Shown here: positions 1 to 64,000 of the stretch, one piece after another | Position numbering within the stretch: the stretch's first letter is position 1 | Layout: every line of letters starts with the position of its first letter | IMG/VR virus record: IMGVR_UViG_2843291059_000004 | Location: 70,479-134,478 of that record | Reading direction: 5' to 3' (one strand) | Origin: a virus | Lineage: Duplodnaviria; Caudoviricetes | DNA length: 64,000 nucleotides | Notes under the pieces: generated by a model | What the model was told of the DNA's origin: nothing | The model's input: the letters and a program-made list of their open reading frames with translations, nothing else | The model's database searches: none | Translations under genes and position numbers: made by a program

Positions 1-2
1 GG

Positions 3-371
3 TATGGACGTTCATATGATGCTTGCAAATACGCAATTGAGCACGACTGTGATATTGTAGCACCAGATAGATCTGGTGTAATAGCTTTAGAATGTATTAT
101 CAAAGACATCTGTAAAAATTTCGATTCATTGGAAATAGACAGGATTACTTACTCTGATTATATTTATTCCGTAATCATAAATCACCACAAGTTCAATGGT
201 GTGGTAGAAGTGATTGAAATTCGTCTATACGATATCTGTCAATATTTTGAACATGAAAAGATAGAACGTGGCCGAAGAAAAGATGTAGTATTTGATGATA
301 TTGATCGGTGTATGCAAGTCTTGTGTCCATATCGTAAAATCAGCATGGTTACAATGGAAGTTGAGGGATGA
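3..371 (+). CDS. hypothetical protein, 5'-truncated by the window edge
   Basis: Frame 3 is open from nt 3 (YGRSYDACKYAIEHDCDIV...) into the listed ORF 129..371. Confidence 0.6.
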   Translation, partial: YGRSYDACKYAIEHDCDIVAPDRSGVIALECIIKDICKNFDSLEIDRITYSDYIYSVIINHHKFNGVVEVIEIRLYDICQYFEHEKIERGRRKDVVFDDIDRCMQVLCPYRKISMVTMEVEG

Positions 372-374
372 ATA

Positions 375-545
375 ATGCGTACTTACGAGGATGTTTATGC
401 AGAAATCAAGCAGCTTGTGCGTGATATGAATAGCAACAGTCTGACACGCAGCGAGTATGAATCTGCTGAAGATTATTTGGATGAGCTCTATCAGGAGCGT
501 GAACGACTTTGGCTCAAGGCTATGGAAGATGGAGAGAGATGGTGA
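375..545 (+). CDS. small acidic hypothetical protein (56 aa, MRTYEDVYAEIKQL...)
   Basis: GAGGG RBS upstream, ATG 375, TGA 543-545; below the ORF-track size cut-off. Confidence 0.65.
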   Translation: MRTYEDVYAEIKQLVRDMNSNSLTRSEYESAEDYLDELYQERERLWLKAMEDGERW

Positions 546-636
546 GAACTGCTATTTGTAAAAGCCTGCTTTTATATTTTCCCTTTAGCTATACATTACA
601 GGATACATTCAAAAAGAACATGGAGGTGACTGCCGA

Positions 637-3420
637 ATGGCAAAGCAGCAAACTTGCCAAAAGTTTGTTTTTAAGATCCATACGAAGCGTCTGGTTGAAG
701 CAAAATGGGATTTAACTCTACCATTAGATGAAGCCAGACGAAATCACGAGATTATCTCGTTGGCTGATAGCACTGTTCTACGATGGATTGATGAGTTGAA
801 TGGTGTTACGGATGCAGAGGCTAAGGCACGGAGTATTAAGCGTAGAATTAAGATGTTACGGAATGAACCCTCTTGCTTAGAGAACCGCCGGGAAATTCGG
901 AGATTATACACTGAGCTTGACACAGTTCAGTTCAAACCGGATTATATGTGTCTGGTGGTAGACAAGAAGAATGATTACCGCCGGGCATGTTCTCCTAAAG
1001 GGTTCAAAATCAATGGAATTACATATCGTCGCTTGGTTGGAACCACTGGTGGTGTAAAGAATAGTACGATTGTGTTTGTGAGCGACCGTCTTATTGATGA
1101 TATCCGCAAACGAATCGATAATGGCCGTAACAAGGGAATGGAATTTGTGCCTGCAAAGTTAGAGGCTTATAGAGCCCTTGCTTGCTCTGCTTCTATTCCG
1201 GTCACTGACCCTGATGGTGTACTTGTTATAGATGATTGCTATACGCGCTTTAAAGACCATGTTGTTGTTCTGGACGATGGAGTGTCTGGAGAACCTACGA
1301 TAGTTGAAGATAAGGAACATGATTGTGAGCTGTGTGCGAATGACGGTTTTGGACTCATCAGTTACGACCTTGCACAGCAGTGGAGTGAGGATCTGAAGCT
1401 CCCATCCACCGCGTCTGGCTTCTGCGTGCGGAATGCGTTCTGTAAAGGCATGTTATTTCCCTTCCCTTTCCGCGAGTTCGCTAAGAAGATAGCAAAACAG
1501 AATATGCTAAAAGACGCATGGGGAGATTATCGTGATATAAATAGGATTCAAGTAGTTCTTAGTACCTCTATGTTGAAGCTGTGGGATAGTTATCATAGTT
1601 GTGAGGACTATCTTGAAAACTGTAGAGAGAACCACTATCACTTCTCTGTAACCAAGACTTGTGAGTTGGAGCTTGATGAGGAGCGCAATCTGAATTATCA
1701 GTTTATCCAAAGCTATCAGCTTACGAATGATGAGATTCGTGAGCTTGTAAAGCCGACTTTGGACGAAATCAAGGGCGTCATGGGCGGTGATTGGCGTGAT
1801 GCGTTGCTGTATTTGCGTGGCAGTGGAATGCGTGATGACCCGAATTACATAAACAGTCTGGAAAACGACTATATTAAGGCTCTTATGATTGAGCCAGAAA
1901 TGATTAACGACCCTTATGTGCAGAATCGGATTCGATACTTTATTAAAAAGCGAATCTCTCAGGCAAAAACTGGTGTTGTAAAGGTACGAGGGAATTTTCA
2001 AGTTGCGAGTGGCGATCCATATGCGCTTTGCCAGTCTATGTTTCGGATGGAGGTAACCGGACTATTGAAGGCCGGTGAGGTTTACAGTCGTTTTTGGAAT
2101 GATAGAGACGTCAAGAGGGTTGCTTGTTTTAGAGCTCCTATGAGTCAGATGGCAAATATTCGGTGCATGAATTTGAATGTATCTGATGATTGCCAATACT
2201 GGTATCGCTATATGAAGTCCGTGTTTATCACCAATGCGTGGGATAATATGTGTGCAGCGCTTAACGGTGAAGATTTCGATGCCGACCTTACATTTTCTAC
2301 CGACAATAGAGTCCTCATTGATAAATGGGTAAATGAGCCGGTCGTTCTTTGTGTTCAGCGTAAATGCGAGAAAAAAGTTCCGACCGAAAAGGATTTTATT
2401 GAATCTAATATCAGCGGATTTGGAGATAATATTGGACGTACAACAAACCGAATTACAACGATGTTTGATGTGCGAAGTAAATTTGAGCAAGGTAGTAAAG
2501 AGTACGATGAACTTACGTATCGCATTATCTGCGGACAGCTTTATCAACAGAACGCGATCGACAAAATAAAAGGCGTAGCTACGACAGATATGCCGCAATA
2601 CTGGTATGACAATAAAGCTTGCGCCGTTAAAGATGATGATAATCCTGATACTATCGAGGATAAGAAGTTCTGGAGTAGTATTTGCGCATGGCGTAAGCCA
2701 TACTTCATGAGCTACATCTACCCTGCTCAGATGCGTGATTACAAGCAGTATGTGGCCGCAGCTCGCAAGCGCATCAAGTGGGATGGGTTTGCCGGCCTGG
2801 ATGAGATTATGCAAAAGACCGTCAAGGACGATGTGGATGAAATGGTTATCCAGTATTACCTCTATCGGATGCCGGTCGGAATCAATTCTTGTACCATGAA
2901 TCGTTTATGCTGGACTGTCGAGGATGAATTAGAGGACTTTGAAGAAGAACTCAAGATAAAGCGTAAGTTTGATTATGACTCACTCAAGTCTGGCGTTGAG
3001 TACACCAATTCTCAATACTATGGTATCCGCTCTATTTTTAAGGATTACTTGAGGTTTGCTCGTGGCAACGCAATCCATTCTGGCAACGGAAACAATAATA
3101 AAGAAACCAGCGCAGACCGCAAGGAGCGAATTGCGCTATATCAGGAAAGTATGTTCCGTAATCTTCACGATAAATGTTCCAATGACGATGTGCTTTGCGA
3201 TATTATGCTTGATCTTTGTAAGAAGAATGCATCCAGTATTGCAATCGTCTGGGAACTGTTTCATGATACTTTGATTAAACGCTTATTGGAACGCCATGAC
3301 GGTATGGTGCATTCTCTTGTGCAGGACGAGAATGGCGACATTGAATATGATGGCAAGCGTTTCAAGGATGTGTTGATTAACATGAATAGCAAGGAGGATG
3401 CGGATGATTGTATTGAATGA
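637..3420 (+). CDS. yonO: YonO-like single-subunit (two-barrel, RdRP-family) DNA-dependent RNA polymerase
   Basis: 927 aa; DGFG, KGML, RAP and catalytic loop NGEDFDADL (DxDxD); GGAGGT RBS; lies upstream of SPbeta-like late genes. Confidence 0.85.
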   Translation: MAKQQTCQKFVFKIHTKRLVEAKWDLTLPLDEARRNHEIISLADSTVLRWIDELNGVTDAEAKARSIKRRIKMLRNEPSCLENRREIRRLYTELDTVQFKPDYMCLVVDKKNDYRRACSPKGFKINGITYRRLVGTTGGVKNSTIVFVSDRLIDDIRKRIDNGRNKGMEFVPAKLEAYRALACSASIPVTDPDGVLVIDDCYTRFKDHVVVLDDGVSGEPTIVEDKEHDCELCANDGFGLISYDLAQQWSEDLKLPSTASGFCVRNAFCKGMLFPFPFREFAKKIAKQNMLKDAWGDYRDINRIQVVLSTSMLKLWDSYHSCEDYLENCRENHYHFSVTKTCELELDEERNLNYQFIQSYQLTNDEIRELVKPTLDEIKGVMGGDWRDALLYLRGSGMRDDPNYINSLENDYIKALMIEPEMINDPYVQNRIRYFIKKRISQAKTGVVKVRGNFQVASGDPYALCQSMFRMEVTGLLKAGEVYSRFWNDRDVKRVACFRAPMSQMANIRCMNLNVSDDCQYWYRYMKSVFITNAWDNMCAALNGEDFDADLTFSTDNRVLIDKWVNEPVVLCVQRKCEKKVPTEKDFIESNISGFGDNIGRTTNRITTMFDVRSKFEQGSKEYDELTYRIICGQLYQQNAIDKIKGVATTDMPQYWYDNKACAVKDDDNPDTIEDKKFWSSICAWRKPYFMSYIYPAQMRDYKQYVAAARKRIKWDGFAGLDEIMQKTVKDDVDEMVIQYYLYRMPVGINSCTMNRLCWTVEDELEDFEEELKIKRKFDYDSLKSGVEYTNSQYYGIRSIFKDYLRFARGNAIHSGNGNNNKETSADRKERIALYQESMFRNLHDKCSNDDVLCDIMLDLCKKNASSIAIVWELFHDTLIKRLLERHDGMVHSLVQDENGDIEYDGKRFKDVLINMNSKEDADDCIE

Positions 3421-4153
3421 AGTTCTTTACGCTGAAGAGTGGCTAGAAAAGGATGTACCTTGGAAAAGGGCGGGGCATGTTTTGCATTATGTTGCGAAGT
3501 ACTATTTTTACAAAGGGTACTCAAAGGATGATGTAAGAGAAAAGCTCAACGAGTATATGTTGCGTCATTTTGAAGGGTACAACAAGGTTCTGGATAGAGA
3601 ACTGATTGATAAAGCAATCGCTTCTGCTAAAGGCCGTCCTATGGTGGAACTTGATGGTGTGTGCATTACAAAAGCAGAGGTAGAGAAGATTCAAGCACTT
3701 GAGGGCAAGCAGATGCAACGCTTGATGTTTACGATGCTGTGTCTGGCAAAATATCATATTGCAGTTAATGAAAAATGCAACTACTGGATTACGGAAGATA
3801 CGGCTGATATTTTCAGGATGGCAAACGTATCCGCGAATGAAAAAAAACAGAACGAGATGATTTGTGAGTTACATAATCTTGGCTTTATTGGGTTTGCCAG
3901 CTTGAAAAAGATTGACAACTTGAACATCCATGTTTTGATTGCGGAGCCGGATTCTCCTCATGAGATTTTCGTGGACGATTTTGAGAATGCTGGTATTCTG
4001 TGGAGCCAGTATTGTGGGAAAGAGTACATCAAGTGTGATTGTTGCGGAAAGATGGTTGCTCGCACCGGACGCAGACAAAAATACTGTCGTAAGTGCGCTA
4101 AAAACGTAAATATTGAGAAAACCGTGCAAAATAGAAAAATGTTTGATTTATGA
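3404..4153 (+). CDS. hypothetical protein coupled to the RNA polymerase, C-terminal CxxC..CxxC zinc ribbon
   Basis: AGGAGG RBS; overlaps the polymerase stop; KCDCCGK...YCRKC. Confidence 0.75.
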   Translation: MIVLNEVLYAEEWLEKDVPWKRAGHVLHYVAKYYFYKGYSKDDVREKLNEYMLRHFEGYNKVLDRELIDKAIASAKGRPMVELDGVCITKAEVEKIQALEGKQMQRLMFTMLCLAKYHIAVNEKCNYWITEDTADIFRMANVSANEKKQNEMICELHNLGFIGFASLKKIDNLNIHVLIAEPDSPHEIFVDDFENAGILWSQYCGKEYIKCDCCGKMVARTGRRQKYCRKCAKNVNIEKTVQNRKMFDL

Positions 4154-4300
4154 AATGCGAAAAAGCGCAATATTTTAACGTAGATACGTTATAATTTTAC
4201 ATATATAGAGTAAAACACAGTGCGGAAAGTTATGGTAGGGAGAGAGCGAGGATGCTTGTTTTCTTCCTACCTATTTTATTTTGAAAGGGTGTTTTACCTA

Positions 4301-4480
4301 ATGATTGAAATCACTAAGTCCGAAGCGAAGGCTGTGCGAAAGGTCTTCCCTCATGCTTGTATTGCAAAGACCCGTCACAAGCGGTATCTGGAAGAGTCCG
4401 CTCGATATCTTGAGCTGCTTCCTTTTAATATCGCCGCTGTCGAGATGCTAAAGCAGATGCAGCGTAACGCACGTTACTAA
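4301..4480 (+). CDS. small hypothetical protein (MIEITKSEAK...)
   Basis: GAAAGGG RBS, ATG 4301. Confidence 0.6.
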   Translation: MIEITKSEAKAVRKVFPHACIAKTRHKRYLEESARYLELLPFNIAAVEMLKQMQRNARY

Positions 4481-4506
4481 TCTTTGAAAGAACGAGGTAT
4501 AGTAAT

Positions 4507-5130
4507 TTGGATTTTGAGATTCAGCTGCCCGAAGAGATCACTGAACTGATGAACAAGGGTGGTCTCCCCTCTCCTGAGATGATGAATTTCTATGTTGATG
4601 AGAAAGAGCGTATCTTTTTTATCGACTTTGAGATTGACCAGTCTCTGATTGAAATTGAACGTAAAATTCTGCAATACAATCGTATCGATAAGAATACCCC
4701 TGTTGAGCAGCGCAAGCCCATTAAACTGTTTATTTACAGCTATGGTGGTGAGTTGGACGCTATGTTCAGTTTCATTGATGTTGTTGCACTGAGCAAGACT
4801 CCTGTTTGGACGATTAACGCAGGTATTGCAATGAGCGCTGCTCTTGTGATGTTGCTGTCTGGTCAGAAGCGCTTTGCTCTGCCTCATTCTACTGCGCTGA
4901 TTCACAGTGGCTCTGGAGGTACGCAGGGTACTTTTGAGCAGTCTAAGATGGCTATGGACTACTACGAGAAGCAGGTTGTGAAGATGCGTGAGTATATTAT
5001 GGCTCATTCTGCCATTGACAAGAAGACTATGACAAAGAATAAGGCCAAGGATTGGTATCTGGATGCTAATGAGCAGGTCAATTTTGGTATCGTCGATAAG
5101 ATTTGCGATGATGTGGATGAGTTCAATTAA
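4507..5130 (+). CDS. clpP: ClpP-family serine protease
   Basis: SYGG, AMSAA (Ser), LIH (His), DWYL (Asp) triad pattern. Confidence 0.9.
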   Translation: MDFEIQLPEEITELMNKGGLPSPEMMNFYVDEKERIFFIDFEIDQSLIEIERKILQYNRIDKNTPVEQRKPIKLFIYSYGGELDAMFSFIDVVALSKTPVWTINAGIAMSAALVMLLSGQKRFALPHSTALIHSGSGGTQGTFEQSKMAMDYYEKQVVKMREYIMAHSAIDKKTMTKNKAKDWYLDANEQVNFGIVDKICDDVDEFN

Positions 5131-5146
5131 GGGAGAGTTGTAATAT

Positions 5147-5860
5147 ATGGCTTCTGATAAGACTGAAATGCGTAAGAAGAAGGATATCCCTCAGAGTCTG
5201 GATGAGTATTCTACCTTTTATGGTATGACGCTTGATCCAGAACAGAAAATTTTTAGGGACGCTATCTGGGACCCTAATATTGATGTCGTCTTTGCGAACG
5301 CCCGTGCCGGAACCGGTAAGACTACAATTGCTGTTGGTGTTGCTGACCTGCTTGTTAAGTATGGTCGTTACAATGGCATTGTGTATATTGTATCTCCTAC
5401 TCAGGAAGAGAAACAGGGTTACCTTCCAGGAACTCAGGAACAAAAGAGTGCTCCGTACATGGAGCCACTTTTCGAGGCTCTTGAAACCATTGGCGTTAAT
5501 CCAAATACGGCGGTAATTGCTGATGAAAATCCTGAAAGTCAGAAGTATGGTGCGTACATCCAGTGTGCAGCACATACTTATATGCGAGGTGTCAACTTTG
5601 AAAACAAGGTTATTATCCTCGACGAAATACAAAATTTCACTCTAGCCGATGCGAAGAAAGTCATTACGCGAGTAAAAGACTCGTGCCTCCTCATTGCGAT
5701 CGGACATTCTGGTCAATGTGACTTGTATAAGCACCCGGAACGGTCAGCACTGATTCCGTACACGGAGCATTTCAGGGGGCATGACCGTACCGCAATTTGT
5801 GAGTTGAATACAAATCATCGTGGTTGGATTAGCACTTGGGCTGATGCTCTTGAATGCTAA
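5147..5860 (+). CDS. phoH: PhoH-family ATPase
   Basis: AGTGKT Walker A, YMRG, IILDEIQN, GHSGQCD motifs. Confidence 0.9.
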   Translation: MASDKTEMRKKKDIPQSLDEYSTFYGMTLDPEQKIFRDAIWDPNIDVVFANARAGTGKTTIAVGVADLLVKYGRYNGIVYIVSPTQEEKQGYLPGTQEQKSAPYMEPLFEALETIGVNPNTAVIADENPESQKYGAYIQCAAHTYMRGVNFENKVIILDEIQNFTLADAKKVITRVKDSCLLIAIGHSGQCDLYKHPERSALIPYTEHFRGHDRTAICELNTNHRGWISTWADALEC

Positions 5861-5902
5861 AATACTTCAATTTTGAAATAAAATATAAGGGAGAATAAAA
5901 TT

Positions 5903-6091
5903 ATGGTTGCTAAGAAGAGTGTTGTTTTTAAGAACGCTATTATTGATACTGCCGAGGGCACTATCACTGAGATCACCAAGGACGGTGAGAACGTCTTCAA
6001 TCTGAAGGAAGCTTTGGCAAAGTGGGATGGTATTGAGGGTGTCACCATCAATATTTCCACTTCTGATGAGCTGCTGGGCGACCCGGCTTGA
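5903..6091 (+). CDS. YonK-like small protein
   Basis: 62 aa; size, sequence pattern and position before the phosphoesterase match the SPbeta yonK-yonJ order. Confidence 0.65.
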   Translation: MVAKKSVVFKNAIIDTAEGTITEITKDGENVFNLKEALAKWDGIEGVTINISTSDELLGDPA

Positions 6092-7086
6092 TGCCAATGG
6101 GTTGCTATAATAAACGGCCAGAAGAAACGAGCGATGACTTCTTTGTAAGAATCGGGAATGCTGTTCTGGCTAGAGAATTGACTTGGGATGGCGCATCCAA
6201 AGTACTCAATGATGAATTGGGTAAGAATTTTGGTGAGTGCGCATATCGCAAGCGTTTTAAGGCATTCCGTGCGGGTATGCAGTATCAGGAGTCATTATCT
6301 AATAGAGATGTGGGAACCTGCATTCTGTCTATTTCCGACCTACATATTCCATTCCAGAAGCCCATTGAGACTTTTAGTGAGTACGCTGGCAAGATTGATA
6401 TTCTTCAGGTAAACGGAGATCTGGTAGATGCGCAGGCCATTTCTCGTTTCAACAAGGTGTATCGTAAGAGTCCAATGGAGGAAATTCTGATTGCACGTCA
6501 GTATATGATTGACCTGATTGAGATGCTTCAGCCTAAGAAGGTTGTTGTCAATTATGGTAATCATGACTTACGCTTCCAGAATTATCTTGCTAAGAATCTG
6601 GACACCGACTTGCTTGAACTGATGCCAAAGACATCTTTGGAGCTTATTTTTGTTGATGGCTTTAACCATTACAACAAGGAGCTTCATACAAAGGTTCATT
6701 ACGACCCTCTGATTGATGTTTTTAAGGACAGTGGTATCGAGATCGGTTATAACGATACTTGGTTTAGTTTTGTTGGCGAAACAATTTTTGTGCATCCACT
6801 TGCTTACTCTAGCGGTATGTTGAAAACGGCAGAAAAGGCATATCGGTATTTCAAGGATAATGATTATTTCTTTGATACTATCGTGATGGCACACACTCAT
6901 AAAACAGGTCACTATGATATCGGTAATTCTGTAATTTATGAGCAGGGCTGTTGTTGTGAAACGTCAAAAATGGATTACGCAGATGGAAAATTAACCCCAT
7001 CTCAGCGAGAAGGATTTATTCTGGTCTATCAGGATAAATTTGGAAGGCTGAATGAAGATAAGACGCACATTGTACGTCTAAATTAA
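6088..7086 (+). CDS. calcineurin-like metallophosphoesterase (YonJ-like)
   Basis: SDLH, GDLVD, GNHD, AHTH motifs. Confidence 0.85.
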   Translation: MMPMGCYNKRPEETSDDFFVRIGNAVLARELTWDGASKVLNDELGKNFGECAYRKRFKAFRAGMQYQESLSNRDVGTCILSISDLHIPFQKPIETFSEYAGKIDILQVNGDLVDAQAISRFNKVYRKSPMEEILIARQYMIDLIEMLQPKKVVVNYGNHDLRFQNYLAKNLDTDLLELMPKTSLELIFVDGFNHYNKELHTKVHYDPLIDVFKDSGIEIGYNDTWFSFVGETIFVHPLAYSSGMLKTAEKAYRYFKDNDYFFDTIVMAHTHKTGHYDIGNSVIYEQGCCCETSKMDYADGKLTPSQREGFILVYQDKFGRLNEDKTHIVRLN

Positions 7087-7207
7087 AAGCGGTGAGCCCC
7101 TACCACTAAACGGGAACCTAAAAAAGAAGTACGACCGTAAGGTCTGCTTGGGACATCATTTGTTGTCTCCTTTTCTATGGGCTGGGGTGATTGCTCCAGC
7201 TTATTGT

Positions 7208-7295
7208 GCCAGTGTAGTTCAGTTGGTAGAACGCGGGTTTTGTAATCCCGATGCCTTTATGGATTTCGCATGTTCAAGTCATGTCACTGGCTCCA
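7208..7295 (+). tRNA. tRNA-Thr(TGT) with an unusually long variable region
   Basis: Acceptor GCCAGTG/CACTGGC, U73, encoded CCA, anticodon loop TTTGTAA, T-arm GCATG-TTCAAGT-CATGT, 17-nt variable region. Confidence 0.75.
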
Positions 7296-7296
7296 T

Positions 7297-7372
7297 GCCA
7301 CTTTAATTCAGTAGATAGAATGATGTGTTCGTACCACATATGTCGTAGGTTTGATTCCTACAGGTGGCTCCA
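7297..7372 (+). tRNA. tRNA-Thr(CGT), degenerate
   Basis: GCCACTT/AGGTGGC, anticodon stem ATGTG/CACAT, loop TTCGTAC, CCA; D-loop lacks GG and T-loop is TTTGATT. Confidence 0.7.
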
Positions 7373-7573
7373 AGCTGTGCGGTCAATAGTTGCTACCGCC
7401 TAGACCAACTCAATCTACGGATGGTTGGATACAAAGTAGTTCTGTGGAACGAAATGATAAGCTATTCGTGTTTCGCCACGTTAATGCGAAGCTTTAAAAG
7501 TCTAAAACAAGCGTTTTATCAACACGAGGACAATTCAACTAGCTCGGATGATTTGATGGATGCTTGTTTACAT

Positions 7574-7649
7574 GGGGATGTAGCTCAGTGGCTAGAGCAT
7601 CTGACTGTTAATCAGAGTGTCGCCAGTTCAACTCTGGCTAGGGCCTCCA
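7574..7649 (+). tRNA. tRNA-Asn(GTT)-like with a mispaired acceptor stem (possible pseudo-tRNA)
   Basis: Perfect D, anticodon (TCTGA-CTGTTAA-TCAGA) and T arms; acceptor GGGGATG/TAGGGCC has 3 mismatches; CCA present. Confidence 0.65.
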
Positions 7650-7715
7650 AAGATTGTACAGCTATTCCCTACACCTTTATATAAAGGTAGCTGTACAGGA
7701 AAGTAGGGTTATTGT

Positions 7716-7807
7716 GCGGTCTTACTCAAGTGGTTGAAGAGAACGGTCCTGAAAACCGTTAGGTCGGCGAACCCGATGCCAGAGTTCGAATCTCTGAGAC
7801 CGCGCCA
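7716..7807 (+). tRNA. tRNA-Ser(TGA), class II
   Basis: GCGGTCT/AGACCGC, G73, CCA, long variable arm; anticodon loop CCTGAAA (C33 instead of U33). Confidence 0.8.
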
Positions 7808-7874
7808 GTCCTTCTCCCGGAGGGCCTATATTATACCGGTTCCCTACCACCGACTAAAAGGTAGGTTTTATTGT

Positions 7875-7982
7875 GAGCTTGTAATGCGAAGAGGTTGAAC
7901 GTGGCGGATGGTAGCAGACATCTGCACGAAGCGAGATTGCTTATTCGTGGATACAGCGCAGGTTCGAATCCTGTCAAGCTCG
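7875..7982 (+). ncRNA. tRNA-like RNA with a non-canonical anticodon arm and a very long variable arm
   Basis: GAGCTTG/CAAGCTC acceptor, GCAGG-TTCGAAT-CCTGT T-arm, 7-bp GCGGATG/CATCTGC arm with 8-nt loop, CACGAA/TTCGTG variable arm; no CCA. Confidence 0.6.
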
Positions 7983-8090
7983 AAGAAAATGGCTATATGA
8001 GCGCGACATATAGCAAGTCCGAAGTCTTGGTTTTAGAATCATGATGTACACATGACTTTCTACTTCTTGAGACACTTAGGCATCATATAG

Positions 8091-8170
8091 CGCAGCGTTG
8101 CCCAGTCAGGTCTACGGCACCGGCCTCATAAGCCGTGTATTCGTTGGTTCAAATCCAACCGCTGTACCCA
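8091..8170 (+). tRNA. tRNA-Met(CAT), initiator-like and degenerate
   Basis: CGCAGCG/CGCTGTA with C1xA72 mismatch, loop CTCATAA, T-arm GTTGG-TTCAAAT-CCAAC, CCA; anticodon stem GGC/GCC rather than GGG/CCC; C73. Confidence 0.75.
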
Positions 8171-8304
8171 GCATCTCTCCTTTTGCAAGCCTGAGTTATG
8201 GTTTTACTACTCCCTCCATAACTCAGGTATTTGAAGATTATTATGCTACTTCGGTGGCAGGGCGCGGTACGTTATTGACGTAGCAAACCTATATAGATGA
8301 TAAA

Positions 8305-8445
8305 GACTCCGCCGCGCCTCTCACGGAAGCGTATAATGGCGGAGTCGTCTGAGCCCACTAAGCCTCTCAACGACGCGTATCATGGTGGGTCTTTTAATGA
8401 ATGAAACACTCTTGGCCTCTGCTACGCAAGCACATTAGAGGGTGT
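8305..8445 (+). ncRNA. three tandem stem/large-loop RNA motifs sharing loop consensus GCCTCT..CG..GC..AT (possibly skipping-rope-like)
   Basis: Stems 8305-8346, 8353-8390 and 8406-8445 differ in sequence, while the 22-24-nt loops are conserved. Confidence 0.6.
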
Positions 8446-8513
8446 CTTTTGTTTGCCGTGGAATGTGCGCACGTTCTACGGCTTTTATTTTGATTTTGAA
8501 TGGAGGTGTATTG

Positions 8514-9635
8514 ATGCCGAGAAAGAAAAAGGTACTAGATTCCGTCGAGGCATCTATACCCACCAAGGAAAAATGGGAATGTACTCGTTGTGAACACTCA
8601 TATGAAGCTCCAACTGGACATTTTTATAAAAATAGTTTTTCTCAATTATTTAAAAATCGAGGTGGGTTCTCTACTCTTTGTAAAGAGTGTGTCAATGAAT
8701 TATTCGATGAGTACACGAAACGATATGAGAGTGAACGTACAGCATGTATGATTCTCTGTCATATGTTGGATTTTCCATTCTATAACAGTCTTTATGATTC
8801 TATTGTGCAGAACTCAGGCTCTTGCAAACCAGGAATGTACGCCAGAGCTCTCTCGTGTCGGCAGTATCAATTTCAGACATTTGCAACCGTTCTTACGAAT
8901 GGTGAATTGAATAAGAACGCTCTGGATGTTCGAGATGAAAAAGAACAGAAATGGTCTAAAGCTGAAATCCAAGCGAAGGACGATGTTATCGCTATTGTTG
9001 GTTACGACCCATTTGAAGGTCATGCCGAAAATGATCGAAGATATCTGTTTAGTGATCTAATTAAATATTTTGAAGACGGAATTGAAGATGACCCTTATAA
9101 GCTGTCACAGATTATTCAGGTTGTCATCAATAACGGCCAGATTCGTAAGATTGATTTCCGACTTGCCCAGCTTGACCCGATGAATTCAGCAGACACTATC
9201 AAGAGCCTTAATGATATTAAGGTCAAGTTGGTTTCTAACAACGATAAAATTGCCAAGGAAAACGAGATTTCTGTCAAGAACCGTTCCAATAAGGATGCCG
9301 GACGTAATACGCTTACATTCTTGATGAAGGATATGCGGGAAAAGGATATTGCTGGTGCAGAAGCAAACTTTTACGACCAGTTACGGTCTCCGGGCACTCA
9401 ATGGGCGGCAGATATGAGTGTTAAGGCAATCAAGGAAAATGCTTTCTTTGACGAAAATGATATGCAGGAAATTTTCGATACACAAAGAGAACTGATTGAT
9501 AAGTTCCAGAAAGAAAGTGATGACGCTAAGGAAAAATACAGGCTGTCTCTTATCGAAAATCAGCGGCTCAAAGAATTGTTAGAAGATGCTGGTATTGACG
9601 CAAACGCAAAAGATACGGATGGTGATGCCGTATGA
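8514..9635 (+). CDS. zinc-finger protein upstream of the terminase (YonG-like; candidate small terminase/packaging factor)
   Basis: GGAGGT RBS, CTRC..CKEC N-terminus, coupled to terminase. Confidence 0.6.
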   Translation: MPRKKKVLDSVEASIPTKEKWECTRCEHSYEAPTGHFYKNSFSQLFKNRGGFSTLCKECVNELFDEYTKRYESERTACMILCHMLDFPFYNSLYDSIVQNSGSCKPGMYARALSCRQYQFQTFATVLTNGELNKNALDVRDEKEQKWSKAEIQAKDDVIAIVGYDPFEGHAENDRRYLFSDLIKYFEDGIEDDPYKLSQIIQVVINNGQIRKIDFRLAQLDPMNSADTIKSLNDIKVKLVSNNDKIAKENEISVKNRSNKDAGRNTLTFLMKDMREKDIAGAEANFYDQLRSPGTQWAADMSVKAIKENAFFDENDMQEIFDTQRELIDKFQKESDDAKEKYRLSLIENQRLKELLEDAGIDANAKDTDGDAV

Positions 9636-9939
9636 GAATGAAACAAAGAGCGCCTATTATTACAGCCGTAAAACGTAAGATTTATGAGTGTGATGCGGCA
9701 ACGATTGCGTTCTATCGGCGTAATCCTGTTATTGCGGCCAGAGATTTATTGGGTATCCAACTATTTGACGCTCAGGCATATATGCTGGAACAAAGCTGGA
9801 ATGCAAGTCATGTTCTTTGGGCATGTAGTCGAAACTTTGGTAAGTCTTTTGTAGGTTCTGTTTTCATTCTACTAAAGGCTATCCTATATGAGAATCAAGC
9901 TATTTACATCGTAAGTAGCGTTGGTGATCAGAGTAAGGT
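9632..9939 (+). CDS. terminase large subunit, exon 1
   Basis: Walker A CSRNFGKS; coding continuity breaks after VSSVGDQSK at the group I intron P1. Confidence 0.85.
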
Positions 9940-10334
9940 AAGTTGCCTCACATATACAGAGATGTGTGTGTGCTTCTTGGTTAATTGCAGGTAATTGGTA
10001 AAGCTCTACACTAAAACGGAGTTGGAAACGACAAACGTAAATGTGCGAAAGCAGAAAAAACGTAGAGATGAGCTATGCTGAAATAAAAGCGTCTTATGAC
10101 GTGCTAAGGCTCGTAATAATCCATGTTCATGCAGCCACCACCCGTAACGTCTATATGACAGGATGAGGTTCAACGACTATCTCCTTGTGGGAGAGTAAAA
10201 CCGCAAGCTTATGGCGGAGGAAAAATCAAGCTCCAAATTTATTTTGGATGATGAAATAGTCTATTCACGACAAGAAATTGTGTGGTCGTTTATGCGGCAA
10301 TGTACAGTTGCGATGTACATTAAATACATTCAGA
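9940..10334 (+). mobile_element. group I intron without ORF in terminase (395 nt; boundaries +/-1 nt)
   Basis: P1 AGGT/GCCT with U.G; P AATTGCAGG 9983; Q CATGCAG 10128; R GGTTCAACGACTA 10167; S GAAATAGTCT 10253; P10 AAGTT/AACTT. Confidence 0.85.
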
Positions 10335-11877
10335 AACTTTTAATAAAATCGAAGAAATTGTCACTCGTGCTGGTAAGACGGCAGCGTCTATACGTAGTCT
10401 GCAAGATATTGCAGAGAAGGAAACGAAAAAGTCTGCGACGAATAAGAGTGGTTTTAGTCATAATCCCGCCGGGTATGTTGTTGAGTTTTATAATGGTAGT
10501 TCCATCAGTACACTGAACTCCAACCCGGATAGTGCAAGAAGTCGCCGTGCCAGTCTTGTGTTTTTTGATGAGGCAGCGTTTTGTGCTGACGAATTGATTG
10601 TTGTCTGTGAAGCATTTGCAACTCAGAACACAGACTTCGTGACTGATACAGACGACAGCTATAATCCCGAGACACAACCGCGCAAGGTTCCTACACAACT
10701 TGTGTATGCTTCGAGTCAGGATACGATGGATAAACTATTCTATCGTTATTATAAAAACTTTGCAAAGCGTATGATTGCCGGTGACCGTGATTATTTTGTT
10801 TGCGACATGATTTGCGATGTTGCAATTCAGGTCTATATGAATGGTAAACCATACAAGGCTTTGTTGACAAGAGACAAAGTGGAAGCCGCTCTAAAGTCAA
10901 ATAAAATGAAGGCGTTGCGTGAATATTATAATCGCCCAAGCCGTGATGGTGGCGTAAACCAGATTATCAAATGGGGTACAGTTCGTCGCAATGAGCGAAA
11001 GTATATCCCACAGCTTTATTGGGATAAGAACTATCAGTATATTCTTGCGTTTGATCCTGCCCGCACAATGGATAATTCTATTGTTGGTGTTATGCGTATT
11101 TATAACGATCCAGAAAACGGCATGTGTGGAGATATTATCAACTGCGTGAACATGGTTGATATTGCAAATGAGAAAAAATTCAAGCTCGATTCTAATCGTC
11201 AGCTTGAGCAGTTACATGAGTTGATTCTACATTACAATGGTCAAAATCCTGATTACGAGTACATTGATAGATTGATGATTGACCAAGGCGCTGGCGGCGG
11301 TGGTACTTCCACATATGCGGACGGTTTGCTTAATAATTGGACCGATAAAACAGGTGCGGAACATCGTGGTTTTATCGACGCAAATCATGAATTATATGAA
11401 GGATATGATGCCCGTTACCCAGATGCTGTTGATAAGCTACGTCTAATTAGTCCTCGTAAATTCCGTACTGCCATGGTTGAGGAATTTATTGAGTTGATGA
11501 ATCTTGGCGTCATTCACTTCCCTCTTGAATATAACGGCGGAGATTACGTTCAGGTAGTAGACGGCGTGGATAAATCAACTGGTCAAGAAATTTTGAAGAC
11601 GCATGAACTCACTTTAGAAGAACAGACTGCATGGGTTAATATCGACTTGATGAAGAACGAGATTACAAGCATTCAGAAAACGACAAACTCTGAAAACACG
11701 ACCGTAACATATGCTTTGGCACCCGATGTTGCCAATAAAATTCACGATGATAGGTTCTATGTTGCTATTTTGCTTGCTCATCGTCTATACGAATTACGTC
11801 GTAAGGATAAAGTGCGCCAGTCTGCGGTGGAGACAATGACTGCTCCGCCGATTTGTATTTCTAACATTGACTTCTAA
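10335..11877 (+). CDS. terminase large subunit, exon 2 (spliced product ~616 aa)
   Basis: Frame open from ~10324 (..TFNKIEEIV..) through Walker B VFFDEA and the RNase H-like FDPARTMD...HDDR nuclease motifs. Confidence 0.85.
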
Positions 11878-11894
11878 GCAGAGGAGGTGAAAAT

Positions 11895-13520
11895 GTGGCA
11901 AGAAAGAAAAAGGAAGATTTTGATGTCGTGACTGCTTCACAGACAGATGATGGTACTGTTGTGCTTACATCTGTAAACGAGCTTTCGGAAGAAAGAATGG
12001 ACAATGTTATCCGCCATGCTATCGCGTCCTATGATCCTGAAAACAAGCAATATAGTACATACCTGAAAATTTCAGCCTCCTCTGAAACGCTGACGGTTGA
12101 CCGAATTGATGAACTTGCACGAGGGTTACAGTCGAGTCTGACGAATGTGCAGACGGTCAATGGAATCATCCGTAATTACATCAATAAAGATGACCTAATT
12201 GGTATTACCTATGATGCGATTGAAGCGAATGTTAATACGGAGTTTAAATGCAGTTTTGCGCAGTTCCCTGAACAGCGTAATAAGACAAAACAGGTAAATT
12301 ACGCCCGTGAAGTGGTTGATGATTTCAACACACAAATCAATGTGCGAAGTCTGTTACGTGCTGCCATTCCGATGACTTACGCAGAGGGCACTTATATTAC
12401 ATATCTGCGTCAGAAAGATGAGAACTACATTGTAGACTACTACCCTCTTGGTATTGCTGAGATAAGTGATTACCTATCAAATGGACAGCCTGTTGTGCTT
12501 ATCAATATGTCTAAGCTGAAATCCGCTTTAAGCAAGTCTATGCTGAAGGATAAGAAGAATAAAGCGCTATTCTTTGAAAATCAGGAGACTGAGATTCAGA
12601 ACAACTACCCAGACGAGGTATATCAGGCATTCAAAAACGGTGATACATACGCGAAGCTTGATGTTGACCACTGTGGTGTAATTCGCATTGGCAATATGGG
12701 TCAGAAGTATGGTGTTTCTCCCCTATTCCGCGCCTTACGCCCGGCATTGATGCTTGAGACTTTTGATACTTCGGACCGTGTGAATGCTAAGGCAAAGGCA
12801 AAGAAAATCATCTGGCAACAGCTTGACCCTGAATTGATGGGTCCAAACAAAGACAAGAAGGGTTTTTCTGAACAGGTGACGGCACACGATAACCTGCTGC
12901 GTGCATGGAAGCAAAATACCGTGCTTGTGACGACTGCTCCCTACGTCAAGGATATCAAATATGTTGAGCCGAAGGTTGAGATGACGAATATCGAGACTGT
13001 CAAACAGTATCGTAACCGAGAAATGGCAGCTTTAGGTATTAGTTTCTTAAACACTGATGGTCAACAGACTGTTTCAACTGCAAAGGTGTCTCTTGACCAG
13101 CTGATGAAAAATATCGGTAAGATTGCGGAACAGATTGAGGATGTATTAAAGCGATGGTATCGTATTCGCCTTGAAGATGCAGGTGTGGACACTATGTACT
13201 GCCCTGATGTAAAGGTCTCTACTACTGAAATGATGGGTATGGAGATGAAGAAGGCGATTGCTCAGTTCCTGTTTACCACCTTGAATTGTTCTTACAAGAC
13301 TGCTTACGAGTACATGGGGCTTCATGCTGAAGACGAACTCCGTAAACGTCAGGCCGAAACTGAGGAAGGTTATGATGATGTGTTTGTGGCTCGACAGACC
13401 TCTTATACATCAACCGGCAACTCAAGCGGTGGTGACAGTGATAAAAAGACAGGCCGTCCAAAGGGCGAGGAAACTGAAAAACAGATTTATGACCAGCAAA
13501 GAAATGAAGATAGTAAGTGA
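11895..13520 (+). CDS. portal protein
   Basis: 541 aa directly after terminase; YGVSP motif; GRP in the low-complexity tail. Confidence 0.8.
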   Translation: MARKKKEDFDVVTASQTDDGTVVLTSVNELSEERMDNVIRHAIASYDPENKQYSTYLKISASSETLTVDRIDELARGLQSSLTNVQTVNGIIRNYINKDDLIGITYDAIEANVNTEFKCSFAQFPEQRNKTKQVNYAREVVDDFNTQINVRSLLRAAIPMTYAEGTYITYLRQKDENYIVDYYPLGIAEISDYLSNGQPVVLINMSKLKSALSKSMLKDKKNKALFFENQETEIQNNYPDEVYQAFKNGDTYAKLDVDHCGVIRIGNMGQKYGVSPLFRALRPALMLETFDTSDRVNAKAKAKKIIWQQLDPELMGPNKDKKGFSEQVTAHDNLLRAWKQNTVLVTTAPYVKDIKYVEPKVEMTNIETVKQYRNREMAALGISFLNTDGQQTVSTAKVSLDQLMKNIGKIAEQIEDVLKRWYRIRLEDAGVDTMYCPDVKVSTTEMMGMEMKKAIAQFLFTTLNCSYKTAYEYMGLHAEDELRKRQAETEEGYDDVFVARQTSYTSTGNSSGGDSDKKTGRPKGEETEKQIYDQQRNEDSK

Positions 13521-13531
13521 GGTGATGAACG

Positions 13532-15079
13532 ATGAGTAAGGAGTATTTCTATAGTAGAAACATCTGTTGCTCTGAGATTACGGAGCATCCAGACCACTAT
13601 CTTGCCAAGTTTGTCATTTGTGATTTCTCAGTAAATGGAAATCAGGTTGCTTTGAACCGTGAAACCATTGAAAGTTGGATGAGTACACTGGTTGGCAACC
13701 CGCTTGTTGGTAAGTTGGTTGTAGCTCCAAAGGGTGAGCTGGATTTTTCCGGTCACAATATGAAAGTCGTCACCAGAAAAGACGCTGACGGCAATGAATA
13801 CAAGACTGCCGAATTTGACACTGATGCGTTCGGTAGCTTTCAATCGGTCGGTATCGAGAAAATTGACGATACCGACTTTATTGTTGCCTCTTGTAAGATC
13901 TGGAAGCGATATCCAAAAGCTTGTGCGACGATTCTGCGCCGTATTGAGAGTGGCACATTGAATACAAGTTGGGAAATTGATGTGCTGAAAGCTCATAAGG
14001 GAATCGTGGGTGGCCGCATGACAAAAATTATTGACGATGGCGTGTTTACTGCACATTGTCTGCTTGGTGCAAATGTTGAACCGGCATATAAGTGTTCTAA
14101 ACTGCTTGAAGTCGCTGAAACCGATTTTGGTCTTGAGTTGGCAAATGCCTACATTGAGGACACAAAAGAGATTTCAAATATAGAATCTAATGAAAAGGAG
14201 GCAAAAAATTTGGAACTGAATAAGGATAAGGAAACTCAAACCGCACAGATTGAGAATCCCACCGAGATTGAGCAGGCAGAGCAGACCGCTACTGAGTCTA
14301 CCACTGAGCCCACTACTCCGGCAGAGCCTGATGTTCAAACTTCCGAGGAAGGCGGTGAAACCCCTCCCCCGACTGAACCTGAAACCGGCACTGAACCCGC
14401 TCCAGAGACTTCCAGTCTGACTGTTGATGATATCATGAGTAAGCTGCGAATGGAAGTTCGTAAGATCAATTCTGATATGTATCTGGTAGAGATGTTCCCG
14501 GAGGACCATACCGTTTGGTGTAAAAAGTATGGTCCTATCAATAGCCTTGATTACATCATGTTCCCTTATACCGTTGAGGGCAATGAGGTTTCTCTTGGCG
14601 AGCCGCAGAATATCACTCTGGTTGTTTCTGTTTCTCAGGTCAACACCAAGATTGCGGAGCTGAATAACACTATTGCAAGCTTGAATACTGAATTGCAGAG
14701 TGCAAAGGAAAAGGTTGCTTCTTTGACCCCATATAAGGATCAGGCCGAGAAGGAAGCTGCTGAGAAAGCTGCTGCGGAGCTTGCACAGAAGAAGGAGGAT
14801 CTGCGTCAGTACGCAATCTCCAGCAAGATGATTACTGAAGCTGAGGTTTCTGAGGGTGGCAACTACGCAAGTCTGATTGATAATCTGGATGAGACCGGCA
14901 TCAAGAGTGTGATTGCCGAGCGTTGCGTTGAAGCCGCTAAGAAGGCTCCTGCCGAAAAGAAGATTGAGACATCTGAGGTACATAAGCCTGAGAGTATCAA
15001 GCTGAATTTGAATGAAACCAAGTATAACACCACTAACGCTAACAAGCGTGACGCATGGCGGGAATATTTGGGCAAGTAA
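13532..15079 (+). CDS. prohead protease/scaffold protein (YonD-like)
   Basis: SWEI protease-like motif, P/E/T-rich linker, C-terminal coiled coil; lies between portal and capsid. Confidence 0.75.
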   Translation: MSKEYFYSRNICCSEITEHPDHYLAKFVICDFSVNGNQVALNRETIESWMSTLVGNPLVGKLVVAPKGELDFSGHNMKVVTRKDADGNEYKTAEFDTDAFGSFQSVGIEKIDDTDFIVASCKIWKRYPKACATILRRIESGTLNTSWEIDVLKAHKGIVGGRMTKIIDDGVFTAHCLLGANVEPAYKCSKLLEVAETDFGLELANAYIEDTKEISNIESNEKEAKNLELNKDKETQTAQIENPTEIEQAEQTATESTTEPTTPAEPDVQTSEEGGETPPPTEPETGTEPAPETSSLTVDDIMSKLRMEVRKINSDMYLVEMFPEDHTVWCKKYGPINSLDYIMFPYTVEGNEVSLGEPQNITLVVSVSQVNTKIAELNNTIASLNTELQSAKEKVASLTPYKDQAEKEAAEKAAAELAQKKEDLRQYAISSKMITEAEVSEGGNYASLIDNLDETGIKSVIAERCVEAAKKAPAEKKIETSEVHKPESIKLNLNETKYNTTNANKRDAWREYLGK

Positions 15080-15106
15080 TAACATTTGAGAGAAAGGAAA
15101 AATATT

Positions 15107-15583
15107 ATGATTCGTGAACTGATGGTGAACGGCGCGAAGAATATTCCCGCTAACTATGCCGCAAAGGTCGCTATGGTCACCGGTATGGGTGTTCAGGTTG
15201 ACCACAAGGCTGGTCAGGTTAAGTTCCCTGATGCAGCTACCGCTGAGGGCATCGAGATGGTTGCCCATGAGTTTATCCCGGAGGGCATCTATGCAAGCCA
15301 GACTAATTTTGATGACTATGATAAGATGGTCACCGAGATTAAGGCAGGTGTGCTGGTGAAGCGCGTTCCGCTGTATGCTGGTGAGCTGTACGGCACAGAC
15401 CAGTATAAGGCAGATGATGCACAGGATGCTAATGTCGGCAAGCTGCTGGAGGTCAACACTGACGGTAAATGGCAGGTTGCTACTACTGGTACTTCTCGTT
15501 TTGAGTTTGCTGGTGTGATGGACGACAACGGCCACAAGCTGATTATGATCAGTGTGCTGCCCGAGGCAAAGACTGTTGCTTGA
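15107..15583 (+). CDS. capsid decoration/stabilising protein
   Basis: 158 aa beta-rich, highly expressed codon bias, immediately before the capsid gene. Confidence 0.6.
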   Translation: MIRELMVNGAKNIPANYAAKVAMVTGMGVQVDHKAGQVKFPDAATAEGIEMVAHEFIPEGIYASQTNFDDYDKMVTEIKAGVLVKRVPLYAGELYGTDQYKADDAQDANVGKLLEVNTDGKWQVATTGTSRFEFAGVMDDNGHKLIMISVLPEAKTVA

Positions 15584-15679
15584 TTGAGAGAAAAAACTTG
15601 AATACGATACGTGAAATTTAAGGCTATCGTCTTTTGGCGGTAGCTCTTTTATTTTGCGCGAAGAGAAAGGAAATGAATT

Positions 15680-16501
15680 ATGGCACTGAATATTGAAGTG
15701 GCCGAGCTGATGAAGCAGCCTGGTCGTGTTTATGAAGTTGCTGAGAAGACTCAGTACAATCGCGCTATGGATGCCGAGGACAAGGAAATTGCTGAGGTTG
15801 TTGGCGCTCATGTTGAGGAGCTGATTGACAAGGGTGACCCCAACAAGGAGATTGCTCAGTTTGTTAACCGCACCGTGACTGATGAGCTGTATGGTGCACC
15901 TGATGAGCTGCTGGACTCCATGTTTGAGCGTGGTAATGTTGGTGAGTTTGATGATTATGAGGCAGGTCGTACTGTTAAGAACACCCTGAAGGCTTATGAT
16001 GCAGCCAAGGGCGGCAACGTGCCGAAGTCTTACCTGCACTACGAGACCATTAAGCCCGTCTGGCGTAATAAGCAGATCGAGGCTGATCTTAGCTTTGTGG
16101 ATGTAAGACGCAATGCTTGGAAGAGTGTGGCAACTCTGACCACCTTTATGACTGAGGCTCTGAAGAACCAGATGTTCTATGACATCTTCAGCATGGTTGA
16201 TGACGCTATCACTGGTGGCGAGCAGAAGATCGATGCACAGGGTAAGGAGCCCACTATGCAGGACATGGACGCTCTGGCTCTGTATCTGAATGAGTACGCC
16301 GATGGTGGTAATCCCTTCACTGTCAGCCTGATGAAGTACTGTGCCAAGATGCGTCGTATGACCGGCTACGCTGAGTATCTGTCTGACGCAGCTAAGGACG
16401 AGTTTAACCGTTATGGTCTGGTTAAGACTTACGATGGTGTTGCTATTACTGGTATTAGCTCTGCCAAGAAGCTGGGTGATGGTTCCCTGCTGATCCCGGA
16501 T
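15680..16501 (+). CDS. major capsid protein, exon 1
   Basis: Strong codon bias; ends ...GSLLIPD at a group I 5' splice site (GAT|TAA). Confidence 0.85.
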
Positions 16502-18085
16502 TAAACTATGTAGTTTACATAAAATAGTCCAGTCGTGATGCAAATCACGATAAAAAATACACATTGAATTGCTGGAAAACCCTAAAACTACAATTACCAA
16601 AACAGAAGGATGAAATATGCCTAGATGGGTGGTCGCGAAAGCAGAAAGAAAATTGTAGATGATGCATGGTTAAAACCTAAACATAAAATAATGGGCAATC
16701 AGCAGCCAAGTTCCGAAAAGGAAAAGGTTCAACGACTATCCGCGTGGGAGCGGTTAGGATGCAAGTGTTTGGCATCCGAAGTGGTGTGCCCCAGTGTTTT
16801 TACTGGGTGAAGATATAGTCTTCACTCGTATGAGAGTACGAGGTTGCTAGATGCAACAAGAACGGAGTAGCGTCCGGTATAATGTTTATCTAATATTTAA
16901 TTTGACCAGATGTTGTGTAGAATGTCTGGCTTTTATTTTGCAAGAAAGGAGGTAGCATGGATGACACCAATGAGAACGACAGAAGACTTCAAAAAAGAAG
17001 TGTTTGATGTAAACCCAAATTTTGAAATTTTATCCGAATATAATGGTCTTCGAAAAAAGATTACCAGGAAATGTAAAGTATGCGGTGATGTACGTGAAGT
17101 ACAGGCAAGAATGTTGCTTGATAATCGTGGGTGTCAAGCATGTGTTGCCTCTAAGCGTGGAGCAGAAAAAAGAAAGTCGCCAATACAATTTTCCACGGAG
17201 CTGTTTGAAGTAAATCCTAATATTGAGTTGTTATCTGAATACACAACAAACAATGCGAGAGTGCATTGTCGTTGTAAACTTGATGGGCATGAGTGGAATG
17301 GCATACCTCATACATTGCTTGATGGACATGGGTGTCCAGAATGTTATCGACGGATTGCAAACAGACGAACGGAAGATGAATTCTTAAAAGAAATGCGTGA
17401 ACGATTTCCTACTATTCATGTTCTTTCAAAATATGTCCGTGTTGCTGTGAAAGTGGATTTTGCATGTGATGTTTGCGGTTACCATTGGACCGCAATTCCT
17501 GATACGATACTTAATAATAAAAATTCTGGTTGTCCAAAATGTGCTGGGAGAGCACATATTTTAGAGTCTGAAATGATAGAACGACTAAGAACGGTTTCTC
17601 CAAGTGTTGAGTATTTGAGCGGATATAAAAATATATTATCTCATGCAAATTTTAAATGTAAGAAATGTGGTTACAAATGGTCAACAGCTGTCAATTCAGT
17701 TCTTGGCGGGCATGGATGTCCAAAGTGTTGTTCTTCTCATGGTGAAGAAAAAGTATGCAATTATCTCGATAGTCATGGCATTGATTACATACGAGAATAC
17801 CGTTTTAAAGATTGTAAAAATGAACGGCAGCTTCCTTTTGATTTCTATATACCATCAAAAAACACTTGCATTGAATACGACGGGCAACAACATTTTATGC
17901 CTGTTAGGTTTAGCAAGAGTGTAACCGAATCCGACTCTATTAGTACATATAAAAGTCAGCAAAAGAAAGATTCTTTAAAAACAGAATATTGTAATCGTAA
18001 TGGAATCAAACTTATCAGAATTCCCTACACAGATTTTGATAATGTAGAAAATATTTTAGATAAACATTTTTCTTAAAAATTTTGG
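16502..18085 (+). mobile_element. group I intron in the major capsid gene (1584 nt) with homing endonuclease
   Basis: P1 GGAT/GTCC(16527) U.G; P AATTGCTGGAAA 16567; Q AATCAGCAGCC 16697; R GGTTCAACGACTA 16726; S AAGATATAGTCT 16810; ends ...TTTGG; in-frame join IPD|KRIYG. Confidence 0.92.
16961..18076 (+). CDS. intron-encoded homing endonuclease: four zinc-ribbon repeats plus a Vsr-like/PD-(D/E)XK domain
   Basis: AAGGAGGT RBS; repeated CxxCG..W..GCPxC; C-terminal PFDFYIP..IEYDGQQH; AT-rich relative to flanks. Confidence 0.8.
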   Translation: MTPMRTTEDFKKEVFDVNPNFEILSEYNGLRKKITRKCKVCGDVREVQARMLLDNRGCQACVASKRGAEKRKSPIQFSTELFEVNPNIELLSEYTTNNARVHCRCKLDGHEWNGIPHTLLDGHGCPECYRRIANRRTEDEFLKEMRERFPTIHVLSKYVRVAVKVDFACDVCGYHWTAIPDTILNNKNSGCPKCAGRAHILESEMIERLRTVSPSVEYLSGYKNILSHANFKCKKCGYKWSTAVNSVLGGHGCPKCCSSHGEEKVCNYLDSHGIDYIREYRFKDCKNERQLPFDFYIPSKNTCIEYDGQQHFMPVRFSKSVTESDSISTYKSQQKKDSLKTEYCNRNGIKLIRIPYTDFDNVENILDKHFS

Positions 18086-18259
18086 AAACGTATTTATGGT
18101 ATTGCGGGCAAGATCGGAAGACTTGACATGAAGGGTGAGACTCATACTTACGAGGATCACGACAACAACAACGAAAAGATTCATCTGATGGTCAAGGACT
18201 TCACCTTCGGCTACAGCATTGATCATATCGATCGTGTTGCTAAGATTGTTCTGCAGTAA
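18086..18259 (+). CDS. major capsid protein, exon 2 (57 aa; spliced product 331 aa)
   Basis: KRIYGIAGKIGRLDMKGETHTYEDHDNNNEKIHLMVKDFTFGYSIDHIDRVAKIVLQ*; same codon bias as exon 1; followed by a terminator. Confidence 0.9.
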   Translation, partial: KRIYGIAGKIGRLDMKGETHTYEDHDNNNEKIHLMVKDFTFGYSIDHIDRVAKIVLQ

Positions 18260-18281
18260 TTTTTTACCAAAGACAAATCTG

Positions 18282-18309
18282 GGCGGAGACCGCAAAGTCT
18301 CCGCTTTTA
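18282..18309 (+). terminator. intrinsic terminator after the capsid gene
   Basis: GGCGGAGAC-CGCAAA-GTCTCCGCT followed by TTT. Confidence 0.75.
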
Positions 18310-18327
18310 TAGAAAAGGAGACAAATT

Positions 18328-19029
18328 ATGAGTTCCGTGATGGAAAAGAAGTTTATTGACGTTCTGAACTGCGACGATAACGTGGTTACCATTTCGTCAC
18401 TGAACGGTAAGGGTTATACTTTCGAGCCCGGTAGTGTGGAAGAGCCTTGTGTGATTCCTATTCCGCCGGAGGAGATTATGTATATGAACAGCACTTGTTC
18501 TGCGTTCAAGAATGGTGTTCTGCGTTTTCGCCCTGAAGAGCAGAATGAAATCTTTAAGGCTATTGGCGTTAAAGGTGACGACGTTCTGTTCGTTGAGGAT
18601 ATTGATGATGCGATTCTGAATCCCACTGTCGAGAATCTTCAGCGAATGATTGACATTAAGGATGGTGCTCAGTTTGAGCGTATTCGTGGTCGCTTTTATC
18701 GCATGACGAATGCCGGTGAAGACCTGTCCACTAAGGTCAAGCGCCTGATTGATGAGCGTTATAAGGAGCTTCGTGCTGGCAAGCGTAACAGTGAGCTGTC
18801 TGTTGTGCCTGCGGCCAAGTCTGCCCCTGCTGATGTTCAGGCGGAGCTTGAGGCCGCAAAGAACCAGCTTGCTGAAATGCAGAAGCAGATGCAGGCAGCA
18901 CTGGCACAGATGCAGGCTATGATGGCTGGTGCACAGCCTGTGGCACAGGACACTCCTGTTGAGAAGACTACTAAGCGTAGCCGCAAGAAGGCTGATGGAG
19001 AAAAGGCGGAGGCCGTTCCCGCCGAGTAA
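18328..19029 (+). CDS. head-associated hypothetical protein (YonA-like position)
   Basis: AAGGAG RBS; 233 aa following the capsid gene. Confidence 0.6.
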   Translation: MSSVMEKKFIDVLNCDDNVVTISSLNGKGYTFEPGSVEEPCVIPIPPEEIMYMNSTCSAFKNGVLRFRPEEQNEIFKAIGVKGDDVLFVEDIDDAILNPTVENLQRMIDIKDGAQFERIRGRFYRMTNAGEDLSTKVKRLIDERYKELRAGKRNSELSVVPAAKSAPADVQAELEAAKNQLAEMQKQMQAALAQMQAMMAGAQPVAQDTPVEKTTKRSRKKADGEKAEAVPAE

Positions 19030-19044
19030 GATTGGAGGGATAAT

Positions 19045-19545
19045 GTGACCGCATTTTCACAGGTATACGACAAGTTCTACGAGTTAGTCGAGACTGATAG
19101 TAATTTCTTTCAGTATTTTGACCTAAACGAGAACGAGGTAAGAGATCTTGTACATGACCGTGCAAAGAGTTATTTGATGGAGTCACTTTCTGTTGTTTCC
19201 AGAAATATTGAGCCTGAAGAGAATTTTAGCTTTGATGATTACGATTCTGAGCTAGAGGAATTCAACTTAGACCTTACATATGACGAAATTGATATGCTTG
19301 CACATTTGATGTTAGAGCAGCATTTCAAACGAGAGTTTGGGAAGTTGAAAGCATTTAGCGCACAGGACCTTCCTACAAGTTTACAGGTATTCTCCCCTGC
19401 TAACGAGCGCACGAGCATTCGTGCTCTTGTGAAAGACATCCATGAGGAGAATATGACGATGTTGGACAACTATATGGCAAAAGACCGCTCGACCCGCAAG
19501 CGTAAGACCATCGACTATGATACATACGCTTCCTACTCTGAGTAA
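19045..19545 (+). CDS. head-tail connector protein (putative)
   Basis: Position and size; helical and acidic. Confidence 0.55.
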   Translation: MTAFSQVYDKFYELVETDSNFFQYFDLNENEVRDLVHDRAKSYLMESLSVVSRNIEPEENFSFDDYDSELEEFNLDLTYDEIDMLAHLMLEQHFKREFGKLKAFSAQDLPTSLQVFSPANERTSIRALVKDIHEENMTMLDNYMAKDRSTRKRKTIDYDTYASYSE

Positions 19546-19557
19546 GGAGGTGTACCG

Positions 19558-20583
19558 ATGGACTTTTATACGAGGGTGCGAGCTGTTGGCGGTGCCGCAA
19601 AGATGTCTAATAAAAAGGATGTCAAAATTGCTTTTGCGAAACGTGACTTCGCTGCACACTTCAAGGATAGTGTTGACTACGAGGATAATACTTTAGTAAA
19701 TGGTTTGCCTCAGAAACTGGTCGTCAGCCGTAGTAACAGTGTGGCCAAGGAAAAGAAGATTTGGGCGTATCCCGGTGATTCTTTGAATCTTGGTGATATT
19801 GTTGACTGCTACAACTGTAAATGGCTGGTAACTGAGATAGAACCAAATGATGAGATTTTTCTTCGTGGGAAAATGGAGCTGTGTAACCGCCAGATTCAAT
19901 GGCAAAATCCGATTACTGGTGAGATAGTATCTCGTTGGGCAACACTGAGTAAGCCTTATTACGCAAATAATAAGGAACTTGTTGTGACTTCACTGAGTCA
20001 ACGTGAGTATAAAGTGCAGATGCCTTTTGATGATGAGACTGCACTGATTGACCTTGATAAGCGCTTTATGCTGGAAATCATCAATGGAGAGCCGAAAACA
20101 TATGTTACGACTTCTGTTGACCAGAGTACAGAGCGTTATGAGTTGCATGGTAAGACACAGGGATTCCTTGTGCTGAATATCCGGCAGGATCAGTATAACA
20201 GTAAGACGGACAATGCCGAGAAGATGATTTGTGATTATTTTGAGCCAAATAAGAGTGATGAGCCAGATGCGGATTCTCAGGTAACGGCCACTATTAAGTA
20301 CGCAGGCAAGCCGGAAGTTCGTGTTGGTGGTTCTTGGAAGAAATTCACTCCGGTATTCACAAGTATTACGGGCGAAGAGGTTGCGGAAGTTGCAAAGTGG
20401 AGCTTTATTTGCCTTGATGAGTTTAAGAGTTTTGTTGAAACACAGGTTGCTACGGATGGTGTTTTCAAAATTCGTATTTTGAATAATAGCATCATGGATG
20501 GCGTAACTGTTAGAATTTCTCTGACAAATGCAGATGGTACGGCAAATACATCCATTGAATGTAAGGTGGTGAGCTTGCTGTGA
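19558..20583 (+). CDS. head-closure/neck protein with C-terminal Ig-like domain (putative)
   Basis: GDIV..WLV motif; synteny. Confidence 0.55.
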   Translation: MDFYTRVRAVGGAAKMSNKKDVKIAFAKRDFAAHFKDSVDYEDNTLVNGLPQKLVVSRSNSVAKEKKIWAYPGDSLNLGDIVDCYNCKWLVTEIEPNDEIFLRGKMELCNRQIQWQNPITGEIVSRWATLSKPYYANNKELVVTSLSQREYKVQMPFDDETALIDLDKRFMLEIINGEPKTYVTTSVDQSTERYELHGKTQGFLVLNIRQDQYNSKTDNAEKMICDYFEPNKSDEPDADSQVTATIKYAGKPEVRVGGSWKKFTPVFTSITGEEVAEVAKWSFICLDEFKSFVETQVATDGVFKIRILNNSIMDGVTVRISLTNADGTANTSIECKVVSLL

Positions 20584-21059
20584 CAACGAGTGAATTGATT
20601 ACGGACTACAAAAACAAATTAGCTTTAAAGTTGGTCAATACGGATGGGCTTGTTGAAGCGATGGGTAATGATGATATTGAAGAGCCAGATGAGGCAATTT
20701 ATACATATATCTTCCCATACTTCCATATTCCCGACACGATTGAGGCAGCACACAGCTATATTTGTTTTAAGGTAAACATGACTGACCGCAGTAATGTTAA
20801 TGACTGGTACGAGAACTTTACGCTTACTGTGTGGGTTATTGTGAATCAGGCGTTGATGAAGATGAAAGGTCATGGTGGAGCAACACGAGTTGACTATCTG
20901 AGCGGTCTAGTGGAGAAAGAATTACACGGCAGTACAATTTTTGGAATTAAGCAACTTAAAATCACATCCAATATCGAGGACAACATGGATTTACACCATC
21001 GTGTGCGAATTATGACGTTTAAGACGCAGGATCTGGATGACCTTGTGGGGTGTGGTTAA
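20580..21059 (+). CDS. tail terminator/neck protein (putative)
   Basis: RVDYL motif; synteny. Confidence 0.5.
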   Translation: MTTSELITDYKNKLALKLVNTDGLVEAMGNDDIEEPDEAIYTYIFPYFHIPDTIEAAHSYICFKVNMTDRSNVNDWYENFTLTVWVIVNQALMKMKGHGGATRVDYLSGLVEKELHGSTIFGIKQLKITSNIEDNMDLHHRVRIMTFKTQDLDDLVGCG

Positions 21060-21796
21060 TGGAGCTTAGAGAAATGTACGAGCCGAGCTTGATGCGTGGA
21101 AGAGACTTTAAAATCAACGACAAAATTACGATTCACATGCCGTCTGTCGGTGATATTATCGATTATGGTGAGCAAAAGTATTTTCAGTTGGTTTATTTGT
21201 TCTGCTCTACATCAAGCGACTATAAAGCACAACTTGACTCTGTTGGGGTTGATTGGCAAAAAATTTCGGACTTTGAAATGTTTCGGCAGCTCTTTATAGG
21301 CAACAAAAATCAAGATATGTCTATTTTGTTTGGCGATATGGATATTTCCGGGTTTGTAATGGCAAAAGATAACATAAGTGGTGAAATTGTGTTACACAAC
21401 AGACTTACGGATACCCGTATTGACCATGTAGTGTATGAAACAATTTCTCAGTACCTATGTGCTGCGAATGGAATTGAAAAGCATTCCGAATTTGCCGCTG
21501 ACGAACCGACAAGGATTGCAATGATAGAGGAAGCCAGAGATAATTTGGAGTATCAGAAAATAAAGCGTTATGAGCCACGACTTGCGGAGCTTGTTCTCTC
21601 AATGGCGTGCTCCTCCGGCTTTAAAGCGGATTACTTCAAGGCTATGGACTACCCTATGAGTGTGTTTATGAATCATGTAAGAAAGATTCAGCAAATAAAG
21701 AACTACGACAATACGATGCATGGCGTTTATGCTGGCACCGTGGAGTTTGGAAAGATTTCAAAATCACAACTGGATTGGACGAGCAAGGTTGACTGA
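21059..21796 (+). CDS. hypothetical tail-module protein
   Basis: TAATG-coupled ORF followed by a terminator. Confidence 0.55.
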   Translation: MELREMYEPSLMRGRDFKINDKITIHMPSVGDIIDYGEQKYFQLVYLFCSTSSDYKAQLDSVGVDWQKISDFEMFRQLFIGNKNQDMSILFGDMDISGFVMAKDNISGEIVLHNRLTDTRIDHVVYETISQYLCAANGIEKHSEFAADEPTRIAMIEEARDNLEYQKIKRYEPRLAELVLSMACSSGFKADYFKAMDYPMSVFMNHVRKIQQIKNYDNTMHGVYAGTVEFGKISKSQLDWTSKVD

Positions 21797-21846
21797 TTTA
21801 CCTTGCTCTTTTTATTTTATCCAAATAAATTGAAAGGAAGAAAATT

Positions 21847-22647
21847 ATGAGCGATTTTAATTTTAATGAGGTCGTTATTGACCGCGTTCATCGCATTCAC
21901 GAGTATGACCTGAACGGCAAGCGCCTGTGGACCATGAATCAGGTTAAGGATTTCAAGCTGACTCTGGGTGGCGAGACCGTTTATGCTCAGGATGCACAGG
22001 GCGTTAACATCATGGCATTCGACAAGAGCAAGACTGCCGAGGCGGATTGGTCTAATGCTCTGATGCATCTGGGTGCTCTGGCAGAGCAGATGGGCTCCAA
22101 GAAGGAGGTTGCTTCTTCTACAGCAAAACAGGTCTTTACCACTGTTGAGTATCTGACTTCTGCCGACGGCCAGAAGCTGACTCTGACTCATACCCCCAAG
22201 GCTGCTGTTGCAAATGCCCCCTTTAAGTACATTGATCTGGTCGATGGTCAGGGTAATGCACTAAAGACCTTTGAGCTGGGTGAGACCGCCGAATCTCAGT
22301 TCTCTGTTTCTGGCACTGAGGTTACTCTGCCCACTGGTGCAAACCTGAAGGCTGGCGACCGCTTTGTTGTGAAGTATCAGTACGAGAGCGAGGAGGGCAT
22401 TGCTATCAATGATAGCGCCAATAAGTTCTCTACCGAGGGCGAGTTCGTGATTGAGGCATTCTGCTACAATCCTTGCGACAAGGCAAATAAGAAGCTGATG
22501 CGTATCATCTTCCCGAATGCCAAGATGGACAATGCTATCGATATGACTTTCACTAATGAGCTGGCTCATCCGGTCAAGATTAGCGCTACTCAGGAATACT
22601 GCTCTGAAGACAAGCGCCTGTTCCGTATTGAGACTGCTGCTGCCTAA
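21847..22647 (+). CDS. major tail tube protein
   Basis: 266 aa, strong codon bias, beta-rich, upstream of the tape measure. Confidence 0.7.
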   Translation: MSDFNFNEVVIDRVHRIHEYDLNGKRLWTMNQVKDFKLTLGGETVYAQDAQGVNIMAFDKSKTAEADWSNALMHLGALAEQMGSKKEVASSTAKQVFTTVEYLTSADGQKLTLTHTPKAAVANAPFKYIDLVDGQGNALKTFELGETAESQFSVSGTEVTLPTGANLKAGDRFVVKYQYESEEGIAINDSANKFSTEGEFVIEAFCYNPCDKANKKLMRIIFPNAKMDNAIDMTFTNELAHPVKISATQEYCSEDKRLFRIETAAA

Positions 22648-23030
22648 TGGCAAATCTGAATTGGTGCCGTACTTGCGGAAAAGAATATCCGGTATGCCCG
22701 CATTGCGAGCAGGATGCGCGTCTTAACCCTTGGCGAATGATTTGTGACACTGAGCCACACTTTCTTGTGTGGACTGCTGTAAACCAGTATCGCCAGGGAA
22801 TTATTTCAAAAGAGACTGCAAAGGCAGACTTGACTACTCTTTTGACACGCAAGTACAAGAATATTACGGAGTCCGAGGTGGAAAATTTCATCCCGGCTGT
22901 TCGTGACATTTTCCATGAAATCATAGATGAGCCTGCAAAGGCAGAGAATGAGTCATCTGGTGATGTAAAAGATGAAACGCCCGTGAAGCCGGTAGTTAAG
23001 AAAACATCAAATCGTAAGGGGCGGGCATAA
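22647..23030 (+). CDS. zinc-binding hypothetical protein
   Basis: CRTCGKEYPVCPHC; coupled to the tail tube gene. Confidence 0.65.
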   Translation: MANLNWCRTCGKEYPVCPHCEQDARLNPWRMICDTEPHFLVWTAVNQYRQGIISKETAKADLTTLLTRKYKNITESEVENFIPAVRDIFHEIIDEPAKAENESSGDVKDETPVKPVVKKTSNRKGRA

Positions 23031-23058
23031 CCGCCCCTTTATTTTTCGTGGTGATTTT

Positions 23059-23532
23059 ATGGAGAAAAAGAACAGAACGAAGTTTAATGTCAGTAAGAAT
23101 CCAGCAGATAGAACATATGATGGCGTAGTTTATGATAGTAAGGCAGAAATGTTGTTTTATCGAGATATTGTATTGCCAAGGCTGGCAAGCGGCGAAATTG
23201 TAGAGTGTCGTAAGCAGGTCCCATTTCTTCTGCAAGAATCGTTCCGCCGGGTCGATAAGGACGGCAAGGACGTAGCGGTGCGGAAGATTGACTATGTGGC
23301 GGACTATGAAATTACATATCGAGATGGCAGCAAACAAGTGATTGATACGAAGGGATTCGCTGATAGTGTTGCTTTGATGAAGCGCAAGATGTTCTGGTTC
23401 AAGTATCCTGATGTAGATTACCGCTGGATCACATACTCCAAAATCGATGGAGGCTGGGTCGATTATGACGACCTAAAAAAAGCTCGGAAAGAGCGAAAGA
23501 AATTAAAGCAAGCACAGACGAAAGGGAGATAA
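23059..23532 (+). CDS. DUF1064-like PD-(D/E)XK endonuclease
   Basis: DGVVYDSKAE, QVPFLLQ, YVADY, IDTKG motifs. Confidence 0.8.
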   Translation: MEKKNRTKFNVSKNPADRTYDGVVYDSKAEMLFYRDIVLPRLASGEIVECRKQVPFLLQESFRRVDKDGKDVAVRKIDYVADYEITYRDGSKQVIDTKGFADSVALMKRKMFWFKYPDVDYRWITYSKIDGGWVDYDDLKKARKERKKLKQAQTKGR

Positions 23533-23533
23533 A

Positions 23534-24043
23534 ATGAAGGTTTTAAATTTTCAGGAGCGAAATGAGTTTCTTGATGAGGTAGTCAAGACATGTACTATCG
23601 ATGGTGATTATCAGCCTGCACTGCTCGATGTTGTGTTCCGGTTGACTATCCTGAAGTATTTTGCAGATTATGACTATCGTAGCGAGCCGCAGAGTGAGTG
23701 GCCTCGTATTGCTTACGAATCTTTCAATTTCAAGATTAACAAGGCTGGTTGTGATACTTCTGCGTTCTGGGATCAGTATGATTCTCTGGAGAAGGCCGTT
23801 TACGAGCAGATTGACCGTTCTCATAAGGAATGGTTGGTTCTTGGTCTCTGTGGCAAGCTCAACGAGATTATTAAGAAGCCTGACCCTATTTCTGATTTCG
23901 TTGACTTTATGGAGAACTATTTGAATGATGTGAAGGGCAACTTGAAAGACTTTGATGTTGAAAAGTTTTCTGAAGTAACTTCTGCCATGCTGGATAATAA
24001 GCAGGAGATCTCTGCTGTGCTGGCAAAAGATAAAAAGGAATAA
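23534..24043 (+). CDS. hypothetical protein (possible tail assembly chaperone)
   Basis: Helical ORF with RBS in the tail module. Confidence 0.55.
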   Translation: MKVLNFQERNEFLDEVVKTCTIDGDYQPALLDVVFRLTILKYFADYDYRSEPQSEWPRIAYESFNFKINKAGCDTSAFWDQYDSLEKAVYEQIDRSHKEWLVLGLCGKLNEIIKKPDPISDFVDFMENYLNDVKGNLKDFDVEKFSEVTSAMLDNKQEISAVLAKDKKE

Positions 24044-24077
24044 ACACTTTTAGAGGTGGGTTGGAGGGAATTTTAAT

Positions 24078-25067
24078 ATGGCTACAAGAAGTAAACCGCT
24101 GAAGTTATGGGATGCTGAGAAGTTCAAGAACGTGAACCCAGTGTCTTTGAAATACTGGGATAGATATGAGACTGATATGGGCATCCGTGATCTCAGCCCG
24201 TCTACTGTTTACAATTATGAATCGGATTTCAAGCAGTGGATGATTTATGTTTTGGACAATCAGGGTAATGCCCCTGTAACGGAACTTGAAGAAGAAGATA
24301 TTGAGGAATTTCTGTTCTATTGTAAGAAGCACGGAAACAACTCTGCTCGCATGAAACGGCGCATGAGTACGATTTCTGCGCTGTACCGGTATCTTCGCAA
24401 AAAGAAAATCATCAAAGAAAACCCGATGGAGTTTATTGACCGTCCAACCAAGGATGTGGCTGTTGTGAAGCAGACATATCTTACGCCGGATGAGGTCAAG
24501 TTGATGCGAGAGAAGCTGAATGCGTTGGTTGAATCTGCAACCACAGTTCACATGAAAGATAATGCGATGACGCTGCGGTTATACGCCCTGTTCTCGTTGT
24601 CTACGATGGCTCGTGTCAACGCCGTGCGGAATACGCTCTGGAAGTCTATCGACTATGAGAATCGTATGGTGCATGACGTTCTGGAGAAGGAAGGAAAAAT
24701 TGTTGATTTGATGTTCAGCAAGGAAGTTTCTGAGCTTTTAAAAGCGCTGAAGGAATACCGCACTGAGCATGATATTGAGGATGGCGGCTATGTGTTTGTT
24801 GGTACAAAAATCAATGGAGCTTGGATGCCGATTACTTCAAGCACTGCTGGCGACTGGTGTAAGAAGATTGGTGAGATGATCGATGAGCCTACGCTGCACC
24901 CGCATGACTTCCGGCATAGTGGTGCTACCCTGCTGAAGAATGCTGGTATGAGTCTGGAGGACGTCTCTTCCCTGCTCAATCATGCCGGTACAGATGTGAC
25001 CAATAAGTATTACATCAAGAAGGATACGACAAAAATTCAGTCTGCAAAGGATCGGTTTGAGATTTGA
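24078..25067 (+). CDS. tyrosine recombinase (XerC/D-like; YomM-like position)
   Basis: N-terminal SAM-like domain, MAR (R), EKEG (K), HDFRH, LNH, KYY catalytic residues. Confidence 0.9.
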   Translation: MATRSKPLKLWDAEKFKNVNPVSLKYWDRYETDMGIRDLSPSTVYNYESDFKQWMIYVLDNQGNAPVTELEEEDIEEFLFYCKKHGNNSARMKRRMSTISALYRYLRKKKIIKENPMEFIDRPTKDVAVVKQTYLTPDEVKLMREKLNALVESATTVHMKDNAMTLRLYALFSLSTMARVNAVRNTLWKSIDYENRMVHDVLEKEGKIVDLMFSKEVSELLKALKEYRTEHDIEDGGYVFVGTKINGAWMPITSSTAGDWCKKIGEMIDEPTLHPHDFRHSGATLLKNAGMSLEDVSSLLNHAGTDVTNKYYIKKDTTKIQSAKDRFEI

Positions 25068-25077
25068 GGTGGAGTGA

Positions 25078-25611
25078 ATGAAACAGTCATACACAAACTT
25101 CGATGACATATTGAGCGATGTGGCAGATGGTGTGGAACGTATTGTTCGTGATGATGTTGCTCCACAGCTAGAAGCACGTTTGCTTGAAAGTGCAAAACAA
25201 AACATCCATCCAAAATACGGGATATCAGGTATTACTGATGCCAAAAATATTGTTAGCAATGTTTCTCGTAATGGAAACGTAATTTCACTAATTGTTAAGG
25301 ATATTGCCAAACCAGAGCCATCAGTTTTCCTTAATCATAGCACAGATCGTTCTGAGGTTCAGTATGGAATAGATAAGCGAAATGGGCTTAATGACGACCC
25401 AAGAGCCGTTAATATTGGATTCAATGATGAAGAAGACGAGGCTGTTGGTGGAACCATGTTCGCAAATTGGATTGAGCATGGATTGTGGATGGATTTGGAA
25501 TGGTATTTCAGAAGCGAAGGTGCAAAAATGAAACGTCCAAAAAGAGAATTCATTAAACCTGTTCAACTCGAGGCGGCAATGATTGTTAAGACGGCTTTAC
25601 ATGGATTGTAA
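25078..25611 (+). CDS. tail-completion-like protein (HK97 gp10-like, putative)
   Basis: IEHG...PKREFIKP motif. Confidence 0.5.
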   Translation: MKQSYTNFDDILSDVADGVERIVRDDVAPQLEARLLESAKQNIHPKYGISGITDAKNIVSNVSRNGNVISLIVKDIAKPEPSVFLNHSTDRSEVQYGIDKRNGLNDDPRAVNIGFNDEEDEAVGGTMFANWIEHGLWMDLEWYFRSEGAKMKRPKREFIKPVQLEAAMIVKTALHGL

Positions 25612-25741
25612 AAGCCATCTTTTATGAGAATTTATTTGGAATAAAATTCAATGAGAGGAGGGCTGGCTTTAAGGAGCTGGCCGCTTCTCTTTTTTGTTTT
25701 GAAAGGAATGTTGAAAATGGAAAAGAGAGGTGACCAACGGT

Positions 25742-28147
25742 ATGGCGGATAACACAAACACCGTAAGTAGTGCTGATACTTCCTCTGTAACGGCCATAAA
25801 GGTCAAGGTCGTTCTTGATACGAGTAAAGCAGAACTCGATAAGCAATTCGAGTCCGTCAAAGAAAAATATAAAAATAGTCCGATTAAGCTGGCCTTTGGG
25901 TTGAATCAGAATGAGACCGCAAAGAACATCAATACCGCTTTGCGTAGTATGATTTCAAGCGGAAAAATCATCACCCCGAAGGTAACGCTTGATGTCAAGA
26001 TTGACCAGAGCAAAGTAACCGCACAGTTAAAGAAAGCTATGGCTTCTGCGGCCAAGCAGACGGTTAAGGTCAACACTGGGAGCGTAAAAAATAGCGCTAA
26101 AGCAAATTCGTCAGATGATGAATTTCAAAAACTTTATCAGCTTGAACAGAAACGAGCAAAACTTCTGGTCGATTCAGCCGCATTAACTGCAAATGGTAAG
26201 AAAGAATCAGAACTTAAAGCTGTAAATGATGAGCTGACTAAAACAAATACTCAGATGAAAGAACTATATAAGAATATAAAAAATGTTCTTTCTGAAAAAC
26301 AAAAATTACAGCTAACAAACATGGATTCCGATGCGCAATTCAAGGCAAGCAGGAAAACATTGAATGGCACAGATAATGCAACTCAAGAGCTAAAAAAACA
26401 GCAAAAAGCAACCGAAGATGACTTAAAACGCACCCTAAAGCAGCAAGAATCTATTTATGAAAATCGTAGAAAGCAAATTCAGGCTCTTGAGAATTATGCC
26501 AAGAATAACTCCAATTATAAAAATTCCAATATTCAAACTTATTTATATGGTGAAGACGGCACTGGTAATACATCTGGCAAAATAAAAGAGCTTCGAGAAC
26601 AGTTATCTCTTATTGAAAATACAGATCCGAGCAAGGCTGTTAAAGACTTTGATAAAAATTGTAAAGCACTTGATGGAACGCTCAATTCTACGAGTCAACA
26701 TCTGAAAGAGCTTGGGTTTGATTTTAGAGATTTAAAGCAAGCCAATGTTGACATGACAAAATTCAAAAGTGTCTACGAACGCGCAACAAAGTTAGAAAAC
26801 TCGATTTCAAATAAAAGCAAATATTCTTTCTTGATTGATAGCATAAATGGCATAAAATCGGCAGCATCTGGTTGTGAAGGCGATGTGACCGAACTCAGCG
26901 CAAGACTATCAAGCCTTGAGGTCGAAGCCAACAGATGTGGTGCGACAACTGAAACTTTAAGTCAAAAGCTGTCTCGTCTATTTAAGGAACACTTCCAGAC
27001 TGCCGTTGCAATGTATGGCGTTGCTATGGTTAAGCAGGGTCTGCGAGAGGTTTATAATAATGTCGTAGAGATAGACACATCTATGACTAACTTAAAAAAA
27101 GTCACAAATGAAACTGAATCGGCATACTCAAGCTTTTTGTCGTCTGCTTCAAGTCAGGCGCGTGAGCTTGGCGCTTCTATCTCGGATGTTATTGATAGTA
27201 CAGCAGAATGGTCTCGTCTAGGCTATACACTGGACGAATCACAAGAGCTTGCAAAGTGGTCCACTGTCCTAAGTAACATTGGTGATGGAATTGATAGTGC
27301 ATCTGACGCAGCTTCTTATCTAGTCTCTATTCTAAAGGGATTTAGAATGGAAGCTGACGAAGTAGAACACGTCGTCAATGTTCTTAACTCGGTGGGTAAC
27401 AACGAACCCATCTCCGAAAGTGGTATTGCGGAGGCACTCGTAAGATCGGCAAGTGCATTATCGGCAGCCGGGAACTCGTTTGAAGAGTCCGTTTCGTTGA
27501 TTAGTGCAGCCAACTCTGTACTTCAGGACCCGGATACCGTAGGCACAACTTTGAAAACAATTTCAATGTATCTGCGAGCCAGTAAGACAGACGCGGAGGC
27601 ATTTGGTGTTTCAGTTGATGACATGGCAGATTCTGTTTCGGAACTTCGAAGCGAGTTGAAGTCTCTGACTGGCGTTGACATTATGAAGGATTCCGCCGGT
27701 ACAGAATTTAAGAGTACATATCAGATCCTAAAAGAGATTTCTGCCGTATGGGATAAACTTACTGATGTTAGTAAAGCTAACGTCACAGAGATGCTTGGTG
27801 GCAAAAGAAACTCGAATGCGGTACTTTCCGTGATCGAGCAATTCTCCATTGCTGAAAAATCAATGGAGGATGCCGCTAACAGTTCTAATTCGGCAATGAC
27901 CGAACAAGAGCGTATGATGGACTCAATTGAGGGTCGTTTAAAGCGGCTTAACGCCAGCTTTGAGAAATTCTCAAACGACGTTCTAAGTAGTGATCTAGTC
28001 AAGTTCTTTGTGACTCTTGCTACGAAGATTGTTGACGCAGCAGACGGGATGGTTAATCTTGCAGGTTCTATTCCGGCCATTACAGCTGCCATCTCTGGCG
28101 TGTTGTCTGTAATGCAGATGAGCGGAAAGCTCAAGAATGGTGCGGGT
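25742..28147 (+). CDS. tail tape measure protein, exon 1 (802 aa, TP901-type core)
   Basis: GAGGTG RBS; EIDTSMTNLKKVT, VGTTLKTISM tape-measure motifs; ends KNGAG at GGT| 5' splice site. Confidence 0.9.
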
Positions 28148-28640
28148 AAAGTTAATATGCCCTCTTATATTTGTTGTGTATAAAAAATATAGGATGCGGC
28201 ACCATGTAAAAATAAAATAGCCCCTAGAGTGCTGGGAAACCCTAAGAGCCATATCGCCTATATTTATATAATGTAGGAATCGAAAGATAGAAACAAGGAT
28301 ATGGATGCTATATGCTGAGATAAAAGCTCGGTTTTATCGTATTGTTAAAATATGGTAATAATTGAGTGCTAAGTAGTATTTACAATGGGCGGTCAGCAGC
28401 CGATCCACTCCCCTATTATATAATGTAGGAGAGCGGAAGGTTCATCGACTAAAAAGGGTCAGTGAGCAACCACTGGAAGGATAGTCAGTTCTGGACGAAA
28501 GTTCAGAAGTCCACCTCAGACGTAACCAGACGACTTAAAGAAGTAGGTGGAATGAGGAGACACGCTGTTCTCTGGCGCGATACAAGTAAGAGAAAAATGA
28601 TTGAATAATTGAACAAAAAGAAAAAGTACACTGTTGTTCG

Positions 28641-28669
28641 TTGACAGCGTACTCTAAAAAGTGTATAAT
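28641..28669 (+). promoter_or_regulatory. consensus sigma-A promoter for the putative antitoxin sRNA
   Basis: TTGACA-17-TATAAT. Confidence 0.85.
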
Positions 28670-28674
28670 AAAAA

Positions 28675-28790
28675 CAGCCAAGGACTCCTATAGACGAAGC
28701 CCTCGGTGAACAGTTTAAAATGCAATGTAAATGCTTGGACACATTCACATCACAGAAAGAGCCACCTACTGCTAATAGGCGGCTCTTTTA
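28675..28790 (+). ncRNA. putative type I antitoxin sRNA (~115 nt)
   Basis: Lies between a consensus promoter and the terminator 28756-28789; contains CATTCACATCAC, complementary to the toxin start region. Confidence 0.6.
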
Positions 28791-28913
28791 CTTATCACGG
28801 CTTTCGCTATGATGATGTAACATCTTGAAAATCTCAAGAAGCGTTTTGACAAAGCCAGCAAAGCCGAAAATCAGCATTGCGACATAGTAGACCGTAGTGA
28901 TCTCAATAGTCAT
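28788..28913 (-). CDS. 41-aa single-TM peptide, putative type I toxin (MTIEITTVYYVAMLIFGFAGFVKTLLEIFKMLHHHSESRDK)
   Basis: GAGGAGTG RBS, hydrophobic N-half with charged tail, long structured 5' leader, own promoter. Confidence 0.7.
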   Translation of the reverse strand: MTIEITTVYYVAMLIFGFAGFVKTLLEIFKMLHHHSESRDK

Positions 28914-29060
28914 TACACATCACTCCTCTCGGTAGACTCACCGAAAGGGAGTAAAAGATATGGCATTCTCCTTCTCGCCTTTCGGCTGAATGGGAGGACG
29001 TTCGCCTATACACGTCTATGAAAGGAAGAAAGTAAACGCGGAATCCTTGACTGCCAGATT

Positions 29061-29090
29061 ATTATACACCCGTCTGTCATATCCTGTCAA
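29061..29090 (-). promoter_or_regulatory. sigma-A promoter for the toxin mRNA
   Basis: TTGACA-18-TATAAT on the minus strand. Confidence 0.75.
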
Positions 29091-29200
29091 TATCACTATA
29101 ATGTAATTTATAATACATAAAAAAGAGATTGCTTTCCTGAAGTTTTCTGGCTATAATATAAGTACAATCGTGTATCCAAAATATATGGAGGTATTTTATT

Positions 29201-29533
29201 ATGGCTAGACCCAAAGGAAGCAAGAACAAAGCAAAGGTTCTTGATGGCGTTGATTATGCAGCGCAGATCGCTGAGAAGAATGCCGCAGCGGAATCTATCG
29301 CTGAAGAAATCGCATCTCTCGGCTCGAATATTGCTGCACTGAATGCTGAGAAAAAAGCAAAAGAAGCAGAGCTGAAAAAACTCAATAAAGAGATTGCAAA
29401 ACTCGAAAAGAAAAAGGCTGATGCCGATGAAAAGATTGCGGCAGAGTTGAATCGCAAAAAGGCAGAAGACATTGTTGCCAACGCACTGGCCAATGGCATG
29501 ACTGCTGAAGATATCGCTGAACTTTTGAAGTAA
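29201..29533 (+). CDS. AT-hook-like/coiled-coil protein (intron cargo)
   Basis: MARPKGSKNK N-terminus; promoter TTGCTT-17-TATAAT 29129-29157; terminator 29550-29587. Confidence 0.8.
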   Translation: MARPKGSKNKAKVLDGVDYAAQIAEKNAAAESIAEEIASLGSNIAALNAEKKAKEAELKKLNKEIAKLEKKKADADEKIAAELNRKKAEDIVANALANGMTAEDIAELLK

Positions 29534-29592
29534 GGTATCATCATAAAACAAAGCCCGACTTCCCTACTACTGGGAGGCCGGGCTTTTGCTAT

Positions 29593-29793
29593 TTAGTCTT
29601 CGAATTTGATAACGCCGCACTGTTTAAGTATGGCTATTATAATTTTAATTGTAGCGCCCATACTTAAACAAATCATATTGGCTATCTGCTCAGTTTGAGA
29701 TTTTCCCTCGAGTCCTCGCATTTTTTGCATTAAAAGATCGATACCGTTGTTCGTTTCAGTCTCTAAGATTTCATTAAATTCTTTATGCGTCAT
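29593..29793 (-). CDS. 66-aa hypothetical protein (intron cargo), paralogue of 31060..31266
   Basis: AAGGAGGT RBS; promoter TTGACA-18-TATAAT 29880-29851. Confidence 0.7.
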   Translation of the reverse strand: MTHKEFNEILETETNNGIDLLMQKMRGLEGKSQTEQIANMICLSMGATIKIIIAILKQCGVIKFED

Positions 29794-29975
29794 AACTGGC
29801 GACCTCCTTTCAGTTGGAATTTTAGCATAGTACATAGTGATTGCTTATCTATTATAGGATATATCGTAATATCTTGTCAATCTCTGTTTTGGATTATTGT
29901 GGAGCCCTGTGTAGCAAAGTTTAGTTGACACTATCTCTGAACCGTGATACACTCTTGTAAAAGGAGTGTTAAATC

Positions 29976-30173
29976 ATGGAAAACAATAAGAAGCATGTGC
30001 CGGATTATGAAATTTCGACTTACAGTAATCGGAAACCGACTGAATATACATATTCAGGGAATGGTAGTTCTGCAAATCCACTGGAAACATATTTGAGAAA
30101 TCATAGCGACAATCATTCAAATTATAATCAAGAAGGAGGAGCAGATGACAGAGATAATCAAACTAATAAATAA
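29976..30173 (+). CDS. 65-aa low-complexity protein (intron cargo)
   Basis: AAGGAG RBS; promoter TTGACA-17-TACACT 29925-29953. Confidence 0.6.
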   Translation: MENNKKHVPDYEISTYSNRKPTEYTYSGNGSSANPLETYLRNHSDNHSNYNQEGGADDRDNQTNK

Positions 30174-30756
30174 TGTAGAGACACTTTTCAATATCTTTGT
30201 TCCAGGTGCTATTTGCGTATGGTGTTACTCTAAGTTATCCTTGCGGAAAATGGAATACCAAGGATATCTCACTCTTAGTATTGCCATTGGTTTCGTAATT
30301 AAATACTGTGTGGATTACGCTGACCGTTTGCTAGGACGGTTTACAATTGCTGGATTTCCGATAATTGTTGTGTACGTTTTAGTTGGAATCATCGGAGCTA
30401 TCATTTTTTATAAAGGAAAGAATTCGATTTGTGTAAGACGCAATGTGTCGAAATTTCTTGGTGTTGACTCTGGTGACAATGTTTGGACAAGGCATCTCGA
30501 TCCAGAAGGAAACTTGCTTACACTCCATATGGATGATGACACATATATTCTTGGATTGTTTGAGAATGCAGACGATGAGTATATTACACTGACGAATTAT
30601 TGCTATGCAAAAACGCCTGCTGGAAAAGATATGGATGAGGCTGCACAAAAGCCATACACTGATGCTGTTTTATGCGTTCCAACAAAGCGAGTTAAGCAAT
30701 TTGAAATTTTGTATCCAAACCCTGAGTCCAAAACTGCAAAGTATGTTCTGCGTTAA
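30145..30756 (+). CDS. 3-TM membrane protein with a C-terminal beta domain (DUF6338-like; intron cargo)
   Basis: IFVPG, three hydrophobic helices, NVW, YILG; terminator 30774-30801. Confidence 0.65.
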   Translation: MTEIIKLINNVETLFNIFVPGAICVWCYSKLSLRKMEYQGYLTLSIAIGFVIKYCVDYADRLLGRFTIAGFPIIVVYVLVGIIGAIIFYKGKNSICVRRNVSKFLGVDSGDNVWTRHLDPEGNLLTLHMDDDTYILGLFENADDEYITLTNYCYAKTPAGKDMDEAAQKPYTDAVLCVPTKRVKQFEILYPNPESKTAKYVLR

Positions 30757-30807
30757 AACAAATACGACCACTACCCTGCTACTTTGTGTAGCAGGGCTTT
30801 TCTTTTG

Positions 30808-30897
30808 TCACCACTCATACCCACAATTCTTACACTTGAACTGTTTGCCGGGCTTTCTGCTTGCCCAGCCCCATATTGCTACATCAACCAACTTTGC
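30808..30897 (-). pseudogene. 3' remnant of the Zn-ribbon gene (AKLVDVAIWGWASRKPGKQFKCKNCGYEW*)
   Basis: Aligns with the C-terminus of 32514..32927. Confidence 0.8.
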
Positions 30898-30923
30898 ATT
30901 TTTTAATCGAGGTGAATTCGTAT

Positions 30924-31076
30924 ATGAAAATTGAAATTGAAACAAAAGAACTCACTGCCTTTCTTGACTATATCAAGGGGCAGCGAGAACCTATTGGTAA
31001 CACTCAAGTATTAGCTGAGGAAGTTGTTAAGGGACTGCCTCAAAAAATCACTTCACAACTCAATCTTCGTACTTGA
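30924..31076 (+). CDS. 50-aa hypothetical protein (MKIEIETKEL...; intron cargo)
   Basis: GAGGTG RBS. Confidence 0.6.
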   Translation: MKIEIETKELTAFLDYIKGQREPIGNTQVLAEEVVKGLPQKITSQLNLRT

Positions 31077-31266
31077 GTACACCAATTTTTTCGAGAGTAG
31101 CAACAAGAGATGCGGTGGCGTCTGTGACTGCCATATTGTACGCAGCGGCGACCATTTGCTCAACTGTTATCTTCTTGTCTTCTCTTTCCGACAGAACGTT
31201 GGCAAAATCATTCAGATTCTTCTCGATCTCGTCCTGAAGAATCTTATTAAATTCTTCTCTAGTCAT
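31060..31266 (-). CDS. 68-aa hypothetical protein (intron cargo), paralogue of 29593..29793
   Basis: AGGAGG RBS; MTREEFNKIL...GVLKYED versus MTHKEFNEIL...GVIKFED. Confidence 0.75.
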   Translation of the reverse strand: MTREEFNKILQDEIEKNLNDFANVLSEREDKKITVEQMVAAAYNMAVTDATASLVATLEKIGVLKYED

Positions 31267-31358
31267 TGTAGTCTCCTCCTTTCTTCTAGTCTTTATTTAA
31301 GTCTACCATAAAAAGACAAAATGTAAAGAGAACGGGAGGTCACATTTGACGTAGAATG

Positions 31359-31660
31359 TTAGAACTCATACCCACATGCCTTACATTTAAACTGCTTTCC
31401 AGGTTTCTTACTCGCAAATCCCCAAATTGCTACATCAACCAGTTTAGAGCCTGCACCTATTTTGTCGAGATGGGGGCATCCGCAGACGGGGCATTTTGGG
31501 GTGTAAACAGGTTTTGCTACTTCTGGAGTTTTGGTTTCAGCGCCTCTTCCCTCTCGGCTCTCACCTTAGCGTCAAAATCGTTAAAGTCTTTTTCGAGTTG
31601 GCTATCACCATCAAACGGATTTGTTACCACACGTCTTGGTTCGCCAGAGCCATAATCAGA
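31359..31660 (-). pseudogene. 5'-truncated, frameshifted copy of the Zn-ribbon gene
   Basis: ..NDFDAKVRAEREE / PVYTPKCPVCGCPHLDKIGAGSKLVDVAIWGFASKKPGKQFKCKACGYEF*; frame change near 31520. Confidence 0.8.
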
Positions 31661-31697
31661 GACACGTTAATTCACATCCTTTTCTTTGGAGGTATTT

Positions 31698-31919
31698 ATG
31701 TATTATTTTGCACATTACGAAAAAGATCAAAACTATTTTGCGTCTGATTGTAATAACTCAAAGGACGGAAGTGTTGAAGCTAAAATTTGGAACAAAGGAA
31801 CTCATTCTTGGGAGCAGAAATGTTTTTCTGCGTTCGAAGAATTCAAAGCTTTTACGGATCAACTATGTATGGCTGACGAGGGATCTCTGTCACGCGGTAA
31901 GATTCAGTATCATCTATGA
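31698..31919 (+). CDS. 73-aa hypothetical protein (intron cargo; 3' end overlaps the convergent gene)
   Basis: GGAGGT RBS, ATG 31698. Confidence 0.5.
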   Translation: MYYFAHYEKDQNYFASDCNNSKDGSVEAKIWNKGTHSWEQKCFSAFEEFKAFTDQLCMADEGSLSRGKIQYHL

Positions 31920-32496
31920 CGATTAAATCGACTTCTTCACTTACGGAGTCATATTTCTTTGCGGTCAAAGAAGTCATTTTCTTTACGAAGTCAACCATAT
32001 TAGAGAAGTCCATATTACTAATATCGTAGTTGCCTTTATGAAACTCTTCTGTGTATACGTCGTGCATTCCAGATGCCACAGCATAGTCTATCCCAATATT
32101 GGGGTGAACTATTTTACTACTTGTGTCTGTATAAAGAATGACGTTATTTCCATCTTCAATAGCCGCATCGATTAGGTAAACAATATTTTTGCTGGTTCTT
32201 GCTGATAATTCCTGTAAGAGAAAATTGAGCTCTTCTTTTACGGACATTAACATCATGTCAGAAATTTTTAAGAGGTCAAGAATTACAATATGTGTTTTCT
32301 GTTTATTATCTAATTCGCCAGCTCCGGTGAATGCAACTGCGTGACCTTGTTTGGTTAGGTAAGATTTCTGAGCAAAGTTGTCGTGCCATTCTTCCACTAT
32401 TTTATTAGTATCAGGGTCCGTTAGTGTAATTGTTGTACACACATCAGTGGATACAACAATACCGTTTTTGTTACAGACAGCTAGTGCTAGAGACAT
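31852..32496 (-). CDS. Ntn-hydrolase/proteasome-beta-like protein (intron cargo)
   Basis: MSLALAV..GIVVSTD N-terminus, K..G.AVAFTG, ASG, SVS..VD pattern. Confidence 0.55.
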   Translation of the reverse strand: MSLALAVCNKNGIVVSTDVCTTITLTDPDTNKIVEEWHDNFAQKSYLTKQGHAVAFTGAGELDNKQKTHIVILDLLKISDMMLMSVKEELNFLLQELSARTSKNIVYLIDAAIEDGNNVILYTDTSSKIVHPNIGIDYAVASGMHDVYTEEFHKGNYDISNMDFSNMVDFVKKMTSLTAKKYDSVSEEVDLIVIDDTESYRVTEIPRQPYIVDP

Positions 32497-32513
32497 TCTA
32501 ATTCACTTCCCTC

Positions 32514-32927
32514 TTACCATTCGTAACCACAGTTATCGCAATGAAACTGAACTCTAGGCTTACGCGCCAGCAGTCCCCAAACGGCGGCGTCAACTAATTT
32601 TGCCGTGGTTGATACTTTGTGAATGTTGGGGCTATGACAGGTTGGGCAGGTAGGCACATACTTCGGATGTTCTTTCTCCTCCAAATCGGCTCTATATTGA
32701 GCGTCAAAGGCATTGGCTTTATCTTGCATCTCTTTAACAAAATTCGGGTCTAATTCTGAGATATCTCTTTTGGGTCTGTTTGTAAACCTCCAATTGATTT
32801 TTTTCTGCTCGCTCATTCCGTTCCATTGAGGCAATAGAATAGTATCTCTCAAACAAAACGCGCACAACAAATCTCTTTTATGGTAATATTTGTCGCAAAA
32901 TGGGCAATACCGTACATATTCTTCCAT
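32514..32927 (-). CDS. double zinc-ribbon protein (intact copy; intron cargo)
   Basis: CPFC..CAFC and CPTC..CDNCGYEW; GAGGAG RBS. Confidence 0.8.
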   Translation of the reverse strand: MEEYVRYCPFCDKYYHKRDLLCAFCLRDTILLPQWNGMSEQKKINWRFTNRPKRDISELDPNFVKEMQDKANAFDAQYRADLEEKEHPKYVPTCPTCHSPNIHKVSTTAKLVDAAVWGLLARKPRVQFHCDNCGYEW

Positions 32928-32950
32928 GATTTCTCTTCTCCTCGAAATCG

Positions 32951-35900
32951 ATATTAACTTTCTTCACGGTAGATGCTAACATTCAAAAGTTACAAATTCA
33001 GACATTTTCTAAAATAAAAGCGTCTCTTGTTGACTTAATCGCGCAATACAAAGCATACAAAAAGGCTTTGGGCGAGACAAATCTTTCCATATCTGATTTT
33101 ATCAAATGGCTAATCTCTGGTCAAGCCCCAATTGATGCTACGAAGTTAAAGATTTTGGCTCTTCGTGGTGCTGCGTTACTTTTGAATATGGCCCTTGGTG
33201 TTGTTACTGGGCTTGTAGTTTCCTCTCTTATTGGTGCGATTACAAGCTATACACAGCGGATTGATACAGCAGCTACAAAAACGAAAGAAGCTGCTGATGC
33301 GGCCAACAACACGACTTCTTCCTTGAAGGATTTAGTCGATGCCTACAAAGAACTTGGTGACAAGTCTGGTTGGAGTACAGAAGATTTTGACCAAGCAAAG
33401 GATATCCAAGAGGAGCTTTTGGCTCTTGCAAAAGAACAAGGCACTCTTGACGAAAACAAAGCAAATCAGCTTGATCTTCAAAATGGAAAATATGAAGAAC
33501 AACTTGGTTTGCTGAAGGATATCACGGAAGAACAGCTCAAAGATTCCGAGTCGAAGTTGATGCAATCCAAGGATGCTCAAAGCAATAAGCTAGTTAAAAC
33601 AGCAAAAGATAACAATCGCTCTCATTTCTTTAGTTCTATTTCTGCAAATGCCAACCTTGGTATTATGAATGAGTTAAAGGATGCGGGGATTGATGTATTC
33701 AATAAGAGCGGTGATTTTGGCGTAAAAGACCTTAATAGTCCAGATTCTATTGCAAAGTATTATTCCGAACTTGGTAGAGCTTTAGATTATATTGTTCAAA
33801 ATACAACTGAAGCACAAAGAGCAGCCGGAGGTGCGTATCATACTGTTTATCAGTATTTAATGGATGAAGAAGCCGCACTTCATGATGATGTGGATGCTTA
33901 CAATGATTCTACCGATGCCATCAACAATAATACGAATGCTCGTAGAAAGCTTCAAGCTGTAGATTTTTGGCAGAATGACAATAATAACAGTATGGATGTT
34001 AGCTTTACTTTTGATAAAGTAAATTCTGCCGTTCAAACACTGGAAGATACAATTGATGGGTTTGATGCTAGTAAACTAAATGAACTCTTATGGGGTACAA
34101 ACGAAGGATTGTCTGATGAGCAAGCTCAAGCTCTCGCAAATCTTCGTAAGGCTCTAACCGACATGGACTTCTCCGCTGATACAAACGGCGTGAATGCGTT
34201 TATCCAAGCACTTGTTCAAGTTGGTATTGTAGCTCAGTCTTCTGCAAATGATGTTGATGCGGTAGCACAAGCTTCTCAGAAGATGGAGGATATCTCCTCT
34301 AAGATTGATGAGATTCAGACTGCTTATAAGAATGCGACCACCGCTATTGAGGAGTACAATAAATATGGCTATTTGAGTGCGGACACACTCCAAACTCTTC
34401 TTAATGAAGACTTCGAGTATCTGAGTTGTCTCGAACTCGTTGATGGTCAGCTTCAGGTGAATACCGAGAAGTATCAGGGTATGATTGCCGCTCAGTATCA
34501 GTCTGCGGCCATGGCTCTTGTTGAGAAAGCAAATGCGGAGCTTGCAAAGATTGCTCAGGGCGAAAAGAAGGATGCAGTCGAGGATGCAACCAAGGCAACA
34601 GAAGACCAAGCAACAGCTTTGACTGAACGGGTCTGTCCTGCCCTTGGCGAGTTTGCAAAAGCATCTATGACAGCCGCTGCAGCACAAGAGTTCTTGGCAA
34701 ATGGAGATGCAGCATGGTCTGTTGACCCAGAAAGGACTAAAGAGGTCTATGCTGGCCTTGCTTCTGGTTTAGATATTTTGGACGCAACTGTTGACCAAAT
34801 TATGGGCAATTCGGATAAGTTCCGTCAGCACATGAATGGTTTTGATAAGGAAACCAAGAACCGGAATAAGAATACTGCCAAATCTGTAACTGATGTAGCT
34901 TCTGCCTTCGATACCTTAAATAAGGCAATGAAGGAGTATAACCAGTATGGTTATCTGTGTGCTGACACAGCAAAGTCTTTGATTGGTCTGGATGATAAGT
35001 TCACGGCTTGCCTAACAAAGCAAGGCGATAAGCTCCAAATCAATGTAGAGCAGTTCCGTAAGTTTGTGAAAGAACAACTCAAAGAAGCGAATGCCGCAAA
35101 AGATGGCGGAAAATCAGCTGATGAGATGAATAAAATTCTGAATTATCTTGATCAGAATGTAGATACAACAACCATCTCTTTTGAGCAGCTGACTGACGCT
35201 ATCAAGGGTTACGGCACTGCGATGGATGAAGCCAAGGAAAAGACGGACGCTATAAAATCCGCATTTTCTGACTTATACAGTGTTGGCTTGAATAAGCAAG
35301 ACAACGATTTTGGGTTCTTAGATTCGGATGATATCGAGAAGAAATTCCAAGCTATCCGTAATTTATATGGTAACACAGATTTGTTTACCAATCAAGCATA
35401 TAAAGATGCTTTGAATCCAGAAACCGGTGAGATTGATTACAATAGCGATGCATTCAAGCAGATGTTTGCTGATTATCTCGCAGGGCTTGCAACAACTGCT
35501 CGTGAGACTGGTGGTGAGGCTGGAGAATATCTTGCTCAAGGTTTTGAGGACGCTGCGGCTAAGATCTCTCAGAATGTGATGAGCATTCGCGAGTACATCG
35601 ACGGTATTGGTTCTTCGATTGAACGTGCCAACAATCAGATTGATGGGTTCCAGAGCGCATTTTCTGACATCCAAGACATTGTTAAAGAGTATAATACCTA
35701 TGGTGGTCTGAGCATTGATAATTATCAGAAGCTCATGAGTCTGAGTGACGACCAAATCAAATGCTTGAAACTTGAAGGCGACCAGATCAAGTTTGATACG
35801 CAGCTTTACAAAGAACTCTTCAAATTAAAGATTCAAGCAATGATTGACGAGTATGACAAGGCTGACCAGACAAAAGCTCTTGCTCAACGACTTCGTGAAT

Positions 35901-38900
35901 TACTTGCGGCAGTTGATAAGGCTGGCGATGGATTTACCAGTGCGGCTGATAAGGCCAAGAATTTCGAAGACACCCTTTCGAATATCAAATCACTTTTATC
36001 TGACTTGATTGGTGTCTTTGAACAGTTCAATACGGACAAGTCCAATGACCTCAAGATTCAGGGCGACGCATGGCTTGACGTGATTGACAAGCGAATCGAT
36101 GCACTGAATGAACAGAATGATGCCCAGGAACGAGCCATTGAACTCTCCAAAGCTCAGGACGCACTCGAAAAAGCCAAAGCTAATAAGACTGTCCATGTTT
36201 ATCATGCCGGCGGAAGTGGCTTCGAGTGGGAGGCTGACCAGAACGCCGTTCGTGATGCACAGTCTACACTGGATGACACGATTCGAAAGAACCGCAAAGA
36301 GGACGAGATTGATCGACTGAACAAACTGAAGAAGGCCGTCCAGGAAAATAACGAGCTGATTGGCTCCAGTTTTGAGGATTATGAGAAGAAGAAGAAATAT
36401 CTCGCAGAGTTCGACAAGATGACCTACGATGATATGATTTCTTACAATGAAAATTGGAAAAACTCTATCCTCGGCAATATGAAATCCACACAGGTCGTCA
36501 CGAATGTCAACGAAATTATCACTAAAATTGAGAAGCTGATTACGACACTTGAGACTCTGAATAATGTGCTGACGTGGATTAGTACGCTTGGAAAGAGCAC
36601 AGACGGTGGCGGACTGACTGGTCTGTTTAGCAAGAATGGTCTGTTTGGCAATATCGGTAATTTCATAAGTACAGCGAAAACAAAGGGGCTCGAAACAGCA
36701 GCGAAGGAAGTAATTGGAACATTCCTAGACAATACCGGTGCGGCACTCGAAGCGAATGCAGACAATCCTATCATTAAAGCGGCAACTGGTCTATGGGATA
36801 AGTTAAAGGGAATTTTCTCTGGTAAAATTGTAGCGACAGGCGTTGAAGCTGGTGTGGACGAGACTCTGGCTACTTTGGCGAAAAAAGAAGTCGTTCAAAA
36901 AGGCGCTGGCAATCTACTCACACGGTTCGGTGGAGCTGCGGCGACAACTGGAGCATCTACAGCGGCGACAACTGGAGCAGGAACTGCCACGGTAACTACT
37001 GGTATTTCTTCTATTCCTGTCGTTGGCGCACTTATTGCGGTCGCTGTAAATAACGCTGTTCAGCAATTCGGTAAGATCAGTAAAGAAAACACCAAGATCT
37101 GGGCAGATCAAAATAGCACGACTGGTGAGAAGATCGTAAGCAGTGTTGGTAACGTGCTCTATCACCTCTCCCCTGTTGAGGGTTGGGATAAGTCGGTTCA
37201 ATATGCTAAGATGGCCGCTGAGGGCGAAGGTCTGTGGCAAAAATTAGAATATGGTGCGAAATCCCTATACTATGCGACTGGCCTTGGTACGATGCTGGAC
37301 AATATCTGGAACACCATCAAGAGTATTCTCAAAGTCTTCGGTGTGAAGTTCAAGGAAAGTGGCGATGGTGTCAGCACATCTAGTTCTGTTTCTGGCAAAA
37401 AGGGTGTTGGCTCGTGGAAGATCTGGCCGTGGAACTGGGGCAAAAAGGCAAAAGGCGATAAGAAAATCAAGAAGTCTGCTCCGTACAATGTTGATGAAGA
37501 AGGCGACGAAATTATCGTCCGTAAGCCTCAGACTGGCCGGATGACCTATCTCGAAAAGGGCGACGGTGTTATTCCTGCAAATGAGACTGAGAATCTGATG
37601 ACGATCGGTAAAAACCCGCTCAAGTGGTTGACTGAAAATGTCGGTAAGATTCTTGGCGCTTCTGCCGCGAAAGATGTCGTAGAAGGCAAGGTCGATGAAG
37701 GGGCTGTCACAAAAGCTTCTCAGGTTCTTGCAAGCTCTGTTGTGAACACTTTCTCTTCTGCATGGAATACCGTGAAGATGAGCACAGAAGACCTGATTGA
37801 CTCCATGAATGACTCGTTCCAGGGCGGGTCAACAAGTGTTACGACGGCTGCTGGCACCATTCTTAGCCGAGTCAAGACCATGTTTGGCAAGGCCAATATG
37901 GGGAAACTGTTGGGCAGCTTCAGCTCCGGTGTTTCTGGCGCTATCTCAAAGAGCGCAAAAGAGTATTCTTCTACTACGGAACTGTTGAGTGGTACAAAGA
38001 GCAAAACCATCGACACAATGAACAAGATGCGGTCTACGTTTGAAAGTACGTGGGCTTCTGTGGCAAAAGAGACTGGCGTAAGCAAAGATAAGATCACTTC
38101 GATTAGTTCTGAAATGTTCAGCAAGATGGAAGCCTTGGTGAATCAGACGTACGATGCGATCGACAGCAACGCCGGTATGAGTTCTGACCAACTGAATGAC
38201 ATCACAAAGAGTTTGTTCCAGTCGATGCAGAGCATTTACACTTCTGGTTGGAATGCCGTCTATGCTACTTCTACTGGCATGTCTCAGGAAACCGCAAATA
38301 CACTGAATTCCGCATATAAGTCCTCTTCTGATGGCTGCACCAAGGCAATGGATACCATCCGTAACACGATGGTCGGCAGCTGGGAGCAGTGCGGCGGTGG
38401 CGTTCAGAATTTGGCAAATGGTACCTACCAGACACTGAGTAAAGCATGGGCAGATTCCAGCGGAAGCGCAGAGAAGATGCTCTATGATACCCGTGCCTGC
38501 TTTGATTCTGGCTGGGGTGCTGTGGAACAGGGTGTCAGCAGTTTGGCAAATAACCCGAAAGACAAGCTTTCAACAGCTTGGGCAGAAATTACTTCTCAGA
38601 GTAATGCTACATTTGGTGCGGAAGGTACACTGAAGACCGATGCAGACAATGCTTGGAAGAATGTGGAGCCGGGCGCTACGAACTTGTCGAAGAATATGCA
38701 GTGGACCATGGATCAGGCTTACCTCGCTACAAAGCAGGGCTGCTCTGATACCGTCAATTCTGTCAATACAAACCTTAATTCGACGTCAGCAGGTTTCAGT
38801 GCGATTGCCAGCGCAATTGATGCTGTCAACAAAAAAGCATCCGATTCGGAAGAAGTTGCAAAGAATACAGGACACGCATGGTATGAATGGGTGCTGAATC

Positions 38901-39436
38901 CAGTTGGCACTTTGCTTGACACGGTTACAAAATATAACACAGAAGACAAATCAAAGAACAATTTTTTACAAAATGCTGTTCATACAGTCACACATCCGAT
39001 CAGTTCGGTTGTAGAATCAGTAAAATACCTTGGAAATGCTGCAAAGGATTTCTTTGGTGGTCTATTTGGCAAACACGCTTCCGGCTTAAAGTCTGCATCT
39101 AAGAGTCATTTCGCCAATGTTGACGAGCTTGGCCCTGAGCTTCTGGTTCGTAAGCCACAATCTGGTCGTTACACTTACCTCGAAACTGGTGATGGTGTGG
39201 TGCCTGCTGATATTACATCGAAATTGTTTGAGATGGGTGGCAACCCGAACAAGTGGTTCTCTGAACAGATGGCTAAGTATGGTTCTCAGGCGATTACTAC
39301 GAAGAGCACTGGCAACACCAGTTTCTCGACTGGTAATATTGTGATCAACAATCCTGTTGGCAACTCTGAGGATCTGGCTTCTGAAATCAAGAAGAACTTC
39401 TCGACCCGGATGGCGCAGGAATGGAATAAGCGCTAA
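32951..39436 (+). CDS. tail tape measure protein, exon 2 (2161 aa; spliced product ~2963 aa)
   Basis: Frame open from 32930; no convincing RBS at TTG 33068; helical Ala/Thr-rich with W-periodic repeats; joins as KNGAG|ILTFFTVD. Confidence 0.88.
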   Translation: MLTFFTVDANIQKLQIQTFSKIKASLVDLIAQYKAYKKALGETNLSISDFIKWLISGQAPIDATKLKILALRGAALLLNMALGVVTGLVVSSLIGAITSYTQRIDTAATKTKEAADAANNTTSSLKDLVDAYKELGDKSGWSTEDFDQAKDIQEELLALAKEQGTLDENKANQLDLQNGKYEEQLGLLKDITEEQLKDSESKLMQSKDAQSNKLVKTAKDNNRSHFFSSISANANLGIMNELKDAGIDVFNKSGDFGVKDLNSPDSIAKYYSELGRALDYIVQNTTEAQRAAGGAYHTVYQYLMDEEAALHDDVDAYNDSTDAINNNTNARRKLQAVDFWQNDNNNSMDVSFTFDKVNSAVQTLEDTIDGFDASKLNELLWGTNEGLSDEQAQALANLRKALTDMDFSADTNGVNAFIQALVQVGIVAQSSANDVDAVAQASQKMEDISSKIDEIQTAYKNATTAIEEYNKYGYLSADTLQTLLNEDFEYLSCLELVDGQLQVNTEKYQGMIAAQYQSAAMALVEKANAELAKIAQGEKKDAVEDATKATEDQATALTERVCPALGEFAKASMTAAAAQEFLANGDAAWSVDPERTKEVYAGLASGLDILDATVDQIMGNSDKFRQHMNGFDKETKNRNKNTAKSVTDVASAFDTLNKAMKEYNQYGYLCADTAKSLIGLDDKFTACLTKQGDKLQINVEQFRKFVKEQLKEANAAKDGGKSADEMNKILNYLDQNVDTTTISFEQLTDAIKGYGTAMDEAKEKTDAIKSAFSDLYSVGLNKQDNDFGFLDSDDIEKKFQAIRNLYGNTDLFTNQAYKDALNPETGEIDYNSDAFKQMFADYLAGLATTARETGGEAGEYLAQGFEDAAAKISQNVMSIREYIDGIGSSIERANNQIDGFQSAFSDIQDIVKEYNTYGGLSIDNYQKLMSLSDDQIKCLKLEGDQIKFDTQLYKELFKLKIQAMIDEYDKADQTKALAQRLRELLAAVDKAGDGFTSAADKAKNFEDTLSNIKSLLSDLIGVFEQFNTDKSNDLKIQGDAWLDVIDKRIDALNEQNDAQERAIELSKAQDALEKAKANKTVHVYHAGGSGFEWEADQNAVRDAQSTLDDTIRKNRKEDEIDRLNKLKKAVQENNELIGSSFEDYEKKKKYLAEFDKMTYDDMISYNENWKNSILGNMKSTQVVTNVNEIITKIEKLITTLETLNNVLTWISTLGKSTDGGGLTGLFSKNGLFGNIGNFISTAKTKGLETAAKEVIGTFLDNTGAALEANADNPIIKAATGLWDKLKGIFSGKIVATGVEAGVDETLATLAKKEVVQKGAGNLLTRFGGAAATTGASTAATTGAGTATVTTGISSIPVVGALIAVAVNNAVQQFGKISKENTKIWADQNSTTGEKIVSSVGNVLYHLSPVEGWDKSVQYAKMAAEGEGLWQKLEYGAKSLYYATGLGTMLDNIWNTIKSILKVFGVKFKESGDGVSTSSSVSGKKGVGSWKIWPWNWGKKAKGDKKIKKSAPYNVDEEGDEIIVRKPQTGRMTYLEKGDGVIPANETENLMTIGKNPLKWLTENVGKILGASAAKDVVEGKVDEGAVTKASQVLASSVVNTFSSAWNTVKMSTEDLIDSMNDSFQGGSTSVTTAAGTILSRVKTMFGKANMGKLLGSFSSGVSGAISKSAKEYSSTTELLSGTKSKTIDTMNKMRSTFESTWASVAKETGVSKDKITSISSEMFSKMEALVNQTYDAIDSNAGMSSDQLNDITKSLFQSMQSIYTSGWNAVYATSTGMSQETANTLNSAYKSSSDGCTKAMDTIRNTMVGSWEQCGGGVQNLANGTYQTLSKAWADSSGSAEKMLYDTRACFDSGWGAVEQGVSSLANNPKDKLSTAWAEITSQSNATFGAEGTLKTDADNAWKNVEPGATNLSKNMQWTMDQAYLATKQGCSDTVNSVNTNLNSTSAGFSAIASAIDAVNKKASDSEEVAKNTGHAWYEWVLNPVGTLLDTVTKYNTEDKSKNNFLQNAVHTVTHPISSVVESVKYLGNAAKDFFGGLFGKHASGLKSASKSHFANVDELGPELLVRKPQSGRYTYLETGDGVVPADITSKLFEMGGNPNKWFSEQMAKYGSQAITTKSTGNTSFSTGNIVINNPVGNSEDLASEIKKNFSTRMAQEWNKR

Positions 39437-39514
39437 ATCGAATATCTACACACAATGCCGATACCACTGGGATAGCCCAGCGGGTCGGCTTTTTATTTTT
39501 TCAGGAGGCAGAAC

Positions 39515-40831
39515 ATGTCAGAAAAATCAGCACTTGATATCTTGGTTGAAGAAACTGCTTCTGCCGCACGAAAAGCCGTAGACGAAGCAAAATTTGATAC
39601 ATCAACTTATGGTGTAATCACCGAAAAGGCGGGGACCGCATATAAAGTAGCCGCATTTGGCGGTGTGTATCGGTTTACAAGTTCTCACGAATATAGCGTT
39701 GGACAGAAAGTTGTTGTGACGGCATTGCAGAAGAACTTCCGAAACATCGTTGTGACGGAAGGCAATACCAATGTTGAACTATTGAATATCAAATCGGTTG
39801 TCGGACAGCTCGGCAACGACTTGGAAAAATTATCAGACAAAGCGAATTCTGAACAGAAAGAAGTTCAGTCCCAGATCAATAACACGATTACAACGTATTA
39901 TCGATACAAAGACCCCAATGAAAAAGGCTCGAATGACCCCTCTGTAAATTGGACAACTGATGAGCAAAAGAAAGCCCATGATGGTGACTTATATCAGAAT
40001 GTCCGAAGGAATCACTGCTTCCGCTGGGCAGACACCGGCGAAGGTTATGAGTGGGTGCGAATCACGGATTCTGGCCTAATCAATGCTCTCTCCATGGCAA
40101 TCTATGCTCGTGATACGGCGAACTCAAAAAGTCAGACGTTCACACAAAAACCAACGCCGATGTATAACGCAGGAGATATTTGGACAGAGGGCCCGTCTGG
40201 AGACCTGTATGTCTGCATCAAATCACGCGGCGATACAGAGTCATACAGCAAGGACGATTGGATTTTAGCAACTAAATATACAGACGACACCTTTGCAAAA
40301 GAAGTCAATAGAACTTTGAATACTCAGATCGATACTGAAACCAGTCACTATAATGAACTGTCGCAGGGTGTTTCGGATAATAAAACAGCAATTGAAAAAG
40401 TAAAAGATTCAGTGGAACAGATTCAAGGAAATGTCGGCTCGTTTACTGCATGGGATTACAATAAGACAAAGAAACAGGTCGGTACAAACAAAACGAATAT
40501 CGAAGCCTTGCAGACCGACCTCAAGACGGCAAATTCTCAGATTGGTACAAACAAATCAAACATTGAAACGTTGCAGGCCGATTTGAAAACGGCAAGCGAT
40601 CAGGTAAAGACAAACAAAACAAATATCGGTACTTTAACGACCGATTTGAACAATGCCAAGTCAACGGAATCCGACCATTACGGTGAACTGACACAGAGTA
40701 TTTCGGACACAAATGATTCTGTCACTGCGCTGAATGAAACAGTGGCTGCTATTACATTGAAAAATTTTCTCGCAGAGCTTGGGATGGCCGTAAATGAAGA
40801 CGGCGCACTTTGCTTTGTTATGAAATCTTAA
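39515..40831 (+). CDS. tail protein with OB-like N-terminus and coiled-coil repeats
   Basis: HDGDLY, YNAGDIW..GDLYVC..DW motifs; three 21-aa repeats at ~40475-40660. Confidence 0.65.
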   Translation: MSEKSALDILVEETASAARKAVDEAKFDTSTYGVITEKAGTAYKVAAFGGVYRFTSSHEYSVGQKVVVTALQKNFRNIVVTEGNTNVELLNIKSVVGQLGNDLEKLSDKANSEQKEVQSQINNTITTYYRYKDPNEKGSNDPSVNWTTDEQKKAHDGDLYQNVRRNHCFRWADTGEGYEWVRITDSGLINALSMAIYARDTANSKSQTFTQKPTPMYNAGDIWTEGPSGDLYVCIKSRGDTESYSKDDWILATKYTDDTFAKEVNRTLNTQIDTETSHYNELSQGVSDNKTAIEKVKDSVEQIQGNVGSFTAWDYNKTKKQVGTNKTNIEALQTDLKTANSQIGTNKSNIETLQADLKTASDQVKTNKTNIGTLTTDLNNAKSTESDHYGELTQSISDTNDSVTALNETVAAITLKNFLAELGMAVNEDGALCFVMKS

Positions 40832-40856
40832 ATAAACACACGTCGGAGGTGATAAA

Positions 40857-42629
40857 ATGAAACCTATCTTATCTAAAATTGGAGTATTTGATGGCTCGAA
40901 GCAGGTCACGTTCCAGTTTGCGGCCTATGCGGACATTGATCTTGTCGCCTTTATCATCTTCGATAAGGCTACTGGTTATAATCCAACTGCTCCGAACATG
41001 ACAGACCAGGGCATCTATAAGTTTGGTACGGTGGCACCTACTGGTTCTGGCCTTGCGCGAAATTTTACGCTCTCGGCAAATCTGATGAAAAACCGGCATG
41101 ACCCGTATTATATCGTGATTCGATGCCGTTTAGCTGGGACAAATATGTTCTCTGAATACAGTGACCGCATTTTATTTTACTGCCATTCTGAGCCGTATCT
41201 TGCCTCTACGGAACTGACACTTGGTAAGGTTAAGACCATCAATTTTCCTTCTTATTCCTTTGATTTTAGTTATAACTACCCCATTGCGGAGGGTGAAGTC
41301 ATCAATCGCTACGAGTATTACCTGTACGACGAAAACAAGGAATTGATTACGCAATCGAATTGCTTTTATTATCGTGACTCCATGAAGAGTTTTGATGTGA
41401 ACGGACTGGACAATCATACGACCTATTATGTACGGGCAAAAGCGGAATCGGTGGGTGGTTTCCAGCTGGATACTGGATTTTTGCAGATCTATACGGACTA
41501 TACAGAAGCCATTGGAGACGCACAAATCACCGCCACCAATGACAAATGGGGCGCACAGATCGATTTGTATGCAAAGTATTATCTGACGCAGAGCACCGGT
41601 GTGAATGCAGTTCGGTTCAAGCGACGTAAAAAAGGCACGGCACAGTGGATGACGATCTATCAGGAAAGCATTGCGCTAAATCGACTGGCCGTGAAAGTTG
41701 CATGGACAAACCAACACATCAACGAATCGGGCACTGTGAGTGCATCGAATAGTTCTGTTTTGTCGGATTATCTCAGCATTGGACGAATCAACTCATACCA
41801 TTTTAGCTCGACAGATAAACAATTCGGTCTCCGCGCATACTCCAGCACAAAGTCGTTTCTTGGAGCAACAAAATTCTATAGCAGCGGCAGCGAGTTCCGG
41901 GCATCGAGTGAGGCACTCACATGGTTATCCGGTTCTTTCGCTGATAAAGTTGCTTATTACCGATTCGAGGTAATCTCCCCTTCCGGCGCGGCTCTTTCGA
42001 CCTCTGATTTTAACGACCTTACCGTTTATACATCCGACAATGGTTATGTGACGGTTGGATTTTCGGACCTGTATGCAGCAGGACGTGGCACGGAATATGA
42101 GTACGCACTCTCCCCTGTCGCGAATGGAATCGAGCTTGGTTACATCAAGACAACGGTAAAGAGCTCTTTTAATGGTGCAATGTTGACCGATGGGGATAAG
42201 ACTTATCGGATCGTACTTGAGCCAAAGGTTAATAGCTTAAATAAAGTGCGTTCTGCCGCAGTGGTTGAGACGATGAGCAATAAGTATCCATTCCTCTTCT
42301 CTGGCAGTGAAGCGAATTATTACACTGGTAGTTTTAGTGGCGTTGGTATTCGGTTCCAGCATACAGATGATAGTTTTGATATCGACGGTGGAAATGCGTT
42401 CCGCGACGAACTGAGTGCCTGGCTGACAGATACCAAGGCAAAAGTGCTCAAAATGGAAGATGGCCGCGAATGGCTCATTGGCATCAATGGGAACGTGACT
42501 GTCTCCTGCCCAGAGCATGTTGATAAGGGCATGATCGAATTCGAATTTGTGGAGATCGGCAGTATCGAGAGTGAAGCAGATATGTACAACAATGGACTGA
42601 GTTCTTATGAACCGGGAGGTAGCGTATGA
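40857..42629 (+). CDS. distal tail/baseplate protein with FN3-like domains
   Basis: GLDNHTTYYVRA, EYEYALSPV; C-terminal WLTD..AKVLK.EDGR.W. Confidence 0.65.
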   Translation: MKPILSKIGVFDGSKQVTFQFAAYADIDLVAFIIFDKATGYNPTAPNMTDQGIYKFGTVAPTGSGLARNFTLSANLMKNRHDPYYIVIRCRLAGTNMFSEYSDRILFYCHSEPYLASTELTLGKVKTINFPSYSFDFSYNYPIAEGEVINRYEYYLYDENKELITQSNCFYYRDSMKSFDVNGLDNHTTYYVRAKAESVGGFQLDTGFLQIYTDYTEAIGDAQITATNDKWGAQIDLYAKYYLTQSTGVNAVRFKRRKKGTAQWMTIYQESIALNRLAVKVAWTNQHINESGTVSASNSSVLSDYLSIGRINSYHFSSTDKQFGLRAYSSTKSFLGATKFYSSGSEFRASSEALTWLSGSFADKVAYYRFEVISPSGAALSTSDFNDLTVYTSDNGYVTVGFSDLYAAGRGTEYEYALSPVANGIELGYIKTTVKSSFNGAMLTDGDKTYRIVLEPKVNSLNKVRSAAVVETMSNKYPFLFSGSEANYYTGSFSGVGIRFQHTDDSFDIDGGNAFRDELSAWLTDTKAKVLKMEDGREWLIGINGNVTVSCPEHVDKGMIEFEFVEIGSIESEADMYNNGLSSYEPGGSV

Positions 42630-45082
42630 CATATCTTCCGACAGATGAAGACCTCGCTCTGTTAAAGAATCATTCCTCTCACGTATATTGCCGAATCGAC
42701 TTGTTAAACAAAGATTTTGCGACGATTGATTCTTTGGAAGGTGTTGCGATTGATGGCTCGATTTCCATTGACAGTGAGTCCGATGTGCGGCGAACCTTTA
42801 ATGTGACGATGTATCTAGGGAAGAACAGCAATCTTTCTAACATCACAGAGGAAGAATGGCTGAGTCGAAATGTGCGAGTCTACATCGGTCTGGCAGGAAG
42901 ATCCAAAGCAAAAATCAGCGATAAATCTCCTGCTCTACTGACCGAACAAGACATCCGATACATCAATGCCGTGACATATTACAACCAGAAGATTCAGAAT
43001 TTTAAGACTTACGGCTATGCGAAATACGGCAATATCGACAATTTGAACCGCGACAAGATCGACTGGACGTCCAGTAATATGCTGCGATACAGCGAATTTG
43101 CGAAAGCTTATGAAATCGAAGCTGGTACGTATTCCACGGTTCTTGGTTCAGACGACCCGCTTTATGAGACGGATAGTGAAACTGGGCCTTATATAGCGTT
43201 TACTCCCCTATTGCAAACAAATAACGGACTGATTCCACTATTGGATAATGACCTTTGGAATTATTTTGATGCTCTTGTTGCAAAGATAAAAACAATGCCT
43301 GGTGGTATGACACCCGACAATATTTTAACAGCGGACGCGACCGGCATTGATGAAACAATCTACGGACAGAAGGTTCGCGTTAAATGTATGATTGCCGCAG
43401 TGGAAGGTATGAAATTGAATGGCGCGACATTGGAAAAAGTTGATGTGAGCGCGATCTCTGGTTGGAGCGAGGCGGAACTGCGCAAGGAATATGGAAAGAC
43501 CAGCCGTTATGTTGACCATTCGATGCACGATATTCAATCTGCCGTATTCGAAGGACGGAAACGAGTTACCCGAATTTACGGAGAGGTCTTTGACGAGTAT
43601 TCAAGAAACGCTTCTAGCAGTTATTTTGATACTTCTTCGATCCATTGGTATAACCAGGGCTGTTTTAGTTTCAGTTCCAATGGGTTCACATACAATTCTA
43701 CAACGAATACAGTGAGTGCTTCTTGTGTGGATATGGTATCCCGACTGAATGGCGACCTGGCTGGGCAGCTGGCAGGACAAGCACATCGAATCGACAAAAA
43801 AGCAGATATCAACAAAAGTATTGAAGCGGTAATGAAGGAAAGCGAATTCTCAAAATATTGCATTGATTATTGGAGCCGTAAAGTCCCACATGATTTGGAT
43901 TACGACACTGGCACAACGATCTGGCAGATGCTCACAGAACTGCGGGATTTGTACTACCCATTTGAAATGTATTTTGATGATGATGTTTTTGTGTGCAAGG
44001 AGATTCCGAGCGGATTCAATGACCCACCGGTTTTGGATTGCGACTTATTTGCAAGTCTTGTCACATCGGATGGAGAATCGGCCAGCGTAGATTATACTTC
44101 TGTACGCAATGTCGTTGAGGTATTTGGCGCGACGATTGACGCGGATTGTTACGCAACGCCAGATAACACAAGTTACGATGCTTCAACTCATACGCTGTCT
44201 CTTACAGTGTCAGCTGATTCTGCTGGTTTTCCTGCCGGCACAAGTGGCAGTGGCCCATCCATTACATCGGACAAAAAAATTGCATTCAGATGCCCTGTGA
44301 CCATTACACAAAAAGGCGCGTTGAACATTATTTGGAGTATTACTTACAACTCTAAGTTAGAGGACGGAAGCGTTCAAGCTGGTCAAACGCAAAAGATATC
44401 CAAACTGTTTGCTTCAACTACAGACCCAGATGGAAACGATAACGAACAGGATGCGACTGTTATGCAGGGTAGCAAATATTATGTCATCCAATTTAACGCG
44501 ACGACATCCTGCTTTTATTTTATCGGACAGCAGCAATCTCATGCGATGGTGAAGTTAGTTGATACTATCCCGACTGCCGCAGAAATTGCAGCACAGAAAG
44601 AGGAAGAAAATTGTGACAATTTGAAATTCATCTGTGTGAATGACCCGAATAATATCGATGATTTGTATAATTCGCAAATGACAGTGGAGAAAATCGGGCG
44701 GCGCAATGAAGTGTTGTCGGGCGGAGACTATGAAGGATATACCACCGATGCACGAGCTATGGAAGTAGCAGAGTATGAGCTATGGAAACGCGCACGGTTG
44801 ACCGATGGTCTTTCAATTACGATCTTGCTGGTCCCCTGGCTTGACGTAAATGAAAAGATCGAATATGCGGCAAAATATCTGAATTCAAGAACACCGGTCG
44901 AGTGGATCATCAAGAGCATCAGTATCAATCTGGGAGAAGGAACGATGTCTTTGAGCTTGAGCCGGTATTACCCATACTATCCCTACATTGTAGGCGAAGG
45001 CAATGCACAAAATTCCAAGCACACATATTACATGGATTCTCTGATGGACCGGTATTTTCCGAGTCTGACGGCAGAATCTTAA
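42626..45082 (+). CDS. baseplate hub/tail protein (DUF5048-like) with an inserted domain
   Basis: SDVRRT, HWYNQG, RNVVEVFG, VPWLDVNEKI motifs. Confidence 0.65.
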   Translation: MTYLPTDEDLALLKNHSSHVYCRIDLLNKDFATIDSLEGVAIDGSISIDSESDVRRTFNVTMYLGKNSNLSNITEEEWLSRNVRVYIGLAGRSKAKISDKSPALLTEQDIRYINAVTYYNQKIQNFKTYGYAKYGNIDNLNRDKIDWTSSNMLRYSEFAKAYEIEAGTYSTVLGSDDPLYETDSETGPYIAFTPLLQTNNGLIPLLDNDLWNYFDALVAKIKTMPGGMTPDNILTADATGIDETIYGQKVRVKCMIAAVEGMKLNGATLEKVDVSAISGWSEAELRKEYGKTSRYVDHSMHDIQSAVFEGRKRVTRIYGEVFDEYSRNASSSYFDTSSIHWYNQGCFSFSSNGFTYNSTTNTVSASCVDMVSRLNGDLAGQLAGQAHRIDKKADINKSIEAVMKESEFSKYCIDYWSRKVPHDLDYDTGTTIWQMLTELRDLYYPFEMYFDDDVFVCKEIPSGFNDPPVLDCDLFASLVTSDGESASVDYTSVRNVVEVFGATIDADCYATPDNTSYDASTHTLSLTVSADSAGFPAGTSGSGPSITSDKKIAFRCPVTITQKGALNIIWSITYNSKLEDGSVQAGQTQKISKLFASTTDPDGNDNEQDATVMQGSKYYVIQFNATTSCFYFIGQQQSHAMVKLVDTIPTAAEIAAQKEEENCDNLKFICVNDPNNIDDLYNSQMTVEKIGRRNEVLSGGDYEGYTTDARAMEVAEYELWKRARLTDGLSITILLVPWLDVNEKIEYAAKYLNSRTPVEWIIKSISINLGEGTMSLSLSRYYPYYPYIVGEGNAQNSKHTYYMDSLMDRYFPSLTAES

Positions 45083-45107
45083 CGAGATAAACGAGAGGAG
45101 TGAGTAG

Positions 45108-48100
45108 ATGGCACTTTCTTTTAACAAATCCAGACGTATGGCCGCTGCGAATCCTGTAATGACGATGGAGGCTTCTGTGAAGGCTGAGCGTCCGGTCGTT
45201 GACTCCAATGATGAAATCGCGACTTTGGAAGCTGACCAGGTGGAATCAAATTTCACACGGAGCGGCAATTACACATGGTATGATACATTTTCGGACAATG
45301 ATTATTCTACGGTCGATTCTGGAAAAGATATTACGCTGAATCCGAATCAGATAAATATTACTCAGGAAAACAACAGTCAGGTCATTCCGTTTGAAATGCC
45401 GCGTTATTACGATGGCGTAGACCTGATGCAGATGACGATCCAGATCCACTATGTGAACGCTGACAACAATGAGAATTATACTGCGCCCGTGAACGTGTCA
45501 TATAGCAATGACAAGATTCGTTTCTACTGGATGGTAAGCAACTATGCAACGGCCAAAGAAGGAGCACTGAAGTTTGAGATCATTGCGACAGGCGCAATTA
45601 CGGTTCCCAACTCTGGCGAATCCAAGAATTATCTGTGGCGTACTCGTCCGAATGATAAGCTGACTGTTTTGAAGGCCCTTTCTGGTTCTGGAATGACAGA
45701 CCCGACCGGCGATGACTGGTATACCCAGTTCCTGGCTACTATGAGTCAGAAGGTTGGTGAAGCACAGACAGCGGCAAGCAAAGCAGCGGCAAGTGCACAG
45801 GAAGCAAAGGCTGTTGTGGATGGTCTGGCTGATACATTAGCGAACTATTACACCAAGGAAGAAGTCGATGGATTTACGGCTCTGCTCCGTGGTGAGATTG
45901 CAAAAGTGGACGGTCTAGCTAAATTTGATGTTCAGTATAGCGCCGAGACACAGACAATCAAGTTTCTGAATGGAGACAAAGTCATTAAAACCATCACCCT
46001 GAATACTGACCCTAGTGCAGATTGGGTGACTGCATACAATAAGACGGTCGAAGCAAAAATCGCTGATAAGCTCTCCCCTGTTCAGACAGAACTGGAAAAT
46101 ACAAAAAGCGCTCTGGATGACCTGAAGACTGAAGTGGGGGATCTGCCGAACACTTTGCAGAGCGACTATTATAATAAGGAAGCAACGGACAAGCTGCTGG
46201 AAGCGAAGGCCGAAAAAACCAGCGTTACGACTGTGGCGAACGACCTGACGGTGGTGAAAAATACAACTTCTGGCTTACAGACCTCTATTGACACCATCAA
46301 TGGTGACATTTCTGACATTCGAGAGCAACTAAACAATGTGAAACCCGATCCGAATTCTGGCCGCGAGTATGATATCACTTATGAGGACTCTAAGCTGAGT
46401 CTGCTGGAAAATGGCACGGTGAAAACACAGGTCATCATTGAAGGCGGTGGCGGCGGTGGCGGAAACTCCAGCGTGATTACCATCGAGCGTTTGGATGGTT
46501 CTGCGTTGACTGTTATTGCAGGCGACCCCGCTATTATCAATTATAAGTTCACTTCTGTGGACAACTCTGGTGACGATACTGGCTCCGCTACTGGCGTCTG
46601 GTACGTTGGCAACACAAAAGTCGGAACACAGACCGTCATTCAGGGAACGAATAGCTTTGATGTGACTCAGTATCTGCACAGCGGTGATAATACGGTCAAG
46701 TTGCAAGTCACAGATAGCGTTGGCAGCATCGGAACAAAGACATGGACAGTCAATGTCGTTGAGTTCTACTTGGAGAGCTCTTTTGATGATACGCTGGTAT
46801 ACAACGGCGAGGTTACTTTCCGTTACACTCCGTATGGCAATATTTCCAAAACTATCAATTTTACGGTTGATGGAACGCCGCTTGGCTCTACTACGACCGC
46901 TGTTACTGGCCGACAGATGACTTATGCGATTCCTGCTCAAGCCCATGGTGCACATCTTGTGGAAGTTTCCATGACCGCTGAGATCAATGGGAAACAGGTT
47001 ACAAGTAATAAGATTGCTAAAGACATCATGTGGGCAACTGAGGGCAATACAACACCTATTATCAGCTGTGCTACAAAGATGGCAAGCGTAAAACAATATA
47101 GTAATGTCGCAATCAATTACACCGTTTATGACCCTTCCAGTTCTACGACCACTGTAACACTGGAAGTTGACGGTGTAAAGACTGGTACCCTGACTGTTGG
47201 TCGCACAATGCAGACATGGACTTGGAAATCTGCTAACGTTGGTTCTCATGTGCTAAAAATTGTATGCGGCTCTGTAAGCAAGACAATCAATGTTACCATC
47301 GAGGAGCTTGGTATTACCATTGAGCCTGTCAAGACGAATCTGGCATTTGATTTTAACCCTGCCGGTAAAACGAACGCAGATGCAACTCGTTTGTGGACGG
47401 ATGGCAATAACAGCCTGACTGTCAGCGATAACTTTGACTGGTCTAATGGCGGTTATCAGCTGGACGAAGATGGCGATACCTACTTCTGTGTTAAGGCTGG
47501 CACGACAGCAACTATCAGCTATAAGCTTTTTGGTAACGACGCTAAGAAGCTGGGCAAGAATTTCAAGCTTGTTTTTAAAACCACGAATGTTAAAAACTAC
47601 GATGCTACGGCACTGACTTGTTTGAATGGCGGCATTGGCTTGAATATTCAGGCACAGAAAATCACGCTGACCAGTGAGCAGAACAGTATTTCTCTACCGA
47701 CCTGTGAAGATGATTTCATGGAGTTCGAGTTTAATATTCTGCCCGATAGTCAGTATAAGGAAATGGTTCTGTGGCTGGATGGTATTCCCTGCCGTGTTGA
47801 GCTGTATGATGCGAGCGATAACTTTACACAGACATCTCCTGTGGGCATTACGATTGGTTCTCCTGATTGCGACGTACAGGTTTACCGCATGAAGTCCTAC
47901 ATGATGAACCTGACAGACGATGAGATCCTTGACAACTTTATTGCAGACGCAAAGAACGCAGAGGAAATGATTGAACGTTACACCCGCAACGACATTACGG
48001 ACGTGAGCGGCGAGTTGAACCCCGACTTGCTGGCTGAGAAGTGTCCAGACCTGCGCATTATCAAGATCTCTGCTCCGACCTTTACGACTGGCAAGAAGAA

Positions 48101-51100
48101 CGAAGTGCCGAATACGACTATTCAGCACATTTATAAGAATGGTCGCGCCGTGGAAGACAACTGGATCGCTACCGGCTCTCACAAAGGACAAGGTACTAGC
48201 TCTAATGCTTATGGCGAATCCGGTCGTAATATTGACATTGACTGCTCTGGCGGTTTTACCTTTGGTAACGAGAGCACTGGCAGCAAATATGCATTTACAG
48301 AAAACAGCGTTGGCGAGAAGTATTTTAACATCAAAGTCAATGTTGCCTCCTCTGAGAATGCAAATAATGCTCTGCTGGCAGATGAGTTCAACGAGTTTAA
48401 TCCGTACATTCGTCAGGCTCGCAAGGATAATCCGAAGGTGCGCGACACCATGGCATTCTATCCCTGTGTTGTGTTTATTCAGGAGACCGATACCGCTAAT
48501 GCAACTGTCTTTAAGGATGGTCAGTGGCACTTTTATGCTTGTGGCGATTTTGGTAACTCTAAGAAGAATAGTGACACGATGGGCATGGACCCGAACAACC
48601 ACAAGGAAGTCATCATTGAAATCGACAACAATACCGATGCACAGACTCGCTTCTTGAGTGGAGACTTTTCTGAGGAAACTTGGAACGGCGACCACAGTTT
48701 TGAATTCCGCTACATCAACAAGAACTGCAGTGAGCAAGAAGTTCAAGATGCGAAAAACGCATGGATTCGTGTGCAGAATTGGGTCGTGAATGCTGATGAC
48801 GAGGAGTTCAAGAAGAACTTTGAAAATTACTTTGTCAAGGATTCCACCCTGTTCCATTATTTATTTACAGAGCGCCATACCATGGTGGATAACCGTGCAA
48901 AGAACGTATTCCCGCACACGACTGACCTGATTCACTGGGATTTCTGCTTTGATTATGATAACGATACCGCTATGGGCAACGATAACGAGGGTGGTCTGAC
49001 TCTGAGCTACGGCTACGAGGACACTGACACCATCGGCACAAAGAGCGTGTTTAACGCACATGACTCGAAGCTGTGGTGTAAGGTTCGCGACCTGTTTGCG
49101 GATGACCTTGCAAAGATGTTCCTGAATCGTGAGAGTGCTCTGGCATGGAGTTCTACCCGTATCCTGAAGAAATTTGAGGATTATCAGGACGTAAAGCCTG
49201 AGAAACTGTGGATCATGGACATGCGGCGCAAGTATTTCCGTACTTATGAGGACAATGGAACGACCAGCTATCTGCCTATGATGCACGGTAACAAACGTCA
49301 TCAGCGGCGTCAATTCCAGCGCTATCAGGAAAAATACATGGCATCTAAATATACAGGTGCTACTTGTACTTCGGATGATATGACCATTCGCGGTTACACT
49401 CCGACCAACTGGACGGGCGTGAAGCCCGATGGCACTTTCCATATTATTCCTTATGCTGACACTTACGTCTCTGTGCGGTACGGCTCTAACCCTGTGAAGG
49501 TGCGTGGCAAGCGTGGCCAGACTTATGCAATCCAGTGCCCGATCGAGGCTATGAATGATACTGAGGTCTATGTCTATAACGCCTCTATCATCCAGAGTAT
49601 TGGTGACATTTCTGGCTTCTACCCTGGCTATGTTGATTTCAGCCATGGCGTAAAGCTGACCGACCTGAAGATTGGTTCTGCTGTCGAGGGTTACAAGAAT
49701 ACGAACATGACGGATTTCGCAGTTGGTAACAACACTCTGCTGGAGCATTTGAACCTGCAGAACGTGCCGAACCTGAAGAAATCTATTAGTCTGACTGGTT
49801 GTACGAATCTGGAAGAGTTCTACGCTGGTGGCTCTGGGATTACTGGTGTCGCATTCGCTAAAGGTGGTAAGATCAAGAAGGCCGAACTGCCTGCGATTGC
49901 AAGCCTGAGCGCTAAGAATCTGAATTATCTGACTGACCTAAAGATTACAGATTATAAGAACATTACCACTCTGACTGCCGAGAACTGCCCGACTATTGAC
50001 CTAGTTGGAATGCTGGCAAAGTGCACGAGTTTGAACCGTGTGCGTCTGACCGGCGTTGATTGGCAGCTGGATGATACTTCCCTGCTGGATCGTCTGCTGA
50101 AGATGACCGGCTTGGATGAAAACGGTTATAACACTGACCATTCTGTTGTTGAAGGTAGTGTCCATGTGCCCATTATGCGTGAGCGTCAGTTGGCAGAGTT
50201 TACGGCACAGTGGCCTGATTTGAATATCACTTATAACACGCTGGTTCAGCAGTTCAAGTGGACGTTTGTGAATAAAGACGGCACTGTTCTGGACATCCAG
50301 TACATTGATAAGGGTGGTAAGGCAGTTGACCCTGTTACCCGTGAAGAGAATCCGATTCCGACACCTACTGCTGAGAGCACCATCTCTACGGACTTTACTT
50401 TCAGCGGCTGGGATACTGAGTTTACGACTGTTTTCAGCAATCAGACTGTTACCGCAACTTATACCGAATCTGTGCGCAAGTACACTGTCCGCTATATGAA
50501 CCGTGGCGCTGTGCTGCAGGAAACTGTTGCCCCGTATGGTTCTATGGTGCTTTATACCGGCGACACTCCGGTCTATACCGCAGAAGAGACTGCATTCAAG
50601 TATTACCTGTTTAGCGGCTGGGATAAGGGTGGTTATGTTGTTGGCGACAAGGATATCAACGCTGTTTATGACGTGTGTGAGTATGTTTCCAACTACTTTG
50701 ACGGAAAGGAAATCGGTCAACTGCGCCCGGTTGAAATCTACGCAATGAATAAGGTTGGCGTAGAACAGACTGTTGTTGAAGCAAAGGATGAGGTTACAAT
50801 TCAGCTTGGCAATGACTTCTCTTATGACGATATCACTGAAAAGGTTTTGTTCAATGAGCCGAAGGTATTTGACGGAAAGACCTACGTTGATACAGACGTC
50901 ACCCTGTTTGATGAGGACAGAGATTTTGTGCTGGCTGTTGATTACAAGATAGACTCAGCTAATGCAAATAACACCGTTCTGATGCAGTGCTTTGAGCAGA
51001 ATGGCATGAATGGTATCAAGCTCTGGAACTCAAATGGTGTGAAGATGACATGGGGTATTGACTCTGCAAACGGCGCTTCTGCTGGTTCCCGCGATATGAT

Positions 51101-51899
51101 CGTTATCCGACACATCAAGGGAGACAACGGGCTGTATGTCTACTCTTCTAATATTTATGGTTCCAGCATTTCCTACACAAAAATCGCTCGTACTCGCATT
51201 ACTAAGACGAACGCTACATTGGTGTTTGGATGTGCAAAAGCAGACGATGGTGCTTATGAGAGCCATGCTAAAGGTACTGTTTATTGGTCTAAGCTTTGGT
51301 ACGCAGACCTTGGTGATGCTGCTTGCCGTGAGTTGGCCGCATGGACACACGATGATCTGGTTGTTGAGGTTGCAAGCTTCAAGAACTTCTATCTGAGTGA
51401 CAACTCCAACAAGCGCTGCTCTATTACCTTCCTGCAGAAAGACACGCTGGGTCAGAATATGCCGCTGAACAGTTCCTCTTCGAATGCGGGTGGCTGGGCG
51501 AACACTTCTCTGCGCGAATATCTGGATTCTCGTCTGGTTGATGCGCTTCCGATTGGTTGGAAACAGCTGGTCAAGCAAGTCAAGGTGCCGAGTTCTGCCG
51601 GTGGTAAGAGCAAGGAGATTGTGACTTCGGACTGCTACTTCTTCATTCCGTCTGCGATTGAAGTGAGCTCTTCTATGATCGATGAACCATACATCTACGA
51701 AGGTCAGACTATCAGCTACCTGACTGGCAATGAATCCCGCATTAAGCATAACGCAGATGGTGAACCGACCAAGTATTGGCTGCGCTCTCCGTTTGTTAAT
51801 TACGATGGCTACTTCTACGCAATTGAGGAAACTGGCGAGCTGTATGGCTTCCATTATCCGTCTGAGTCGCTGGGTGTAACTGTTGAGTTCAGCATTTAA
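45108..51899 (+). CDS. 2263-aa multidomain tail/adhesin protein (BppU-like, Ig, LamG, CotH-kinase-like, LRR, Flg_new-like repeats, DUF6273-like C-terminus)
   Basis: RYYDGVDL; MVDNRAKN..YDNDTAMG; LEHLNLQN LRRs; FSGWD repeats; GGWANTSLR..YWLRSP. Confidence 0.75.
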   Translation: MALSFNKSRRMAAANPVMTMEASVKAERPVVDSNDEIATLEADQVESNFTRSGNYTWYDTFSDNDYSTVDSGKDITLNPNQINITQENNSQVIPFEMPRYYDGVDLMQMTIQIHYVNADNNENYTAPVNVSYSNDKIRFYWMVSNYATAKEGALKFEIIATGAITVPNSGESKNYLWRTRPNDKLTVLKALSGSGMTDPTGDDWYTQFLATMSQKVGEAQTAASKAAASAQEAKAVVDGLADTLANYYTKEEVDGFTALLRGEIAKVDGLAKFDVQYSAETQTIKFLNGDKVIKTITLNTDPSADWVTAYNKTVEAKIADKLSPVQTELENTKSALDDLKTEVGDLPNTLQSDYYNKEATDKLLEAKAEKTSVTTVANDLTVVKNTTSGLQTSIDTINGDISDIREQLNNVKPDPNSGREYDITYEDSKLSLLENGTVKTQVIIEGGGGGGGNSSVITIERLDGSALTVIAGDPAIINYKFTSVDNSGDDTGSATGVWYVGNTKVGTQTVIQGTNSFDVTQYLHSGDNTVKLQVTDSVGSIGTKTWTVNVVEFYLESSFDDTLVYNGEVTFRYTPYGNISKTINFTVDGTPLGSTTTAVTGRQMTYAIPAQAHGAHLVEVSMTAEINGKQVTSNKIAKDIMWATEGNTTPIISCATKMASVKQYSNVAINYTVYDPSSSTTTVTLEVDGVKTGTLTVGRTMQTWTWKSANVGSHVLKIVCGSVSKTINVTIEELGITIEPVKTNLAFDFNPAGKTNADATRLWTDGNNSLTVSDNFDWSNGGYQLDEDGDTYFCVKAGTTATISYKLFGNDAKKLGKNFKLVFKTTNVKNYDATALTCLNGGIGLNIQAQKITLTSEQNSISLPTCEDDFMEFEFNILPDSQYKEMVLWLDGIPCRVELYDASDNFTQTSPVGITIGSPDCDVQVYRMKSYMMNLTDDEILDNFIADAKNAEEMIERYTRNDITDVSGELNPDLLAEKCPDLRIIKISAPTFTTGKKNEVPNTTIQHIYKNGRAVEDNWIATGSHKGQGTSSNAYGESGRNIDIDCSGGFTFGNESTGSKYAFTENSVGEKYFNIKVNVASSENANNALLADEFNEFNPYIRQARKDNPKVRDTMAFYPCVVFIQETDTANATVFKDGQWHFYACGDFGNSKKNSDTMGMDPNNHKEVIIEIDNNTDAQTRFLSGDFSEETWNGDHSFEFRYINKNCSEQEVQDAKNAWIRVQNWVVNADDEEFKKNFENYFVKDSTLFHYLFTERHTMVDNRAKNVFPHTTDLIHWDFCFDYDNDTAMGNDNEGGLTLSYGYEDTDTIGTKSVFNAHDSKLWCKVRDLFADDLAKMFLNRESALAWSSTRILKKFEDYQDVKPEKLWIMDMRRKYFRTYEDNGTTSYLPMMHGNKRHQRRQFQRYQEKYMASKYTGATCTSDDMTIRGYTPTNWTGVKPDGTFHIIPYADTYVSVRYGSNPVKVRGKRGQTYAIQCPIEAMNDTEVYVYNASIIQSIGDISGFYPGYVDFSHGVKLTDLKIGSAVEGYKNTNMTDFAVGNNTLLEHLNLQNVPNLKKSISLTGCTNLEEFYAGGSGITGVAFAKGGKIKKAELPAIASLSAKNLNYLTDLKITDYKNITTLTAENCPTIDLVGMLAKCTSLNRVRLTGVDWQLDDTSLLDRLLKMTGLDENGYNTDHSVVEGSVHVPIMRERQLAEFTAQWPDLNITYNTLVQQFKWTFVNKDGTVLDIQYIDKGGKAVDPVTREENPIPTPTAESTISTDFTFSGWDTEFTTVFSNQTVTATYTESVRKYTVRYMNRGAVLQETVAPYGSMVLYTGDTPVYTAEETAFKYYLFSGWDKGGYVVGDKDINAVYDVCEYVSNYFDGKEIGQLRPVEIYAMNKVGVEQTVVEAKDEVTIQLGNDFSYDDITEKVLFNEPKVFDGKTYVDTDVTLFDEDRDFVLAVDYKIDSANANNTVLMQCFEQNGMNGIKLWNSNGVKMTWGIDSANGASAGSRDMIVIRHIKGDNGLYVYSSNIYGSSISYTKIARTRITKTNATLVFGCAKADDGAYESHAKGTVYWSKLWYADLGDAACRELAAWTHDDLVVEVASFKNFYLSDNSNKRCSITFLQKDTLGQNMPLNSSSSNAGGWANTSLREYLDSRLVDALPIGWKQLVKQVKVPSSAGGKSKEIVTSDCYFFIPSAIEVSSSMIDEPYIYEGQTISYLTGNESRIKHNADGEPTKYWLRSPFVNYDGYFYAIEETGELYGFHYPSESLGVTVEFSI

Positions 51900-51912
51900 G
51901 GAGGTGTTGAGA

Positions 51913-52227
51913 GTGTATTACAAGGTACTTAAAAACGGTCGAGCGATCGATGCTCTTGACCGCCTTCAGTTTGTGAAATACCAGCCGAAACATGGCATTA
52001 TGGTGAACTGCACGGAAGACGATGCACAGGGTATCATCAGTAGCAATGGCAAGTATATCTGGCATGTAGATGGCTACTATTACATCCCTGTTGATGGTTA
52101 CGATACTGTTGTGTTGCAGGAAATTGACAAATACGAATATAACCAGATCAAAGCCTTGGGTGGAACCTCGCCTGAGGCTATTATTGATGCTTATACTCTG
52201 ACACTGATTGAAGGAGGGCTGTTATGA
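51913..52227 (+). CDS. hypothetical tail-associated protein
   Basis: AAGGAGGT RBS, GTG start. Confidence 0.65.
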   Translation: MYYKVLKNGRAIDALDRLQFVKYQPKHGIMVNCTEDDAQGIISSNGKYIWHVDGYYYIPVDGYDTVVLQEIDKYEYNQIKALGGTSPEAIIDAYTLTLIEGGLL

Positions 52228-52379
52228 GCGAGGAGAAGAAATATAACGAGTTCGTTGAAAGTTTGCATCGACTCTATCATGACCACAAGGTGCAGAATTC
52301 ATTTTTGAAGAAGAAGCTTGATGAAGGGCGTATCTCTCTGGATGAGTATGAGTATATCGTGAACGGAAAGGAGGTGTAA
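52224..52379 (+). CDS. 51-aa XkdX-like protein (MSEEKKYNEFVESL...GRISLDEYEYI)
   Basis: GGAGG RBS, ATGA coupling, G.I..DEY..I motif. Confidence 0.65.
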   Translation: MSEEKKYNEFVESLHRLYHDHKVQNSFLKKKLDEGRISLDEYEYIVNGKEV

Positions 52380-52382
52380 GCC

Positions 52383-53015
52383 ATGTACACTTTTTTGATC
52401 AATGCAGATAACAGTATTACCGCAAGTCTGACTGAGCGTATTATGCAACGCAGTAAGTTGGTGGATAGCCTCCATTTTCTGGCTGATACGATTTATAGTG
52501 GCGTAGACATGACTGAGTATACAGTTTTGCTGGAGTACAAGCTCCCTGTTAGCAAAAGCTATAAAACTGAGATTCTAAAAAAATCTACAGAGCTATACAA
52601 AAACAAGTTGGAGTATAAACTGCCATTTGATACGAACCTGACAAGCGAAGCTGGCGATATTGAGTTCTGGCTGACCTTCTCTGATGTTGAGATGACTGCC
52701 GAGGGTGAAACGATCCAACATGTGCGCAAGGTTGGCCCAGGCGTGGTACATATCATCCCGATTAGCAACTGGGCAGACGTGGTTCCCGATGAAGCTTTGA
52801 GTTCGCTTGACCAGCGCCTTATCGAGTTGATTGCTCTGAACAAGAGTATGTATGACCAGCTGAATATCAATCTGGATGGTAAGGCAGACAACATCAAATA
52901 TCAGAACAACATCCTACAGCTTACCTCGAATGGTAAAGAGATCGGCAATGCTGTCGAAATTGCAGGCGGCGGTTCTGGTGCAGATTCTCATACGATGCGG
53001 GTGGTTCCGTTCTAA
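52383..53015 (+). CDS. BppU-like baseplate protein
   Basis: LTSEAGDIEFWL motif. Confidence 0.6.
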   Translation: MYTFLINADNSITASLTERIMQRSKLVDSLHFLADTIYSGVDMTEYTVLLEYKLPVSKSYKTEILKKSTELYKNKLEYKLPFDTNLTSEAGDIEFWLTFSDVEMTAEGETIQHVRKVGPGVVHIIPISNWADVVPDEALSSLDQRLIELIALNKSMYDQLNINLDGKADNIKYQNNILQLTSNGKEIGNAVEIAGGGSGADSHTMRVVPF

Positions 53016-53045
53016 GCCATCCGCTCTCTTAATAAGGAGGCAACG

Positions 53046-53408
53046 ATGGCAAAAGAATATTCGAAACTCGGCTACGGCAATGACGAAGATATTGATGCTG
53101 CCATTGCTCTTGGCCTGATTGACGAACGTGACATGATCATTACAAAAGACACTTCTGAACTGAAGTATGTGCGCGATGATTTATCCGTTCAAACGATTCG
53201 TCCGCGAAATTTGATGTTCAATACGGTTTCGGAAGCAAACAAGGCGCTGAATGCTGCAGATGATTCATATGCTGGGCAGACCGTGATGATAAAAGACAAT
53301 AAAGGGAAATACGCTCCGTGGGTCGTACAGCAAAGTGCGTCCACGGGGCGCTTTTTAGTTGAACCGTTTATTGTGAGTCAGACAAATTTCCAGTGGACGG
53401 AATTCTAA
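53046..53408 (+). CDS. hypothetical tail protein
   Basis: AAGGAGG RBS; YAGQTV motif. Confidence 0.6.
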   Translation: MAKEYSKLGYGNDEDIDAAIALGLIDERDMIITKDTSELKYVRDDLSVQTIRPRNLMFNTVSEANKALNAADDSYAGQTVMIKDNKGKYAPWVVQQSASTGRFLVEPFIVSQTNFQWTEF

Positions 53409-53424
53409 AAAGAAGGAGGAACAA

Positions 53425-54531
53425 ATGGCACAAGTAAAATTTTCATATGGCACGAAAGCACGGTATGATGCCCTATCCCCCAAGGATATGGACACGCTGT
53501 ACTTTACGACTGATACATTACAGTTATTCAAAGGCACTGCTGAATACACGAAAACCAGTAAGATGGTCTCTGCTCTGCCGACGACTGGTCAGATTCAGGG
53601 TATCATCTATTTCCGCATGACAGATTATAGTATGCACATCTGGAACGGCGTGGAATTTGTGCAGCTGAATAAATCCACAGTAACTCAGATCCCGGCAGAT
53701 GCAACCGACAATGATATTCCGACCACCAAGGCTGTCGCCGATTATGTCAATGCCAAGGTTGCCGCAGTGGAAGGTATCAAGGGTAAATTCGTTACAGATG
53801 TTACCTATAATGCTGGTGTGTTGAGTGTGGCAAAGGGTGATGAACCTGTTACCACTACTCTGACTGGTGTTGTTCATGAGCCCACCTATGACGCAGAGAC
53901 TCGCACAATCAAACTGCCCGTCTTTGGTGGTGATACACTGACGATTGCGCTGGGTAAGGATCTGGTGGTAAAGAACGGTACTTATAATACCAAGGACAAG
54001 AACATTGAACTGACACTTACCAGTGGCGATGTCATCAAGATTCCGGTTGGCTCACTGATTGATATTTATACAGGTGTTGCAACCCCGTCCGCTGAGGTGA
54101 CTGTTTCTGCAGATAATAAGATCAGTGTCGCAGTGAAGGTTTCTGCAAAAGCAAATAATACGCTAACGCTTGAGGAAGATGGTCTGTATGTTTCTGTGCC
54201 TGATGCGTACACAAAGACCGAAGTTGATACCAAGGTCAAAACCATTCAGGATGCACTTAATACTCATGCGAAGGATACTACCGTACATATCACTGCAGCA
54301 GAACGTGAAGCATGGAACGTAAAAGTGTCGCAGACCGAATTGAAGAATTCTCATGATGATGCTGTTTCTGTGGCTGCTGCGGATGCTACCAAGAAGGCTG
54401 ACGCTGCTCTCGCTGGGGCTAAAACCTATACAGATGGTTTGAATACTGCAATGGATGGCCGCGTGAAGGTGGTTGAGAAGGCTCTGACTTGGAAACCGAT
54501 TGATGATACCGGTGCAAGCGCTGAGACATAA
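53425..54531 (+). CDS. tail fibre/structural protein
   Basis: GT..Y.AL..KD.DTLYFTTD N-terminus; HITAAER..WN motif. Confidence 0.65.
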   Translation: MAQVKFSYGTKARYDALSPKDMDTLYFTTDTLQLFKGTAEYTKTSKMVSALPTTGQIQGIIYFRMTDYSMHIWNGVEFVQLNKSTVTQIPADATDNDIPTTKAVADYVNAKVAAVEGIKGKFVTDVTYNAGVLSVAKGDEPVTTTLTGVVHEPTYDAETRTIKLPVFGGDTLTIALGKDLVVKNGTYNTKDKNIELTLTSGDVIKIPVGSLIDIYTGVATPSAEVTVSADNKISVAVKVSAKANNTLTLEEDGLYVSVPDAYTKTEVDTKVKTIQDALNTHAKDTTVHITAAEREAWNVKVSQTELKNSHDDAVSVAAADATKKADAALAGAKTYTDGLNTAMDGRVKVVEKALTWKPIDDTGASAET

Positions 54532-54601
54532 TAATCTAATATGAATCCCTGCATTCTGTAATGGAGTGCAGGGTTATTTTTTATCGAAAAGGAGTTTTCT
54601 G

Positions 54602-57082
54602 ATGTCAAATTTATCTCTGCGCGAAATTGCGCAATCACAGCTCGATTCGACTCCTGTAATTGATGGACAGCTTATTGTTTGCCTTGACACGGGAAACGCC
54701 TATCGAGACACTGCTACGGCTCACGTAAAAATCGGAAGCGATTTAGAGGTTGTGAGTGACTTACCATTGGCTCCTCTAGCCGAAAAACTTTATTACTTGA
54801 AGCCTGATAAACTGTATGTGTTCTTGGGTGGGAACTGGACACTGCTGAATGATAAAACTATCGATTTAGACGAAGCTATCGCAAAGCTGCCTGCCGGAGA
54901 TTCGACCTCCTTGAATGATGATGTGGAGATCATCACACAGGATACGGACATTACGCAGTCGCATTATTACCGGCGCAAGTTAGTAGTGCTATGGGAATAC
55001 ATCAAAACAAAGGCGCAAGATTTCTTTGCGGCGAAAAACCACCAGCACGGAAAAGCAGATATCACTGACTTTCCTACCTCGATGCCTGCAAGTGATGTAT
55101 ATCCGTGGGCAAAGGCGGCAACAAAGCCGAGTTATACAAAAGCAGAGGTTGGACTGGGAAAGGTAGATAATATTGCGGATGCTGATAAAACAGTTAAGCG
55201 GGCAACTACTGCCGGAACAGCAGACAGTGCAAATAGTGTTGCATGGGGAAATGTGAGAGATAAGCCGACGACATTCCCTGTTGAAGCGCATAACCACGAC
55301 GACAGGTATTATACCGAGGCTGAAATGGACGGGAAGCTTGAGAAAAAGAGTCCCACAGACCACACGCATGATTTGAGTGAACTTATAAGTGGGTTAAGCA
55401 TAGGAAATTCTACCACATTAAACGATAGTGTCCAAATTATCACACAAGATACAAACACCGCAAATCAAAAATATTATCGGCGTCCTTTGACTGTTCTGTG
55501 GGATTATATTAAATCCAAAGCAGACAGTGTATATTCTGCCATTGGTCATAACCATAAAATTCAAAATTTAGAGGACTATACAACGCGAGTTTGGGATGCA
55601 ACGATCGTTCGGCAAGCTGATACAGTATTGGCAAGTCCTCAAGATAAAGATGGTATAGCAACCTTTCGCAAGTTGGACAAAAATGATGTCGGCCTAGAGA
55701 ACGTGGACAACACCGCAGATAAAAACAAGAATGTTGCGACTGCCGGTATAGCTACCACAGGTGTCCGAGATTATAATAACGCAAATAATACCATCAAAAT
55801 CGGTTGGCAGGGTGCTGACCTTGATGCCAAAACTCTTGCTTATGTTGCTGGTTATACGTCCGATAAGAAAATACACCCCGCCTCAAAAGACGGAGTTCGT
55901 AGTTGGCTTGGTCTTGGAGATTCTGCATATAAGAATACGAAATCACGTTCAAACAAGGGCAGCACAGACTGGACAAATAATGCAACAGACGATGCCATTG
56001 TACCTACTATGTCGTTTATGGCGTATTGGGATGGTGCATATAATTCTAACGGTGCATCGAATTTATCGTATTGTGACCGTGGTAGATTTGGAACAATCGT
56101 GACTAAAAATACTGGAGATTACGCGGTTGCTGGACACACACATAATAGTATAAAAGATGTCGGAGATGGCAGAACTACCACATTTGCCTACTCAAAAGAC
56201 GGTATGAGTTATGCAGATTATACTTGGCTCGCCGGTTGGAATGGTTATGAACTGAGAGCTGTTCATAAGAGTCAGTTTGCTATCGCAGGACATTCTCATT
56301 CGTTTATAAATTCCGTTGGAGTAAAAAACGCACAAACAGGCAGGAATCAAATATATGGTAATGTGTATAGCTACAATTCAAACGCATCGGCTCATACTGG
56401 AATGCCAACTACTTATACTTCAACAATTGGATTCGGTCAAGGCGCATCCGGTACTGTTGAAATCTGTGGCGAATGGACAGGTGGTAAAGGTTTATGGTCA
56501 AGAGCATTGCGAGATTGTTGTGACGATTGGTATGGTTGGCAGCGCATCTATACAGAAAACTATCACCCTAGTGCTGACGTAGCAAATAAAGCAAACTCTG
56601 CCGATTATCTCAACTTCACAGCAGGTAACGAAATCAACTTTACAGGGACGCCAACAAATAATGCTGTCTATTTTGGATATCGCAATTCAACTATAAATGA
56701 TTACAGGTTCTGTAACGGCAGTGGTGGTCTCACAAAAGTAACCGCGGCATCATTCGATGGTAAAGCTACAAGCGCCGGTACTGCTAATAGCGCAGGCAAC
56801 GGTGTCACCGCATCGGGCAAAACTGGTGCTGGTATTTATTATGTTAGGTTTGGCAATGGTACTCAAATGTGTTGGGGTTTTTATAAAGAATCCGATCATT
56901 CTGGCAGTACAAGTTTCCCGGTTGCATTCAATAATTCACAGTATAGTATTTCGCTGACTGCAACTACATCATCAAATAACGCCTCATATATAACTGGTTG
57001 CTCTACAACTAGCTTTTCCTATGCAAGACACGGCATGTCATATAACGATGTTCAGTGGATCGCGGTCGGTACTTGGAAATGA
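54602..57082 (+). CDS. tail fibre protein with gp53-like C-terminal domain
   Basis: HxH fibre knots, VGLGKVDN repeats, YVRFGNGTQMCWG..FPVAF..WIAVG; internal 40-aa duplication. Confidence 0.8.
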   Translation: MSNLSLREIAQSQLDSTPVIDGQLIVCLDTGNAYRDTATAHVKIGSDLEVVSDLPLAPLAEKLYYLKPDKLYVFLGGNWTLLNDKTIDLDEAIAKLPAGDSTSLNDDVEIITQDTDITQSHYYRRKLVVLWEYIKTKAQDFFAAKNHQHGKADITDFPTSMPASDVYPWAKAATKPSYTKAEVGLGKVDNIADADKTVKRATTAGTADSANSVAWGNVRDKPTTFPVEAHNHDDRYYTEAEMDGKLEKKSPTDHTHDLSELISGLSIGNSTTLNDSVQIITQDTNTANQKYYRRPLTVLWDYIKSKADSVYSAIGHNHKIQNLEDYTTRVWDATIVRQADTVLASPQDKDGIATFRKLDKNDVGLENVDNTADKNKNVATAGIATTGVRDYNNANNTIKIGWQGADLDAKTLAYVAGYTSDKKIHPASKDGVRSWLGLGDSAYKNTKSRSNKGSTDWTNNATDDAIVPTMSFMAYWDGAYNSNGASNLSYCDRGRFGTIVTKNTGDYAVAGHTHNSIKDVGDGRTTTFAYSKDGMSYADYTWLAGWNGYELRAVHKSQFAIAGHSHSFINSVGVKNAQTGRNQIYGNVYSYNSNASAHTGMPTTYTSTIGFGQGASGTVEICGEWTGGKGLWSRALRDCCDDWYGWQRIYTENYHPSADVANKANSADYLNFTAGNEINFTGTPTNNAVYFGYRNSTINDYRFCNGSGGLTKVTAASFDGKATSAGTANSAGNGVTASGKTGAGIYYVRFGNGTQMCWGFYKESDHSGSTSFPVAFNNSQYSISLTATTSSNNASYITGCSTTSFSYARHGMSYNDVQWIAVGTWK

Positions 57083-57106
57083 GTGTTGCTTTATTAGAAA
57101 GAAGAG

Positions 57107-57733
57107 GTGAAAAATTTGAACGAAGAAATTAAAGTTGGATATTTTATCATGAAACCAGTCGAAACTCAAGAACAATGCGATCAATATTCTACGATGGCGA
57201 CACAGCTAAACGACCATAATAGTTCTGCGTTGCCAGGTAGTGTTCTTTGGGCCATTGATGACAAAGAAGACCGCTATGAGATTATTGAATCAGGTACGGT
57301 TCCAACCGAAGAAGAAGCTCTCAAACCTCGTAAAGAAGACAAAATTTCTGAATCAAAAACGACACTGTCTGCATATCTGGCTGCGCACCCGATTCAGTGG
57401 TCAGACGGCAAGTATTACAGTGTTACGACTGAGAAACAGGCATTGCTGACCTCGAATTTGGCGCTGTATCAAATCTCCGCCACCGCCGGGCAATCGTTCA
57501 AGCTGACGTGGAATTCGACTGGTGACGAGTGCGTGGAGTGGAATTACGAAGAATTGGCCGCACTTGCTTTGGCAATTGGAACTTATGTAAAGCCATTTGT
57601 ATCTCGTCAGCAGGAGTTGGAGCTTGCCATTAAGAAATGTACGACCCAGGCAGAACTGGACGCCATTGAAATTACATACGATCCTGTGCTGACCGCATAC
57701 TTGGCCGAAGCCGGTAAGGAGGTCGTCTCATGA
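57107..57733 (+). CDS. tail fibre assembly chaperone (DUF4376-like)
   Basis: Follows the fibre gene; C-terminal AIKKCTTQAELDAI. Confidence 0.65.
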   Translation: MKNLNEEIKVGYFIMKPVETQEQCDQYSTMATQLNDHNSSALPGSVLWAIDDKEDRYEIIESGTVPTEEEALKPRKEDKISESKTTLSAYLAAHPIQWSDGKYYSVTTEKQALLTSNLALYQISATAGQSFKLTWNSTGDECVEWNYEELAALALAIGTYVKPFVSRQQELELAIKKCTTQAELDAIEITYDPVLTAYLAEAGKEVVS

Positions 57734-58164
57734 ATGATGTCAGAATAAAATACAAAGAATTAGCAAAGTGTATCGCGCTCTTCCTGATTGGAGGGGCGCT
57801 TTATTATTGCATCGAAATTCTTTGGCGTGGTTATTCGCACTGGACGATGGCTGTTGTGGGCGGCATTTGCTTCGTCGTGATCGGTGGATTGAACAATTAC
57901 ATTCCGTGGGAAATGCCGATGTGGAAACAAGGTCTCGTCGGAGCACTATTTGTAACCGGCATGGAACTGGTAGTAGGCATCCCGTTGAACCTGATGATGG
58001 GCTTGCATATCTGGGACTACTCTTCCCTACCCTTCAATCTACTGGGCCAAATCTGTCTCCCATTCACTGTGCTATGGTTCTTCCTTGCGCTATTGTGCAT
58101 CTATGTTGATGATTGGCTGCGCCATTTGTTATTCCACGAACAGAAGCCAGAATATCACTGGTAA
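57730..58164 (+). CDS. 4-TM membrane protein (CmpB/TMEM229 'putative ABC permease' family)
   Basis: IEILWRG.SHWTM..GG, WDYS..PFN..GQICL motifs. Confidence 0.8.
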   Translation: MNDVRIKYKELAKCIALFLIGGALYYCIEILWRGYSHWTMAVVGGICFVVIGGLNNYIPWEMPMWKQGLVGALFVTGMELVVGIPLNLMMGLHIWDYSSLPFNLLGQICLPFTVLWFFLALLCIYVDDWLRHLLFHEQKPEYHW

Positions 58165-58180
58165 TGCGATAGCTCTAAGC

Positions 58181-58265
58181 TAAAAAGAAAGAATCCCCGA
58201 TGGAAAACCACCGGAGACTCTTCCCTTGCCTAATCGACATACTAGCTCGACGAAAAACTAGCATG
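58181..58265 (-). ncRNA. putative ~85-nt antisense-oriented sRNA
   Basis: Minus-strand TTGACA-17-TATATT promoter (58299-58271); 12-bp hairpin; 16-bp terminator with U-tract; G.U pairs valid only on the minus strand. Confidence 0.6.
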
Positions 58266-58314
58266 CTTGGAATATATCATATCGTCAAGAAATTGTCAAC
58301 AGAAAGGAGAAAAT

Positions 58315-58536
58315 ATGGCACAGGAAATACTAAAACCCTTTATCCTCGATGAGACCGGAAAGGAGCTTACCGCAGCAATCCAGACATTTGATACGAACTG
58401 TACGACCAATACAGAATCCATCGTGACTGCATTGCAGAAAATTGCCGAGCAACTGGCCGCATTGAATAAAACGCTGACGCCTAAAAATGATACCACTGGC
58501 GGCTCTACTGCTGGAGGAGGTGGTGTTACAGAATGA
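58315..58536 (+). CDS. small coiled-coil hypothetical protein
   Basis: AAAGGAG RBS. Confidence 0.6.
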   Translation: MAQEILKPFILDETGKELTAAIQTFDTNCTTNTESIVTALQKIAEQLAALNKTLTPKNDTTGGSTAGGGGVTE

Positions 58537-59027
58537 TTGGATTGTTAAATGCTGGTCCGCACGTTTATACTTTTACCATTGAGCAGTTATGGACATCAAT
58601 CCTTGGTGTTTGTGGAGGGATCACAGCAATTGCAGCTGCCGTCGCCGTTATTCTCAGCGCAATCAAGAAGGCAAAAGAACCGGACACGAAACAGAATGCA
58701 AAGCTGGACGACCATGACAAACATCTCGAAGATGTAGACCGCAAACTCAAGAATGATCAGGAAGTTCTGGACTTATATCGTTCTAAAATTTTGTCACTGG
58801 AAGAACACCAGAAAGAACAGGACATCATTGTCGAGGAACATAGTCGTAAAATCGCTGGCGTTGAACAGCGTGTAAATCGAAGCGAACATGGAATCAATGT
58901 AATGATGAAAGCTCTGCTGGCTCTGCTCAGTCATGGTATTGACGGAAACGCAATCGACCCGATGAAAGAAGCGAAAGCTGCTCTGGAAAGCTATCTGATC
59001 GATGGACAAAGTTCAAAGAATACTTGA
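58533..59027 (+). CDS. single-TM coiled-coil lysis-module protein (holin-like)
   Basis: N-terminal TM, coiled coil, ALLSHGIDGN; lies before the holin. Confidence 0.55.
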   Translation: MIGLLNAGPHVYTFTIEQLWTSILGVCGGITAIAAAVAVILSAIKKAKEPDTKQNAKLDDHDKHLEDVDRKLKNDQEVLDLYRSKILSLEEHQKEQDIIVEEHSRKIAGVEQRVNRSEHGINVMMKALLALLSHGIDGNAIDPMKEAKAALESYLIDGQSSKNT

Positions 59028-59081
59028 TACATAACCCGGTTGGCTGTATGCCGCCGGGCTTTTATTTTGGAGGTGCTTATT

Positions 59082-59402
59082 ATGATGGAACTTGTAAATG
59101 AATTGCTTACTACCCTCGTGAAGCTGGTCGTTACTGCTGGCGGTTCTTATCTGATTGCATACGGTCTTCCCTGGCTGAAGAAGATTGGTCTGTACAAGAT
59201 GGTTCAGATCGGTGTTATGGCCGCAGAGAAGCTGGCCGAGTCTGGGGCAATCCCCAAGGTGGATAAGAACGCCAAGGCAAAAGAGATTCTCGGTATGCTT
59301 GGTATCAAGGTCACTCCTGTGATCGAAGCAATGATTGAAGCTGCCGTCAAGGAGCTGGACACTCAGGAGAACAAAGTCAAGAATGAACTGAAGAAAGACT
59401 GA
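59082..59402 (+). CDS. holin, LL-H family
   Basis: TM, V.AAEK, K..KA, IEAAVKEL motifs. Confidence 0.8.
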   Translation: MMELVNELLTTLVKLVVTAGGSYLIAYGLPWLKKIGLYKMVQIGVMAAEKLAESGAIPKVDKNAKAKEILGMLGIKVTPVIEAMIEAAVKELDTQENKVKNELKKD

Positions 59403-59413
59403 GGTGACTCCTT

Positions 59414-60064
59414 ATGGCAGTAAATACATATTCAATGAAGAAAGATTGGAATAAAAAGGTGTCGGCTCATTTTTCCGTCTATGAGTTCGCCTGTTCTGAT
59501 AAGAGTGATATGGTACTGGTTGACACCTCATTGATTGAAGTGTTGGAACAGATTCGGGCTCATTTTGGAAAGCCTGTAAAAATCAATTCGGCTTATCGCA
59601 CTCCTGCATATAACATTTCAATTGGTGGCAGCCCGCGCAGTCAACATTGCCTTGGAACTGCAGCAGACATTCGCATCGTTGGAGTTGACCCGATTCAGAT
59701 TGCGCTCTATGCGGCCTCTCTTCCCCTTTATGCTAAGCGTGGCGGTATCGGCTATTACAGCCGTGTCGGCCTGAAAGATGGGTTTGTGCATGTTGATGTC
59801 CGATCCTGGTCGTCTCGCTGGATCAGTAAGGCTGGTACTGCTTATGTGAGCGTAAGCAAAATCATGCCTACCATCAAGCAGGGAGCTAAAGACTGTGTGG
59901 GTAGAATCAGCTACGCGGTAACTGTACTACAGCGGCATCTTAGTATTACAGCGGATGGAAATTTCGGGGCTGGGACAAAAGCAAAACTGATCGAATATCA
60001 GAAAGCACATGGTCTGACTGCGGATGGAATCTGTGGGCCTGGCACATGGGGTTCATTCACTTGA
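59414..60064 (+). CDS. endolysin: peptidase M15 plus peptidoglycan-binding domain
   Basis: SAYR, SQH..G.AADI, FVHVDVR; DGNFG..T..YQ..GLTADGICGPGTW. Confidence 0.9.
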   Translation: MAVNTYSMKKDWNKKVSAHFSVYEFACSDKSDMVLVDTSLIEVLEQIRAHFGKPVKINSAYRTPAYNISIGGSPRSQHCLGTAADIRIVGVDPIQIALYAASLPLYAKRGGIGYYSRVGLKDGFVHVDVRSWSSRWISKAGTAYVSVSKIMPTIKQGAKDCVGRISYAVTVLQRHLSITADGNFGAGTKAKLIEYQKAHGLTADGICGPGTWGSFT

Positions 60065-60312
60065 TGACTATGCAACAGTTACACGCAGGAGATAAAATCA
60101 AATTAGACGGAACGCTATTTGCAAACAGCCAGACACACTGCGGAATGCGCCGCTTTGGTGAATGGTTCATCTACGATGGGAAACTCGTCAATGGGCGCTA
60201 TCGGGTGACAAATCTTGAAAGCCGCATTGGTAAGTATCCTATTTCAGTGAACGTATCTGGATATGTTGAACCTAGCGATATTAAATTAGTTGACAACGCG
60301 AATGGATATTGA
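60064..60312 (+). CDS. stand-alone SH3-like protein coupled to the endolysin
   Basis: TGATG overlap; GDKIKL..NGRYRVT..GYV..SDI. Confidence 0.55.
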   Translation: MTMQQLHAGDKIKLDGTLFANSQTHCGMRRFGEWFIYDGKLVNGRYRVTNLESRIGKYPISVNVSGYVEPSDIKLVDNANGY

Positions 60313-60450
60313 TATTATTATTCCAAGGAGAAGATACCATATCTGTTATTATTCGCGGATGCTATATCGGTGAATGTCAGTCCAAGGTTATAATTTCAAT
60401 CGTTGAAACAAGCGAATCAAAACTATAAATAGAGTGTAGGAGATTGCAAT

Positions 60451-60753
60451 ATGAATAACGAAAACAAGATTGTTGTGACTAGCTGGACGGGAAAGTCTTG
60501 GGAGATGACGCCAGAACAAATTGAAGCAGCTTACCGTTATAGAGAACTTCAGTATCGTATTGATAATGCTAAGAATCAGCTCGAATTTAATGCGGACTGG
60601 ATTGAAGAAAAATACGGTTGTTCTATTGATGAGGTTATCGGATATGTTGAAGAGTTCCTTCAGGATAATATTGAATGCAATGTGTCAGAAGATAGCTCGT
60701 GGATCAACTACTTCATGGAAATGTTTAATGGAAAGAAAGATAACAATGACTGA
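60451..60753 (+). CDS. hypothetical protein
   Basis: AGGAG RBS, 100 aa. Confidence 0.65.
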   Translation: MNNENKIVVTSWTGKSWEMTPEQIEAAYRYRELQYRIDNAKNQLEFNADWIEEKYGCSIDEVIGYVEEFLQDNIECNVSEDSSWINYFMEMFNGKKDNND

Positions 60754-60782
60754 TTGATTGGTTTACTAGACTACGAATAATA

Positions 60783-60830
60783 AAAATAGATGGGGTATTG
60801 ATCCTTAATTGGACCAGTACCCCATTTTTT
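60783..60830. terminator. bidirectional terminator where the two transcription arms converge
   Basis: A-tract, ATGGGGTATTG...CAGTACCCCAT, T-tract. Confidence 0.7.
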
Positions 60831-60940
60831 AGCATTTCTCTTCCGCCTTTAATGTTCTCTACTCCAACCATAGACTCATACATCCCACAATGAACCAACT
60901 CCTGTTGATAAAAAGCATCTGCATCAATGATTTTCCACAT
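60830..60940 (-). pseudogene. truncated paralogue of 61894..62217
   Basis: KIIDADAFYQQELVHCGMYESMVGV versus RIIDADAFYQQEWIRCGMYEPMIGV. Confidence 0.7.
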
Positions 60941-60960
60941 AGCGCCCATAAAGCCTGGCT

Positions 60961-61116
60961 TTATAAGCTCCGTAAAAATTCATACAATTCAATCTTGCCT
61001 TGTAACCAGATGGCATCGTCGCCGGATTTCAGATATACCGAATAGATTTCATCAGGATGCTCGAAGATAAATTCCACTTTCTTAGCTGTATTCCGATCAA
61101 TAAGCATACTGCCCAT
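60961..61116 (-). CDS. 51-aa hypothetical protein (MGSMLIDRNT...)
   Basis: AAGGAGG RBS; stop lies in the repeat arm. Confidence 0.6.
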   Translation of the reverse strand: MGSMLIDRNTAKKVEFIFEHPDEIYSVYLKSGDDAIWLQGKIELYEFLRSL

Positions 61117-61222
61117 AATTACATTATCCTCCTTCCTTAAAACACATGCCAGATCACTTTATTGTGCAGAGATGGCTCAATTTCAAACGCTTTACTATAA
61201 CTCAGCGTTATGCTTGAACCTT

Positions 61223-61510
61223 TTACACCTCATAATTCAAATAGCGTTTGATATCATCCTCAAGGAGCATTAACACAATTTTATCAAATGTCTCATGTGC
61301 CTTTTTATAGATAGCAATTTCAAGCGCAGATGGCTCACTCCATAAGTTCAGGTATTCAAGAGCCTTGTTGTAAGCCCCATTCTCTTTGTTGTTCCCACCA
61401 TGGTTATAATTATAAAAGTCATAGCAAAGTTCAAGAAATTCAGAGTTGCTCATTTCATTGACATATTTTAGTGCTCGCTTAGTTTTTTCTTCATCAACAA
61501 CAACCAGCAT
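61223..61510 (-). CDS. hypothetical protein
   Basis: ORF directly after a repeat and RBS. Confidence 0.65.
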   Translation of the reverse strand: MLVVVDEEKTKRALKYVNEMSNSEFLELCYDFYNYNHGGNNKENGAYNKALEYLNLWSEPSALEIAIYKKAHETFDKIVLMLLEDDIKRYLNYEV

Positions 61511-61542
61511 AATCGTTCCCTTAAATCTTAGCTTTTATCAAA

Positions 61543-61731
61543 TTACTCTTTTGCAGCGTCCAGAAGCATCTTGGCAAGTTCTTTCGCTTGTTTTACTGTA
61601 AGATGAACCTCTTGGCATTCAACGTCAACGAAAAACACGACACGATTCGTCTCTTTTTCTTTGTGGATGCTAAATTCCACAGGGCTGCCCCATTCGTCGG
61701 ATGCTTCTAAGCATTTATAGTTTAATTTCAT
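61543..61731 (-). CDS. hypothetical protein
   Basis: GGAGG RBS after a repeat. Confidence 0.65.
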   Translation of the reverse strand: MKLNYKCLEASDEWGSPVEFSIHKEKETNRVVFFVDVECQEVHLTVKQAKELAKMLLDAAKE

Positions 61732-61749
61732 TACGAACCCTCCTAAAGC

Positions 61750-61884
61750 TCAGCTTTTATCAAGCGTTATCACAGGAAACAGCCATCCTGTTTTGGGGTT
61801 TGAAAACACAGTATCATATTCAATTCTGTCAAAAGAGCCAATGATTCCACCACATTCCTTGCATCTGATGTGCTCATACCACAT
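61750..61884 (-). CDS. 44-aa CxxC protein (MWYEHIRCKECGG...)
   Basis: AGGAG RBS; stop inside the repeat core. Confidence 0.5.
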   Translation of the reverse strand: MWYEHIRCKECGGIIGSFDRIEYDTVFSNPKTGWLFPVITLDKS

Positions 61885-61893
61885 AGCTTTCTC

Positions 61894-62217
61894 CTATTTC
61901 TCCCAATAATATTCACGAATAGCATAGCTGCAAAAATCTTCAGGCTTGGTATATACGGCGTTAGAATCATCCAGAGTGAAATGAGCACAGCTGCATGATT
62001 CTCCTTGCTTATCCCATGTGTTCCAAAGGTTGCAATCCTTACAGCGAACAACTTTGATTGCATCCACCTCTGGGACTTTATTTAATCGGCTTCGCAAGGT
62101 TCTGTATAATGTCTCCTTGTTAGAATCCACTTTATCAACGCCAATCATTGGTTCATACATCCCACAGCGAATCCATTCTTGTTGATAAAAGGCATCTGCG
62201 TCAATAATTCTTCCCAT
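61894..62217 (-). CDS. phage zinc-binding hypothetical protein (IDAD..VVRCKDC..DFCS type)
   Basis: GAGGTG RBS; recognisable motif set. Confidence 0.75.
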   Translation of the reverse strand: MGRIIDADAFYQQEWIRCGMYEPMIGVDKVDSNKETLYRTLRSRLNKVPEVDAIKVVRCKDCNLWNTWDKQGESCSCAHFTLDDSNAVYTKPEDFCSYAIREYYWEK

Positions 62218-62246
62218 GGCATTTCACCTCTTTTTTATCTCAGCTT

Positions 62247-62447
62247 TTATCGGATGATGCGACGTTTTTTCGCATTGAATTCAAGCACCATCTTCTTGTA
62301 CTCCGCATAACACTCCGGGCACAGGTCGCCTGTATCTTTCCTCCAACCCCATCCATGAAGCAGAGCTCTGTTTGTATCATCTATATGAACAGTAACCCCA
62401 CAACGGTCACATTCTGTTTGCATATATCTACCATTCGCTTTTTTCAT
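62247..62447 (-). CDS. zinc-ribbon hypothetical protein
   Basis: CDRCG..DLCPEC. Confidence 0.7.
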   Translation of the reverse strand: MKKANGRYMQTECDRCGVTVHIDDTNRALLHGWGWRKDTGDLCPECYAEYKKMVLEFNAKKRRIIR

Positions 62448-62476
62448 TACAAAACCTCATTAAGTCTTAACTTTCA

Positions 62477-62725
62477 TCAGATTGAAAAATATCGTTCCGC
62501 GATTTCGTCATACAGTTCTTCTTTGGCGAGATTATAAGCAGAAACGCAATCAAATACGTTTCCGGAAACACTAAAACGCTCTCTGATTCGTTTAATCTGA
62601 ACTTTCATAGCTTCCATTCCAAAGGTAAGCACTCCATTATTCTTATCTTCTTTGATTGCTTCTACAATCTTTTCAAGTTCCTTTTTCGTACAATCATAGA
62701 ACAGGTTTTTCTCAAATATCAGCAT
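62477..62725 (-). CDS. hypothetical protein
   Basis: AGGAGG RBS. Confidence 0.65.
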   Translation of the reverse strand: MLIFEKNLFYDCTKKELEKIVEAIKEDKNNGVLTFGMEAMKVQIKRIRERFSVSGNVFDCVSAYNLAKEELYDEIAERYFSI

Positions 62726-62750
62726 ATAAAATCCTCCTACTAGAACTCAA

Positions 62751-62966
62751 TCATTTTATTTTCTCAGACAGCCATTCTTTCCAGCCACTTACGGTTTGCG
62801 GGCAATTATCCTGTTGAGCCACAATTTCATTCAATGTTGCCGCGAGTTCTTCGTCGCTCATTTCGCGGATGGCCTGTGCTTTATTGTTTCGACGCCCAAA
62901 TTCATCCTTGCTGTGTTTGTGAAGAATGAAGCCGAGTGCGATATCAAGTATCGTTGGGTTGTTCAT
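62751..62966 (-). CDS. hypothetical protein (IREMSDEELA..WL type)
   Basis: GAGGTG RBS; ATGA-coupled to the upstream gene. Confidence 0.65.
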   Translation of the reverse strand: MNNPTILDIALGFILHKHSKDEFGRRNNKAQAIREMSDEELAATLNEIVAQQDNCPQTVSGWKEWLSEKIK

Positions 62967-64000
62967 TGTTTCACCTCGTGGAATGTGATAGGCATATCTT
63001 CCGGATTGGCTGCAATCGCCATCGGAGATAGCCATTTTAAGATAAGTTTTCGTTCTTCTGGTTGCGCTTTGGGTCCTGTCCAGAAATGATGCCAGTGGCC
63101 ACGACGCATATGAGGACGCGGCGACTGATGTTCAGATTCTTTGTATTCTTTTTTCCTGGATTGTTCTTTTGCTTTCTGTTGACGAATCGCTGCTCCGACA
63201 CGAATGCCAACGTCCCACTTTCGAATTTCTGAATATTTATCCTTGACCGTTTTCCCTCTCTTTGTGATAAAAGACTGTTCAGAACTTGGCGTGATTTCTG
63301 CGTTCTGTGCAAGAATATATAATATCACTTGAAGGATTTGTTTTAGGAATATTTTTGTTTCTGCTGAATCCTGCATTGCTCTTAATGCCAGGCGCTTTAA
63401 TTCCTTATCCCCGTTTGTATTTTCAAGCGCCTGTTTATCGAGCATATCTACACTTTCTTCTATAGTCTTTGCTCCGATATGAATAGAATAGCTGAATACA
63501 TCTCCGTCGTCCGTAAGGAAAACTGGCTTTAATTCTTTATCTCCGTTGTTAACATCATACTCTAGCGTTACAAAGAATCCATGGATTTTATCTGCCTTAT
63601 AATATGTGTTTGGGAGTTCCACATAAAAGCATGGATACGGAAGCTGTAATAATATTTCGTCAGGAACATCAAGTTCTCCATCCTGCTCAAACAAAAGATT
63701 TTTCAGATCTTCGTCGATAACGTAGACCTCTTTACTTAGTCTCCACGGAGCTATTGCAAAGATTGCTTGAGCCACAGATGTCATTCCCATTCTTATATCA
63801 ATAGGAAGTTTGTTTAGGTCATATCCTTTAGATGCAACTGCTAATGCAGCACTCATAGGAGCATAACACCAATCAGGCCACGATCCAAGTTGTGGAGATC
63901 CATTTTCACTATGAAACATCTCCATCTGCTCCCAAGCCTTGGGATATTGTTCTGATATTTTCTTTAGTACAAAAAGAGGAAGATAGATTTCTTTTTTCAT
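62963..64000 (-). CDS. AcrVA2/FinQ-like protein (candidate anti-CRISPR)
   Basis: WPDWCYAP, APWR..K.VY, LPYPC.YV and C-terminal PRPHMRRGHWH motif. Confidence 0.65.
   Translation of the reverse strand: MKKEIYLPLFVLKKISEQYPKAWEQMEMFHSENGSPQLGSWPDWCYAPMSAALAVASKGYDLNKLPIDIRMGMTSVAQAIFAIAPWRLSKEVYVIDEDLKNLLFEQDGELDVPDEILLQLPYPCFYVELPNTYYKADKIHGFFVTLEYDVNNGDKELKPVFLTDDGDVFSYSIHIGAKTIEESVDMLDKQALENTNGDKELKRLALRAMQDSAETKIFLKQILQVILYILAQNAEITPSSEQSFITKRGKTVKDKYSEIRKWDVGIRVGAAIRQQKAKEQSRKKEYKESEHQSPRPHMRRGHWHHFWTGPKAQPEERKLILKWLSPMAIAANPEDMPITFHEVKQ

Follow-up and report, generated by a model that had tools for sequence, protein, structure and literature searches.

Judged from its own sequence and those of its relatives, the element that splits the terminase large-subunit gene of a provirus is genuine: a conserved group I intron, in a gene essential to the phage, that is unable to obey both end rules of its class at once. 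In the window (the whole 64,000-nucleotide stretch of DNA analyzed, whose coordinates are used throughout), exon 1 ends ...AGT AAG G in the frame of ATG 9632 and is followed by T9939, AAGTT, G9945, and CCT. The intron ends ...ATTCAG10333 and is followed by AAACTTTTAAT, the exon 2 frame being GAA (10333 to 10335), ACT, TTT. If the exons are joined by the textbook rule, which cuts behind U9939 and behind G10333, the result is AAG GUA AAC UUU UAA, with one base too many and a stop. A preliminary description had claimed that the two canonical sites together fail to restore the frame, which these junction letters bear out, and its arithmetic for three in-frame routes (SKVTF by a terminal A, SKETF by a cut before the U, and a +1 slip) is correct. 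By route, the junction letters are AAGGUAACU for Val, AAGGAAACU for Glu, and AAGGUAAACU for canonical splicing with its extra nucleotide. On the sequences compared, an mRNA spliced at terminal G10333 can regain the frame and the intron-less sequence only by losing the U of the P1 U·G pair. The core of the description, that one of three non-canonical routes must operate, holds; as for the choice among them, we infer that the cut before the U is favored and that the terminal A and the +1 slip are disfavored.

The split terminase gene and the fold of its intron

The source record is a 134-kb provirus. In its late region the terminase gene has SPβ-type yon neighbors, YonG_N upstream and YonD_N downstream, and the carrier of the split gene is an SPβ-like gut prophage. 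Exon 1 starts at ATG 9632, ends ..SSVGDQSK, and holds the Walker A motif CSRNFGKS; the exon 2 product, TFNKIEE.., carries the Walker B motif LVFFDE and the nuclease domain. The features, with the evidence for each, are as follows.

9632 to 9938, + strand: terminase large subunit exon 1, 102 codons (M...SK) plus G9938, base 1 of the Glu codon; from the ORF and its translation
9939 to 10333, + strand: group I intron, 395 nt, with no conserved ORF; limits from intron-less alleles, Rfam RF00028 and covariation
9936 to 9948, + strand: P1 hairpin (A9936-U9948, G9937-C9947, G9938-C9946, U9939·G9945); loop 9940 to 9944 is the P10 guide
9949 to 9972, + strand: P2, 10 bp (9949-9958/9963-9972); 100% paired, with both bases changed in 5 of 10 pairs
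9976 to 9981, + strand: P3 5′ strand, partner 10225 to 10230; 96.5% paired
9986 to 9991, + strand: P4 5′ strand UGCAGG, partner 10127 to 10133 with A10129 bulged; Rfam alignment, read from the sequence
10173 to 10179, + strand: P7 5′ strand ACGACUA (A10173-U10262, C10174 bulged, G10175-C10261); invariant in 19 of 19 variants
10231 to 10250, + strand: P8 hairpin; 3 pairs change on both sides
10257 to 10262, + strand: P7 3′ strand UAGUCU; covariation alignment
10263 to 10265, + strand: J7/9, in which U10264 pairs with A10332 (P9.0)
10266 to 10321, + strand: P9, P9.1, and P9.2 hairpins; compensatory changes in each
10333, + strand: omega-G (terminal guanosine), invariant behind at least 6 different 3′ tails
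10334 to 11877, + strand: terminase exon 2, AA (finishing the Glu codon), 513 codons, and the stop; from the ORF, its translation, and homolog alignment
10335 to 10339, + strand: P10 3′ strand AACUU, partner 9944 to 9940 (guide AAGUU)

More than 100 homologs are single 616-aa proteins, that is, 102 + 1 + 513 residues, with a joint reading S/A-K-E-T-F, and residues 1 to 102 of the intron-less homologs are collinear with exon 1. The residue pair at the joint is ET in 105 and QT in 5 of the 111 close homologs with the motif, and V occurs in none. At 30 to 45% identity the Glu position is E in only 64% of homologs, with L, I, and M rare, and a Val might thus be tolerated there, to judge from this variability; the Phe of the joint motif is kept in 79 of 85 distant homologs. 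The terminase Glu also aligns with a Glu of T4 gp17 (SAEVL), a weak match at the motif level. Queried separately, the exons gave zero matches in Pfam, and tblastn of exon 2 against the phages collection found nothing. Separate translation of exon 2 was considered and rejected: there is no start codon near its start in the window or in the L077 type, and a TTG is present in L003 only.

Just upstream of the packaging genes lies a tRNA cluster (7208 to 8170) that includes a tRNA-Thr(UGU) with an unusually long extra segment (7208 to 7295) and a tRNA-like gene (7574 to 7646; GUU loop, Asn) that was found by Rfam and missed by ARAGORN.

Rfam RF00028 matches 9929 to 10284 over the full model with 34 bits (E 6.8e-7). 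This score falls below the gathering score of 50 because some 120 nt are inserted in P5/P6; the intron of the relative L099 scores 34.5 bits. For the covariation test, a hand-built structure of 59 pairs was placed on an alignment of 19 distinct intron variants from relatives. In it 97.6% of cells were paired, against 27 to 45% in slid controls, and 24 pairs were altered on both sides, against 7.5 in shuffles. The group I fold, with core helices P3 to P8 and the P3/P7 pseudoknot, is confirmed by covariation, and compensatory changes were seen in P2, P8, P9.1, P9.2, P10, and P9.0. P1 is invariant in the 19 aligned variants save L099 (UA), so that its U·G pair is present in 18 of 19; P2 abuts the guide sequence directly, J1/2 being absent. 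The G-binding pair of P7, which the preliminary description had judged intact, is G10175-C10261, adjoining bulged C10174, and is the same in 19 of 19 variants. We take the P7 letters to be those of a Tetrahymena-type P7. The P9.0 pair 10264-10332 is Watson-Crick in all 19 variants (CG in 9, UA in 9, AU in 1).

A10334 sits between the terminal G and P10, so P10 begins at the second base of exon 2. At its pair 9944-10335, 17 variants have UA and 2 (L127 and L143) have CG, and pair 9941-10338 is AU, GU, or UA. In L127 and L143 the guide has changed together with the exon (UGUC/GACA), which proves the register: the base beside G9945 pairs with 10335, not with 10334. Covariation thereby confirms the earlier assignment of the AAGTT/AACTT pairing as starting after A10334. 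A gut-metagenome contig (run X4) matches the intron to about 10195 and then continues in unrelated letters (window 10169 to 10195), which hints at another variant of the intron, one that carries an insertion close to P7.

Conservation of the junction in relatives

The layout AAGG-U...G-A was found in 68 independent contigs (IMG/VR, ENA, JGI, and Logan) holding 32 distinct intron sequences, with zero exceptions. Homopolymer runs flank the 3′ site, and the preliminary description had raised a one-base sequencing or assembly error in the A or T run; the recurrence of the same junction letters in all of these contigs and variants refutes this, and we consider its likelihood negligible. Nor does any relative have a canonical in-frame junction, the other finding that might have overturned the claim. 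Even the diverged carrier L147, with 67% intron identity, has the same layout. Variation among the 32 sequences includes at least 4 forms of the P1 loop and at least 6 forms of the 3′ tail before G10333 (..UUCAG, ..AUCGG, ..UUUGG, ..UUCGG, ..AAAAG, and ..AUUUG), and the exon 2 contexts are two, A-AACUUUU and A-GACAUUU.

Intron-less alleles define what was inserted. L001, L002, and L005 read AGTAAGG^AAACTTTT (the caret marks the joint), the nearest intron-less alleles are 98 to 99% identical in the exons, and L005 and 11 further intron-less loci match the window letter for letter in the 146 nt that precede the site. Since these alleles read AAGG^AAAC (Lys-Glu-Thr), the inserted DNA is exactly U9939 to G10333; for the second exon context, the intron-less allele is AAGG^AGAC. 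In the comparison with intron-less homologs, which the preliminary description had proposed as a check, it is its SKETF route that reproduces these alleles exactly.

In every complete intron-bearing locus, both exons can be read from end to end, exon 2 for 513 codons. Among intron-bearing alleles, both exons show strong purifying selection, with a dN/dS of 0.02 to 0.08 at a pS of 0.63 to 0.72, which is near saturation. Together, the open exons, the low dN/dS, and the covarying helices imply that the intron must splice productively. The synonymous divergence of the exons far exceeds the divergence of the intron copies, which are 89 to 98% identical; these values are compatible with lateral spread, or could simply reflect ribozyme constraint. 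Intron-bearing and intron-less alleles coexist in a mosaic, and many carriers are complete genomes of about 130 to 140 kb.

U9939 and G9945 are nearly invariant, and the adjacent loop bases vary. In a single contig, L099 (9682 to 9710), the guide base G9945 has become A, so that the P1 pair is U-A rather than U·G; this may be an error. Such a pair would be harmless if it lay away from the cut site and harmful if it lay at it.

A scan of the genome_contigs collection for the intron core found nothing, and in the phages collection the intron matched only the generic core of other phage introns. The closest intron-core relative in isolated phages is L150 (Clostridium phage c-st, 128224 to 128541; 67% over 284 nt), which lies in an unannotated gap directly upstream of IS605-like OrfA/OrfB transposase genes, an IStron-like arrangement.

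Other rearrangements were seen at the terminase locus. In a 36.6-kb IMG/VR contig (L040, 2480 to 2510), the upstream gene (window 2483 to 3043, ..TTTAAGG) is joined directly to exon 2 (AAACTTTT..). The deletion spans about 6.9 to 7.3 kb, and its joint lies in TAAGG microhomology exactly at the intron insertion site (compare window 3039 to 3043 and 9934 to 9938). Two origins are conceivable for this joint: the homing site may have suffered a double-strand break that was repaired by end-joining, or the contig may be an assembly chimera. About 66 codons into exon 2, L099 (10285 to 11595) carries a second insertion, some 1.3 kb long and ORF-bearing, as do L086, L102, L106, L109, L110, L112, L114, and L125. 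It sits between ..AGAAGT and AGACGTGCT, just before Walker B LVFFDE, with a U preceding it and a G at its end; the Rfam group I model did not detect it at E ≤ 0.001. L149 (789 to 1961), which belongs to the diverged L147/L149 type, has an exon 2 that stays open for 86 codons only; next comes an ORF encoding a LAGLIDADG_3 domain, and this may be a further intron or an intein in the terminase gene.

We also searched for spliced RNA or processed copies. None of the sequencing runs on record as RNA holds the intron-bearing stretch. In two wastewater runs guessed to be RNA (X10 and X20), short contigs join 9937/8 to 10333/4; we rejected these as evidence of splicing, as they are letter for letter the intron-less DNA alleles (L005 and 11 others, including C10370T). 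An exact-pattern scan of viral_contigs and metagenome_contigs for the Val junction (GGTAACT) and the canonical +1 junction (GGTAAACT) returned nothing, which is absence of evidence only.

Placing the splice sites

In the model that we favor, G9938 is the last base of the 5′ exon: cleavage takes place at a G-C pair, and the U·G pair falls to the intron, one step in. On the sequences in hand we give this model about an even chance of being right. Both the position of the 5′ cut and its chemistry are what we infer here. A mobile, ORF-less group I intron would lie between bases 1 and 2 of a terminase Glu codon, and excision would remove exactly U9939 to G10333, leaving an mRNA that equals the intron-less allele (..AGU AAG GAA ACU..). 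The 3′ side would be canonical, with G10333 docking in the P7 G-binding site and placed by the P9.0 pair U10264-A10332; it looks canonical because G10333 is invariant, the G-binding pair is normal, and 10264-10332 covaries. The 5′ side would be non-canonical: the last exon base, G9938, would pair with C9946 as the reactive pair, and the intron would begin with the pair U9939·G9945. The phosphate that reacts would in each step lie 5′ of the base facing guide G9945 (U9939 in step 1, A10334 in step 2), with P1 (AGG/CCU) and P10 (AACUU/AAGUU) flanking the reacting position. The ligated exons AGG-A-AACUU would pair with the guide at 8 of 9 positions, leaving one A·G mismatch.

The capsid-gene intron of the same phage (16503 to 18085), which has the same P7 letters, a 3-nt J7/9, and a canonical in-frame junction, served as a control for the 3′ end. 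Its junction has the form GAU^AAA CGU or, in a second lineage, GAU^AAG AGA; either way the residues are D-K-R. Its pairs exchange C-G for U-A at +2/omega-1 and A-U for G-C at +3/omega-2. Applied to the terminase intron, this geometry has 10332 precede the terminal base, and the terminal base is therefore G10333. The two capsid-intron lineages differ in J7/9, 3′ tail, and exon 2 codons (AAACGT versus AAGAGA), with compensatory P9.0 changes, and the endonuclease ORF within the capsid intron is not the same from phage to phage among the relatives (L152 to L191).

Because the Glu codon must keep its G, no point mutation can give a U at G9938, which would explain why the oddity persists. The model ending exon 1 at G9938 appears self-consistent and would make the intron phenotypically silent, as fits an element residing in terminase alleles whose exons differ more than its own copies do. 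If it is true, the register is forced by residence in a Glu codon, and the intron spreads among terminase alleles without a phenotype. It could equally turn out, or fail to turn out, to be the first natural group I ribozyme that cuts 5′ of the U of its U·G pair, with a purine at −1 in both steps. Against the model stands the fact that we know of no natural group I intron with a purine at −1. The near invariance of U9939 and G9945 is to be expected of a wobble that functions at the cut site, and the canonical tape-measure intron of this phage (28148 to 32950) has its U·G at the same distance from P2, as the fourth pair. In a permuted Anabaena intron, moreover, only a pyrimidine opposite G served as the 5′ site, and the reaction was abolished when T-G was reversed to G-T (PMC12355055).

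Splicing to a terminal A, with the 5′ cut after U9939 and ligation after A10334 (..AAG GUA ACU.., Lys-Val-Thr), seems unlikely to us. It would let P1 and P10 form a perfect contiguous 9-bp helix with the ligated exons, in the P10 register that covariation confirms, and it accounts for the conserved U·G pair, but it leaves the invariance of G10333 without a reason and faces a G-binding pair that is a normal G-C. The alternative 2-bp P9.0 (10264-10333 and 10265-10332) is paired in 84% of cells, yet it has 6 non-pairs, fails in L147 (A·G), and shows only one-sided change, and the geometry of the capsid intron points to 10333. There is a precedent in hexacoral ND5-717, which lacks a terminal G and ligates its exons in vivo (PMC6545197); in the terminase gene, on this reading, A10334G would restore a canonical end at no coding cost, and it is absent from the 32 variants. 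Although the Glu position is variable in distant homologs, V is present in no close homolog and a GTAACT allele in neither viral nor metagenome collections. A ribosomal slip, in which both canonical sites are used and a +1 shift at UUU-UAA restores the frame as Lys-Val-Asn-Phe, is the sole reading in which the ribozyme obeys all rules, but we regard it as very improbable. The letters U UUU UAA put a stop directly behind a run, as in the "shifty stops" that PMC5009743 lists. UUU-UAA stands in most variants, but the site is not conserved: it reads GAC AUU UAA in L127 and L143 and UUU CAC in L147. With a stop codon, UAA or UAG, in the target frame, no more than 2 to 5 codons are left for the shift. 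Product length would be unchanged, at the price of two or three residues that are near-invariant in close homologs, the Phe being kept in 79 of 85 distant ones. ARAGORN found 11 ordinary tRNAs in the whole 134-kb genome and zero with a 4-base anticodon, and the additional tRNA-like gene that Rfam places at 7574 to 7646 likewise has a normal GUU loop. As a weaker point, no 105-aa product ending in SKVNF is on record; a search for this exon 1 product gave only read-through ORFs from unspliced DNA.

It is also conceivable, but decidedly unlikely, that splicing is sloppy or throttled, being mostly out of frame with a minor in-frame fraction that suffices because little terminase is needed, or that the allele is defective and survives by being carried in prophages and by recombining with intron-less phages. 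Every RNA signal has a canonical look, an altered wobble pair lowers fidelity in the Tetrahymena ribozyme, and the mosaic of intron-bearing and intron-less alleles would suit recombination. Such an allele is nevertheless hard to reconcile with covariation and low dN/dS in both exons across deeply diverged intron-bearing alleles, with a layout that persists from 98% to 67% intron identity, and with the many carriers that are complete genomes of about 130 to 140 kb.

Other readings of the ends were rejected. The junctions AAG^GUAAGU ... UUCAG^ (9935 to 9943 and 10327 to 10333) are a perfect match to the eukaryotic spliceosomal consensus; this resemblance does not fit the frame, and relatives whose tails are CGG or UGG have lost it, so we consider it a coincidence. 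For a 5′ cut after U9934, the letters AAGGAAACU would have to come from exon 2, which does not contain them. An intron running from G9938 to A10332 would have as its terminal base 10332, which covaries as a pair and is U in L147.

Comparison with known introns and recoding systems

A 5′ exon ending in U opposite a guide G is a near-universal, rather than a defining, rule of group I introns. It underlies group I annotation tools, the design of trans-splicing and circular-RNA ribozymes, and models of substrate docking, and intron boundaries drawn by rule would here give a frameshifted "pseudogene" call for an essential phage gene. To our knowledge, no natural intron with G-C at −1 and a wobble at +1 has been described. 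In engineered 5′ splice-site variants of the Tetrahymena intron, as in those of Anabaena, the cleavage site needs a pyrimidine opposite G.

The terminase large-subunit introns of Bastillevirinae (PMC11878797) and the phage's own capsid and tape-measure introns share with the terminase intron the same core (P3 to P9, with the ACGACUA/UAGUCU P7), the P1 U·G, a terminal G, P9.0, and P10. Like these canonical phage late-gene introns, it lies in a conserved motif of an essential late gene. The capsid and tape-measure introns have U(−1) and a terminal G in frame, with P10 right after the terminal G. The terminase intron, unlike both, has a base, A10334, that keeps P10 apart from its terminal G, and to keep the frame U9939 must leave with the intron.

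Another close system is ND5-717 of hexacoral mitochondria, a natural intron that breaks a "universal" splice-site rule and whose exons are perfectly ligated in vivo (PMC6545197). There the terminal G is missing; in the terminase intron the terminal G appears to be present, and the broken rule is most likely the U at the 5′ exon end; the two would share a type only if A10334 were the last base of the terminase intron, which the sequence evidence disfavors. Furthermore, ND5-717 is a giant, host-dependent organellar intron, whereas the terminase intron is a 395-nt phage intron. The prfB-type +1 shifty stops and T4 gene 60 bypassing (PMC5009743) show frame problems repaired in translation, as they would be under a ribosomal slip; unlike those systems, the terminase relatives have no conserved slip or take-off and landing site. 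The engineered Tetrahymena and Anabaena 5′ splice-site variants pose the same question as the terminase intron, namely, which pair may occupy the cleavage site, and the one reversed pair tried in Anabaena, with G at −1, gave no activity (PMC12355055). As a natural, evolutionarily successful family present in dozens of phage genomes, the terminase introns offer a system in which to ask how the cleavage site is measured, whether by the wobble, by the distance to P2, or by the P1/P10 junction.

Follow-up and report, generated by a model that had tools for sequence, protein, structure and literature searches.

Positions 28148..32950 of the 64,000-nt stretch of viral DNA analysed here (the window), which derives from an SPbeta-like gut prophage, probably constitute one group I intron within a single tape-measure (TMP, tail-length) gene, in which a ribozyme is followed by a load of cargo genes. 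The earlier note, made from the letters of this DNA, had observed that two TMP open reading frames fuse in frame once this segment is removed. We confirm this observation: the two exons (Table 1) join into a single open frame of 2967 codons that reads …SGKLKNGAG/ILTFFTVDAN… across the junction, which supports an intron within one gene. If unspliced, the exon 1 frame would continue for 11 codons into the intron, to a stop at 28181-28183. The first in-frame start-like codon of exon 2 is a TTG at codon 40, which has no ribosome-binding site. The exon 2 frame is open from the splice site in all 57 distinct exon 2 starts, none of which reveals a conserved start codon with a ribosome-binding site, and the first start-like codon may occur as late as codon 77-105. 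Uninterrupted TMPs are found in Enterocloster phage PMBT24 and Brevibacillus phage Sundance, and the alignment with the TMP of PMBT24 spans the exon 1/exon 2 junction.

A full group I core, including P7, had been proposed for the first ~350 nt of the intron, and is found there. The cmscan analysis aligned all positions (1-253) of the RF00028 (Intron_gpI) model to 28161..28507 with a score of 24.6 bits (E-value 0.0035, 5.4-kb search), which falls below the Rfam gathering score of 50, so that no match for the TMP intron is reported at that threshold; the Infernal check suggested in the earlier note therefore recovers the core, but weakly. The low score is mainly due to the 170-nt P5 extension and the P1/P2 region. 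The same window contains a second intron, which matches RF00028 with 80.7 bits. The helices P1 to P9.2, drawn by hand, are all complementary in the window except for one A·C in P9.2 (P3: 4/4 pairs; P4: 6/6; P5: 3/3; P7, GACUA/UAGUC: 5/5, with GACTA at 28447-51 and TAGTC at 28482-86; P8: 5/5; P6 and P6a are also complementary), which includes P3-P8, the P3/P7 pseudoknot and the guanosine-site sequence of P7, while P7.1/P7.2 were not seen in the ribozyme. Among 56 ribozyme variants the core helices are either invariant or exhibit only compatible changes (e.g. the P3 G·U replaced by A-U or G-C), and 99.3% of the helix cells are paired, vs 36-45% with slid partners, with double changes in P2, P6a and P9.2. 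Since the copies are ~95% identical, little covariation can be seen inside the ribozyme. The 3' end of the ribozyme block bears an AGGAGA-like remnant of a ribosome-binding site.

Both splice sites carry the expected pairings. [quoted passage not shown] Identity over the last 60 nt of exon 1 is at least 0.93, vs ~0.7 farther upstream. The first 11 nt of the intron had been claimed to form P10 with the start of exon 2 after a terminal G, and AAAGTTAATAT (28148-58) is indeed the exact reverse complement of ATATTAACTTT (32951-61). The 11-mer has no third copy in the 64-kb window at up to one mismatch, the complement of the guide occurs once, and the chance of an exact match at this fixed place is ~2e-7. 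The nucleotide identity of exon 2 is 0.9 over nt 1-10 and ~0.4 just past the P10 footprint. With the type A guide, the exon 2 variants G1 and G3 can still pair through wobble; within type A the guide itself does not covary, and the exon 2 variants ATATTAT and ATATTTA each place a mismatch in P10.

The same layout, with differing gene loads, is common to more than 100 related phage contigs. The earlier note had suggested comparing relatives for identical boundaries with variable cargo, and this is what we found: the 5' boundary, the terminal G, the P10 motif and the open joined frame are shared by 75/75 related loci that hold both halves, with intron lengths from 1870 to 6128 nt (~60 different) and cargo of 1.4-5.7 kb. 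The ribozyme block is ~94-97% identical in all relatives, even where the protein identity of the TMP-N end is 54-60%. Relatives also contain extra insertions at TMP-N residues ~605 and ~693. The type B intron occupies the homologous TMP site with the same geometry (GGGT, 11 nt, GCCC) and a different guide, TTCATGATTGT, and its exon 2 start, G/ACAATCA, is a 7-bp complement of that guide (with the wobble-compatible variants ACAGTCA and ACAATCG), compared with 11 bp in type A. P10 covaries between the two types, as the guide and the exon 2 start change together; the conservation of P1 and P10 in relatives, on which that note had staked its reading, is thus borne out. In the 3'-terminal hairpin of type B, 4-5 different stems covary, and one of its pairs is a U·G that can be formed by the plus strand only. 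The type B intron is not detected by Rfam.

An alternative reading is that two TMP proteins (817 aa and ~2100 aa) are translated separately, that the 449-nt RNA is what remains of a ribozyme or else has a regulatory or processing function, and that the boundary motifs are kept for other reasons, e.g. as promoter or recombination boxes. In every public copy the gene callers annotate two TMP genes, no protein spanning the exon junction is on record in public data, and no intron-less allele was found in the 75 loci, IMG/VR or JGI metagenomes, so the junction has no independent fix; terminators lie inside the gap, and in our reading the minus-strand ATATTA resembles a -10 box before the Zn-ribbon gene. 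However, the latter is spoiled by GTATTA in 14 loci, and exon 2 lacks a conserved start with a ribosome-binding site while in 57 variants the motif marks the exact point where its frame opens. Separate translation would also assign no role to the terminal G, to the U·G pair or to the unbroken 15-nt guide, and it has to contend with a second intron type that alters guide and exon 2 start together and with homologous TMPs that are continuous across the site. We therefore consider two separate proteins unlikely.

The transcription of the cargo bears on a further alternative. At least one strong intrinsic terminator lies within the intron on the TMP strand (30774-96), as do opposing transcription units, which argues against the single-intron reading. 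In SPbeta the late genes are transcribed as a single operon, and the polymerase YonO is highly processive (PMC5467207). The window encodes a YonO-like single-chain RNA polymerase, which by its sequence is likely to be the late-gene polymerase that must read through the intron. Alternatively, one transcript (exon 1 and the ribozyme) could end at an internal terminator and be joined in trans to another that starts in the cargo and includes exon 2 with its 3' splice site; the 11-bp P10 and perhaps GAGGAGA/TCTCCTC would hold the two together. Such trans-splicing would agree with a P10 that is unusually long for a group I intron, with the entire catalytic core in the 5' piece and with plus-strand terminator-like sites just past the ribozyme (28769-82) and in mid-cargo, but the region upstream of the 3' splice site lies antisense to diverse Zn-ribbon genes and shows no conserved plus-strand promoter, and a processive YonO-type polymerase makes read-through plausible (PMC5467207). 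We regard it as improbable.

It is very unlikely that a genuine intron by origin now splices inefficiently in this lineage, the TMP being therefore broken and the prophages defective. The record is classed as a provirus; however, the TMP-N end is represented by more than 1300 protein clusters (one on 472 contigs), complete phage-sized contigs of 125-137 kb are common, both exons remain open over ~2900 codons in 75/75 loci, and the ribozyme and the P10 footprint are visibly constrained. That a site-specific recombinase removes or inverts the 4.8-kb block in the DNA itself, using the exact 11-bp inverted repeats at the boundaries, can be dismissed almost entirely: a tyrosine recombinase gene is indeed present two genes upstream of TMP (24078-25067), but inverted repeats lead to inversion rather than excision, the frame would stay broken in the inverted form, the uninterrupted TMP of Sundance has the same recombinase upstream of it, and no excised-junction contig was found in IMG/VR or JGI metagenomes.

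The cargo occupies 4.3 kb between the ribozyme and the far splice site. The earlier note had counted about nine small genes on both strands and no homing endonuclease, and the same number of plausible genes was found, with no match to a homing-endonuclease family among the cargo proteins in Pfam, PHROGs or PADLOC; no LAGLIDADG, GIY-YIG, HNH, His-Cys or PD-(D/E)xK domain was found in them, which, as is the case with the lack of intron-less alleles, does not fit a homing intron. Two of the genes are universal. The first is present in 75/75 type A loci and in type B, forms 375 clusters in public data, and in 16 loci starts at intron nt ~460, directly after the ribozyme. The second, also found in 75/75 loci and often in several copies, encodes a Zn-ribbon protein whose structural model (pLDDT 81.5) has no nuclease-like fold match; a promoter-like site in exon 2 is possibly the promoter of its operon. 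The remaining cargo varies among loci and includes toxin-antitoxin and defence-like genes. The proposal that the ribozyme makes a neutral landing pad for morons is thus supported insofar as the cargo varies at fixed boundaries, but not as regards the two universal genes, which look like ancestral intron genes in the comparison of loci, so that the cargo would not consist purely of morons.

Table 1. Features of the split TMP gene, its intron and the putative late polymerase (window coordinates)
Feature	Position	Strand	Remarks
YonO-like RNA polymerase	637..3420	+	PF05183, E 4.8e-14; tblastn to SPbeta-group yonO, E ~1e-16
TMP exon 1	25730..28147	+	806 codons; PF10145 PhageMin_Tail
5' exon strand of P1 with 7-bp extension	28137..28147	+	GGGT 28144-47; ATGGTGC 28137-43 with GCACCAT 28199-205
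Internal guide sequence	28148..28162	+	P10 strand 28148-58 (to exon 2), then immediately P1 strand GCCC 28159-62 (to end of exon 1)
Conserved ribozyme block	28148..28596	+	449 nt; P1, P2, P3, P4-P6 with large P5 extension, P7, P8, P9, P9.1, P9.2
GAGGAGA	28552..28558	+	invariant, not followed by a start codon; candidate for long-range pairing with TCTCCTC 32934-40, close to 3' splice site
Sigma-70-type promoter	28641..28669	+	consensus 12/12; directed into cargo
Terminator-like sites, module of 41-aa gene	28678-28706, 28769-28782
41-aa peptide gene	28788..28913	-	phrog_23825, E 3e-4; within convergent promoter/bidirectional terminator module
Promoter, module of 41-aa gene	29090-29061	-
Universal intron gene 1	29201..29533	+	110 aa; basic N-terminus MARPKGSKNK, coiled coil
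80-aa gene (cluster 13)	29593..29835	-	paralogue of 31060-31266; own promoter 12/12 at 29880-29851
65-aa ORF	29976..30173	+	upstream of membrane-protein gene; called as gene in relatives
203-aa predicted membrane protein	30145..30756	+	variable cargo, 49/75 loci
Intrinsic-terminator-like hairpin	30774..30796	+	strong, on TMP strand; 9 bp, 6 GC, T-run
~68-71-aa gene	30861..31076	+	cluster 9, 24 loci
68-aa gene	31060..31266	-	cluster 13
214-aa gene	31852..32496	-	29 loci; sole functional hint a weak proteasome/Ntn-like lead
Universal intron gene 2	32514..32927	-	137-aa double Zn-ribbon protein; ribosome-binding site and start abut 3' splice site
Terminal G (omega-G)	32950	+	G in 29/29 distinct type A and all type B 3' ends
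TMP exon 2	32951..39436	+	2161 codons
Exon 2 strand of P10	32951..32961	+	exact complement of the 11 nt of the guide
Promoter-like site in exon 2	33096..33124	-	10/12 with TG; directed back into cargo

According to the single-intron reading that we prefer, the first 449 nt would form the ribozyme (P1-P9.2), and the DNA from P9.2 to the last ~25 nt would be cargo, dispensable for the ribozyme. During lytic growth the YonO-like polymerase probably transcribes the late operon, including TMP, straight through the cargo. The guide (28148-62) would then pair both with the end of exon 1 (P1, with its U·G) and, through the unusually long 11-bp P10, with the exon 2 start at a distance of 4.8 kb, and guanosine-initiated splicing would join …GCGGGT to ATATTAAC…, yielding a TMP of 2967 aa. 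The cargo genes would be expressed independently from internal promoters on both strands, and those other than the universal two may pass from phage to phage through recombination between the two conserved sides, that of the ribozyme and the 3' one; the intron would therefore act both as a bay in which accessory genes are stored and as a joint at which the TMP halves recombine.

Among published elements, those most similar in kind are IStrons, the introns in TMP genes of Bacillus cereus prophages and the giant introns of hexacorals, and the comparison should not stop at hexacoral mitochondria. Like the TMP intron, IStrons of Firmicutes (CdISt1, BcISt1 and relatives), which have a 5' group I ribozyme, carry long foreign protein-coding DNA downstream of the catalytic core and ahead of the 3' splice site, and their insertion is harmless because the whole element is spliced out of the host mRNA (Tourasse et al. 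2014, PMC4227781). However, IStrons have as cargo a transposon of the IS200/IS605 or IS607 type, by which the element is moved to many sites (~2 kb in total, 1915-1916 bp in BcISt1; class IA2), whereas here the cargo genes are accessory and variable, lie on both strands and have promoters of their own, and the intron always occupies a single TMP site in relatives. No IStron transposase (IS200/IS605, IS607, TnpA/TnpB) was found among the cargo proteins of the window or the common cargo clusters of relatives. In the B. cereus group, Firmicutes prophage TMP genes are likewise interrupted by group I introns, possibly at several sites per TMP (TMP IVS1-3; Tourasse and Kolstø 2008, PMC2504315). The present intron differs from these in its multi-gene, bidirectional and variable load and in appearing fixed in its lineage. 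The B. cereus introns are generally of the usual compact kind, whether or not they contain an endonuclease gene. The sunY (nrdD) group I intron of phage T4 also has a complete core in its 5' part and an ORF before the 3' splice site, with one endonuclease-type ORF and ~1 kb in total; the 11-bp P10 of the TMP intron is far longer. The cargo of the hexacoral introns consists of conserved mitochondrial genes on the same strand, placed in an internal loop of the core. These giant mitochondrial group I introns (ND5-717, COI-884) resemble the TMP intron in being many kb long, in containing several functional genes and in being obligatory parts of an essential gene, and back-splicing has been reported for their removal in one lineage (PMC6545197). 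They are organellar, whereas the cargo of the TMP intron comes after an intact core, varies, is partly antisense and has its own promoters.

We speculate, rather tentatively, that the intron is not a parasite but a fixed, obligatory organ of this phage lineage. If this is true, an exceptionally long P10 together with type-specific 3'-terminal RNA elements would allow a 450-nt ribozyme to reach over opposing transcription units to a splice site at a distance of 2-6 kb, and the coiled-coil and Zn-ribbon proteins would be new helpers of splicing, RNA bridging or recombination. The intron would then provide a safe harbour for the exchange of defence, toxin-antitoxin and exclusion genes, and the N- and C-terminal halves of TMP would reassort freely, which would amount to exon shuffling in a bacteriophage.

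Excision of nucleotides 28148..32950 from the window joins the two frames of the tape-measure protein (TMP) gene in phase 0 into one open frame of 2967 codons (…SGKLKNGAG|ILTFFTVDAN…), as proposed in the earlier note, which regarded the removed sequence as a group I intron. The full group I core described there is borne out in part: a focused search aligned RF00028 over its full length to 28161..28507, but only with 24.6 bits (E 0.0035), and Rfam at the gathering threshold reported no match at the TMP intron when the window was searched. The putative core contains sequences typical of P7 (GGUUCAUCGACUAAA and GAUAGUC) and a P4 (UGCUGG/UCAGCA), and P1, a P1 extension, P2, P3 (a pseudoknot), P4, P5 (with a 170-nt extension), P6/P6a, P7, P8, P9, P9.1 and P9.2 could be drawn by hand, all complementary in the window except for a single A·C in P9.2. 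Eight relatives (L006, L023, L025, L053, L055, L059, L072 and L074) carry an insertion of ~400 nt in the P6a loop (window equivalent 28403-28438; intron nt ~256-660), in which no convincing ORF is visible. The late region of the window contains a separate, strong group I intron (16506..16842; Rfam, 80.7 bits) and a further, weak one (9962-10284; 22.6 bits in a search of the phage's own genome).

The splice sites agree exactly with the predicted geometry. The end of exon 1 (GGGU) pairs with GCCC at 28159-62 to form P1, with the expected U·G pair at the cleavage site, while the 11 nt between the two P1 strands (28148-58) are the exact complement of nt 1-11 of exon 2 (P10), which adjoin G32950; no further copy of the P10 motif occurs in the 64 kb with one mismatch allowed. 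Judged from sequence, the guide layout is the canonical arrangement, its sole oddity being the length of P10. The continuous 15-nt guide would hold the last base of exon 1 beside the first base of exon 2, and the predicted ligated junction reads GCGGGT-ATATTAAC. Both sides of a candidate long-range pairing, GAGGAGA/TCTCCTC, are invariant. A 3'-terminal hairpin is present in many, not all, of 29 classes of type A (the window's intron and its close relatives); it is AT-rich, and its plus strand has no folding advantage over its minus strand.

When the final 306 aa of exon 1 were used to search IMG/VR, 131 related stretches were obtained and 80 of them retained. Both TMP halves are present in 75 loci (window included), and in every one they are separated, by 1870-6128 nt of ~60 different lengths, and the joined frame is open. 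The 5' boundary GCGGGT|AAAGTTAATATGCCC is invariant and the 3' boundary is always G|(A/G)T(A/G)TT(A/T)(A/T)CTTT, so that the comparison of relatives called for earlier returned constant boundaries around variable cargo. The ribozyme block, nt 1-449 of the intervening sequence, is ~94-97% identical throughout the loci, including those whose adjoining N-terminal TMP part shows only 54-60% protein identity; after nt 449 the sequences give way to unrelated cargo. Among 56 distinct ribozyme variants, 99.3% of the helix cells hold standard pairs, versus 36-45% with slid partners. Both sides changed in three pairs (A-U to G-C in P2, G-C to A-U in P9.2 and one in P6a), and nearly all other helix changes are wobble-compatible; because the copies are so alike, this covariation is modest evidence. 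The only host-side carriers found were a Faecalibacterium MAG contig (L159) and one 2.76-Mb NCBI contig of GCA_041328415.1 (locus L164).

Conservation of the exons is concentrated at the splice sites. Across 43 distinct exon 2 starts, mean pairwise identity between the nucleotide sequences falls from 0.90 in nt 1-10 to 0.60 in nt 11-20 and ~0.4 beyond, and the last 60 nt of exon 1 show identity of at least 0.93 versus ~0.7 upstream. Exon 2 variants with G at +1 or +3 form G·U with the guide; those with T at +6 or +7 are mismatched. An explanation of the exon 2 motif as a minus-strand -10 box was ruled out by GTATTA in 14 loci and the lack of a conserved -35 element.

The main rival explanation, that the two TMP halves are separately made proteins and the RNA is a relic, appears unlikely to us. 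In 57 distinct variants the exon 2 frame runs open from the splice site onward (with a stop codon immediately before it in several), no conserved start codon with a Shine-Dalgarno sequence was found, and the first ATG/GTG/TTG lies at codon 77, 88 or 105 in some; on this reading of the frames, exon 2 is not easily a gene by itself. Continuous TMPs exist in phages Sundance (2528 aa) and PMBT24 (1508 aa), and the PMBT24 alignment spans the junction, between two hydrophobic segments. As to an intron-less allele, exact scans of viral and metagenome contigs for the predicted ligated junctions gave only chance matches without TMP homology, and a 70-aa junction peptide retrieved only half-matches from a set of 5.8 billion protein clusters, a search limited to 2000 aa, below the length of a full intron-less TMP; P0241, which covers 71% of the peptide, simply continues into intron sequence. 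Less likely again than the main rival are trans-splicing, DNA rearrangement and decay of the intron.

The reading as a spliced intron is also supported by a second intron type at the homologous TMP position (type B), carried by fecal contig MT837120.1 and 24 IMG/VR loci and different in sequence from type A. Here the alignment of the N-terminal TMP part stops exactly at the boundary, and a homologue of the C-terminal part lies downstream. The geometry is like that of type A (GGGT | 11 nt | GCCC, the 11 nt being TTCATGATTGT), and in the 12 loci that extend far enough, the long frame downstream starts with G|ACAATCA…, in which ACAATCA complements the seven guide bases adjoining P1; the variants ACAGTCA and ACAATCG are still wobble-compatible. 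Since the type B guide differs and its exon 2 start complements that guide, guide and exon 2 changed together between the types, which is the P10 covariation that the earlier note had wished to see in relatives. The type B 3'-terminal hairpin occurs with at least four different stem sequences and a conserved CGACCA loop, and includes a U·G pair formable on the plus strand only; several hairpins of the core show compensatory variation. Rfam reported no match to type B even at E up to 1-10. By hand, P3 (CCGAC/GUCGG), P6, P7 (GAGCA/UGCUC; two compensatory pairs relative to type A) and P8 could be placed, and no convincing P4 was found.

Exon 1 falls into three types and exon 2 into ten, and nearly all combinations of them occur; the intron is therefore also a joint at which the TMP halves reassort. 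Two genes upstream of the TMP gene, within the tail module, lies a tyrosine recombinase gene (24078-25067; PF00589, E 1e-20); in Brevibacillus phage Sundance the recombinase is placed likewise and the TMP is uninterrupted. Exon 1 is interrupted again in some relatives (L024 and L025, 8688-10000; L065, 10580-12405; L159, upstream of 8001). One such insertion (~1.3 kb, at residue 605/606) has a 5' end, GGT|AAAGTATATGCCGAC, similar to that of the main intron and contains an ORF of 384 aa without a Pfam match; a different one (~1.8 kb) lies at residue ~693. Rfam found nothing in these insertions, even at E up to 1-10.

Features of the window (tape-measure gene, intron cargo and polymerase)
Feature	Position	Strand	Remarks
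YonO-like RNA polymerase	637-3420
TMP 5' ORF	25730..28183	+	817 aa; PF10145 tape-measure domain
TMP 3' frame	opens 32930, ends 39436	same as TMP 5' ORF
Perfect sigma-70-type promoter	28641-69	+
Perfect sigma-70-type promoter	29090-61	−
Perfect sigma-70-type promoter	29880-51	−
Convergent module	28641-29090		12/12 promoters on both strands, shared terminator
41-aa peptide gene of convergent module	28788-28913	−	phrog_23825
Universal gene 1	29201-29533		110-aa basic coiled-coil protein
Strong terminator-like hairpin	30774-96	TMP strand	one of several in cargo
Universal gene 2	32514-32927	opposite	double Zn-ribbon protein; start abuts 3' splice site

The cargo of the window contains nine plausible small genes, in accord with the approximate count made before, and clustering of the ORFs of all 75 introns revealed two universal ones. 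Universal gene 1 starts, in 16 loci, ~10 nt past the ribozyme block, behind its conserved AGGAGA-like end; the position directly after the ribozyme is the classic place for an intron ORF. In the window the convergent module, which looks like a type I toxin-antitoxin module, separates the ribozyme from universal gene 1. Universal gene 2 is present in several copies in many introns. Sequence and model searches found no resemblance of either protein to a known homing endonuclease, which upholds the view that the cargo has no recognisable one, and Pfam, PHROGs, PADLOC, ESM Atlas and Foldseek (with an AlphaFold model) pointed to nothing beyond generic similarity to coiled coils or Zn-ribbons. The variable cargo includes a membrane protein of 203 aa in 49 loci and a protein of 214 aa in 29, along with DUF3800, an aspartyl protease and Panacea-domain antitoxins accompanied by partners. 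A 45-aa fragment (30808-30945, −) clusters with the 3'-terminal Zn-ribbon family, of which relatives have up to several full copies; this suggests that the right end of the cargo has undergone duplication or recombination more than once. A promoter-like site in exon 2 (33096-33124, −; TTGACC, 17 nt, TAAAAT, with TG) faces the intron and, as a candidate promoter, would tie part of cargo expression to exon sequence.

In SPbeta, YonO reads the late genes as a single operon and is highly processive (PMC5467207); the YonO-like polymerase of the window may likewise ignore the cargo terminators. In Enterocloster phages CB457P2 and CB473P3, matches to this polymerase fall into 2-3 pieces over 3-5 annotated "hypothetical proteins", and the gene may be interrupted there too. 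Five clustered tRNA genes (7208-8167) separate the polymerase gene from the structural genes.

Group I introns that interrupt TMP genes of prophages have already been published (PMC2504315), and multi-gene giant group I introns are found in hexacoral mitochondria (PMC6545197). IStrons (PMC4227781) resemble the TMP intron in layout, with a ribozyme at the 5' end and a long insert 3' of it, but their insert is a transposon, which the TMP intron lacks. In our literature search, no group I intron of a phage came up whose load comprises several genes, is variable and runs in both directions. If the TMP intron is indeed spliced, bacterial group I introns could hold kilobases of genes that lie on both strands and are independently transcribed, a load so far documented only for organelles and, as transposon cargo, for IStrons. 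Splicing would also account for the splitting of these giant TMP genes in two by gene callers, and would provide a natural system in which to study how a ribozyme chooses a distant 3' splice site and how introns mediate the shuffling of virion protein modules. The intron would then be an accessory-gene hotspot of a new kind, in a family of prophages that is very common in the human gut and in which a single protein cluster of the N-terminal TMP part is seen on 472 contigs.

Follow-up and report, generated by a model that had tools for sequence, protein, structure and literature searches.

A predicted long-range stem that may close the cargo loop of a phage tape-measure intron and overlaps the putative Shine-Dalgarno of an antisense Zn-ribbon gene

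The window analyzed here, i.e., the whole stretch of 64,000 nucleotides at positions 70,479 to 134,478 of IMG/VR record IMGVR_UViG_2843291059_000004, belongs to a 134-kb SPbeta-like phage genome, the host of which is probably Faecalibacterium. Its tape-measure gene is split by a group I intron at 28166-32950, and the locus comprises the following features:

25730..28165, plus strand: tape-measure protein exon 1, 812 aa, with the 3' end ...AAU AUG CCC UCU (from the ORF list)
28166..32950, plus strand: group I intron of 4785 nt, with the ribozyme at the 5' end, a multi-gene cargo, and the terminal G at 32950
28161..28196, plus strand: P1, in which exon CCUCU and intron UAUAU pair with the guide AAUAUAGGAUG
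28166..28597, plus strand: conserved ribozyme part, P1-P9.2 and an A-rich tail
28490-96/28501-07, plus strand: P9 (RNAalifold and pair counts)
28511-16/28545-50, plus strand: P9.1, with two inner hairpins (RNAalifold and pair counts)
28554..28560, plus strand: GAGGAGA, the 5' strand of helix 1 (the proposed closing stem), in the linker between P9.1 and P9.2
28561..28579, plus strand: P9.2 hairpin, 7 bp (28561-67/28573-79) with the loop UUCUC, directly 3' of GAGGAGA
28580..28597, plus strand: A-rich tail AUAYAARURRGAGAAAA, conserved, containing 28588-95
28598..32513, both strands: variable cargo of about ten small genes, with decayed copies of the Zn-ribbon gene
32514..32927, minus strand: terminal double Zn-ribbon gene, 137 aa, antisense to the intron, the last cargo gene
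32930..32936, plus strand: UUUCUCU, the proposed 3' strand of helix 2; on the minus strand, the spacer between Shine-Dalgarno and ATG
32937..32943, both strands: UCUCCUC, the 3' strand of helix 1; reads GAGGAGA on the minus strand, the terminal gene's Shine-Dalgarno region
32944..32950, plus strand: linker (GAAAUC in the window), then G 32950
32951..39436, plus strand: tape-measure exon 2, 2161 aa, with the frame open from 32930

Exon 1 is homologous to the tape-measure proteins of Sundance and PMBT24, and its final 12 nt are the same in all relatives. The relatives align from residue 1 of exon 2, the first ~12 nt of which form a conserved island amid otherwise diverged sequence. Each intron junction coincides with a codon boundary, and the product of the joined exons aligns unbroken across the junction with the uninterrupted protein of PMBT24, and the tape-measure protein of Sundance is likewise encoded by a single gene. 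In 61 relatives, the insert between these exon ends measures 1.85-6.15 kb. A search for RNA runs containing this stretch found none, and no spliced exon-exon joint was seen in one contig set possibly derived from RNA. The group I intron in the tape-measure gene is a real setting, in which splicing itself is predicted.

The match to the Rfam model RF00028 (24.6 bits, E value 0.0036, over 28161-28507) falls short of the gathering score (50) owing to large P5 and P6 insertions. Across 39 sequences, pairing in P7, P8, and P9 reaches 99-100%, and the model of P7-P9.2 has 99.4% of its cells paired, compared with 28-39% when the partners are slid. In alignments of the relatives the ribozyme part is 92-97% identical to the window, and the exons of the same relatives are 59-99% identical. 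The 5' splice site is marked by U28165.G28192, with three pairs on the exon side and five on the intron side; pair 28169:28188 of P1 appears in relatives as A-U, G-C, or G.U. As read from the sequence, P10 comprises 5 bp between A28186-U28190 and 32951-55 of exon 2 (AUAUU), and it is weaker in relatives with the guide AACAU. The terminal G of the 3' junction is invariant in the 61 relatives, whereas the linker preceding it varies in length and sequence. P9.2 shows a compensatory change (G-C to A-U at 28562:28578), and at three of its other pairs changes on one side only, to or from G.U, preserve the pairing. Conservation stops after the A-rich tail (28597), the A/G variants of which combine freely with the different 3'-end types, and the variable cargo starts there. 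Length and content of the cargo differ between relatives; in the window it includes consensus sigma-70 promoters and three plus-strand terminator-like hairpins.

The product of the terminal gene carries two CxxC pairs at each end, and family and fold searches with this protein gave no assignment. The gene is intact and ends the intron in all 61 relatives in which both junctions could be placed, although it includes at least seven N-terminal types with identity down to 31%. The pN/pS ratio is similar in terminal copies (~0.26) and in intact internal copies (0.29). In the window, the ATG follows GAGGAG after 10 nt and GAGGAGA after 9 nt. In each of 38 distinct upstream contexts, 4-10 nt separate UCUCCUC from the ATG and 6-16 nt separate it from the terminal G, and no other Shine-Dalgarno-like run occurs between it and the ATG. 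The initial annotation had taken this strand, read on the minus strand, for the Shine-Dalgarno of the Zn-ribbon gene, and its position bears this out, although use in translation is predicted from sequence. The motif is not the one favored by the phage, for which AAGGAGG is usual (11 of 22 AGGAG-type sites, compared with a single GAGGAGA). Furthermore, GAGGAGA is present in 38/38 terminal contexts and in 0/10 internal contexts of intact genes of the same type, although the internal copies share one upstream neighbor and may stem from a single event. Where the terminal copies have CGAGGAGAGA, the intact internal copies carry AAAAGAGAGA, AAAAAAGAGA, or AAAAGAGAAA.

The initial annotation had also noted that TGAGGAGA at 28553-60, directly downstream of P9 and P9.1, can pair with TCTCCTCG at 32937-44, 6 nt before the terminal G at 32950, and had proposed that this stem returns the 3' splice site to the core. 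All of the sequences it quoted were found in the window at the positions given. A 7-nt core of the stem (duplex energy -10.1 kcal/mol) is conserved: it is invariant in 135/135 5' sites and 153/153 3' ends, it abuts P9.2, and GAGGAGA at 28554-60 is the only 6-mer site in the 5' conserved region whose complement occurs in each of the 21 distinct 3' tails. The eighth pair (28553:32944, U.G) is not; it assorts freely, and C.A and C.U mismatches are common among relatives. The conserved block is exactly the 7 pairable nucleotides, bounded on the 5' side by the variable Y28553 and by C28561, which is part of P9.2, and UCUCCUC is a conserved island in surroundings that have diverged to ~60% identity. 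The two arms lie 3' of P9 and enclose the whole cargo; in every relative, 6-16 nt separate the 3' arm from the terminal G. A second stem had been proposed between AAGAGAAA at 28588-95 and TTTCTCT at 32930-36. Its 3' arm occurs only in the CATGATTTCTCT 3'-end type, that of the window itself (9/61 loci), and this helix 2 is not a conserved feature but at most a lineage-specific extra.

The comparison of homologous introns showed an invariant core and brought no covariation for its proposed pairing. No compensatory change in the core of helix 1 was found in any sequence examined; both strands never vary. The invariance of the 5' strand in itself says little, because 112/165 neighboring columns are also invariant. 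Searches of the phage collection and of 401 genomes from the host family, and one scan of a genome collection with an exact pattern, yielded no more distant homologues of the intron. Within this one sequence, the complementarity does not exceed chance. When the pyrimidine-rich last 29 nt were shuffled and compared with the purine-rich 28508-28600, a Watson-Crick run of at least 7 was obtained in 31% of trials and a run of at least 8 in 10%, while 16% of real 29-nt cargo windows also reach a run of 7. The duplex energy of -18.0 falls at the 31st percentile of the shuffles. The intron even contains an 8-bp decoy, GUCUCCUC at 31271-78, which pairs with 28554-61 and beats helix 1, and Shine-Dalgarno sequences of the GAGGAG type are likewise found ahead of other cargo genes on the minus strand (28914-35, 31267-85).

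Additional information comes from a sister phage family in which a different ribozyme, with neither 7-mer, occupies the same site. There, too, the last gene is antisense and encodes the same C-terminal Zn-ribbon domain; its Shine-Dalgarno sequences are variable and lie 25-35 nt from the junction. The sister family keeps its terminal gene without the overlap; the gene is therefore held at the 3' end independently of it, which weakens the proposal that the overlap is what anchors the gene there. Taken together, the internal copies and the sister family, as natural controls, argue for a constraint on the 7 nucleotides beyond translation.

These data bear directly on the simplest alternative, that TCTCCTC is kept solely as the complement of the ribosome-binding site of an important terminal gene and that the pairing is incidental. 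The segment 28554-60 would then be kept for some other ribozyme reason, e.g., a tertiary role of this purine-rich linker, with the terminal G, P10, and other contacts setting the 3' splice site. Strong selection on the Shine-Dalgarno could account for 6 of the 7 core positions. The chance-level complementarity, the decoy and the similar sites before other cargo genes, the lack of covariation with an unconstrained flanking pair, and a 5' strand conserved no more than its surroundings are all in keeping with this explanation, as is a sister family with a terminal antisense gene and no such pairing. It fits poorly with the retention of all 7 letters in every terminal context across at least seven gene lineages, in a phage that usually employs a different motif, when the internal copies and the terminal genes of the sister family show ordinary Shine-Dalgarno variation; nor does it predict that the conserved block should coincide exactly with the pairable block. 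We regard it as possible but doubtful.

Two further explanations assign the overlap or the helix a different role. In one, the minus-strand mRNA of the Zn-ribbon gene, its ribosomes, or its transcription would mask UCUCCUC and the 3' splice site, so that the tape-measure mRNA matures only with the cargo gene off, e.g., in the lytic late phase as opposed to lysogeny. The antisense gene abuts the 3' splice site in all relatives, the cargo has consensus promoters of its own, as would be expected for expression apart from the late operon, and a promoter-like site on the minus strand is found in exon 2 at 33096-33124, although this is a consensus-level match only. An antisense transcript would, however, mask far more than 7 nt, which makes an overlap of stem and Shine-Dalgarno unnecessary, and such a regulatory switch is decidedly improbable. 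In the other, the three cargo terminators between the core and the 3' end would stop a first transcript, a second plus-strand transcript starting inside the cargo would carry the 3' end and exon 2, and the 7-bp helix would join the two for trans-splicing. At about -10 kcal/mol, 7 bp make a weak intermolecular handle, no candidate promoter is tied to the 3' piece, and the phage encodes a YonO-like RNA polymerase (window 589-3417), which makes read-through of the cargo terminators conceivable (PMC5467207). Trans-splicing is the least credible of these explanations and very improbable.

We favor a short long-range helix that probably forms the base of the cargo loop, 6-16 nt upstream of the terminal G, and we assign a probability of roughly 55% to the closing stem as a whole, its role in splicing included. 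What we infer from the sequence is threefold: the two strands pair, their pairing contributes to splicing, and GAGGAGA serves translation of the Zn-ribbon gene. In the proposed mechanism, the tape-measure pre-mRNA would be transcribed through the 4.8-kb intron, the whole ribozyme from P1 to P9.2 being contained in the first ~430 nt. The cargo would be looped out, and the 7-bp helix between GAGGAGA (28554-60) and UCUCCUC (32937-43), which could stack on P9.2, would return the 3' splice site. This would leave a 6-nt linker to G32950, which would dock in the G site while AUAUU of exon 2 pairs with the guide as P10. On the other strand of the DNA, GAGGAGA would act as the Shine-Dalgarno of the Zn-ribbon gene, placing the 7 bp under two constraints at once.

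By analogy, the stem may be a variant of a known intron layout. In IStrons, chimeras of a group I intron and an IS element such as CdISt1 and BcISt1 (Tourasse et al. 2014, PMC4227781), the ribozyme is likewise at the 5' end with all of the coding cargo after the P9 subdomains, and short inverted repeats flank the cargo to give a predicted stem just before the 3' splice site. This IR stem, of 6-10 bp or 15-34 bp, encloses the ORFs after P9.2; in group A it has 6-10 bp and a balanced composition (PMC4227781). The IStron cargo is of the IS200/IS605 or IS607 type (tnpA and/or tnpB), with ORFs on the forward strand, whereas here 2-6 kb of variable small genes lie on both strands. Moreover, the 5' arm in the tape-measure intron is upstream of P9.2, placing P9.2 inside the closed loop, and the 3' arm doubles as the complement of the Shine-Dalgarno of an antisense gene. 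No transposase family was detected in the eight cargo proteins searched, and the intron itself is not an IStron, although its stem would work in an IStron-like manner. Within the same phage, the group I intron of the capsid gene (window 16506 to ~18085) also has an ORF 3' of the core and a long-range inverted repeat near its 3' end. That repeat (16881-96/18053-68; 16 nt, 94% complementarity, AU-rich) is clearly beyond chance, but the ORF is on the sense strand and the repeat does not overlap a ribosome-binding site.

Dual use of nucleotides by an intron gene and a splicing helix, and a ribosome-binding site tied to RNA structure, also have a parallel in phage group I introns, where ORF and ribozyme may overlap ("core creep") and structures may contain the ribosome-binding site, e.g., that of I-TevI in the T4 td intron (Edgell, Chalamcharla and Belfort 2011, PMC3073962). 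In td the ORF and its ribosome-binding site are on the sense RNA, such that structure and translation compete on one molecule; in the tape-measure intron the gene is antisense, the two uses would concern different RNAs, and only the DNA is common to both. Many genes in a peripheral loop (18-19 kb) are also carried by the giant group I intron ND5-717 of hexacoral mitochondria (Chi et al. 2019, PMC6545197), but in P8, with a fixed housekeeping content and back-splicing of a permuted precursor, while the phage cargo follows P9.2 and varies between close relatives. Protein genes opposite the ribozyme strand are found in nuclear rDNA group I introns at position L2066 (PMC9548176), where they encode His-Cys box endonucleases of eukaryotic rDNA rather than a bacterial-type gene with a Shine-Dalgarno.

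Less expected than the stem are the hypervariable, multi-gene nature of the tape-measure intron, the presence of two ribozymes at one site, and the constant terminal Zn-ribbon gene. It is tempting to speculate, although we consider it unlikely, that the tape-measure site is a "cargo bay" for two unrelated self-splicing elements, that the Zn-ribbon protein is a maintenance or mobility factor, and that in this family fusion of its ribosome-binding site with the splice-site helix mechanically couples expression of this factor to maturation of the tape-measure mRNA; the phage could then switch between cargo carriage and expression on the one hand and tail building on the other. If the helix is real, a phage ribozyme would tolerate kilobases of freely exchanged cargo while keeping only 7 nt at the far end, and those same 7 nt would also serve a gene on the opposite strand. 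This would explain why relatives can exchange cargo while an essential tail gene stays intact, and it would yield a simple rule for designing self-splicing introns that carry genes.

The virus record containing the window is 134 kb in length, and its gene order (an integrase, a small gene and then a very long tape-measure protein (TMP) gene) as well as its proteins resemble those of the Brevibacillus phage Sundance and the Enterocloster phage PMBT24. TMP is encoded by a single uninterrupted gene in these two phages, whereas in the window the gene is split. The TMP frame meets a stop shortly past 28165 and is open again at 32951; joining 28165 to 32951 yields a 2973-aa protein, whose alignment with the PMBT24 TMP is continuous through the junction. 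The 4785 nt between the exons are a group I intron, the relevant features of which are:

25730-28165, plus strand: TMP exon 1
28490-28496 with 28501-28507: P9
28511-28516 with 28545-28550: P9.1
28554-28560, plus strand: GAGGAGA, 5' arm of helix 1, the proposed cargo-closing stem
28561-28567 with 28573-28579: P9.2 (name given here), a 7-bp hairpin with loop UUCUC
28588-28595 with 32930-32936 (UUUCUCU): helix 2, a second proposed pairing
32927-32514, minus strand: terminal gene of the cargo, encoding a Zn-ribbon protein
32937-32943, plus strand: UCUCCUC, 3' arm of helix 1, whose complement is the Shine-Dalgarno (SD) region of the terminal gene
32950, plus strand: terminal G of the intron
32951-39436, plus strand: TMP exon 2

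The Rfam model RF00028 matches positions 28161-28507 with 24.6 bits (E value 0.0036), long insertions keeping the match under the gathering score. In P1, the guide AAUAUAGGAUG pairs with CUCU at the end of the exon and with UAUAU at the start of the intron, U28165.G28192 marking the splice site; P10 is formed by AUAUU of exon 2 and A28186-U28190. The pair 28169:28188 is A-U, G-C or G.U among relatives. Reading the relatives' junctions revealed no conserved complementarity for P9.0, i.e., between the last two nucleotides and J7/9. The relatives comprise 80 related viral contigs, in 75 of which both exons were located and in 61 of which the junctions could be aligned exactly. The exons are 1.85-6.15 kb apart in all 75, and the layout is uniform in 61 of 61: the last 12 nt of exon 1 are identical, the 5' part of the intron is conserved to approximately position 28597, and variable cargo is followed by the terminal G and by about 12 conserved nt which open exon 2. 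Identity to the window is 92-97% in the ribozyme part and 59-99% in the flanking exons and 3' cargo. Four contigs (L006, L023, L049 and L066) have an additional insertion of ~360 nt in the P6 loop (intron positions ~240-600), the remaining core being unchanged.

One near-identical copy of the intron is present in an uncultured Faecalibacterium MAG. No ribozyme homologues were found in 400 other genomes of the family of this MAG, nor were distant ones suitable for covariation found in 50,697 phage records, and scans of viral contigs returned solely the same intron at 92-97% identity. No RNA run was listed as containing the stretch. Among contigs from four sequencing runs aligned to it, none contained an exon-exon joint; in one run, guessed to be RNA but uncertain in nature, a contig crosses the 5' junction unspliced, which counts neither for nor against splicing.

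Across the related contigs L004-L083, exon 1 (window 25730-28165) occurs in types with 98%, 62% and 56% amino acid identity, and exon 2 (window 32951-39436) in types ranging from 97% down to 34%. All combinations of these types were found. [quoted passage not shown] The intron thus serves as a recombination joint between the two TMP halves. Inside the otherwise diverged exon 2, a conserved nucleotide island (33092-33124) coincides with a predicted minus-strand promoter directed at the Zn-ribbon gene (TTGACC, 17 nt, TG-n-TAAAAT) and also codes for a conserved DFIKW peptide, either of which could account for its conservation.

To examine the structure surrounding the 5' arm, 39 distinct sequences were aligned over 28439-28602; this alignment supports P7, P8, P9, P9.1 and P9.2. 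In the resulting model 99.4% of cells are paired, versus 28-39% with the partners slid. P9.2 includes a compensatory change from G-C to A-U at 28562:28578, and three further pairs show one-sided changes to or from G.U which keep the pairing. The linker which separates P9.1 from P9.2 has GAGGAGA as its 3' part, abutting the start of P9.2 exactly. A local hairpin, GGAGA:UCUCU, and a pseudoknot between the tail and the P9.2 loop were both considered and dropped, since this UCUCU lies inside the supported P9.2 loop and stem. Positions 28580-28597 form an A-rich tail (AUAYAARURRGAGAAAA) conserved from P9.2 to the exact point at which the cargo diverges.

The initial annotation, the sequence letters and coordinates of which were all correct, proposed that a long-range stem consisting of helix 1, with an eighth outer pair, and helix 2 brings the 3' splice site back to the core. 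In a single sequence the complementarity of helix 1 does not stand out. The 5' segment is rich in purines and the 3' tail in pyrimidines; Watson-Crick runs of at least 7 arose in 31% of tail shuffles and runs of at least 8 in 10%. A run of 7 was also reached by 16% of real windows taken from the cargo, and the energy of the duplex is average relative to shuffles. The fold of a cargo-less mini-intron predicts both helices, but adds nothing, as both follow directly from complementarity.

Across all loci collected, GAGGAGA is present at 135 of 135 5' sites and TCTCCTC at 153 of 153 3' ends. The 5' invariance is of little weight, because 112 of 165 neighbouring columns are invariant too. That of the 3' end is more telling: the surrounding Zn-ribbon gene and exon 2 have diverged almost to noise level, and conservation persists solely in TCTCCTC, the terminal G and the beginning of exon 2. 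In 38 distinct contexts, the 7-mer is separated by 6-16 nt from the terminal G and by 4-10 nt from the minus-strand ATG. When each 6-mer of the conserved 5' region was compared with the 21 distinct 3' tails, GAGGAGA was the only site complementary to all of them, the tail site at 28588-28595 matching about half. The pairable block is also the conserved block of 7 nt (duplex energy -10.1 kcal/mol), because the position pair 28553:32944 assorts freely on the outside and C28561 belongs to P9.2 on the inside. Thus, the 7-nt core of the proposed stem is kept on both arms in all relatives, whereas its other parts are not: the eighth pair, U28553.G32944, was rejected because C.A and C.U combinations are common, and helix 2 is not a conserved feature of the element. 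Its UUUCUCU arm is restricted to 9 of 61 loci, those with the same 3'-end type as the window; the spacers of the other types are unrelated to it, and the A/G variants seen in the 5' tail show no association with 3' type. Helix 2 may add stability in the window's lineage. We assign a probability of roughly 0.55 to the proposal that the 7-bp helix forms and helps to position the 3' splice site.

The 3' 7-mer might also be conserved merely as the SD of the terminal gene, its match to the 5' site being coincidental. A strongly selected SD could account for most of the invariance. All 61 relatives have an intact copy of the gene, with at least seven N-terminal types and identity down to 31%. GAGGAGA is unusual as an SD among the long ORFs of the window, although this argument is weakened by the GAGGAG-type sites which precede other minus-strand cargo genes. 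Two natural controls bear on this. The first is provided by intact second copies, of the same gene types, found internally in the cargo of some relatives. In 10 distinct contexts these have AAAAGAGAGA, AAAAAAGAGA or AAAAGAGAAA upstream in place of the CGAGGAGAGA found at the equivalent position of terminal copies. The next ~10 nt to the ATG are common to both, and pN/pS is similar (~0.29 internal, 0.26 terminal). All internal copies have one common upstream neighbour, and so perhaps derive from a single event.

The second control is a sister family of phages, comprising MT837120.1 and no fewer than 51 viral contigs (L306-L356; 140-150 kb), which has a different structured element of ~370 nt (MT837120.1, 5090-5470) in TMP, judging from the reading frame at apparently the same position (F1 GKVNMPS|ILTFF, F2 GKPKMTG|ISLYD). 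It has no RF00028 match, but contains the group-I-like motifs AAUCCGCAGG and UUCAGAGAG. Its cargo is variable (2.6-5.2 kb), and the last gene is again antisense, its product (L306:6474-7085:+, 204 aa) having the C-terminal Zn-ribbon domain in common. TCTCCTC is absent from the 3' ends of this family and GAGGAGA occurs at the 5' end of one sampled variant only. The SDs of its terminal genes, 25-35 nt from the junction, vary (GAGGT, AGGTG, GGGGT, GAGAGGA, GTGGTG); there is, then, ordinary SD plasticity precisely where the ribozyme has no GAGGAGA partner. Selection on the SD alone is a possible but less likely explanation. The same family weakens the idea, put forward in the initial annotation, that overlap of stem and SD anchors the gene at the intron end, as its gene is terminal without any overlap; terminal position is thus independent of it. 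A closing-helix candidate beside the sister junction, GGYGGUC:GACCAYY, has uncompensated 5' variants, a reminder that 7-bp matches easily mislead. In sum, the observation made in the initial annotation is confirmed in part, and its interpretation is partly supported.

To reach the 3' end in cis, transcription must cross cargo in which consensus promoters occur on both strands and the plus strand has three terminator-like hairpins. SPbeta YonO is the single-subunit RNA polymerase of late genes. The window encodes a homologue (589-3417, plus strand; 943 aa; DFDAD motif) with 25% identity over ~440 aa to SPBc2 yonO, which would make read-through of the cargo terminators plausible. This gene immediately precedes the block of tRNA and structural genes.

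No Pfam or PHROG family was found for the Zn-ribbon protein, no fold in PDB matched its AlphaFold model (pLDDT 80) at E ≤ 0.001, and its neighbours in the Atlas are unnamed proteins of phages and Bacillota. The family is mosaic, with shuffled N- and C-terminal halves, and the cargo also contains intact internal copies (e.g., L240:3001-3411), a frameshifted copy and a C-terminal fragment (window 30808-30945, 31370-31660). These arrangements suggest that cassettes have been exchanged repeatedly via the conserved region encoding the C-terminus. At 31271-31278, GUCUCCUC could form 8 bp with 28554-28561, a better match than the terminal site; it is the SD complement of a 68-aa minus-strand gene (31266-31060) and a potential closing-stem decoy. 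Convergent consensus promoters (plus 28641-28669, minus 29090-29061) and common terminators surround a 41-aa hydrophobic minus-strand ORF (28913-28788), and 28641-29090 looks like a type I toxin-antitoxin module. The Enterococcus sRNA RefA9 gave a weak match to 28727-28787 (29 bits, below the cut-off).

Several of these features have precedents. IStrons carry coding cargo after P9.2, flanked by inverted repeats which are predicted to form a stem just before the 3' splice site, 6-10 bp long in group A and 15-34 bp long in group B (PMC4227781). In the window intron no transposase family was found among eight of the cargo proteins, and the intron is therefore not an IStron. Overlap of an intron ORF with a ribozyme helix, and an RBS tied to RNA structure, have been described for sense-strand endonuclease genes (PMC3073962), multi-gene cargo for the coral ND5-717 intron (PMC6545197), and antisense ORFs for nuclear introns (PMC9548176). 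[quoted passage not shown] That repeat is unmistakable. Helix 1 would thus be a short version of a known device, and what would be new is that the DNA of its 3' arm doubles as the SD of a gene on the opposite strand. The surroundings are more striking than the stem: a TMP intron has cargo that varies, two ribozymes occupy one site, and the terminal Zn-ribbon gene is constant.

What the first reader, a model, noticed from the sequence alone, without database searches (positions are those of the whole stretch)
28641..30801. Sense-strand terminators inside the intron imply read-through by the phage polymerase or trans-splicing
Seen: at least three terminator-like hairpins with U-tracts lie on the + strand within the intron (28756-89, 29550-87, 30774-801), along with convergent sigma-A promoters. 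A continuous pre-mRNA has to cross them all. Inference: either the YonO-like polymerase (or an antiterminator) ignores them, so cargo is expressed by host RNAP in the lysogen while splicing occurs only late, or the intron assembles in trans from two RNAs held together by P10 and the long-range stem.
Basis: inference. Interest (0 to 1): 0.7.

Follow-up and report, generated by a model that had tools for sequence, protein, structure and literature searches.

The report
Terminators inside a cargo-carrying phage intron
A gut prophage's tail-length gene is split by a 4.8-kb self-splicing-type intron full of independently switched passenger genes, so the phage must transcribe through three stop signals to make its tail, most likely with its own polymerase, which has to cross similar stop signals all along its late genes.

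Summary
Observation confirmed. Three stable hairpin-plus-U-tract terminators lie on the sense strand at 28755-28789, 29550-29586 and 30774-30796 (-17 to -24 kcal/mol; 0 of 200 shuffles as stable). Beside them are the window's only three perfect TTGACA-N16-18-TATAAT promoters.

They sit inside a 4,803-nt group I intron (28148-32950) that splits one tape-measure gene. Sixty-eight distinct relatives keep the ribozyme core, a terminal G and an 11-nt P10 guide, while the cargo varies from 1.9 to 6.1 kb. All 68 keep the conserved sense-strand cargo gene, nearly always with its terminator. A cis-spliced precursor must therefore cross them.

This is not peculiar to the intron. About a dozen similar sense-strand terminators punctuate the rest of the late gene block, one ending about 30 nt before the tape-measure start. 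SPbeta's YonO-dependent late operon has nine. The phage encodes a YonO-like polymerase (637-3420) and no sigma-70-type factor.

Read-through by the phage polymerase is the favoured reading, but it is inferred, not shown. Trans-splicing has no specific support: 58 of 69 introns have no promoter after the last terminator, and the two halves are strictly colinear.

This scan has raised the same kind of intron and the same question in at least six other genomes.

The parts
637..3420 (+). YonO-like single-subunit RNA polymerase gene (927 aa) at the head of the plus-strand late block
   Evidence: Pfam RdRP PF05183, E 4.8e-14. tblastn to SPbeta yonO, E 1e-14. BLASTP to SPbeta YonO, E 2e-22 over about 500 aa, with DFDAD aligned to YonO DNDGD and DGFG to DGCG.
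25653..25700 (+). Strong sense-strand terminator ending about 30 nt before the tape-measure start codon
   Evidence: -26 kcal/mol, 17-bp stem, U6GU4 tail, 0 of 200 shuffles as stable. There is no room for a promoter before 25730.
25730..28147 (+). Tape-measure exon 1 (806 codons)
   Evidence: Pfam PhageMin_Tail and phrog_4211 positions 250-949 of 2625. Aligns to residues 6-746 of the uninterrupted tape-measure protein P0009.
28144..28162 (+). P1 (GGGU/GCCC, with U28147-G28159 at the 5' splice site) enclosing the 11-nt guide AAAGUUAAUAU (28148-28158) that forms P10
   Evidence: Fold. The guide is the exact reverse complement of 32951-32961 and is invariant in 68 relatives.
28164..28193 (+). P2 hairpin
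   Evidence: Relatives show A-U, G-U and G-C at one pair. L166 has three further compensated pairs.
28148..28595 (+). Conserved ribozyme block (P1 to P9 and extensions)
   Evidence: Rfam Intron_gpI 28161-28507, 24.6 bits, E 0.004, below the gathering score of 50. The block 28083-28595 is 85-100% identical where the flanking exon is about 50% identical.
28554..28560 (+). 5' strand (GAGGAGA) of the long-range stem that closes the cargo loop
   Evidence: Duplex with the intron tail of -12 to -17 kcal/mol in nearly all relatives.
28641..28669 (+). Perfect sigma-A-type promoter for a short plus-strand RNA (antitoxin-like)
   Evidence: 12 of 12 consensus positions.
28755..28789 (.). Terminator T1, bidirectional
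   Evidence: -18.1 kcal/mol on plus, -23.7 on minus. Hairpins at the same intron offset in many relatives.
28788..28913 (-). 41-aa hydrophobic toxin-like ORF, convergent with the 28641 RNA
   Evidence: Translation. Weak phrog_23825 match. Perfect promoter at 29090-29061.
29201..29533 (+). 110-aa coiled-coil protein gene, present in all 68 distinct relatives
   Evidence: tblastn. No informative family match.
29550..29586 (.). Terminator T2, bidirectional, conserved family-wide
   Evidence: -23.7 kcal/mol on plus, -25.0 on minus. Kept in 44 of 45 distinct downstream variants.
29593..29880 (-). 80-aa ORF with a perfect promoter (29880-29851), convergent on T2
29925..30756 (+). Promoter (TTGACA-17-TACACT with TG) and ORFs 29976-30173 and 30145-30756
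   Evidence: No family match.
30774..30805 (+). Terminator T3 with its U-tract
   Evidence: 9-bp G+C-rich stem, -17.3 kcal/mol, tail CUUUUCUUUU.
31852..32927 (-). Minus-strand cargo genes (214 aa and the 137-aa double zinc-ribbon protein). The zinc-ribbon gene abuts the 3' splice site wherever the junction was examined in relatives.
   Evidence: The CTCCTC complement of its RBS precedes the terminal G in all 29 distinct junction variants.
32936..32950 (+). 3' strand of the closing stem (UCUCCUC, 32936-32942), spacer, and terminal G (32950)
   Evidence: All 68 distinct introns end in G.
32951..39436 (+). Tape-measure exon 2 (2161 aa). Its first 11 nt form P10.
   Evidence: Frame open from ATA TTA ACT TTC in all relatives. 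The last intron codon is ATG or TTG in only 20 of 68. Aligns to residues 1186-2383 of P0009.
39457..39489 (+). Sense-strand terminator after the tape-measure gene
   Evidence: -22 kcal/mol, tail UUUUUAUUUUUU.

Best explanation
The three hairpins are the terminators of ordinary moron-type cassettes (promoter, gene, terminator) parked in the 3' peripheral loop of a 4.8-kb group I intron in the tape-measure gene. In the prophage state the host sigma-A polymerase fires the consensus promoters, and the terminators, two of them bidirectional, keep that transcription inside each cassette. After induction the plus-strand late block is transcribed by the phage's YonO-like single-subunit polymerase. That enzyme crosses hairpin terminators wholly or largely, here as at about a dozen other places in the late block, and gives one continuous precursor. 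The ribozyme core at the 5' end folds first. When the 3' end is made, 4.3 kb later, the GAGGAGA/UCUCCUC stem and the 11-bp P10 dock the terminal G, and the exons are joined in cis into one 2,967-aa tape-measure reading frame. Shown here: the sequence features, their conservation, and the colinearity with an uninterrupted homologue. Inferred: which polymerase makes which RNA, its insensitivity to terminators, and splicing itself.
For: Hairpins and promoters are real and far beyond chance. The intron is supported by several lines. There is a weak but full-length Rfam match. The 5' block is 85-100% conserved against about 50% in the flanking exons. All 68 distinct relatives have a terminal G and keep P10 complementarity (0-2 mismatches or wobbles) to an invariant guide. 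P2 shows covariation. There is no conserved start codon for exon 2. The uninterrupted homologue P0009 aligns to both exons in order. The cargo varies from 1.9 to 6.1 kb, yet the conserved 110-aa gene is in all 68 and its terminator in 44 of 45 distinct variants. A YonO-like polymerase is encoded and no sigma-70 region 2 is found in the genome. Equally good sense-strand terminators occur throughout the late block, one ending about 30 nt before the tape-measure start. SPbeta's yonK-yomD operon has 9 predicted sense terminators, at least six of which coincide with stem_loops annotated in GenBank, and also embedded opposite-strand genes. That operon is YonO-dependent and apparently starts from a single site, and YonO is fast, pauses little and lacks most multisubunit-polymerase domains, including the flap needed for hairpin pausing and termination (PMC5467207). 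IStrons show that a 5' group I core can splice out kilobases of 3' cargo in Clostridia (PMC10690162; PMC4227781).
Against: No RNA data exist for this phage. The YonO paper never tested an intrinsic terminator. Other single-subunit phage polymerases, such as T7's, do stop at some hairpin terminators (my own knowledge). The Rfam score is below the gathering threshold. P1 is short at 5 pairs, and the first splicing step would have to wait for, or hold exon 1 during, 4.3 kb of further transcription. No intron-less allele with the predicted junction was found.
Confidence: 0.5

Rival explanations
1. Host RNA polymerase makes the precursor, either through leaky termination (the tape-measure protein is needed in only a few copies per virion) or with a phage antitermination factor. 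The YonO-like enzyme would not be the relevant polymerase.
For: The U-tracts are short or interrupted, with 4-5 U, and some relatives have GUUACUAUUU tails, so termination may be partial. Terminator insensitivity of YonO-type enzymes is untested.
Against: Three terminators in series, plus the strong one at 25653 and about ten more, would starve the downstream tail genes. No sigma factor was found and no antiterminator was recognised. About 1.9 kb of untranslated antisense RNA before the 3' splice site would also expose a host polymerase to Rho. The phage carries a dedicated polymerase placed like SPbeta yonO.
Confidence: 0.2
2. Trans-splicing. An exon 1 plus ribozyme RNA ends at an internal terminator. 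A separate RNA carrying the intron tail and exon 2 starts inside the cargo. The two are held together by the closing stem (7-9 bp) and P10 (11 bp), and the exons are then ligated.
For: The whole catalytic core lies upstream of the first terminator. About 18-20 bp of conserved intermolecular pairing is available. Sense terminators are conserved in the family.
Against: There is no sigma-A-type plus-strand promoter after the last terminator in 58 of 69 introns, and no conserved block upstream of the 3' splice site other than the antisense gene's RBS. In the window the last 1.9 kb holds only minus-strand genes. The halves are colinear, on one strand and 1.9-6.1 kb apart in all 73 loci where both splice sites were placed. 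Read-through is needed elsewhere in the late block anyway. To my knowledge no bacterial or phage precedent exists.
Confidence: 0.06
3. No splicing. The 4.8 kb is a moron island behind a decayed intron, and the phage makes a truncated 817-aa tape-measure protein, with the 2,122-aa frame translated separately or not at all.
For: The Rfam score is below threshold. No empty site was found. Twenty of 68 relatives happen to have ATG or TTG as the last intron codon.
Against: Forty-eight of 68 have no start codon there, and 7 have a stop. The upstream plus strand is pyrimidine-rich with no Shine-Dalgarno sequence. The terminal G and P10 are kept in all relatives. The core is far better conserved than the exons. 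Exon 2 stays open for 2,161 codons and matches the C-terminal part (about half) of an uninterrupted tape-measure protein.
Confidence: 0.1

Closest known systems
IStrons (CdISt1, BcISt1, CboIStron): a group I intron fused to an IS605- or IS607-type element in Firmicutes (PMC4227781, PMC10690162)
   Same: The ribozyme core sits at the 5' end. Kilobases of protein-coding cargo lie between the core and a remote 3' splice site. They occur in Firmicutes, Clostridia among them. Splicing of the whole element has been shown in vivo for IStrons.
   Different: No transposase or TnpB was found in the cargo. This cargo is a changing set of cassettes with their own consensus promoters, both orientations and intrinsic terminators. 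It occupies one fixed site in a phage structural gene and reaches 6.1 kb.
Group I introns TMP-IVS1/2/3 in tape-measure genes of Bacillus cereus-group prophages (PMC2504315)
   Same: The same host gene class and the same intron class, with P1 and P10 defining the site, and spread between prophages.
   Different: Those introns are small, and only one of the TMP introns carries a homing endonuclease gene. None carries a multi-gene, self-transcribed cargo with terminators.
SPbeta late operon transcribed by YonO (PMC5467207; GenBank AF020713)
   Same: A homologous polymerase sits at the head of a late block of 35-55 kb. Relatives' structural genes hit SPbeta-named Pfam families (YonD_N, YonB, YomW, YomV, YomU_Tube, YomN). 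Sense-strand stem-loop terminators and embedded opposite-strand genes (yonI, yomL) lie within the operon.
   Different: In SPbeta the embedded units lie between genes. Here they lie inside an intron within a gene, so read-through is also a precondition for splicing.
T4 sunY (nrdD) intron, with its ORF 3' of the core and a remote 3' splice junction that activates the core (Michel et al. 1992, from memory, not checked here)
   Same: Core first, ORF in the 3' peripheral region, and long-range pairing that brings in the 3' splice site.
   Different: It has one sense-oriented endonuclease ORF of under 1 kb. To my knowledge it has no internal terminators or antisense genes.
Trans-spliced group I introns of organelles (placozoan and lycophyte cox1; from memory, not checked here)
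   Different: There the halves are encoded apart or on different transcripts. Here they are colinear in every one of the 73 loci where both splice sites were placed.

Membership tests
Group I intron | P1 helix with a U-G wobble at the 5' splice site | tested here: met
   GGGUA/UGCCC with U28147-G28159. Invariant in relatives except L166, where one lost pair is offset by a gained one.
Group I intron | Terminal guanosine at the 3' splice site | tested here: met
   G32950. All 68 distinct relatives end in G while the preceding bases vary.
Group I intron | P10 between the guide sequence and the start of the 3' exon | tested here: met
   28148-28158 is the exact reverse complement of 32951-32961. 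Relatives have 0-2 mismatches or wobbles.
Group I intron | Conserved catalytic core P3-P9 recognised by the family covariance model | tested here: inconclusive
   RF00028 gives a full-length match 28161-28507 at 24.6 bits, E 0.004, but below the gathering score of 50. P4, P6, P7 (GACUA/UAGUC), P8 and P9 are aligned, and there is a large insertion in P5.
Group I intron | Covariation in helices | tested here: met
   P2 only: A-U, G-U and G-C at one pair in 17 variants, and three more compensated pairs in L166. The rest of the core is too conserved to test.
Group I intron | Exon ligation restores one reading frame colinear with intron-less homologues | tested here: met
   In-frame junction GGT|ATA. 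P0009 (2,383 aa, uninterrupted) aligns to exon 1 and then to exon 2.
Group I intron | Self-splicing observed at the RNA level | not testable with these tools
   No transcriptome is available.
Intrinsic (Rho-independent) terminator | G+C-rich hairpin followed directly by a U-tract, downstream of a transcription unit | tested here: met
   T1, T2 and T3. T2 is conserved with a variable loop and flanks.
Intrinsic (Rho-independent) terminator | Stops the host polymerase | not testable with these tools
   Needs Term-seq or in vitro transcription.
YonO-type single-subunit two-barrel RNA polymerase | Sequence homology to SPbeta YonO, including the metal-binding Asp triad | tested here: met
   BLASTP E 2e-22, with DFDAD aligned to DNDGD. 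Pfam RdRP E 4.8e-14.
YonO-type single-subunit two-barrel RNA polymerase | Transcribes the late genes and ignores intrinsic terminators | not testable with these tools
   For SPbeta, late-gene dependence and low pausing are published. Termination was not assayed.
Trans-spliced (split) group I intron | The two halves are transcribed as separate RNAs from their own promoters | tested here: not met
   No sigma-A-type promoter after the last terminator in 58 of 69 introns. The halves are colinear in all 73 loci where both splice sites were placed. A phage-type promoter cannot be excluded because its consensus is unknown.
IStron | IS605- or IS607-type transposase or TnpB genes inside the intron | tested here: not met
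   No such family among the cargo ORFs in Pfam or PHROGs.
Moron (autonomous promoter-gene-terminator cassette in a prophage late region) | Own promoter and own terminator around a gene not needed for the lytic cycle | tested here: met
   Three perfect consensus promoters and three terminators bracket the small ORFs. The cassettes come and go among relatives. Dispensability is inferred from that variation.

The most novel reading that the evidence does not exclude
The two halves of the tape-measure message are made as separate RNAs, the first ending at an internal terminator. They are joined by a natural trans-splicing group I ribozyme held together by the closing stem and the 11-bp P10. This would be the first such case in a phage or bacterium.
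Probability: 0.06. Interest if true: 0.9.

Novelty: new variant of a known kind. Interest (0 to 1): 0.55.

Why it matters
If the favoured reading is right, exon ligation of an essential tail gene depends on a polymerase that can run through host-type terminators. The same DNA would then be read in two ways. The host polymerase would read it as a set of insulated accessory genes in the lysogen. The phage polymerase would read it as one long spliceable precursor after induction. That gives a natural test bed for a question left open for YonO-type two-barrel polymerases, namely whether they recognise intrinsic terminators. It also shows how an intron can serve as a safe harbour for swappable accessory genes inside the longest gene of a phage.

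Tried and rejected
- Megablast of 27000-34000 against GenBank phages gave only a 3% match to an unannotated faecal contig.
- I searched for an intron-less allele with the predicted junction (AAYGGTGCNGGTRTRTTWWCTTT) in viral and metagenome contigs. All 16 matches are chance hits in unrelated proteins.
- An exact-pattern scan of species genomes for the 5' junction found one contig of a Faecalibacterium-labelled MAG. This is a weak pointer to the host.
- Rfam found nothing for the different intervening sequence of L168, or for relatives with a 400-nt insertion in P6.
- PADLOC gave only coiled-coil noise for the cargo proteins.
- PDB sequence searches for the zinc-ribbon protein and the polymerase gave nothing useful.
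- My first home-made terminator finder was too permissive, with 67 hits per strand. It was replaced by a stricter one. The stricter one still missed the conserved T2 in two relatives whose U-tract has only four U, and I found those by eye.
- I considered Rfam's P1 (UUAUAU/GUAUAA, 5' splice site after 28170). I rejected it in favour of P1 = GGGU/GCCC because only that choice gives an in-frame junction, the 11-bp P10 and the conserved exon 2 start. The Rfam 'P1' is P2.
- A search for a phage-type late promoter upstream of the 3' splice site was not attempted, because no consensus for YonO promoters is known.
Full report
WHAT IS THERE

The window is the right arm of a 134-kb provirus record. Its plus strand carries a long late block. 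ORF 25730-28183 matches Pfam PhageMin_Tail and the N-terminal third of a 2,625-position tape-measure profile. A second frame is open from 32930 to 39436. Between them lie 4.8 kb of small genes on both strands.

An uninterrupted 2,383-aa tape-measure protein from a related metagenomic phage (P0009) aligns to the first ORF over its residues 6-746. It aligns to the second frame over residues 1186-2383, through to the last residue. The two frames are therefore halves of one gene.

THE INTRON

Rfam gives a full-length but sub-threshold Intron_gpI match at 28161-28507 (24.6 bits, E 0.004, gathering score 50). The comparative evidence is much stronger than this score.

- In about 70 related viral contigs the two halves are always separated, by 1.9-6.2 kb, and are never contiguous.
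- A block at 28083-28595 is 85-100% identical, even in lineages whose adjoining exon is only about 50% identical. After it the sequences fall into unrelated cargo types.
- At the other end only a short motif is conserved, CTCCTC-spacer-G|ATATTAACTTT.
- The first 11 intron bases (28148-28158, AAAGTTAATAT) are the exact reverse complement of the first 11 bases of exon 2 (32951-32961). They sit in the loop of a P1 helix, GGGU/GCCC, with a U-G pair at the 5' splice site. This is the canonical P1/P10 guide arrangement.
- All 68 distinct introns end in G. All start exon 2 with a P10-complementary, in-frame I/V/M-L-T/S-F codon run.
- GAGGAGA (28554-28560) can pair with UCUCCUC (32936-32942) at -12 to -17 kcal/mol in nearly all relatives, which closes the cargo loop.
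- P2 (28164-28193) shows A-U, G-U and G-C alternatives at one pair, and further compensated pairs in the more distant L166.
- The codon just before exon 2 is a possible start in only 20 of 68 introns and a stop in 7. The upstream plus strand has no Shine-Dalgarno sequence. Exon 2 cannot generally be translated on its own.

I therefore accept the intron as 28148-32950 (4,803 nt). Splicing itself is unobserved.

THE OBSERVATION

The three hairpins are real.

| Terminator | Coordinates | Energy (kcal/mol) | z-score |
|---|---|---|---|
| T1 | 28755-28789 | -18.1 | -5.3 |
| T2 | 29550-29586 | -23.7 | -4.6 |
| T3 | 30774-30796 | -17.3 | -4.4 |

Each is followed by a U-rich tail, and none of 200 shuffles folds as well. 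T1 and T2 fold equally well on the minus strand and lie between convergent units.

The window's only three perfect TTGACA-N16-18-TATAAT sites are all in this stretch, against 0.06 expected. They are three of five in the whole genome.

The units look like classic morons:
- a short RNA from 28641, convergent with a 41-aa hydrophobic toxin-like ORF (28788-28913);
- a 110-aa coiled-coil gene (29201-29533), convergent with an 80-aa ORF;
- a two-gene plus-strand unit ending at T3.

The coiled-coil gene is in all 68 distinct relatives. Its terminator hairpin is kept in 44 of 45 distinct downstream variants, although the loop and flanks vary. With a stricter home-made finder, 66 of 68 relatives have 1-5 sense terminators. 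The two shortest introns have the same T2 with a four-U tail that the finder missed. At least one sense-strand terminator inside the intron is thus a near-universal family feature.

WHAT IT MEANS

But the same problem exists outside the intron.

The stricter finder lists about a dozen compact, mostly intergenic sense-strand terminators in the rest of the late block. Some are as strong as or stronger than T1-T3:
- 25653-25700 (-26 kcal/mol, U6GU4), about 30 nt before the tape-measure start, which leaves no room for a promoter;
- 39457-39489, right after the gene;
- others after the capsid gene and between tail genes.

Late transcription here must read through terminators with or without an intron.

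The phage encodes a 927-aa protein at the head of the block (637-3420). It hits Pfam RdRP. It also aligns to SPbeta YonO over about 500 residues (E 2e-22), with the Asp triad aligned. No sigma-70 region 2 is found in the genome. Structural genes of relatives hit SPbeta-named Pfam families.

For SPbeta it is published that 37 late genes depend on YonO and appear to be one operon from a single start. It is also published that YonO pauses little and is likely to lack most multisubunit-polymerase domains, among which the flap serves hairpin-dependent pausing and termination (PMC5467207). That same operon carries seven sense-strand stem_loop features in its GenBank record, nine sense terminators by my finder, and embedded opposite-strand genes.

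By analogy the YonO-like enzyme is the natural candidate for reading through T1-T3. This is inference: the paper did not assay termination.

TRANS-SPLICING

The pairing needed is available: P10 plus the closing stem, about 18-20 bp. But it serves cis-splicing just as well. Nothing specific supports two RNAs.
- Fifty-eight of 69 introns have no sigma-A-type plus-strand promoter after the last terminator.
- Nothing is conserved upstream of the 3' splice site except the antisense gene's ribosome-binding site.
- In the window the last 1.9 kb holds only minus-strand genes.
- The halves are colinear in every one of the 73 loci where both splice sites were placed.

A phage-type internal promoter cannot be excluded, because no consensus is known.

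COMPARISON WITH WHAT IS KNOWN

Group I introns in prophage tape-measure genes have been known since 2008 (PMC2504315). A 5' core followed by kilobases of cargo and a remote 3' splice site is the IStron layout, which splices in vivo (PMC4227781; PMC10690162).

What differs here is the cargo. It has no transposase. It is a swappable set of self-transcribed cassettes in both orientations, with host-type promoters and terminators. The consequence is that splicing presupposes terminator read-through. I rate this a new variant of a known kind.

This scan has already noted the same kind of intron, and the same cis-or-trans question, in at least six other genomes. I did not use those notes as evidence.

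VERDICT

The read-through branch is favoured, but it is a property of the whole late block rather than of the intron. The trans-splicing branch is unsupported.
- Confidence in the full favoured mechanism is about 0.5. It chains three untested steps: splicing, in cis, on a transcript made by the YonO-like polymerase.

Noticed in passing
L168:14490-18900 (also L169, L170): A different intervening sequence sits at the homologous tape-measure site. It has no BLAST similarity to this core and no Rfam hit, but it has a 6-bp P1-like pairing CUGGGU/GCCCAG. It carries the same cargo genes, starting with the 110-aa coiled-coil gene. This is possibly a second group I lineage using the same cargo.
   Followed up: partly
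L051:9200-9600 (also L003, L020, L028); corresponds to window 28404-28437: In some relatives the P6a hairpin is replaced by an insertion of about 400 nt with no long ORF and no Rfam match. With this insertion Rfam no longer detects the intron.
   Followed up: partly
window 24078-25067 (+): A tyrosine recombinase (Pfam Phage_integrase, E 3e-22) is encoded inside the plus-strand structural block, just upstream of the tape-measure gene. A second one lies in the left arm (genome 48520-49158, minus strand).
   Followed up: no
window 28083-28147: The near-identical block shared by divergent relatives starts about 65 nt inside exon 1. On the 3' side only about 12 nt of exon 2 are shared. This looks like an asymmetric co-conversion tract of intron transfer.
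   Followed up: partly
window 33096-33124 (-): A good minus-strand promoter (TTGACC-17-TAAAAT with TG) lies inside exon 2, upstream of the antisense zinc-ribbon gene. [quoted passage not shown]
   Followed up: no
window 29201-29533 (+) and 32514-32927 (-): The 110-aa coiled-coil gene is kept in all 68 distinct relatives, and the double zinc-ribbon gene abuts the 3' splice site wherever the junction was examined, while other cargo varies. Neither has a family match. No recognisable homing endonuclease is present in this intron.
   Followed up: partly
window 4234-4271, 15615-15653, 18282-18305, 23016-23039, 25653-25700, 39457-39489, 53312-53350, 54547-54573, 57775-57799, 59035-59058, 60788-60827 (+): Canonical-looking sense-strand terminators punctuate the whole late block.
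   Followed up: yes
window 28727-28787 (+): There is a weak Rfam resemblance (29.3 bits, below threshold) of the antitoxin-like RNA and T1 region to the Enterococcus antisense sRNA RefA9.
   Followed up: no
L169:6227-7024, L170:6217-7014: Some relatives have a free-standing 265-aa ORF between tail genes, with a weak NUMOD3 hit and a faint GIY-YIG hit in the precomputed Pfam table. It is absent from L168.
   Followed up: no
L165 (CAAHET010000214.1): The only species-representative genome with the exact 5' junction is a MAG labelled uncultured Faecalibacterium. The closest isolated phages with a similar polymerase infect Enterocloster and Clostridium.
   Followed up: no
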